A stretch of 24,000 bases of DNA from an uncultured Gammaproteobacteria bacterium (GTDB lineage Bacteria > Patescibacteriota > Microgenomatia > UBA12405): contig CAZQUM010000004.1 of assembly GCA_964596585.1 (NCBI GenBank), positions 1-24,000 on the forward strand, in the 5' to 3' direction. The position numbers were made by a program, and so were the translations under genes. Of this stretch, positions 1-24,000 are shown one piece after another (position 1 is the stretch's first letter; every line of letters begins with the position of its first letter). Under the pieces are notes generated by a model. The model did not search any database. It was not told where the DNA came from and was given only the letters and a program-made list of their open reading frames with translations.

Positions 1-699
1 TGTTGCTCCAACATTTACATATTGTCTTGCTTCTTCTGCATCAAAAACATATGCAAGTGTTAACAACTTACGTTTAGAAGCCTCATTTATTAATTCGATT
101 TCTTTATTCAAACCAAAACCAATACCGTCAAGATAATTTTTTAGAGCCACTTTTGCCGAATTATTCAGCGGCACTTCTCTTTGTGGGTGGCTTTCATAAC
201 TTTCTACAATAATTGAATTTTCTTTGACATTTTCAAGTTTCAAATTCTCAATTTCCTTAATTCTTAAACCGGCTTGTAGCATCAGTTCAATAATTGCCGT
301 TGCTCGAATATCATTTCTTGCTGCATCACGAAGCGAGCGATATTCAATTGGTTTCAACACTTTAGGAATATCGTTTTCATATTTAGGATGTTTTACTTCT
401 ATCGAAGGATCAGTATTTATTTTTCCTTCATTTCTGAGATGAGCAAAAAAGTTTTTAATGGAATTCAATTTTCTAGAAACCGATTTGGCAGTATAGCCAT
501 TTTCAGTTAAATCTTTTTTAAAATCTTCAATTTCTTTTGAAGTAATTGTAGCCACCTCAGTCACATTTTTTTTATTCAAAAAAACTGCCAGCTGATTAAT
601 ATCACCCTTGTAGGCTACAATAGTATTTACTGACTTACCTTTTTTCTTCAGGTCATCAGTAAACATGTTCAACGCATCATTTACAGTTAAATTAGACAT
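1..699 (-). CDS. Tyrosine recombinase, XerC/XerD family (N-terminal 233 codons; C-terminus lies beyond the left edge)
   Basis: Absent from the ORF track because it is open to the window edge. Translating the minus strand from ATG 699..697 gives 233 codons with no stop: MSNLTVNDALNMFTDDLKKKGKSVNTIVAYKGDINQLAVFL...SVSRKLNSIKNFFAHLRNEGKINTDPS...PKVLKPIEYRSLRDAA...ELMLQAGLRIKEIENLKLENV. This shows a SAM-like core-binding domain followed by the first catalytic Arg box (GLRIxE) of tyrosine recombinases. Confidence 0.75.
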   Translation of the reverse strand, partial: MSNLTVNDALNMFTDDLKKKGKSVNTIVAYKGDINQLAVFLNKKNVTEVATITSKEIEDFKKDLTENGYTAKSVSRKLNSIKNFFAHLRNEGKINTDPSIEVKHPKYENDIPKVLKPIEYRSLRDAARNDIRATAIIELMLQAGLRIKEIENLKLENVKENSIIVESYESHPQREVPLNNSAKVALKNYLDGIGFGLNKEIELINEASKRKLLTLAYVFDAEEARQYVNVGAT

Positions 700-754
700 A
701 TTTTTATTCTAAATATGTCTTATAGTACCACATATTAGGTCGCGTGACAACTTT

Positions 755-934
755 ATGATAAAAAAAAATTTTTACACATTAATTTTAATAATTGTAATCT
801 TTTTTTCTCTCTCTGGGATATATAAACAACTATCTTTACTCTTGAGTGCCCGTTCTCAAATCCACAATTTACAAACTAAAGTCATCAATTTAGAAAAGAG
901 AAATTCTCAATTGGAAAATTCTCTCCATCTTTAG
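755..934 (+). CDS. Small membrane protein, one TM helix plus a coiled coil (FtsB/DivIC-like architecture; hypothetical)
   Basis: 59-aa ORF, below the track cutoff: MIKKNFYTLILIIVIFFSLSGIYKQLSLLLSARSQIHNLQTKVINLEKRNSQLENSLHL, ending at TAG 932..934. It has a hydrophobic N-terminus and a heptad-like C-terminus. No homology was checked. Confidence 0.35.
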   Translation: MIKKNFYTLILIIVIFFSLSGIYKQLSLLLSARSQIHNLQTKVINLEKRNSQLENSLHL

Positions 935-956
935 GGTTTACACCTCATTTTCTTCG

Positions 957-965
957 TGTTAAAAT
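957..965 (+). promoter_or_regulatory. Extended -10 promoter element (TGtTAAAAT) for the first tRNA
   Basis: TGTTAAAAT ends 19 nt upstream of the tRNA 5' end. The identical 9-mer sits upstream of trpS on the other strand. Confidence 0.35.
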
Positions 966-984
966 GCTTCTGCAAAAGCAAACA

Positions 985-1054
985 TGCGGGGTAGTGTACG
1001 GCTGCACGTGAGGCTCATAATCTCACAGGCTGGGTTCAACTCCCAGCCCCGCAA
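985..1054 (+). tRNA. tRNA-Met, anticodon CAT, with an initiator-like acceptor stem
   Basis: Hand-folded cloverleaf. Acceptor TGCGGGG/CCCCGCA, U8 A9, D stem GTGT/GCAC with a GG-containing loop. Anticodon stem TGAGG/TCTCA, loop CTCATAA (CAT at 1016..1018). T stem CTGGG/CCCAG, loop TTCAACT, discriminator A. No encoded CCA. Positions 2-7/66-71 and A72/A73 match my recollection of the E. coli initiator tRNA. The three G:C pairs of the initiator anticodon stem are absent. Confidence 0.8.
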
Positions 1055-1064
1055 CTAACAAAGA

Positions 1065-1091
1065 GGTCGTCATTAACTTGACGACTTTTTT
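1065..1091 (+). terminator. Rho-independent terminator after the first tRNA
   Basis: GTCGTCA (1066..1072) pairs with TGACGAC (1079..1085) around a 6-nt loop. A run of six T (1086..1091) follows. Confidence 0.6.
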
Positions 1092-1113
1092 GTTATCAAA
1101 AATAAGGCATTAT

Positions 1114-1122
1114 TGATATAAT
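1114..1122 (+). promoter_or_regulatory. Extended -10 promoter element (TGaTATAAT) for the tRNA-Met/tRNA-Ile pair
   Basis: TGATATAAT contains a consensus TATAAT and ends 13 nt upstream of the tRNA at 1136. Confidence 0.4.
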
Positions 1123-1135
1123 CACATTGCGCTTT

Positions 1136-1209
1136 GGCAGGATAGCTCAGTTGGTTAGAGCACAGCATTCATAACGCTGAGGTCGAGGGTTCAAGTCCCT
1201 CTCCTGCTA
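1136..1209 (+). tRNA. tRNA with anticodon CAT: elongator tRNA-Met type, though tRNA-Ile2 (lysidine) cannot be excluded
   Basis: 74-nt cloverleaf. Acceptor GGCAGGA/TCCTGCT (G1.U72). D arm GCTCAGTTGGTTAGAGC, identical to E. coli elongator tRNA-Met as I recall it. Anticodon loop TTCATAA (CAT at 1170..1172). T arm GAGGG-TTCAAGT-CCCTC, discriminator A. There is an A31/C39 mismatch at the base of the anticodon stem. Confidence 0.85.
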
Positions 1210-1218
1210 CATCATTTT

Positions 1219-1292
1219 GGGCATGTAGCTCAGCTGGTTAGAGCACCGATCTTATAAGTCGGGGGTCCATGGTTCAAGTCCATGCATGCCTA
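1219..1292 (+). tRNA. tRNA-Ile, anticodon TAT (UAU)
   Basis: 74-nt cloverleaf, 9 nt after the previous tRNA. Acceptor GGGCATG/CATGCCT (G1.U72). D arm GCTCAGCTGGTTAGAGC. Anticodon stem CCGAT/GTCGG, loop CTTATAA (TAT at 1253..1255). T arm CATGG-TTCAAGT-CCATG, discriminator A. Confidence 0.85.
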
Positions 1293-1310
1293 CAAAAGTA
1301 TTTCCCTAAT

Positions 1311-2312
1311 TTAAATGAACCTCATTTTATTTAATACCTCGTCCAGTGTTTTTTGAGCTTCAGCACGAGCTCTTTTACTACCCTCATCAATAATTTGTTT
1401 TATTAGCTCCTCGTTATTTTCATATTGAGCTCTTTTTTTTCTAATTGGATCCAAAAATTTATTAATGGCGATAGCCAATTTAGTTTTTACTTCTACATCT
1501 CCCACCTGACCTTTTGCGTATCTATCCTTAAGATCGGCCACCTCCTCTTTATTCTCATTAAAAGCATCATGATAAATAAATACGGGATTGCCTTCAACAT
1601 GGCCAGGGTCAGTAGCTTTAAGTCGAGTCGAATCCGTGTACATTCCACGAACTTTTTTATTTACCGTCTCTTCGTCATCTGATAAATAAATACAATTATC
1701 AATACTTTTACTCATTTTAGCTTGTCCATCGGTACCTACTAATGTTCCTCCTTCACCAATTAAAGCCTCAGGAATCGGAAAAACTTCACCGAAATTTTTA
1801 TTAAAATCTCTAGCAATCTCTCGGCATACCTCTACATGACTTTGTTGATCCTTTCCCACTGGCACCAAATTCGCTTTAACCATTAATATATCAGCCGCTT
1901 GAAGCACTGGATAATTTAAAAGGCCCAGCGATGGTTGTTCAATATGTAAATCGTGCATTACATCTTTTAATGTTGGCACCCTTAGAGCTCTGGATACAGT
2001 GATTAAATTAGTAAATATTAAAGACAAGTAAGCCACTTCTGGCACCTTTGATTGTTGATAAATTATTGCTTTTTCAGGGTCTATCCCCACCGACAAATAA
2101 TCTAATACTAAACCCTTTACTCGCTCATTAATGAGCGCAGTCTTTTCTCTTGTCATAGCTGTTGTCAAAGTATGTAAATCAGCTATTATGAAAAAACAAT
2201 CATACTGCTTCTGTAGAGCTACTCTATTTTTCAGTGACCCCACATAATGACCCAAATGTAATGGTCCCGTTGGCCTGTCACCAGTCAGTATCTTTTTTTT
2301 ACTTTGTTCCAT
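1311..2312 (-). CDS. trpS: Tryptophan--tRNA ligase
   Basis: 333 aa. Class I signatures are present: [18 protein letters not shown] (HIGH = HLGH) and KMSKS. Length and overall pattern are typical of bacterial TrpRS. Confidence 0.95.
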
Positions 2313-2324
2313 ATTTATATTGAA

Positions 2325-2333
2325 ATTTTAACA
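2325..2333 (-). promoter_or_regulatory. Extended -10 element (TGtTAAAAT) 12 nt upstream of the trpS ATG
   Basis: The minus strand reads TGTTAAAAT-ttcaatataaat-ATG. This implies a 5' UTR of only a few nt and no Shine-Dalgarno sequence. Confidence 0.35.
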
Positions 2334-2519
2334 TTAAGAAGGCTAATAAGATGATTAGCTAATATTTCACTATTATTGAAAATAATAATTTCTTTATCTA
2401 ATTTTATTGATAAACAATTGGAGAAAAAAGAACTAGCATTAGCACCTAATCTTCCGATAATACCAATTTTTTTGTTTTATTTCATAATTTGTAATTGCTA
2501 ATAAGTAAAGTGGAGATAT

Positions 2520-2657
2520 AAAAAAATCTCCCGAAAACCGGGAGATTAATTATTTTTTAAAAAAATAGTTTTATGCCATTAAAACGTCTCCCGATTGGGC
2601 TATCTCGTTTCGCCAATAGAAAGAGCGTTTAATTAATGTCATCTTGGACAAGTATAG
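2520..2657 (-). ncRNA. Candidate small non-coding transcript or leader (orientation and ends inferred, not demonstrated)
   Basis: Bounded by a minus-strand extended -10 (TGcTAGTAT, 2672..2664) and a strong hairpin with a U-run (2547..2520 on the minus strand). No ORF. Contains complementary segments CGGGAGA/TCTCCCG and a GUUUUA-AUGGCA-UAAAAC hairpin. Confidence 0.25.
2525..2558. terminator. Bidirectional intrinsic terminator hairpin
   Basis: AATCTCCCG (2525..2533) pairs with CGGGAGATT (2539..2547) around loop AAAAC. On the plus strand aattaTTTTTT follows. On the minus strand a T-run follows (the complement of the A-run at 2520..2526). Confidence 0.55.
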
Positions 2658-2659
2658 CA

Positions 2660-2672
2660 TGTTATACTAGCA
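2660..2672. promoter_or_regulatory. Symmetric bidirectional promoter core: plus TGtTATACT, minus TGcTAGTAT
   Basis: The sequence TGTTATACTAGCA reads as an extended -10 on both strands, with hexamers at 2663..2668 (+) and 2669..2664 (-). The plus direction leads to rplY. A second CATGTTATA copy (TGtTATAAA, 2697..2705) lies 23 nt before the rplY ATG. Confidence 0.35.
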
Positions 2673-2728
2673 GAGTCCTCAGTTGTGGTGAAGTCATGTT
2701 ATAAAAGGCACCAAACTGTGAAAATAAA

Positions 2729-3415
2729 ATGAAAAAAGATAATCCCACACTTTCTGCAGCTATTCGTACGGTTACTGGTCGTAAAGTCAAACAACTTCGT
2801 CAACAAGGGCAAACCCCGGCAACTATTTATGGTCATAATATGGAAGCTCTTTCTATTCAATTCACTTCGTTAGAACTTGATAGAATTTTTGCTCATGCAG
2901 GGGAGTCTCTTCTAGTCGATGTCAAGATAAATGAAGATAAATATCCCGTAATTTTTAAAAATCCTCAATTCCATCCAGTTTTAGGAGATTTAATTCATAT
3001 TGACTGCTACAAAGTAAATCTTAAGGAAAAAATTATTGCCACTGTACCTCTTGAGTTAATTGGCGAATCTCCAGCAGTAAAAGCTGGTAATATTCTAGTT
3101 TCTGTCCTTTCTGAACTTGAAGTCGAAGCTCTTCCTTCAGATTTACCAGAAAAAATCGAAGTCAATACAGAATATTTGTTGGAAGTTGGTAATAAAATTT
3201 CAGTTGCCGATATTCATTTGGACGAAGGAATTGAAATTAAAAATGATCCCGAGCAGGTTATTGCTTTGATAGAAGAACCTAAAACCGAAGAAGAGCCTGT
3301 CGCTGAAGAAGTCGCCCCAGAAGACATACCAGCTACTGCTCAAAAAACTGAAGAAGATACCGACAAAAATGAAACATCTGGAGAAGCTAATTCTTCTGAA
3401 GCGAACGAAAAGTAA
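2729..3415 (+). CDS. rplY: 50S ribosomal protein L25, Ctc (long) form
   Basis: 228 aa. The N-terminus TGRKVKQLRQQGQTPATIYGH matches the L25 signature (G+..+.LR..G.+PAV+YG). Two-domain Ctc length with an acidic C-terminal tail. Confidence 0.9.
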   Translation: MKKDNPTLSAAIRTVTGRKVKQLRQQGQTPATIYGHNMEALSIQFTSLELDRIFAHAGESLLVDVKINEDKYPVIFKNPQFHPVLGDLIHIDCYKVNLKEKIIATVPLELIGESPAVKAGNILVSVLSELEVEALPSDLPEKIEVNTEYLLEVGNKISVADIHLDEGIEIKNDPEQVIALIEEPKTEEEPVAEEVAPEDIPATAQKTEEDTDKNETSGEANSSEANEK

Positions 3416-3800
3416 AATAAAGTTGACCAAGATCTTCACGAACAGGGTCCATTTCATGAGCCCTTTGAGCTGCTTGAGATGCCTGCTCATATTCTCCTAA
3501 TTTATAGGAAAGTACGGCTATTTCCGCCCAATCATCAACAGTTTTTTCCCGTTTACTGGTTATTTTAGCTAGACTATTTTGTAACTCTGACAATTCGTTT
3601 TTTTTTGCAAAACTATCAATATCCTTTTTGTCCAAATATTTTTCTTCTTTTTTTGCTTTTTCCCACTGTCCTTTTTCCACCAAGTTGTACCACTCTTGCA
3701 GGTGTCGATAATATCTTTCCCCTTTAGATAGAGGATATAGCCTAATTATCGCCACAGCAAGTAAAAAAAATAAACTACTAATCATCAACATCCTTTTCAT
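3387..3800 (-). CDS. Membrane-anchored TPR-like protein (hypothetical)
   Basis: I start this ORF at the internal ATG 3800 (MKRMLMISSLFFLLAVAII...) rather than 3881. The longer form overlaps tsaC, and an extended -10 (TGaTAGAAT) lies 5 nt upstream of 3800. One N-terminal TM helix, and a C-terminal helical repeat LSYKLGEYEQASQAAQRAHEMDP. Confidence 0.6.
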   Translation of the reverse strand: MKRMLMISSLFFLLAVAIIRLYPLSKGERYYRHLQEWYNLVEKGQWEKAKKEEKYLDKKDIDSFAKKNELSELQNSLAKITSKREKTVDDWAEIAVLSYKLGEYEQASQAAQRAHEMDPVREDLGQLYFTFRSLQKN

Positions 3801-3805
3801 AAATG

Positions 3806-3814
3806 ATTCTATCA
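3806..3814 (-). promoter_or_regulatory. Extended -10 element (TGaTAGAAT) 5 nt upstream of ATG 3800
   Basis: The minus strand reads TGATAGAAT-cattt-ATG, a geometry expected for a leaderless mRNA. Confidence 0.4.
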
Positions 3815-3832
3815 TTAGTTCTCCTATAAAAA

Positions 3833-4930
3833 ATGTTAAAATACAAGGTGCAAATTGTCGATATTTCCAAGGATTATACAAAAGTGCTATTTCAAACAGC
3901 TTTTCATCTTAAGGCTGGTCATTTAGTCGTTTTTCCCTCCGACACAGTCTATATTCTTGCCGTTGATCCTACTCAAGACGCGGCCGTTAATCGCCTCCTT
4001 TCTTTTAAAAACCGTTGGTATGGGAAAGCTATTTCTATTGCCGTTTCCGATATAAAAATGGCTAAAAAATACGTTTTACTAAACAAAGATACTCAAAGCC
4101 TCTATCAAAATTTATTTCCCGGACCTTTTACAATTATTTCTTCTGGCAAACATTCTCTTGCTCCTGGTATTGAAGCTGAGAATGGTTCTCTTGGGGTTCG
4201 TATTCCTGACTCAAATTACATTCTAGATTTACTTAAAATTTTCAAAAAACCTATTACTGCTACTTCAGCCAACCTTTCCGGTCGAACTCCTCACTACTCA
4301 GTTCCTGCTCTTCTCAATACTCTTTCTCAAAAAAAACTAGATTTAATTTCTTTAATAGTTGATGCTGGCCCTCTTCCAAAAAATAAACCATCCACCGTTA
4401 TTGATGCCCTCGGTTCAGATCTTAAAATTCTTCGCCCCGGTCAACTTATTGTCAAGAATGCGCAAACCTTTTCAAGCCAATCTGAAAAAGAAACTTCTGA
4501 TCTCGCCGTTTTTTTAGGGAAAAAATTAAAACCTGCTTTTTCAAAAAAAGCTATAGTGTTTTTACTTTCTGGAGACCTTGGTTGTGGTAAAACTGTTTTC
4601 ACTCGTGCATTAGCAAAATATTTTGGTGTCACTCAAAAAGTTTTATCTCCCACCTATATCATCCATCATACCTATCCGCTGACAAATTCTAATTACTCCG
4701 TTTTTCATCATTTTGATCTTTATCGACTTAATCAATCCTATGAATTTCAAGAAATTGACTTCTTTTCTTATTTTTCTCCCGCTTCAATTTCCGCCATTGA
4801 ATGGCCAGAAAATATGGGTCAAGACAATCTAAAAAAATTACAAAAAAATACTCTTGTTATTCCCATTAATTTTTCTTATTCAGATCAGAATACTCGTCAA
4901 ATTTCTTTTTCTTGGCCTAAAGAAATCTAA
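3833..4930 (+). CDS. tsaC: Bifunctional t6A protein: threonylcarbamoyl-AMP synthase (TsaC/YrdC domain) fused to the TsaE (YjeE) ATPase domain
   Basis: The N-terminal ~205 aa carry YrdC motifs: VVFPSDTVYILAVDP, ITATSANLSGR, STVIDA...ILRPG. The C-terminal ~150 aa carry TsaE motifs: LLSGDLGCGKTVFTRALAKYFGV (P-loop), SPTYIIHHTY, HHFDLYRL, AIEWPENM. It is a single uninterrupted 365-aa frame. Confidence 0.85.
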   Translation: MLKYKVQIVDISKDYTKVLFQTAFHLKAGHLVVFPSDTVYILAVDPTQDAAVNRLLSFKNRWYGKAISIAVSDIKMAKKYVLLNKDTQSLYQNLFPGPFTIISSGKHSLAPGIEAENGSLGVRIPDSNYILDLLKIFKKPITATSANLSGRTPHYSVPALLNTLSQKKLDLISLIVDAGPLPKNKPSTVIDALGSDLKILRPGQLIVKNAQTFSSQSEKETSDLAVFLGKKLKPAFSKKAIVFLLSGDLGCGKTVFTRALAKYFGVTQKVLSPTYIIHHTYPLTNSNYSVFHHFDLYRLNQSYEFQEIDFFSYFSPASISAIEWPENMGQDNLKKLQKNTLVIPINFSYSDQNTRQISFSWPKEI

Positions 4931-5531
4931 AATCAGCAATAAATTTATCACATTCTTCCTCTAACTCCTTTTTATTATTATGAATACACTGAATTGTATA
5001 TTTAAATGTTCCCTTTTCAAAATCCACCAATCTTTGTTTTTCAGCTTTATAAATGAAACTATCCACTCCACCAACCAATAGTGTTGTTGTAAAATTTCTT
5101 TCTGGATATTGCCATGACCATTTTTCTCCAGCATGAAGAGTTATACTCCCTTCATTGCTATAAAAGTTAAACCTTTTTCCACTAGCTTCTTCTTCTGGAT
5201 ATAGTTTTCTCTTATTACTATATATAACAAAGAAATTGTATTCTGGGTCGGCATAATTTAATTCATCGCTTGGTATTGGAGTTGCCGTTTCACTAGCGAC
5301 CGTTGCTCCAGTTGGGATAATTACAGTTTCATTTATTATTGGAGTCGGGCTTGGTCGACTTAAAGTTGGCTCAACAATTTGAGGTTCTTGTTTTTTATTT
5401 TCTGTGACATTTTTTTTATTTCCCAAAATTAAATAAAATATCCCTCCCATAGACAACAAAAGCAAAACTATTGAAATTATCAAATATTTTGACTTTTTAT
5501 TTTCTTCTGTCAGCTTGGCTCTTTCTATCAT
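4917..5531 (-). CDS. Membrane-anchored extracytoplasmic protein (hypothetical)
   Basis: 204 aa. N-terminal TM helix (YLIISIVLLLLSMGGIFYLIL), then a Pro/Thr-rich linker (PTLSRPSPTPI...ATPIPS), then a ~110-aa globular region. No family recognised. Confidence 0.6.
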   Translation of the reverse strand: MIERAKLTEENKKSKYLIISIVLLLLSMGGIFYLILGNKKNVTENKKQEPQIVEPTLSRPSPTPIINETVIIPTGATVASETATPIPSDELNYADPEYNFFVIYSNKRKLYPEEEASGKRFNFYSNEGSITLHAGEKWSWQYPERNFTTTLLVGGVDSFIYKAEKQRLVDFEKGTFKYTIQCIHNNKKELEEECDKFIADFRFL

Positions 5532-5537
5532 ATATTT

Positions 5538-5544
5538 TATAATA
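5538..5544. promoter_or_regulatory. Symmetric bidirectional -10 core (TATAATA) in the 21-bp gap between divergent genes
   Basis: Plus TATAAT (5538..5543) lies 9 nt before the tsaD ATG at 5553. Minus TATTAT (5544..5539) lies 7 nt before the ATG at 5531. No Shine-Dalgarno sequence on either side. Confidence 0.4.
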
Positions 5545-5552
5545 CAGCACTC

Positions 5553-6575
5553 ATGTTAATTTTAGCCATTGAAACTAGTTGCGATGATACTTGCGCTGCC
5601 GTTCTTAATAATCAGCGAATTTTAAGTAACGTCATTTCCTCTCAAATTAATCTTCATCATGACTGGGGGGGTGTTGTTCCCGATATAGCTAAAAGAGCCC
5701 ATCAGAAAAAAATTGAGCCAGTGGTAAATTTAGCCCTAAAGAGAGCCAAAATTACCCTCAGCGATATTGATCTAATAGCTGTTACCCAAGGACCGGGCTT
5801 ATCAATTGCTTTGGCGGTTGGTATTAATTACGCCAAAAAATTAGCCAAAGATTACAACAAAAAAATTATTGGTATTAATCATATCGAAGGCCATCTATTA
5901 TCAAATTTATTACAGAATAAAGAAGCCTTACCCCACCGGCAGGTTAAATTTCCTGCACTAAGTCTTACTGTTTCTGGAGGCCACACCAAAATTGTTCTTT
6001 TAAAAAATATTGGAGATTATCAAATTGTTGGAGAGACCTTGGATGATGCTGCTGGTGAAGCTCTAGACAAATCGGCAAAACTTATGGGGCTCGGTTATCC
6101 CGGTGGTCCAATTATTGAGAAATTAGCCAAAAGCGGCAACATTAATTTTCTAACTTTACCTCGACCTTTGGCAGACAAAAAAATACTCGATTATTCTTTT
6201 TCTGGGCTAAAAACTGCTTTTTATTACCAAATCAAAGATTGGCCTCAAGATAAAATTTTAAAAAATGTAAATCATCTTTCGGCATCTTTTCAAAATGCAG
6301 TTTTTGATACTTTAACCCGTAAATTTATTCTAGCTATTGAGAAATTTCACCCTCAAACCCTATTTCTTTCCGGTGGAGTTGCTGCAAATTTAAACTTGCG
6401 TTCCCGTCTTCGAAAAATTGCTAAAAATTATGCACTTCCTGTCTATTTCCCTTTCAAAAAAGAACTTAATACTGATAATGCCGCTATGATTGCTTTAACC
6501 GCTTTTTATCTTGCTCAAAAAAACCAATATTCCAATCTAGAATCATTAGATGTAAATCCTAATTTAGAGTTATAA
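5553..6575 (+). CDS. tsaD: tRNA N6-adenosine threonylcarbamoyltransferase TsaD (Kae1/YgjD family)
   Basis: 340 aa. Motifs present: ILAIETSCDDTCAAV, INHIEGH (metal-binding His pair), LTVSGGHT, GEALDK, GYPGGP, LSGGVAAN. Confidence 0.95.
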   Translation: MLILAIETSCDDTCAAVLNNQRILSNVISSQINLHHDWGGVVPDIAKRAHQKKIEPVVNLALKRAKITLSDIDLIAVTQGPGLSIALAVGINYAKKLAKDYNKKIIGINHIEGHLLSNLLQNKEALPHRQVKFPALSLTVSGGHTKIVLLKNIGDYQIVGETLDDAAGEALDKSAKLMGLGYPGGPIIEKLAKSGNINFLTLPRPLADKKILDYSFSGLKTAFYYQIKDWPQDKILKNVNHLSASFQNAVFDTLTRKFILAIEKFHPQTLFLSGGVAANLNLRSRLRKIAKNYALPVYFPFKKELNTDNAAMIALTAFYLAQKNQYSNLESLDVNPNLEL

Positions 6576-6581
6576 TTATTT

Positions 6582-6821
6582 ATGAGAATTCAACTTTTTG
6601 ATAGGGGATTGCCCGCAGGAAAAAAGCTTTTTTCAGATTTAGACGAAATCTGTCGTCGCCTTCAAATTGATGACCCCCAATACAGTCGGGACATGGGTTT
6701 AGTTTATTCCCGTGGTCTTCAGGGTAACACTATTTTACTAATCAACAATGAGGTTGTTCTAATTGATCAATATCCACCCAAATCCGAATTAGAGGCCATT
6801 TTATCCGATTATTTGAAATAA
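6582..6821 (+). CDS. Small thioredoxin-fold-like protein lacking the CxxC motif (hypothetical)
   Basis: 79 aa, 6 nt after tsaD. By eye the pattern MRIQLF.RGLPAGKKL....I.....I...........G......LLINNEVV......P...ELEAIL parallels the small 'redox-active disulfide protein 2' thioredoxin-like family. LPAG stands where C-x-x-C is expected. Confidence 0.45.
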   Translation: MRIQLFDRGLPAGKKLFSDLDEICRRLQIDDPQYSRDMGLVYSRGLQGNTILLINNEVVLIDQYPPKSELEAILSDYLK

Positions 6822-7541
6822 TTTTTTGGCATTATTATCAATAATTTTTTCTGTTTCTTCAAGATTTTTTTCCCAGATTTCCGAAACTTTCCGATAAATA
6901 TATTTTATATATTCTGGACGGTTTTTTTCTCCTCTATGAGGAATTGGTGCTAGAAAGGGAGAATCAGTCTCCAAAACTAATCTATTTTTAGGTATGTATT
7001 TTACGACTTCTTCCATTCCCAATTCATAAGTCAAATTTCCATCAATACCAAAATACCATCTTTCAGAAAGATCCAAAAATTTACTAATTCGTTTTTTTCC
7101 ACCGCTATAGCAATGAATTACCCCTCTTAAATCCTGGTATTTATTTAAGACTTGTAAAGTATCATCAGTGGCATTTCGAGAATGGACTATCAAGGCTTTG
7201 TTGTATTTCTGACTTAGCTTAATTTGTTTTTCAAAAAATTTTATTTGCAAATCCTTATCAATTTCACCCACAAATTCTAATCCGCATTCACCTACAGCCA
7301 CAATATCTTTATTTTCTATCAATAGCTTCTCTAAATTATTTATTTCTTCATTTACTTCTTCTCTTATCTCTTGTGGATGTATACCCACACTGGCCAATAG
7401 CTTTTTATCATTTTTAGCTAATTTAATATTTTCTTTTGAATCCACAATATTGCCTGCAGCTAAAATTACATATTCAAGCCCGTCTATATCACCCTCTTTA
7501 CGGTTAAATCTTGAAGTTAAATGGGCATGAGTATCAATCAT
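6801..7541 (-). CDS. tatD: TatD-family metal-dependent hydrolase/DNase
   Basis: 246 aa. N-terminal MIDTHAHL motif, with GECGLE, HSR and ETDSPFL motifs. Its start overlaps the metG stop (ATGA). The metG-tatD order is a conserved arrangement. Confidence 0.9.
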   Translation of the reverse strand: MIDTHAHLTSRFNRKEGDIDGLEYVILAAGNIVDSKENIKLAKNDKKLLASVGIHPQEIREEVNEEINNLEKLLIENKDIVAVGECGLEFVGEIDKDLQIKFFEKQIKLSQKYNKALIVHSRNATDDTLQVLNKYQDLRGVIHCYSGGKKRISKFLDLSERWYFGIDGNLTYELGMEEVVKYIPKNRLVLETDSPFLAPIPHRGEKNRPEYIKYIYRKVSEIWEKNLEETEKIIDNNAKKLFQIIG

Positions 7542-8944
7542 TTTATCCTTGGAAACAATCCGCTTTCTAGGCTCTTAATTTTCTTATTCAATTGACCTTT
7601 TATTTTTTGTGATGAGTTTGGCAACACTGGCTCTAAGTGTTCGGCTGCTATCAACAAATGTTTGGCGCATTTTTTCAAAACTTCAATTCTTCTATTATCG
7701 TTTTCTACCAATTTCCAAGGTTCAACTTCGTTTAATAAATTATTTGATTCATCAATATATTTGACAAAAACCCACTCTATTGCCTCACTTATTTTCAATT
7801 TATTAATTAAATTTACAAACTCTAAATCCAAAGAAATATTTTCAATATTTATTTCTATTCCTTGACCAAGCTTACAAACTCGACTGAGTAGATTTCCTAA
7901 ATTATTAGCCAAGTCGGCATTATATTTTTCTTTAAAACGAAGCATTCCTACATCCACATCTCCATTGTCGGGAAAAGAACTAGCAATTAAATATCGACTG
8001 GCATCAGCACCAAAAAGTTCTACCAATTCCTTAGGAGGAATGGTATTTCCTAATGATTTTGACATTTTTTGCCCATCAATTGTATAAAAATCATGAACAT
8101 ATATTTTTTTAGGTAATGGAAGACCTCTCGACATTAACATTGCTTGCCAAATTACTGCATGAAACCATAAAATTTCCTTACCTAAAAGATGTAAACTTGC
8201 TGGCCAAAAATTTGTTTTATTTTCTAAAAAACGTGTTGCACTATAATAATTTATTAATGCATCAATCCATACATAAATACTTTGATTTTTATCCCAAGGT
8301 GCAGGAATTCCCCAATCAACTTTTTCTCTGGTTACTGAAATATCGTTAACGCCTGTCTTTAATTTAGCCAATACTTCCGCTCTTTTACTTTCAGGAAAAA
8401 TATAATTAGTCTCATCATTTTCAATCAGGTCGATTATTTTAGGAACATATTTTGATAATTTAAAAAACCAATTTTCTTCACATTTTCTTTCAATTTTTTT
8501 ATTTGAATGTAAGGGGCATTGGCCATTAATCAGTTCTTTTTCTGTTTTAAAAGCTTCACAACCAGTACAATAAAAACCTTCATATTTATCTTTATAAATA
8601 TCTCCTTTTTCAAATATATCTTTTAAAAAATATTTAACTTCATTTTCATGTTTGGGGTCAGTTGTTCTAATAAAAAAATCATTGCTAATTTCTAATAAAT
8701 TCCATGCCTCTCTGAATTTTTCTGCTACCTCATCACAATATTTATTCACCTCTTGATGGTTTTTTTTAGCTACTTCAGCCACCTTTTCTCCATGTTCATC
8801 TGTTCCTGTCAAAAAAAATACTTCTTCTCCCAATTGACGATGTAATCGTGCTAATACATCTGCTATCACTGTAGTACACGCCGACCCAATACTCGGCTCA
8901 GCATTTATATAGTAGATGGGAGTTGTTATATAAAATCTTTTCAT
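7538..8944 (-). CDS. metG: Methionine--tRNA ligase, short form, with a non-canonical HIGH signature (SIGS)
   Basis: 468 aa. Motifs present: FYITTPIYY, GTDEHGEK, zinc knuckle CTGCEAF...CPLH, VDWGIP, YVWIDALINY, HLLGKEILWFH, KMSKSLGN, ANNLGNLLSR. The expected P-H-I-G-H reads P-S-I-G-S (AGT ATT GGG TCG, 8893..8882). Confidence 0.9.
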   Translation of the reverse strand: MKRFYITTPIYYINAEPSIGSACTTVIADVLARLHRQLGEEVFFLTGTDEHGEKVAEVAKKNHQEVNKYCDEVAEKFREAWNLLEISNDFFIRTTDPKHENEVKYFLKDIFEKGDIYKDKYEGFYCTGCEAFKTEKELINGQCPLHSNKKIERKCEENWFFKLSKYVPKIIDLIENDETNYIFPESKRAEVLAKLKTGVNDISVTREKVDWGIPAPWDKNQSIYVWIDALINYYSATRFLENKTNFWPASLHLLGKEILWFHAVIWQAMLMSRGLPLPKKIYVHDFYTIDGQKMSKSLGNTIPPKELVELFGADASRYLIASSFPDNGDVDVGMLRFKEKYNADLANNLGNLLSRVCKLGQGIEINIENISLDLEFVNLINKLKISEAIEWVFVKYIDESNNLLNEVEPWKLVENDNRRIEVLKKCAKHLLIAAEHLEPVLPNSSQKIKGQLNKKIKSLESGLFPRIK

Positions 8945-8953
8945 AAAAAAAGC

Positions 8954-9229
8954 CTACATCTTTTTGGTCGTTTTGACCGCTTTAGATTCAGCTTTTTTAG
9001 TGATTTTTTTAGCGTACCTTGACTTAAGTCGACTGACCTTATTTTTCTTGAATATGTTTTTCTTTAAGGATTTATCCAACATAGAACTTACTTCTGATAG
9101 AGTTTTTTTGTCAGGCGAACCCAAGAATTTCTTAGTGCTTTCTTTTAATTTAATTTTAAAAGCATTGTTTTCTTTTTTATTTTTTATTGATTTACGCAAA
9201 GATTTCTTTGCAGATCTTCCTATTGGCAT
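8954..9229 (-). CDS. rpsT: 30S ribosomal protein S20
   Basis: 91 aa, highly basic. N-terminal MPIGRSAKKSLRKS and ...NKVSRLKSRYAKK match the S20 pattern. First gene of a minus-strand operon with metG and tatD. Confidence 0.85.
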   Translation of the reverse strand: MPIGRSAKKSLRKSIKNKKENNAFKIKLKESTKKFLGSPDKKTLSEVSSMLDKSLKKNIFKKNKVSRLKSRYAKKITKKAESKAVKTTKKM

Positions 9230-9235
9230 GAAGCT

Positions 9236-9275
9236 ATTCTATCCTATCGCCATTTTTTTTACAATAATTTACAAT
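9236..9275. promoter_or_regulatory. Back-to-back -10 hexamers in the 51-bp rpsT/murJ divergent gap
   Basis: Minus TAGAAT (9241..9236) lies 6 nt before the rpsT ATG at 9229. Plus TACAAT (9270..9275) lies 5 nt before the murJ ATG at 9281. A second TACAAT at 9260..9265 belongs to the direct repeat TTACAATA. No Shine-Dalgarno sequence. Confidence 0.35.
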
Positions 9276-9280
9276 AGCGT

Positions 9281-10888
9281 ATGTCTTTTACCAACCGATT
9301 TAAAAAAATATTCTCCTCTCGTCAGAAAAGTATTTTTTCCGCTACTGTTATTTTAGCGATAACTTTCTTAATTTCTGCATTTTTAGGTTTTTTACGTACC
9401 CGCTTTCTTTATTCCACTTTTTTTAAATGTTGCGTTTTAGAACTTGATGCTTACAATGCTGCTTTTAGAATACCTGATTTGATTTTCAAGCTATTAGTTA
9501 CCGGAGCCCTATCAGCTTCTTTTATTCCAGTTTTTAGTAGCCAGCTTCATCGTAATCCCAAAAAAGCTTATCGCATGGCTTCTTCTCTCATTAATATTCT
9601 GTTGATTGCCTTCATTATTATTTCTTTGCTTGCCTTTATTTTTGCTCACCCTCTTTCAGCTTTAATTGCCAAGGGTTTTTCTCCCCAACAAATCCAATTA
9701 ATGGCCAGCCTCACCCGAGTACTACTTTTAGCCCAGATTTTTTTTCTGATAAGCAATTTTCTTACTGCCATTCTTCAAATAAAACAAGTTTTTATTATTC
9801 CTGCGCTTTCACCCATCCTTTATAACCTTTTTATAATTATAAGCATTTTTACTTTGGCCAAATTTTTTGGAATACATGGAGTAGTTTATGGTGCTGTTAT
9901 AGGCGCTTTTTTTCACATGGCGATTCAAATTCCTGCGGTTATTAAGGTGGGCTTCAAATATTCGCCTATTGTTGATTTTAAATTACCCGGAGTAAGTGAA
10001 ATATTGAGATTAATGCTTCCACGAACCTTATCGCTCGGATTGGCTGAAATCGAAAATACTATTACCTTATTTTTCGCTTCCGGATTATCAGCTGGCTCTA
10101 TTTCTCTTCTCAACCTTGCTCTTCAACTAATCTATTTACCCAGCCGTGTTTTTGGCACCACCGTTGGTCAAGCTTCTCTCCCAGTATTATCAAAAAATGT
10201 TGCCAAAAACCAACTTACTATTTTCCGTCAAACTGTTAGAAAAGCCCTTCTCCATAGTTTATATATTGCCCTACCTATTACCACCCTTGTTTTGATTGAA
10301 AGAGTTGGTATTGTCAGAATTGCTTTCGGTACTCGTCAATTTCCTTGGTCTGCCACCATTCTTACTGCCAAAACTTTAGCCTTTTTAACTCCAGCAATTG
10401 TTTGTCAGGCCGTTATCCAAATATTAATACGTTCGTTTTATGCTCTTCATGATACCAAAACACCCTTAAAAACATCCTTTATTTCCATATTTTCTAATAT
10501 AATTATTAGCTATTTTTTCGTAAATTTTACCTCGTTAGGAATTATCGGTTTATCAATTGGCGCTTCTGTCGGCAATATTATCCAATGTACGTTATTGCTT
10601 CTTCTCTTCTTAAAACGAGTTGATGGTCATGACTGGAAACCAGTATGGCAAAATATTTTTAAAATCTTTTCCGCTTCCCTTATTGCCAGTTTTATTGCTT
10701 GGGTTAGTATCCAGGTGTTGGATTTATTTATTCTCGATACCAGTCGTACTATTAGCGTTATTTTAGTCTTTATAATTTCTACCTTGTTAGGAGTAATTTC
10801 ATACCTAACTCTTACTTCTCTCTTTAAAATTCCCGAATTCGATTATTTTAAGTCATACTTACACCGCCTTTTACGTTTCTTTTCCTAA
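9281..10888 (+). CDS. murJ: Lipid II flippase MurJ (MviN family)
   Basis: 535 aa, polytopic. The signature region AAFRIPDLIFKLLVTGALSASFIPVFS is typical of MurJ/MviN. Confidence 0.9.
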   Translation: MSFTNRFKKIFSSRQKSIFSATVILAITFLISAFLGFLRTRFLYSTFFKCCVLELDAYNAAFRIPDLIFKLLVTGALSASFIPVFSSQLHRNPKKAYRMASSLINILLIAFIIISLLAFIFAHPLSALIAKGFSPQQIQLMASLTRVLLLAQIFFLISNFLTAILQIKQVFIIPALSPILYNLFIIISIFTLAKFFGIHGVVYGAVIGAFFHMAIQIPAVIKVGFKYSPIVDFKLPGVSEILRLMLPRTLSLGLAEIENTITLFFASGLSAGSISLLNLALQLIYLPSRVFGTTVGQASLPVLSKNVAKNQLTIFRQTVRKALLHSLYIALPITTLVLIERVGIVRIAFGTRQFPWSATILTAKTLAFLTPAIVCQAVIQILIRSFYALHDTKTPLKTSFISIFSNIIISYFFVNFTSLGIIGLSIGASVGNIIQCTLLLLLFLKRVDGHDWKPVWQNIFKIFSASLIASFIAWVSIQVLDLFILDTSRTISVILVFIISTLLGVISYLTLTSLFKIPEFDYFKSYLHRLLRFFS

Positions 10889-10913
10889 AATTTTTGTTTA
10901 TACTGAATATAGT

Positions 10914-11480
10914 ATGCCTCCTCCGAAAAAGGAGATTTCTTTGTTGCCCAGCGAAGAAAATCTCAACAGTCCTTTAGCCAAGATTACAAAATGGGCCACC
11001 TCGACTGGTCGGGTGGTTATTATTTTTGTGGAATTAATTGTAATCTTAGCTTTTTTATCCAGATTTTCACTTGATAGACGCAATGCGGACCTTTCTGAAA
11101 CTTTACGTCAACAAAAAGCAATATTAGCTAGCACTAAAGATTTTGAAAGTGATTATGTTTCTCTTCAAAAGCGTCTTTCTTATATCAAAGATTTTTACAG
11201 CAATGAGCCCCAATATGTCGCTCTAATTGATTCATTGGTCAGTAGCGTCCCCAATGATATATATTTCCAGCTTTTCACTTTTAAAAAAGATCCTGATAAT
11301 CAACAGTTGTATTGTCAGGCCCAACTGTATTCTTTTCAGGAGCAAAGTTTAATTGATTTTATTACCAATGTTGGGCTTAATCCGGACGTAGAATCTGTAA
11401 ATGTCCAAAAAATTGAGAAAAAAGCCAAAGATAATAAATACTTTCTCGATGTTACTATTTTCTTCAAAAAAAATGGATAA
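10914..11480 (+). CDS. pilN: PilN-like type IV pilus assembly protein (bitopic)
   Basis: 188 aa. N-terminal EISLLP (compare the PilN INLLP motif), one TM helix (VVIIFVELIVILAFL), a coiled coil, and a C-terminal alpha/beta region with L..LVSSVPNDIYF. The assignment rests on architecture and motif only. TATACT lies 9 nt upstream of the ATG. Confidence 0.5.
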   Translation: MPPPKKEISLLPSEENLNSPLAKITKWATSTGRVVIIFVELIVILAFLSRFSLDRRNADLSETLRQQKAILASTKDFESDYVSLQKRLSYIKDFYSNEPQYVALIDSLVSSVPNDIYFQLFTFKKDPDNQQLYCQAQLYSFQEQSLIDFITNVGLNPDVESVNVQKIEKKAKDNKYFLDVTIFFKKNG

Positions 11481-12063
11481 CATCAACATTTCTCGTTTAA
11501 ACCCACTTTTTGTGTATCTCAGAAAACAACGTGAAAACCAACGTTTTATGCGGTATTTAGAAATTAGCGCCACCTTCATTTTAATTACCTTTTTTGCTTT
11601 CTTTGCCCTTAAACCGACATTTTTTACTATTTCCAAGCTCTTAGGTGAAATCAAGTCTAAACAAAACTTAACCCAACAATTAAGAGAAAAAATTGACGAT
11701 GTTATTATTGCTCAAGATTTATTCTCCCAAGTTCAAGAAAGATATTATCTAGTAGATGCTAGTCTTCCAGAATCTCCCGGTCTTTATCGGACTAATTCTC
11801 AAATTAATTATGCAGCCAACAGTTCTGGGTTAAACCTATCGAAACTTGAATATAATTTGGATGAAAATGATTATTATTCCGTCAGTATTAATTCCGGAGC
11901 TTCTTTTTCTCAGGCATTAAGTTTACTCGGAGAAATTCTGAACAACCGTCGTCTGACTGAATTACAAAATCTCAGTTTTGCTGTTGATGAAGCCAGCATG
12001 GGTGCTCAACAGATAAATATGACCTTACCATTAAAGGTTTTTTATTGGCCACAAAATGAATAA
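11473..12063 (+). CDS. pilO: PilO-like pilus assembly protein (bitopic)
   Basis: I start at ATG 11473 (MDNINISRLNP...), which overlaps the upstream stop by 8 nt, rather than at 11401 inside the previous gene. One TM helix (ISATFILITFFAFFAL), a coiled coil (KSKQNLTQQLREKIDDV), then LVDASLPESPGL. Architecture-level call. Confidence 0.45.
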   Translation: MDNINISRLNPLFVYLRKQRENQRFMRYLEISATFILITFFAFFALKPTFFTISKLLGEIKSKQNLTQQLREKIDDVIIAQDLFSQVQERYYLVDASLPESPGLYRTNSQINYAANSSGLNLSKLEYNLDENDYYSVSINSGASFSQALSLLGEILNNRRLTELQNLSFAVDEASMGAQQINMTLPLKVFYWPQNE

Positions 12064-12265
12064 ACGAAAAATATCTGGCTATTTTCTTTTTTTATCAATT
12101 AGTACTTTTTTAGCAGTTTTTTTCTTTATCTTTCAAAAAAGCTATGACAATTTAATGAATGATTCTCTGATTGAAGAAAATGCTTCTATCAGCCAAGGTA
12201 TTTCTCCTAATCTTGATATCAAAGTTTTAGATGAAATCGAAAAAAGGCAGGGGATTTCTCCATGA
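12056..12265 (+). CDS. Small single-pass membrane protein (hypothetical, pilus-like operon)
   Basis: 69 aa. TM helix GYFLFLSISTFLAVFFFIF. Translationally coupled on both sides: an ATGAATAA overlap upstream and an ATGA overlap downstream. Confidence 0.45.
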   Translation: MNKRKISGYFLFLSISTFLAVFFFIFQKSYDNLMNDSLIEENASISQGISPNLDIKVLDEIEKRQGISP

Positions 12266-13521
12266 AAAGTAAAACAATCCCCACTATTTTAGGTATTTTT
12301 TTTCTTATAGCTATATTAGTGGCTGGAGTTATTCTTTCTACCAAAAGAACTAGTTTTGATTCTTCTGCAAGCTCTAGCTGTGAAGTGGTTAATCCTCAAA
12401 TTACCAATCTCACTCATTTTTCCTTCGACCTTTCTTTTACCACCACTGGTGACAATTGTTCACCAACCTTATCTGTGAATAATAAAATTTATGAAGATTT
12501 ATCAAAAAGTGCTACCACCCATTATTTTAGGGTTGCTGGCTTGCAGCCAAAAGCTGACTATGAATATAAAGTAATTTCTGGAGGTAAAACTTTTGCCCCC
12601 ATTCTTTTTCGAGTGACTACGGCTTCTAAACCTTCAGGAGCTACTCCTAGCTCAAATTTAGCTTGGGGTAGGGTATTAGACGAGAACCTTGAACCAGTTT
12701 CTAATGCGCTGCTTTATTTGAGTCTCTCCGGGGCTCAACCTCTTTCTGCCCTAACTAATGCTCAGGGACAATGGAACATTCCATTGTCCAACACCTTCAA
12801 TGAAAATAAAAATGCTTGGTTTACACCCCAGGACACCCAAACTGAAACTATTGTTGTTTATAGTTCAAATAATCAGGTTATTTCCGTAGACAATAAAACA
12901 GACAACAACGATCCGGTCCCAGACATCATTTTTGGTTCAGATAATTTTCAAACCGACAACCCCATCCAAACCAATATTCCTCTTACAAATAATTTAACTC
13001 AAAATTATGTAACCCTTTCCATTAATAGTCCCAACGAAGGGGAAACTATTTATACCCAAAGACCGGATATTTTTGGAACAGGACAGGCTGGATCTGTTTT
13101 TAATATTAATATAGGCGGACAAGAAAGTAATATTACTGTACCAGCCGACAATACTTGGCATTGGTCACCATCGGAAAATCTAAGCAATGGCCCTCATAGC
13201 ATTTTTTTAAGTTATCAAGAAACTAATATTACTCGTAATTTTGTTGTCGCCGCTGGCAATCAATCAAATTTGTCCTTTACCGCCACTCCCTCAGCCACCT
13301 TATTTCCTACTCAATTACCATCTCCTTCTCCCACCTTATTTATTGCTCCTACTACAGTAGTTCCCACCAATACTCCCGAGCCAACCACAACTATAAGAAC
13401 TGCTAAAATTTCAACCACCTCTAGCTTGATAGAAAGTGGCACATCCTTCCCCACCATTTTGCTGGCAATCATAGCCTTCTTGCTTTTCAGTATTTCTTTT
13501 TATTATTACCAAGAAAATTAG
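12262..13521 (+). CDS. Multi-domain surface protein: N-terminal TM/signal anchor, FN3-like, carboxypeptidase-regulatory-like and Ig-like domains, Pro/Thr/Ser stalk, C-terminal TM anchor
   Basis: 419 aa. FN3-like stretch ITNLTHFSFDLSFTT...HYFRVAGLQPKADYEYKV. Prealbumin-like stretch GRVLDENLEPVSNALLYL...TNAQGQWNIPL. Ig-like stretch LSINSPNEGETIYTQRPDIFGTGQAGSVFNINI. Stalk TPSATLFPTQLPSPSPTLFIAPTTVVPTNTPEPTTT. C-terminal FPTILLAIIAFLLFSISFYYY. An SD-like AGGGGA lies upstream. Confidence 0.7.
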   Translation: MKSKTIPTILGIFFLIAILVAGVILSTKRTSFDSSASSSCEVVNPQITNLTHFSFDLSFTTTGDNCSPTLSVNNKIYEDLSKSATTHYFRVAGLQPKADYEYKVISGGKTFAPILFRVTTASKPSGATPSSNLAWGRVLDENLEPVSNALLYLSLSGAQPLSALTNAQGQWNIPLSNTFNENKNAWFTPQDTQTETIVVYSSNNQVISVDNKTDNNDPVPDIIFGSDNFQTDNPIQTNIPLTNNLTQNYVTLSINSPNEGETIYTQRPDIFGTGQAGSVFNINIGGQESNITVPADNTWHWSPSENLSNGPHSIFLSYQETNITRNFVVAAGNQSNLSFTATPSATLFPTQLPSPSPTLFIAPTTVVPTNTPEPTTTIRTAKISTTSSLIESGTSFPTILLAIIAFLLFSISFYYYQEN

Positions 13522-13526
13522 CTTTT

Positions 13527-13535
13527 TGATATCAT
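13527..13535 (+). promoter_or_regulatory. Extended -10 element (TGaTATCAT) 6 nt upstream of GTG 13542
   Basis: TGATATCAT-tacatt-GTG. Same geometry as at 22927 and 3814. Confidence 0.35.
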
Positions 13536-13541
13536 TACATT

Positions 13542-14447
13542 GTGTTAGCGCTTATTCAAGCCCTTCGGCCCAATCAATGGATTAAAAATCTAAGTATTTT
13601 TGCGGCAATTATTCTCACTAGTCAACTTTTTAATCCATCTGCATTTATTTCCACCCTCTTGGCATTTATTTCTTTTTGTTTTCTTTCCTCCTCATCATAT
13701 CTCATAAATGATATTGTCGATATCGACAAAGACCGCCTTCACCCCATCAAAAAAAACCGTCCTATTGCCCGAGGCGATGTATCTAAACAGTTGGCCATAA
13801 TAGTATCCATAATATTACTAATTCTGGGCTTACTTATCGCCTCATTTGTTAATAGTGCTTTCTTTATACTGGCATTAACATTTATTATTCTTCAATACTC
13901 TTATTCTTTTCTAATAAAGAAGAAGGCAATTTTAGACATTATGGGTATTGCCTTGTTTTTTATAATTCGCACTTATGCCGGAGAATTATCCAGTGGTTTC
14001 CACCTACCTGTTTGGATTTTGTTAGCCGTTATCTTCCTTTCTCTTTTTATTGCCAGTGGCAAAAGGAGAAGTGAATTGTACCGCAGTGGCAAATTAACCA
14101 GAAAAGCATTGGAAGGTTACAATAAAGCTCTTTTAAATTTTTACACTACTATTTTTGCTGTTTGCACTCTTATTTGTTATGCCATGTTTACTTTTCTTGC
14201 GGAACCACTTAGTTTTGACGGAGCTCTTCATCAATTTCTTTTAGAAAATTACCCCTCTGCTCTTGATAGAAAGTGGTGGATGATTACACTAATTCCTGTT
14301 ATTTTTGGAATTATGCGCTATGGTCAAATTATTTTTGAGATGCAGGAAGGAGAGCGACCCGAAAGAGTTGTTGCCACTGATATCCCACTTTTAGCCTCAA
14401 TAGTCCTTTGGGGGCTGATGATAATTACTATCATCTATGTACTTTAA
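13542..14447 (+). CDS. UbiA-family prenyltransferase, decaprenyl-phosphate phosphoribosyltransferase-like (DPPR synthase subfamily)
   Basis: 301 aa with a GTG start. Subfamily-type motifs: LRPNQWIKNL, YLINDIVDIDKDRLHPIKKNRPIARGD (NDxxDxxxDRxHPxKxxRPxAxG), FFIIRTYAGE, SGKRRSEL. About 8 TM segments. Confidence 0.75.
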   Translation: MLALIQALRPNQWIKNLSIFAAIILTSQLFNPSAFISTLLAFISFCFLSSSSYLINDIVDIDKDRLHPIKKNRPIARGDVSKQLAIIVSIILLILGLLIASFVNSAFFILALTFIILQYSYSFLIKKKAILDIMGIALFFIIRTYAGELSSGFHLPVWILLAVIFLSLFIASGKRRSELYRSGKLTRKALEGYNKALLNFYTTIFAVCTLICYAMFTFLAEPLSFDGALHQFLLENYPSALDRKWWMITLIPVIFGIMRYGQIIFEMQEGERPERVVATDIPLLASIVLWGLMIITIIYVL

Positions 14448-15897
14448 GCCTTCAAAAATAATATTGGCGGTCCTTTTTTTCTTTGCTGTTTTTACCCGTT
14501 TTTACAAACTAAATTGGGGCGATGGTTATTATTTTCATCCCGATGAAAATAATATGGCCACTGCTCTATCTCAACTTACACCACAAAACTTAAACCCACA
14601 TTTTTTCGCCTATGGACAATTTCCCTTATATCTCGGATATTTTTCACTAAGACTTTTTAATTTACCCAATACAATGCTAAATTCAACCATTATTTTGCGT
14701 TTTTATTCTGCTTTTTTTTCTCTACTTTCATTATATTTTTTTTATAAAACTTTTCCAAATATATATTTTCTAATTCTATTAATTTTTACCCCAGGATTAA
14801 TCCAATTAGCTCACTTTGGTACCACCGAATCCTTGCTTATTTTAGTTTTTATTAACAATCTCTTTATAAGTAAATTGCTGCTTAATAAAGTTAAATTTAA
14901 GTATTTATTTTGGGCGTCGGTAATTAGCGCTGTTGGAATTTCCACTAAAATTTCTGCTCTCTTTTTTACCCTTCCAGTTTTACTGGCTCTTTTTTTAAAA
15001 AAATCGTGGTCTATTATTCCCTTCATTTTTTTCACTTTTATTTTCTCACTAATTCTCTCTCCTTATAATTTAATTTCTTTTCCTGACTTCCTCTCTTCCA
15101 TGCGTTACGAAACAGCAGTTGCCTCTGGCGCCTTACCGGTTTTTTATACCCAACAATTTTCAAAAACCATTCCTTATCTTTTTCAATTTACTCATATTTT
15201 CCCCTATGTTGTTGGATTACCTGTTTTTATCTTTAGTTTTTTTTCTTTAAAAAACTTTAAAAAAATTTTTAAGGATAAATTTAATTCCATTGTTTTTATT
15301 TCAACCTCACTATATTTTCTTTACTTTGCCCAGCTTTATGTTAAGTGGACTCGGTTTATGTCACCAATATTTTTTGTTTTTCCCTTATTAGCCTCATATT
15401 TTATAAAGCGTTTTCCCCGGTTAATTTTTCTGGCCATTTTACCTGGATGTTTTTTTATGGTTAATTATTTTAAAACAGATACCCGTATTATTGCTTCTAA
15501 TTACCTTACAAACAATCTTCCTTCCAATAGCACCTTATTGTCAGAAAGCGGCAACGTTATCAGTCTCCCCTTGGGAGCACACGATATCAATACCATTGAT
15601 TATGATTTCTATAACGACAATTATTCTCCGCAAAAACTAGCCCAAACACTTGTTCGTTCTGACTATATTCTCGTACCTTCAAGACGAGTTTTTAAAAATT
15701 ATTCTTTCCCTTATCACCAAAATTTATTCAATGAAAAACTTGGTTTTTCTCTCCAAAAAGTTTTTCAACCCTTCCCCGATTTTTTGTTAAAATCTGAAAA
15801 TGCTGAAGAAACTTGGACAGTTTTTGATCGACCAACTCTTCGTTTTTATCAAAAAACCAAAATATTTTCTGCTGCTGATTATGAAAAAGCACTTTAA
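14437..15897 (+). CDS. GT-C-fold-like polytopic membrane glycosyltransferase (ArnT/PMT-like), paralog 1
   Basis: 486 aa, many TM helices. First-loop acidic motif LNWGDGYYFHPDENN. A C-terminal soluble region ends ...AEETWTVFDRPTLRFYQK. The start overlaps the upstream gene by 11 nt. Confidence 0.65.
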   Translation: MYFKPSKIILAVLFFFAVFTRFYKLNWGDGYYFHPDENNMATALSQLTPQNLNPHFFAYGQFPLYLGYFSLRLFNLPNTMLNSTIILRFYSAFFSLLSLYFFYKTFPNIYFLILLIFTPGLIQLAHFGTTESLLILVFINNLFISKLLLNKVKFKYLFWASVISAVGISTKISALFFTLPVLLALFLKKSWSIIPFIFFTFIFSLILSPYNLISFPDFLSSMRYETAVASGALPVFYTQQFSKTIPYLFQFTHIFPYVVGLPVFIFSFFSLKNFKKIFKDKFNSIVFISTSLYFLYFAQLYVKWTRFMSPIFFVFPLLASYFIKRFPRLIFLAILPGCFFMVNYFKTDTRIIASNYLTNNLPSNSTLLSESGNVISLPLGAHDINTIDYDFYNDNYSPQKLAQTLVRSDYILVPSRRVFKNYSFPYHQNLFNEKLGFSLQKVFQPFPDFLLKSENAEETWTVFDRPTLRFYQKTKIFSAADYEKAL

Positions 15898-17560
15898 AAA
15901 AAATATTATTTTTTTAATTTTTATTATCGCTTTTTGCCTACGAATTATCGGTCTCAATTGGGATCAAGACAATCACCTTCATCCTGACGAAAGATTTTTA
16001 ACGATGCTTACTGCAGATATTCGTTTCCCCAGTTCAATACAACAATATTTTGATACCAAGACATCCCCCTTAAATCCGTACAATAATCCTCAATACAAAT
16101 TTTTTGTCTATGGCACTTTCCCAGTTTTTTTAACAAAATTTTTTGCAACCGTTTTTAACGGAGATAACTATAATTCCATTACCATTATTGGCCGGATATT
16201 GTCAGCCTTATTAGATTCCGCTAATATTTTTTTCCTCTATCTAATTTTTAAAAAAATTGCCCCGAAAAATAAATTATATTTTCTCCCATCGCTCATTTAC
16301 GCTTTGATGCTTCTGCCTCTTCAGCTTTCTCATTATTACGCTGTCGACACTTTTTTAAATTTTTTCTTGCTATTAACTTTTACTCTACTTATTTACAAAC
16401 GCTTGTTTCTCGCCTCAATTAGTTTTGCCCTTGCCCTTACTTGTAAAATTACCGCTTTCTTATTTTTACCTATTATTTTTTTGACAATAATCTATTTATT
16501 CTTTCGCAATTCTTCCCCTAAAAAAACCCTATTATCTCTCCTTCCAGCTACCATAATCATCTTTTTAGTTTTTAGAATTTTTCAACCATATTCTTTTAAT
16601 GGTCTTATTTCTCCAAATCCTGATTTTATTAATTCTCTCAAAAACTTATCTCAATTTTCTAAACCAGATGTTTATTATCCTCCCGGAGTTCAATGGTTAA
16701 ATCGTCCCATCCCTTTTAATTCTCTTTTAAATAATATTCTTTGGGGATTAGGCTTACCCTTTTCCATTTTATTTGCCATATTGGTTTTAAAATCTTTGAA
16801 AAAAATTAAATTTAACTTTTCAATTATTGCTATTATTTCTTTTTGGATTTGTTGTCTTTTCTTTTTTCAGGCCTTTCAATTTAGCCATGCTTTACGTTAT
16901 TTTTTACTAATTTATCCATATTTGGCCATAGTAGTTTCTTATCTTTTATCAAAATATAATTCTCCCAAAAAATATTTATCTATATTTATTCTTTTCCATT
17001 TTTTAACCGCCCTCTCTTTTTTAGGAATTTATTTCCGTCCGCATTCCCGAATTCAAGCCAGCCAGTGGATTTTTGAAAATATTTCTCCAGAACAAGTTTT
17101 AAGTAATGAATATTGGGATGATGCCCTTCCTTTAAATAGTGACTCATATCAAAATATTTCCTTACCACTTTTTGATCCTGATACTTACGAAAAATGGCAA
17201 AATATTACTCCCGCTCTCGAGCGGGTAGATTATATGGTTTTATCTAGCAATCGACTTTGGGGAACAATACCTAGAGTACCTTTGCGCTATCCAAACACTG
17301 CTCGTTTTTATAAAGATTTATTCTCTGGTCAGGGAAATTTTACCCTCATTAAAAAATTTGTTTCATATCCCGGCTTTACCTTTTCTTCAATGAAAAAATG
17401 TGTTTATATTGGTCCTAGCAATTATCCCGGAATTAAAAACCATTTTATTGACATTGATTACGATTGTCTTTATCCGGGCATTTATTTTAGAGATGATATT
17501 GCCGAGGAAACCTTTACTGTTTACGACCATCCTCAAGTACTAATTTTTAAAAAAAAATAA
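15881..17560 (+). CDS. GT-C-fold-like polytopic membrane glycosyltransferase (ArnT/PMT-like), paralog 2
   Basis: I start at ATG 15881 (MKKHFKKNIIFLIF...) rather than 15800, which lies 98 nt inside the upstream gene. It shares LNWDQDNHLHPDERF and the C-terminal AEETFTVYDHPQVLIFKK with paralog 1. Confidence 0.65.
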   Translation: MKKHFKKNIIFLIFIIAFCLRIIGLNWDQDNHLHPDERFLTMLTADIRFPSSIQQYFDTKTSPLNPYNNPQYKFFVYGTFPVFLTKFFATVFNGDNYNSITIIGRILSALLDSANIFFLYLIFKKIAPKNKLYFLPSLIYALMLLPLQLSHYYAVDTFLNFFLLLTFTLLIYKRLFLASISFALALTCKITAFLFLPIIFLTIIYLFFRNSSPKKTLLSLLPATIIIFLVFRIFQPYSFNGLISPNPDFINSLKNLSQFSKPDVYYPPGVQWLNRPIPFNSLLNNILWGLGLPFSILFAILVLKSLKKIKFNFSIIAIISFWICCLFFFQAFQFSHALRYFLLIYPYLAIVVSYLLSKYNSPKKYLSIFILFHFLTALSFLGIYFRPHSRIQASQWIFENISPEQVLSNEYWDDALPLNSDSYQNISLPLFDPDTYEKWQNITPALERVDYMVLSSNRLWGTIPRVPLRYPNTARFYKDLFSGQGNFTLIKKFVSYPGFTFSSMKKCVYIGPSNYPGIKNHFIDIDYDCLYPGIYFRDDIAEETFTVYDHPQVLIFKKK

Positions 17561-17567
17561 CTAAAAA

Positions 17568-18326
17568 ATGTTTCAAAAAATTTCCTATTACTTAAGCACC
17601 TCTTTATCCTTGTTAAGTAATGTCAAAAGGCTAACTTTCTCTGAAAATTTTCTCCGGGTTACTTTAAAAGATAACAGTATTTTTTTTACCAGAAATATAA
17701 TGGATTTATGGATTATTGCTGAATCTTACCTTAATCGAGATTACGAAAAAAATGGCCAGGAAATTGGTCCTAATTGGCAAATAATTGATATTGGTGCCGC
17801 CTTTGGCGATTTCTCTATTTTTGCGGCAAAACGACAAAAAAATATTCGTGTAATTGCCGTAGAACCTTTACCCAATTCTCAGCTCTTATTACAAAAAAAT
17901 ATAAAAGTAAACGGTCTAACAAATATCATCATTCATTCAGGGGCACTTTATTCAAAAAAACAATTTTTACATATTACTGAAAACAACAAAAATTTTGGCA
18001 ATAGCTCAACTCTTTCCTCCTCCCCTAAAGGGATAAAAGTACCCGCTATTACCCTCTCAGATCTATTTAAAAAATACAAAATTAAACACTGTCATCTGAT
18101 TAAATCAGACTGCGAAGGTGCCGAGTACGATATTTTTTTAAATACTGATTCAAATATATATAAAAAAATAGATCGAATTGTTATGGAATATCATCTTTTT
18201 TCTCGCAATTCTTCAAAAAAATTGAAATCCTTAACCAAACTATTAAATCACCAAGGATTTAACGTAAACCTCACTCCAAACCCGGTTCATTCACAACTAG
18301 GTTTTTTATATGCGCACAAAAATTAA
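17568..18326 (+). CDS. FkbM-family SAM-dependent methyltransferase
   Basis: 252 aa. Motifs: IIDIGAAFGDFSIFAA (SAM-binding glycine motif), VIAVEPLPNS, LIKSDCEGAEYDIF. Confidence 0.8.
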   Translation: MFQKISYYLSTSLSLLSNVKRLTFSENFLRVTLKDNSIFFTRNIMDLWIIAESYLNRDYEKNGQEIGPNWQIIDIGAAFGDFSIFAAKRQKNIRVIAVEPLPNSQLLLQKNIKVNGLTNIIIHSGALYSKKQFLHITENNKNFGNSSTLSSSPKGIKVPAITLSDLFKKYKIKHCHLIKSDCEGAEYDIFLNTDSNIYKKIDRIVMEYHLFSRNSSKKLKSLTKLLNHQGFNVNLTPNPVHSQLGFLYAHKN

Positions 18327-18995
18327 ATTTGACGGTGTTTTTTCTTTAAGCTGGTAGCCTTTTTTTTCAATATTTTTAATATTTTGTTTGGAAATATTTT
18401 CTATGCAAATTACCCGTGGTTTAGTTTTTTCCCATGGCCAAGATTTTATTATTTGGTTATCAAAACCTTCTGTATCCACTGACAAAAAATCAATTTTAAA
18501 ATCAACAATTTCCTTCACTTCCATTATTTTTACCTTCGTTATTTTTTCCAAAACATGCCCTTCTTTAACTGACTTTTTTGCTCCTTGCTTAGAAAAAGTA
18601 TTAAGAGCTGGAATATAAAATTGATAATAATTTAAAAAACCCTTTTTATTACCTACTCCAGCTTTAATATAAATATCTTTAGGTCTCACTTTTTTGAAAT
18701 AACTTTCTATATTTATATTCGGTTCTACAACTTTTCCACTCCATCCTTTTTTATAAAATCGATAAGTATTGCTTAATCTAGTTGGATGATAAGCTCCAAT
18801 TTCTAGGTATTTTCCCTTAAAATCTTTTGGAAAATATTTTTCTATTAATAAGTCCTCACCATTTTGAGAAAAGGAATTTTTAATTTTTTCCAAAAAAAAT
18901 TTACGATATATTTCCCTTATTCCAGCAATTGCTATTTCTTTTACCGAGTAATTTTTTATTAATTTATTCAATTGAAAATGCTCTTTCATAGTCAT
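18306..18995 (-). CDS. FkbM/Methyltransf_21-like methyltransferase
   Basis: 229 aa. Motifs: YLEIGAYHPTRLSNTY, GKVVEPN, FLSVDTEGFDNQI. It lies downstream of the GT4 gene on the same strand. Confidence 0.65.
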   Translation of the reverse strand: MTMKEHFQLNKLIKNYSVKEIAIAGIREIYRKFFLEKIKNSFSQNGEDLLIEKYFPKDFKGKYLEIGAYHPTRLSNTYRFYKKGWSGKVVEPNINIESYFKKVRPKDIYIKAGVGNKKGFLNYYQFYIPALNTFSKQGAKKSVKEGHVLEKITKVKIMEVKEIVDFKIDFLSVDTEGFDNQIIKSWPWEKTKPRVICIENISKQNIKNIEKKGYQLKEKTPSNLIFVRI

Positions 18996-20052
18996 CTACC
19001 GTTTTTTTGTAATCAAACAATTCCAAATTGACAGCTTTTTGTTGGTAGTATTTTTTACCTCTTTTTAACACTAAATTTATTTTTTTTGCCAAGTCTTTAC
19101 TGTCGGCAACTTTAGAAATTTCTCCCATCCTGCTAATTTTTACCGGTACTCTCACCCCCGGTAAATTAGATGCAACCACCGGTGTTCCACATTTTATTGC
19201 TTCTGCTTGAACCATTCCAAAGGCCTCTAAATTGTTAGTGCTAGGTAAAACCAAACAATCAATTTTTTTATAAAAATTAACTAATTCTTTATCACTGATT
19301 CTACCTAATAAACGGGCATTTTTACCCAATTTATTTTTTATTAAATCATAGGTATTGTCTTTATCCAGCTGATTATAAGGTCCTACTAATTCCAAATTTG
19401 CTTTTATTTTTTCCATTGCTTTTACCAAATACGGCAGACCTTTTTCCCAGCTAATTCTACCCACAAAACCAACTATTTTTTGTTTCTTTCCTTGTCCCAA
19501 TTCATTTCCATACTCAGTTAGCTTAATCGGTGGAAAAGTATATATTAATTTTTTTTCAAATTGATTTAAAAATTTTGAATGTTTTGCATAATCCTTACTT
19601 GCTACCACAATTTTATCTGCCATTTTATAAACTAACCAGTGAAGGGGATAAGTAATATAACCGATAATTCGATTCCCAAAATTCCCTCCCCAAAATTCAC
19701 AGTGATGAGTTACCACCAGTTTTTTATGATATATTTTTGCCCATATAGCCAACCATAACGATTCTATTGAGGGTAAATGGGGATTTATAATTTCCGCCCT
19801 TTTAACCATGGCCTTTGCAATTTTTGGATAATTCCACATCAAAAACCCCTTACTTATTTTTTGCCCAGGGATTCTTGTTATTTCTACACCATTACTCTTT
19901 TCTTTTGGCTTTAAATTTTTACTAAATTGGCTACTTATTACCCTTACATCATTTCCTCTTTTCGTTAATTCCTCAGCCAAAATTTTTGCATAATTAGTTA
20001 GTCCAGAAATATGAGGCGAGTAGTAGGTAACTCCAATAAGGATTTTTGCCAT
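18964..20052 (-). CDS. Glycosyltransferase family 4 (GT-B, retaining type)
   Basis: I use ATG 20052 (MAKILIGVTYYSPHISGLTNY) instead of the TTG at 20064 given in the track. The C-terminal E-x7-E region EAFGMVQAEAIKCGTPVVASNLPG is present. Confidence 0.85.
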   Translation of the reverse strand: MAKILIGVTYYSPHISGLTNYAKILAEELTKRGNDVRVISSQFSKNLKPKEKSNGVEITRIPGQKISKGFLMWNYPKIAKAMVKRAEIINPHLPSIESLWLAIWAKIYHKKLVVTHHCEFWGGNFGNRIIGYITYPLHWLVYKMADKIVVASKDYAKHSKFLNQFEKKLIYTFPPIKLTEYGNELGQGKKQKIVGFVGRISWEKGLPYLVKAMEKIKANLELVGPYNQLDKDNTYDLIKNKLGKNARLLGRISDKELVNFYKKIDCLVLPSTNNLEAFGMVQAEAIKCGTPVVASNLPGVRVPVKISRMGEISKVADSKDLAKKINLVLKRGKKYYQQKAVNLELFDYKKTVDDYERAFSIE

Positions 20053-20056
20053 AAGC

Positions 20057-20072
20057 TGATACAATTATCTCA
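20057..20072. promoter_or_regulatory. Overlapping divergent extended -10 elements (plus TGaTACAAT, minus TGaGATAAT)
   Basis: Plus 20057..20065 lies 26 nt before the PAP2 ATG. Minus 20072..20064 lies 11 nt before the GT4 ATG at 20052. Confidence 0.35.
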
Positions 20073-20091
20073 TCAAACTTAAACTGCTACC

Positions 20092-20661
20092 ATGACCAAT
20101 ACCTCCATTTTATTCTGGCAATCCAAAAAAGACTACCTACGTCTATTATCGTCTAAAAAAATAGGTAAAATATTCATCGTTATTTTTAATTATTTAATTT
20201 GGGTTTTCTTTTTTTATCTTTCATATCTTTTAATCAAAATAGACATTAAAATTTTATGGCAACTTCTTTTTGCTACTATTTTTTCTGAAATTATTGAAAG
20301 ATATCTCAAGAATAAAAAATTTTGGTGCCGACCCATGTATAATCACCACGATTCCACTCCTTCTGGTCTAGTTGACTCTTGGTACAAAACAGGCTCTTTT
20401 CCTTCTGGTCATAGTATTAAAAGTGCTTTCTTTTTTCTCTTTCTGCTTCAATATCAAATTTATTCACCTTTAATCTTTATCCTTGTTACTGGCTTACTTC
20501 TTTCATTTAGAGTCCTAGTGGGCTTTCATTATTTAATTGATATTTTTGGTGGCTTTATTATTGGGATTATAATTTGGTTTGTTGTTCATTCTTGGCAAAT
20601 CGATATTCCCTTAAATTATTTTATACAGAATATTTTTAATTTTATTTTTAGGATAAACTAA
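20092..20661 (+). CDS. PAP2-family polyprenyl/lipid phosphate phosphatase
   Basis: 189 aa membrane protein with all three PAP2 motifs: KNKKFWCRP (Kx6RP), PSGHS, and RVLVGFHYLIDI (Rx5Hx3D). Confidence 0.8.
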   Translation: MTNTSILFWQSKKDYLRLLSSKKIGKIFIVIFNYLIWVFFFYLSYLLIKIDIKILWQLLFATIFSEIIERYLKNKKFWCRPMYNHHDSTPSGLVDSWYKTGSFPSGHSIKSAFFFLFLLQYQIYSPLIFILVTGLLLSFRVLVGFHYLIDIFGGFIIGIIIWFVVHSWQIDIPLNYFIQNIFNFIFRIN

Positions 20662-20665
20662 ATAT

Positions 20666-22915
20666 ATGATTACTGATTTCCAACACATTTTTTTATGGTG
20701 GCTAACTACTTTTTTTCTTTCACTACTATCTCTTCCTCTAACCTTTACTATTTTTAAAAAATTTTGGGATAAAGGTTATATTTTCGCAAAAACATTGTCT
20801 TTTTTTCTGCTTAGTTATTTAGTTCTTGTATTGGGAATTGCCCATATTTTACCCTTTACCTATCCTGCTCTAATCATTGTTTTTATTATCTATGCTTTTG
20901 TAAATATATATTTTTTTGCTAGGAATTTCCATCAATTTAAATCTATTTTTAAAAATTTTTGGAAAATATTTTTAGTTGAGGAGATAATTTTTTTCATTAT
21001 TCTAGCCCTTTGGTCTTATCTTCGCGGTTTTGCTCCGGACATTGAAGGCTTAGAAAAATTTATGGACTGGGGTTTTGTAAATTCAATTTTACGTAGTCGC
21101 TTTTTTCCTCCTGCCGACATGTGGTATGCCAATCATCCAATTAATTATTATTATTTTGGCCATTTTGTTTTTGCCCTTATCACCAAAGTCTCTGGTATTA
21201 ATTCGGCAATTACCTACAATCTCTCAATTGCCACTCTCTGTGCCCTTAGTTTTGTCTCTACCTTTTCTTTAACCTCAAATTTGGTTTTTCATTCTCTCAA
21301 AAAACCCTTGGCAAAATTTTATTTAGTTGCTGGTTTTCTTTCCGCTTTTTTATTAACATTTGGAGGTAATTTTCATCTAATTTACCGACTGGGCAGGGGA
21401 GTCTTGTCTAACCATCAAACTATAGCCGAAGCTTCGCAACAATATTGGTACCCTGACGCCACACGTTTTATTGGTTTTGATCCTGATACTACAGACAAAA
21501 ATATTCATGAATTTCCGATATATAGTTTTGTTGTTGCCGATCTCCACGGCCACTTAAATGATCTTCCTTGGGTCATTCTTATCACTGCTTTTTTCTTTTC
21601 TGCATTTGTGCTGTCTAAAAAGATTTCACCATTAATTTTTATCCCTAGTGGCCTATTTCTATCAATTGCCTATATGACCAATGCTTGGGATTTTGCCGTA
21701 TATGGACTCCTATTTGCTTTGACACTGCTATTCATTAGTAAAGATTTCAAAAAAACTTTTATTATGGGTATTTTGACAATTATCGCTTGGTTTATTTTTA
21801 CTCTGCCCTTTTCTCTCAATTTCACTCCCATGACCGAAGGTCTTCGTTTTTCTGATGTTCACACTCCCTTTTATCAACTTTTTATTTTATATGGTGGTTT
21901 TTGGCTTATATGTTTTCCTTTTTTATTTTTCCTTTTCAAAAACCGACATCGGCAAAAAATTCTCCTCACCGATTATTTTGTTTTGGCCATGATAATAATG
22001 GCCACTATTTTGGTTATTATTCCCGAAATTGGCTACATTAAAGATATTTACGTTTATGATTATCGTCGAGCCAATACCATGTTTAAATTGGTTTATCAGA
22101 CTTTTATTTTATATGCTTTGTCCGCCGGTTATGCATTTATTCGCCTCAGAAAAAATATTTTTTACAAATTAATTTTTTGTTTGGTTTTCATTGCTCACAT
22201 GTCTTATACCTATTTTCCCATTAAATCTTATTATGGTTTAAAAAATTATCAAAGCCTTTGGGGACTAAATTTTATTCAAAATACTGCCCCCGATAATTTG
22301 GAAGCTATCAATTGGCTTAACGAGAATGTCTCTGGTCAACCCCACATTATTGAAGCCCAGGGCGACAGTTACACCACTTTTAATCAAGTTTCGATGGCTA
22401 CCGGTTTACCCACCATTCAAGGCTGGCTGGTTCACGAATGGCTTTGGCGTGGTGGCTACGAGGCCCCCGCCGCCCGCCAACAAGAAGTTGATAGTGTCTA
22501 TCAATATTTATCTAATTTTTTAGAAATTTCCAAAATAAATTCAAATAATTTTGATGAATATATTGTTCAACCCGGGGATTCTCTTTGGAAAATATCAGAA
22601 ACAATGATTGGAGATGGTAATTTATGGAAGAAGTTAGTTGAGATAAATGAAATAAAAAATCCCTCTATTATTCAGCCTCTTCAAAAAATAATAATTCCCA
22701 AGGTTGAAAGTGAAATAAGTCAAGAAATATCAAATGATAATTCTATAACCTTAGAACAAATTGAAGATATTTTGCAACGTTATCAAGTAAAATATATTTT
22801 TATTGGTGCTATGGAATGGGAAAAGTATCCTAATATTGATTTGAATATTTTAGATAATTTAAAAGCCAAGCAAGTTTTCCAATCCGGTAATACCTATATT
22901 TTCGAGCTACCCTAA
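20666..22915 (+). CDS. DUF2298 / 'Chlor_Arch_YYY' family polytopic membrane protein (GT-C-like) with an inserted LysM domain
   Basis: 749 aa. Family-type motifs: EKFMDWGFVNSILRSRFFPPADMWYANHPINYYYFGHF and LPTIQGWLVHEWLWRGGY...VDSVYQ, plus the C-terminal YIFIGAMEWEKYP. A LysM signature YIVQPGDSLWKISETMIGDGNLWKKLVEINEIKNPSIIQPLQKIIIP is inserted at about 22559..22699. Confidence 0.75.
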   Translation: MITDFQHIFLWWLTTFFLSLLSLPLTFTIFKKFWDKGYIFAKTLSFFLLSYLVLVLGIAHILPFTYPALIIVFIIYAFVNIYFFARNFHQFKSIFKNFWKIFLVEEIIFFIILALWSYLRGFAPDIEGLEKFMDWGFVNSILRSRFFPPADMWYANHPINYYYFGHFVFALITKVSGINSAITYNLSIATLCALSFVSTFSLTSNLVFHSLKKPLAKFYLVAGFLSAFLLTFGGNFHLIYRLGRGVLSNHQTIAEASQQYWYPDATRFIGFDPDTTDKNIHEFPIYSFVVADLHGHLNDLPWVILITAFFFSAFVLSKKISPLIFIPSGLFLSIAYMTNAWDFAVYGLLFALTLLFISKDFKKTFIMGILTIIAWFIFTLPFSLNFTPMTEGLRFSDVHTPFYQLFILYGGFWLICFPFLFFLFKNRHRQKILLTDYFVLAMIIMATILVIIPEIGYIKDIYVYDYRRANTMFKLVYQTFILYALSAGYAFIRLRKNIFYKLIFCLVFIAHMSYTYFPIKSYYGLKNYQSLWGLNFIQNTAPDNLEAINWLNENVSGQPHIIEAQGDSYTTFNQVSMATGLPTIQGWLVHEWLWRGGYEAPAARQQEVDSVYQYLSNFLEISKINSNNFDEYIVQPGDSLWKISETMIGDGNLWKKLVEINEIKNPSIIQPLQKIIIPKVESEISQEISNDNSITLEQIEDILQRYQVKYIFIGAMEWEKYPNIDLNILDNLKAKQVFQSGNTYIFELP

Positions 22916-22926
22916 ACATTAATTGA

Positions 22927-22935
22927 TGTCATAAT
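22927..22935 (+). promoter_or_regulatory. Extended -10 element (TGtCATAAT) 5 nt upstream of GTG 22941
   Basis: TGTCATAAT-tagaa-GTG. An in-frame TAA at 22932..22934 rules out any start further upstream. Confidence 0.35.
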
Positions 22936-22940
22936 TAGAA

Positions 22941-24000
22941 GTGCCAAAAAACGATATCCTTTCTTCGCTTAACCCCCAACAGCTATCTGCCGTCACCTAT
23001 GAGGGCGGACCTCTGTTGGTTCTAGCGGGAGCCGGTTCTGGAAAAACTCGGGTATTAACTCATCGTGCCGTATATTTTGTTCAGCAAAATTTAGCCACTC
23101 CTAAAGAAATACTTTTACTCACTTTTACCAACAAAGCTGCGGGGGAAATGAAGGACAGAATGAATAAATTATTAAGCGTCTCAACAAAGAATAATCAAGT
23201 TTTTGCTGGCACCTTCCATTCATTTTGTTGCCAAACCCTCCGTATTTATGGGCGTAAATCAAATATTGATTCTAATTTTGTTATTTACGATTCAGATGAT
23301 CAAGAAAATTTACTCAGATCAATTTTAGCTGACATGAGTCTTTCTCCCAAGGAATTCAAACCCTCATCTATTCTTTATTTTATTGAATCCGCCAAAAACT
23401 TATTCCTATCTCCCGCTGATTCCATTGCTCAAGCCAATGATTTTTGGAGCACTCAGGCCAGTAAAATTTATAATCGCTATCAACAAAAAATGTCCGAATT
23501 TAATGCTCTTGATTTCAATGATTTGCTTTTTAAAACTGTTGAGCTTTTAACTACCCAGCCGGAAGTATTATCCAAATTACATAGCCAATATAAATACATT
23601 TTAGTTGATGAATATCAGGACACCAACCAAATACAATATTTATTAACCAAAATCTTAGCCCAACAAAATAAGCAGATTACTGCTGTCGGCGATGCTTCCC
23701 AATCAATTTATGGTTGGCGTGGAGCCGATTATCGTAACCTAGTTTCATTTACCAAAGATTTCTCTAATGCTAAAGTAATCAATTTAGAAGAAAACTATCG
23801 TTCTACTCAGATTATTTTAGATGCTGCCAATTCAGTAATTTCAAAAAACACTAAGCATCCAGTTTTAAAATTATTTACCAAAAAACAAAGTCCAATAAAA
23901 ATTAAGGTTTATGAATCTGATTCAGAAATTTCCGAAGCTGATTATGTTGCTTCCCAAATAAAAAATATCTCTCAAAATTATCATTTTGATTATAAAGATA
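22941..24000 (+). CDS. pcrA: ATP-dependent DNA helicase, UvrD/PcrA family (N-terminal part; continues beyond the right edge)
   Basis: Absent from the track because it is open to the edge. My translation from GTG 22941: MPKNDILSSLNPQQLSAVTYEGGPLLVLAGAGSGKTRVLTHRA (motifs Q and I), LLLTFTNKAAGEM (Ia), GTFHSFC, ILVDEYQDTN (II), VGDASQSIYGWRGAD (III). No stop before 24000. Confidence 0.9.
   Translation, partial: MPKNDILSSLNPQQLSAVTYEGGPLLVLAGAGSGKTRVLTHRAVYFVQQNLATPKEILLLTFTNKAAGEMKDRMNKLLSVSTKNNQVFAGTFHSFCCQTLRIYGRKSNIDSNFVIYDSDDQENLLRSILADMSLSPKEFKPSSILYFIESAKNLFLSPADSIAQANDFWSTQASKIYNRYQQKMSEFNALDFNDLLFKTVELLTTQPEVLSKLHSQYKYILVDEYQDTNQIQYLLTKILAQQNKQITAVGDASQSIYGWRGADYRNLVSFTKDFSNAKVINLEENYRSTQIILDAANSVISKNTKHPVLKLFTKKQSPIKIKVYESDSEISEADYVASQIKNISQNYHFDYKD

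Follow-up and report, generated by a model that had tools for sequence, protein, structure and literature searches.

The locus examined here, in a window of 24,000 nucleotides (the whole stretch of DNA analysed), raises the question of whether a run of membrane and glycan genes lying beside pilus genes makes up a single pathway, which sugar it would handle and where that sugar would be put. The eight genes that the initial annotation had assigned to a glycosylation cluster were all confirmed, in position and family, by the ORF list and by Pfam and NCBIfam. The host is an uncultured bacterium of ultra-small size whose genome is Shapirobacteria-like, within the Microgenomates. We think it rather probable that Microgenomates (CPR) share a conserved operon for glycosylation of the cell envelope and that we see here its Shapirobacteria form. 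Most likely this operon makes a lipid-linked ribose intracellularly, which is then transferred, on the outer side of the membrane, to the cell wall or to a protein of the surface. The pathway would be of a familiar kind with unusual partner enzymes, found in a group, the CPR/Patescibacteria, of unexplored glycobiology. The initial reading as a glycosylation module is upheld by the type of donor enzyme, the GT-C folds and the conserved neighbourhood, but not in its claim of rarity or its pilin target.

From 10914 to 18326 all genes share a strand and either overlap or are separated by at most about 25 nt. Synteny was counted over 64 loci encoding a DUF2298 protein, 35 with the UbiA-family gene and 29 without a polyprenyl-phosphate 5-phosphoribosyltransferase (PPPRS) within 10 kb. 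The recurring order is PilN, PilO, a small protein, an LPXTG-like stalk protein, PPPRS, GT-C, GT-C, a variable cassette, a phosphatase and DUF2298; at least 35 genomes keep it, even where DUF2298 identity has fallen to about 47%. The neighbourhood is conserved in relatives, in agreement with the initial reading, and its recurrence in dozens of independent genomes shows that these genes did not come together by chance.

The donor enzyme is encoded at 13542..14447 (plus strand; Pfam UbiA, E 3e-25) and, to judge from its sequence, is a polyprenyl-phosphate phosphoribosyltransferase of the DPPRS/PPPRS type. It exceeds the cutoff of the decaprenyl-phosphate phosphoribosyltransferase model NF008978 by only 0.7 bits (207.7 against 207), but DPPRS models score it at 160-208 bits, compared with at most 57.5 for quinone, heme, chlorophyll and DGGGP models, and in the PDB it matches Rv3806c (8j8j) at E 6.4e-37, the next UbiA enzyme following at 1.5e-12. 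The initial assignment to DPPR synthases rather than to quinone or heme prenyltransferases is borne out by these scores, and the motifs on which it relied (RPNQWIKN, NDIVDIDKDRLHPIKKNRPIARG and KRRSEL) were all found. Residues identical to those of M. tuberculosis Rv3806c are R22, K28, Y70, N73, D77, K87, R90, Y138 and K143; Y157 of Rv3806c is replaced by Phe, and the PRPP/Mg-binding residues are all kept. Because this active site is conserved, the enzyme would be expected to move 5-phosphoribose from PRPP onto polyprenyl phosphate at the cytoplasmic face. No other protein of the cluster is as well conserved as this one (at least 68% identity among Shapirobacteria orthologs), and NCBI already names some of these orthologs DPPRS. 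Those names, and the three-component pentofuranose systems of Kelly et al. (PNAS 2024, PMC11127046), exemplified by ORF15/ORF14/ORF12 of Citrobacter youngae O1/O2, show that the initial reading overstated how rare such a module is beyond the actinobacteria and a handful of proteobacteria.

The next step falls to a PAP2 phosphatase at 20092..20661 (plus strand; Pfam PAP2, E 4e-15), a candidate polyprenyl-P-ribose-5-phosphate phosphatase in the role of Rv3807c, which has all three of the catalytic motifs first reported for it (KNKKFWCRP at residue 73, PSGH at 104 and RVLVGFHYLID at 140) and stops 4 nt short of the DUF2298 gene. In every one of the 35 UbiA loci a phosphatase occupies the slot beside DUF2298, of the PAP2 type or, in two of them, of the HAD type instead. 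Given this strict co-occurrence and the Rv3807c precedent, the PAP2 protein may well remove the 5-phosphate to give polyprenyl-P-ribofuranose. PAP2 enzymes usually work on the outer membrane face, and the window protein matches undecaprenyl-diphosphatases weakly (E 8e-5), which allows carrier recycling as an alternative role. Family searches of the ORFs found no DprE1/DprE2-like gene in the window, as the initial annotation had noted, and since no epimerase is encoded in the cluster the donor sugar is likely to be ribofuranose; polyprenyl-P-ribofuranose as the donor without an epimerase, already considered in the first reading, agrees with the Citrobacter O1 precedent (PMC11127046). In about a third of the UbiA-type relatives the cassette includes a GalE/RmlB-like SDR, which could convert the sugar to another pentofuranose, while here it probably remains ribofuranose.

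The lipid-linked donor would then be flipped across the membrane, and the cluster holds no dedicated flippase gene (GtrA, SMR or MATE). The only candidate nearby is MurJ, a MOP-superfamily protein at 9281..10888 (plus strand; Pfam MurJ E 1.2e-70, MatE E 1.9e-7), found upstream of the cluster in 21 related loci and inverted in some, but it is probably a lipid II flippase.

Outside the membrane at least one of three polytopic proteins would use the donor. P2 (14437..15897) and P3 (15881..17560, the likeliest start of an ORF that opens at 15800), both on the plus strand, are paralogs with 28% identity over their full length (E 2e-23), and each has HPDE at residue 34, following TM1 in P2; P35, D36 and E37 are invariant across the P3 family. 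Neither window protein has a family match of its own, both falling below Pfam thresholds, but P2 orthologs match PMT and PMT_2, 16 of 30 P3 family members match PMT_2, and the P3 family profile finds GPI mannosyltransferase I (E 1.3e-4). When an AlphaFold2 model of P3 (pLDDT 88.8, pTM 0.90) was compared with the PDB by Foldseek, nearly all of the top 42 matches were GT-C enzymes, among them ALG9 (E 1.6e-7), ArnT (3.8e-6), STT3, ALG12, AglB, Pmt4, AftA and EmbB, the remainder being GPI-transamidase (PIG-U-type) chains. The C-terminal beta-rich domain of P3 is presumably extracytoplasmic. The pair occurs in fixed order at 51 loci, and we describe P2 and P3 as ancient paralogs with a confidently predicted GT-C fold and an invariant HPDE motif in loop 1.

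The third protein, DUF2298 ('YYY'; 20666..22915, plus strand), matches PF10060 (E 3e-87) and TIGR03662 (E 8e-121) and carries a C-terminal LysM (E 1e-9). Its model is poorer (pLDDT 77.6, pTM 0.82), particularly in the most conserved loops, and the only high-probability Foldseek matches of its membrane domain were STT3 (7oci_F, E 1.8e-4) and AftA (8if8, E 2.9e-3), at a modest TM-score of 0.37-0.48. No profile similarity to P2 or P3 was found. It is probably a GT-C-fold enzyme, like STT3 and AftA by fold only, so that the original description of three GT-C-like proteins holds strongly for P2 and P3 and moderately for DUF2298.

Between P3 and the phosphatase lie two FkbM-family SAM methyltransferase genes, at 17568..18326 on the plus strand (Methyltransf_21 E 4e-20; TIGR01444 E 1.3e-30) and 18306..18995 on the minus strand (Methyltransf_21 E 1.2e-16), and a gene for a Leloir-type, cytoplasmic GT4 glycosyltransferase, 18964..20064 on the minus strand (Glycos_transf_1 E 7e-31; Glyco_transf_4 E 4e-14). 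Orthologs of the two methyltransferases occur at only 4 loci and at 5 loci, respectively. The three genes would form a strain-variable cytoplasmic cassette, with a probable role in building or decorating the glycan ahead of its export. The O-methylation first proposed varies between strains: a methyltransferase is present in only 15 of the 64 loci. GT4 is present in 29.

As acceptor we favor the Ser/Thr/Pro stalk of a sortase-type surface protein that is encoded at 12262..13521 (plus strand) and probably co-transcribed with the cluster, with a peptidoglycan-linked polymer as the main alternative. The protein (weak Big_13 and CarboxypepD_reg matches) consists of an N-terminal TM/signal anchor, Ig-like domains, a Ser/Thr/Pro-rich stalk (53% S/T/P over residues 330-395), an LPXTG-like motif (LIESG), a C-terminal hydrophobic helix and a tail. 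Its family spans 52 loci; the rich stalk occurs in 50 of 50 full-length members (0.46-0.76 in the best 50-aa window), and [LVIMA]P.[TSA]G precedes the C-terminal helix in 33 of the 50. The stalk thus keeps the standing of candidate acceptor that it was first given.

A cell-wall polymer is nevertheless at least as plausible an acceptor as a protein; LysM, MurJ, FemAB and a ligase gene of the LCP (LytR-CpsA-Psr) family, all found nearby, point to the wall as the target. The full version of this alternative, for which we see a fair chance though well short of even, keeps the donor pathway and makes the product a lipoglycan or a glycopolymer of the wall, comparable to mycobacterial arabinan/LAM: GT4 would prime a lipid or polymer in the cytoplasm, and the three GT-Cs would elongate or branch it outside, the product being attached to or associated with peptidoglycan. 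It is favored by the peptidoglycan-binding LysM on the DUF2298 protein and AftA as second-best fold match of the latter, by the LCP gene adjoining DUF2298 in 22 of 64 loci, by FemAB downstream and MurJ upstream at nearly every locus, and by the resemblance of three GT-Cs, GT4 and methyltransferases to polymer assembly. However, the window itself contains no LCP gene, which at the other loci runs in the opposite direction, only some DUF2298 orthologs bear LysM, the window has no polymer-export genes (Wzx, ABC transporter), and the nearby cell-wall genes may be conserved housekeeping synteny of small genomes.

It is unlikely that these genes are neighbors without a shared pathway, the GT-Cs using a polyprenyl-P-hexose made elsewhere, PAP2 serving as a general undecaprenyl-diphosphate phosphatase and the PPPRS product being used otherwise. 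P2, P3 and DUF2298 are all kept in the 29 loci without a nearby PPPRS, where, in more distant relatives, a FAD oxidoreductase occupies the UbiA slot; none of the three is therefore obligatorily tied to PPPRS, and the coupling to DUF2298-type proteins initially proposed is not obligatory either. The weak PAP2 matches point the same way, and the PMT_2 family is chiefly known for transferring hexoses and Ara4N. Against this stand the invariable pairing of UbiA with a phosphatase, the fixed positions and overlapping genes, the high conservation of the UbiA protein and the only role so far known for PPPRS, glycosyl-donor synthesis for GT-C enzymes (PMC11127046).

The upstream pilus-like genes proved to be genuine. 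PilN (10914..11480, plus strand; Pfam PilN E 0.003, weak) has an N-terminal ISLLP motif, which plays a role in PilM binding; 17 of 17 family members match PF05137 (best E 2e-13), and the family profile matches Myxococcus PilN (3jc8, E 5e-5). PilO (11473..12063, plus strand, from a probable start at Met25 of an ORF opening at 11401) belongs to a family of which 13 of 18 members match PF04350 (best E 9e-17) and whose profile matches 3jc8_O (E 1.5e-10) and 2rjz (E 1.2e-6). The following small membrane protein (69 aa; 12056..12265, plus strand), whose start and stop overlap its neighbors, has homologs by tblastn in the corresponding slot of many related loci (36 in its family), and the family has no Pfam or NCBIfam match. 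With pilN and pilO probably in the same operon, the lipid-linked pentofuranose might be polymerised onto type IV pilins encoded elsewhere in the genome, as by TfpW in P. aeruginosa (bioRxiv 10.1101/2020.04.19.049825); type IV pili are widespread in Patescibacteria, where pilin glycosylation has been predicted, not studied (PMC11623550). We regard this as quite improbable: the window has no PilM, PilB, PilC, prepilin peptidase or DprE1/E2, the 69-aa and 419-aa proteins, read directly, lack a class III (pilin) signal, and the pilin glycosylation initially suggested has no direct support because there is no pilin gene in the window. That the UbiA homolog is a conventional prenyltransferase for aromatics or lipids (MenA, UbiA, CyoE or DGGGPS type) in a cluster unrelated to pentoses is scarcely credible, superfamily membership and JGI's label of 4-hydroxybenzoate polyprenyltransferase on many orthologs being outweighed by the model scores and by the phosphoribose-binding residues, all present here and not conserved in other UbiA enzymes (PMC10994848).

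Among known systems, the protein O-mannosyltransferases and ArnT (GT39/GT83) share with P2 and P3 the PMT and PMT_2 matches of family members, an acidic Asp-Glu motif in the first extracytoplasmic loop and a Ser/Thr-rich candidate acceptor encoded nearby, but P2 and P3 themselves stay under the Pfam thresholds, the neighbourhood has no polyprenyl-P-mannose synthase and a pentofuranose is the only donor pathway in the cluster. The D-Araf system of P. aeruginosa group IV pilins (TfpW and PsPA7_6246-6249) resembles our cluster in drawing on PPPRS for a lipid-linked pentofuranose donor, in its GT-C transferase and in having type IV pilus genes close by, and TfpW is proposed to do without a separate flippase in some hosts; in our window, however, these are the alignment proteins PilN and PilO rather than a pilin, and an adjacent pilin gene, DprE1/E2 and a GtrA-like gene are missing.

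The mycobacterial decaprenyl-P-arabinose (DPA) pathway (Rv3806c, Rv3807c, DprE1/DprE2, Emb/Aft) is closer, with an identical PRPP-binding site in its PPPRS, a separate PAP2-type phosphatase, several GT-Cs encoded together and AftA resembling DUF2298 in fold. It differs in phylum and envelope and in GT-Cs of the Emb/Aft type, which those of the window are not by sequence; the absence of DprE1/DprE2 means that there is probably no arabinose here. The systems of Kelly et al. have a MATE or SMR flippase gene, lacking from our cluster, and a phosphatase that is an N-terminal HAD domain fused to PPPRS, in place of a separate PAP2; our cluster has three GT-C candidates, two PMT_2-like paralogs and DUF2298 (GT136 membership is not demonstrated), shares an operon with pilN/pilO and the gene for a sortase-type stalk protein, and belongs to a monoderm-like CPR host without O antigen. 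Common to both are a UbiA-family PPPRS that would make polyprenyl-P-Ribf-5-P from PRPP, followed by a phosphatase step, a GT-C enzyme of ArnT/PMT_2-like fold acting outside the membrane, ribofuranose as the default without an epimerase, with an optional SDR epimerase in some relatives, and location in a strain-variable glycan cassette. By analogy, the logic of the cluster matches that of these three-component systems and of the mycobacterial DPA pathway, which appear to be its closest precedents.

The window is densely packed with housekeeping genes (for TrpRS, L25, a Sua5-TsaE fusion, TsaD, TatD, MetRS, S20 and MurJ) at a GC content of about 33%, and since nearly all homologs of the encoded proteins belong to Candidatus Shapirobacteria, Woesebacteria and further Microgenomates, the genome of origin is, judging from these sequences, that of a CPR/Patescibacteria organism. 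A 13-kb Logan contig (P0001, P0241) carries identical copies of two window proteins. The GTDB titles of the Microgenomates loci collected from related genomes often read 'uncultured Gammaproteobacteria bacterium' (L008, L014, L015, L019 and many others), and further locus titles (listed with L009, L066 and L082) name 'Candidatus Methanoperedens', 'Acidiferrales' and 'Lysobacterales'; as the gene content and synteny are clearly those of Microgenomates, such titles are best read as mislabels or as mis-binned contigs. Among the housekeeping genes, Sua5/YrdC (TsaC) and TsaE form a single protein of 365 aa, near TsaD (3833-4930 and 5553-6575, both +), an unusual fusion of two components of t6A tRNA modification, and the MetRS (7538-8944, -) is short, with 468 aa, lacking the C-terminal tRNA_bind domain found in the 583-aa ortholog of related locus L002.

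The glycosylation cluster proposed in the initial annotation is borne out gene by gene by ORF calls and family models. A UbiA homolog (13542-14447) is followed by two large membrane proteins without a family match, P2 (14437-15897) and P3 (ORF 15800-17560, probable start 15881), by an FkbM methyltransferase (17568-18326, +), by a second FkbM methyltransferase and a GT4 gene on the opposite strand (18306-18995, - and 18964-20064, -), by a PAP2 phosphatase (20092-20661) and by a DUF2298/TIGR03662 'YYY' protein with a LysM domain (20666-22915). The open frame running past the window end (22935-24000, +) is read, from the gene order in relatives, as the N-terminal portion of a helicase of UvrD/PcrA type; the next genes after this helicase in the relatives are FemAB and GatCAB.

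Central to the proposed pathway is the UbiA homolog, which had been likened to decaprenyl-phosphate phosphoribosyltransferases (DPPRS) on the strength of short motifs that are indeed present in the window sequence. The NCBIfam model that fits it best is NF008978, decaprenyl-phosphate phosphoribosyltransferase, whose cutoff of 207 bits it passes by only 0.7 bits (score 207.7), with two other DPPRS models at 191.5 and 160.9 bits, both under their cutoffs, and all models for quinone, heme, chlorophyll and DGGGP prenyltransferases at or below 57.5 bits; NF006088 ('UbiA family prenyltransferase', 482 positions) scores 162 bits over model positions 194-382. Among solved structures Mycobacterium tuberculosis Rv3806c is far ahead (E 6e-37), followed by AfUbiA (1.5e-12), DGGGPS (1.8e-6) and ApUbiA (0.065). 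The PRPP and Mg2+ ligands of Rv3806c are R22, K28, Y70, N73, D77, K87, R90, Y138, K143 and Y157, and the sites where it binds the phosphoribose are not shared by other UbiA enzymes (PMC10994848). Nine of these ten ligands are identical in the window protein, while Y157 is replaced by Phe, a variant also present in some mycobacteria (PMC10994848). Model scores, structure matches and ligands all agree with the original likening, and the protein is predicted from its sequence to be a phosphoribosyltransferase of the DPPRS/PPPRS (polyprenyl-phosphate phosphoribosyltransferase) subfamily. Its orthologs share at least 68% identity across Shapirobacteria (among the 120 best matches listed, all of them close Shapirobacteria relatives), are far more conserved than the adjoining membrane glycosyltransferase candidates, and in some cases already carry the DPPRS label at NCBI.

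P2 and P3 are paralogs over their full length (28% identity, E 2e-23). Neither matches Pfam PMT or PMT_2 by itself; among 30 members of their family, PMT_2 is matched by 16 (best E 8e-14) and PMT by seven, and the family profile matches GPI mannosyltransferase I in the PDB (E 1.3e-4). Searches of the PDB with the single sequences of P2, P3 and the DUF2298 protein found nothing useful. The AlphaFold2 model of P3 is confident (pLDDT 88.8, pTM 0.90), and nearly all of its top 42 PDB matches by Foldseek are GT-C enzymes, including ALG9, ALG12, STT3, ArnT, AglB, Pmt4, DPY19, ALG6, AftA and EmbB, the rest being GPI-transamidase (PIG-U-type) chains. The catalytic acidic residues of GT-C enzymes sit after the first transmembrane helix, as in the DE motif of the PMTs; in both P2 and P3 the motif HPDE stands at residue 34, directly after that helix, in the first extracytoplasmic loop, with P35, D36 and E37 invariant in the family alignment and HPDE present in 100 of 113 family members. 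The GT-C-like organization ascribed to the pair is thereby upheld, and the modelled fold places both in the GT-C glycosyltransferase superfamily. Both proteins also end in a beta-rich domain of some 160 aa (P3 residues ~400-559, and the same region of P2), in which cysteines (C507 and C529 in P3) and the end motif AEE.FTVYDHP are conserved. This domain has no match in Pfam; it is presumably extracytoplasmic and may serve to bind the acceptor or a carbohydrate.

The third candidate, the DUF2298 protein, is likely to have a GT-C fold as well, though this is not established, because its model is less confident (pLDDT 77.6, pTM 0.82, with the most conserved loops poorly modelled), the fold matches are modest and a profile-profile comparison (hhalign) with the P2/P3 family found no relationship. 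The only high-probability fold matches of its membrane domain are STT3 (E 1.8e-4) and AftA (E 2.9e-3), the latter an arabinofuranosyltransferase, with TM-scores of 0.37-0.48. The DUF2298 family is large: after clustering at 50%, 7,582 representatives are reached with E <=1e-3 and 1,571 with E <=1e-30.

Immediately upstream, the genes that had been called pilus-like are homologs of pilN and pilO. In the family of the first (10914-11480), all 17 members match Pfam PilN, the family profile matches Myxococcus PilN, and an IxLLP motif, which we take to have a role in binding PilM, is present at the N-terminus; in the family of the gene that follows, PilO is matched by 13 of 18 members and the profile matches PilO structures (E 1.5e-10). 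Neither a pilin-like ORF nor PilM, PilB or PilC was found in the window, and the pilin gene that adjoins the GT-C gene in TfpW-type systems is missing here; the 69-aa and 419-aa proteins encoded in this region were considered as pilins and rejected, as neither has a class III signal sequence. The 419-aa protein (12262-13521) is an Ig-like surface protein whose family was found in 52 loci and has a uniform layout: an N-terminal hydrophobic anchor, Ig-like domains, a stalk of 46-76% Ser/Thr/Pro and then a hydrophobic helix, often with a basic tail. An LPXTG-like motif ([LVIMA]P.[TSA]G) precedes the helix in 33 of 50 family members (VPxTG, IPKTG and LPPTG among the relatives), and the C-terminus of the family would, from sequence, be arranged like a cell-wall sorting signal of the sortase type. 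In the window protein itself the motif is degenerate (LIESG) and the tail (YYYQEN) acidic or neutral, and no sortase gene was found in the window. The genes from pilN to the first FkbM methyltransferase (10914-18326) all lie on one strand with ends that overlap or nearly abut, so that they probably form one operon; a promoter and terminator scan gave counts at chance level, without information on operon boundaries. A 204-aa protein (4917-5531, -), in which a short Pro/Thr-rich linker stands between an N-terminal transmembrane anchor and a globular domain without a family match, had been put forward as a second glycan acceptor; nothing links it to the cluster.

The gene order recurs in the relatives. 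Three long contigs have in common MurJ, the PilN-like and PilO-like proteins, a small protein, the Ig-like protein, UbiA and two or three PMT-like genes, continuing with methyltransferase(s), GT4, PAP2, DUF2298, UvrD, FemAB and GatCAB. A genome scan with a DUF2298 alignment found at least 572 relatives, of which the best 80 loci, all from Microgenomates, were kept; their ORFs were called and clustered, the clusters were annotated, and counts were taken from the 64 loci that extend 8 kb or more upstream of DUF2298. Among these 64, UbiA occurs in 35, PMT_2-type GT-Cs in 62, the Ig-like stalk protein in 48, GT4 in 29, a methyltransferase in 15, an SDR in 19 and an LCP ligase gene beside DUF2298 in 22. 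The region from P3 to the phosphatase is a variable cassette, which, depending on the locus, holds FkbM or class-I methyltransferases, GT4, SDR, DUF362, an MprF-type flippase-like protein or extra PMT_2 paralogs. P2 and P3 stand as a pair, in that order, in 38 of 38 UbiA loci and also in 13 loci without UbiA, and so none of the three GT-C candidates is strictly tied to the PPPRS.

Even an HMM search found no PPPRS within 10 kb in the loci of Levybacteria type, which are more distant. Their UbiA slot is taken by an FAD-dependent oxidoreductase, cluster c15 (L052-L084, e.g. L069:3797-5074 (+), L052:8370-9410 (-) and L030:9355-9897 (-)), and with it there usually come an HpnA-like SDR and, before DUF2298, a soluble HAD phosphatase. 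The two are almost mutually exclusive (UbiA in 35 and c15 in 23 of the 64 loci, with both in one). The oxidoreductase matches Pfam Amino_oxidase (E 3.5e-22) and NCBIfam NF005560 ('hypothetical protein', 382 bits) only; it lacks a GLF domain and was rejected as a UDP-galactopyranose mutase. An FAD oxidase together with an SDR recalls the DprE1/DprE2 pair, although these loci are without a PPPRS within 10 kb.

A phosphatase adjoins DUF2298 in all 35 UbiA loci (PAP2 in 32, HAD in two, both in one). In the window PAP2 protein the three catalytic motifs reported earlier are all intact; a crude topology estimate from hydropathy and the positive-inside rule was unstable across orthologs. The HAD protein of the relatives (cluster c17) is free of transmembrane segments and clearly shows the HAD motifs FDLDGV, ISGR/ISSR and DDD; it does not match the fused PRP-PPPRS model NF006088, and its only match is of BT0820 type (E 6e-5). 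The alternation of PAP2 and HAD in one slot resembles the two known solutions, the PAP2-type Rv3807c and the HAD-type PRP domain of Citrobacter ORF15 (PMC11127046).

No MATE or SMR/GtrA-type flippase was found between 13542 and 22915, and the only MOP-family protein near the cluster is MurJ (9281-10888). A cluster without a flippase gene has a precedent, because TfpW of Pseudomonas aeruginosa may itself translocate the donor (bioRxiv 10.1101/2020.04.19.049825). In five relatives an MprF-type 'flippase-like domain' protein (PF03706, TIGR00374) that is absent from the window lies just upstream of PAP2, e.g. at L053:8494-9480 (+), and is possibly a donor flippase. Within the window neither DprE1 (FAD oxidase) nor DprE2 (SDR reductase) was found, as the initial annotation had it, and with no epimerase in the cluster ribofuranose is the likely sugar.

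As to the acceptor, a wall polymer is suggested by the LysM domain on the DUF2298 protein, by an LCP gene present in relatives, by FemAB and MurJ as neighbours and by how many transferases there are, while the PMT-like character of the GT-Cs and the probable co-transcription of the stalk gene with them speak for O-glycosylation of the stalk protein. Between the two we lean only slightly towards the stalk protein as candidate acceptor. The fullest reading of the locus would be a lineage-wide, pilN/pilO-linked Microgenomates operon that O-ribofuranosylates a wall-anchored Ser/Thr/Pro-stalk protein from polyprenyl-P-ribose, with DUF2298 'YYY' an unrecognised GT-C pentofuranosyltransferase family, P2/P3 a second such family, and the Levybacteria-type FAD-oxidoreductase/SDR/HAD cassette a new route to a modified lipid-linked donor; that all of this holds together we consider rather unlikely.

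To our knowledge, hardly anything about the glycobiology of the CPR/Patescibacteria envelope has been characterised. As these bacteria live attached to other microbes, contact with the host and resistance to phages are probably mediated by the glycans on their surface. The locus offers a concrete hypothesis, from PRPP to polyprenyl-P-ribose to GT-C transfer, and suggests a function for the large DUF2298 family, while the swaps seen in sister lineages (an FAD oxidoreductase in place of UbiA, a HAD phosphatase in place of PAP2) can be used for assigning functions. Our literature searches found no paper tying Patescibacteria to this pathway and none assigning DUF2298 a function, and a 2024 pilus study called glycosylation unexplored in Saccharibacteria (PMC11623550). 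The type of pathway is already known, and its key enzyme is already annotated in databases.

The known 'three-component' system consists of a PPPRS with its phosphatase, a flippase (of MATE or SMR/GtrA type) and a GT-C of family GT136, and adds alpha-ribofuranose outside the membrane; in its variants an SDR epimerase leads to xylofuranose and DprE1/E2 to arabinofuranose (Kelly et al., PNAS 2024, PMC11127046). The window cluster appears, by analogy, to follow the same logic as this system and the mycobacterial DPA pathway, and would bring the recently defined pentofuranose systems into a new phylum, where the phosphatase and the GT-C partners differ. It departs from the known systems in that the candidate phosphatase is a separate PAP2 protein, that there is no dedicated flippase, that the three GT-C candidates appear to be of other families, that there is no epimerase, with ribofuranose the likely sugar, and that the host is a monoderm CPR bacterium with a pilN/pilO-linked stalk protein encoded next door.
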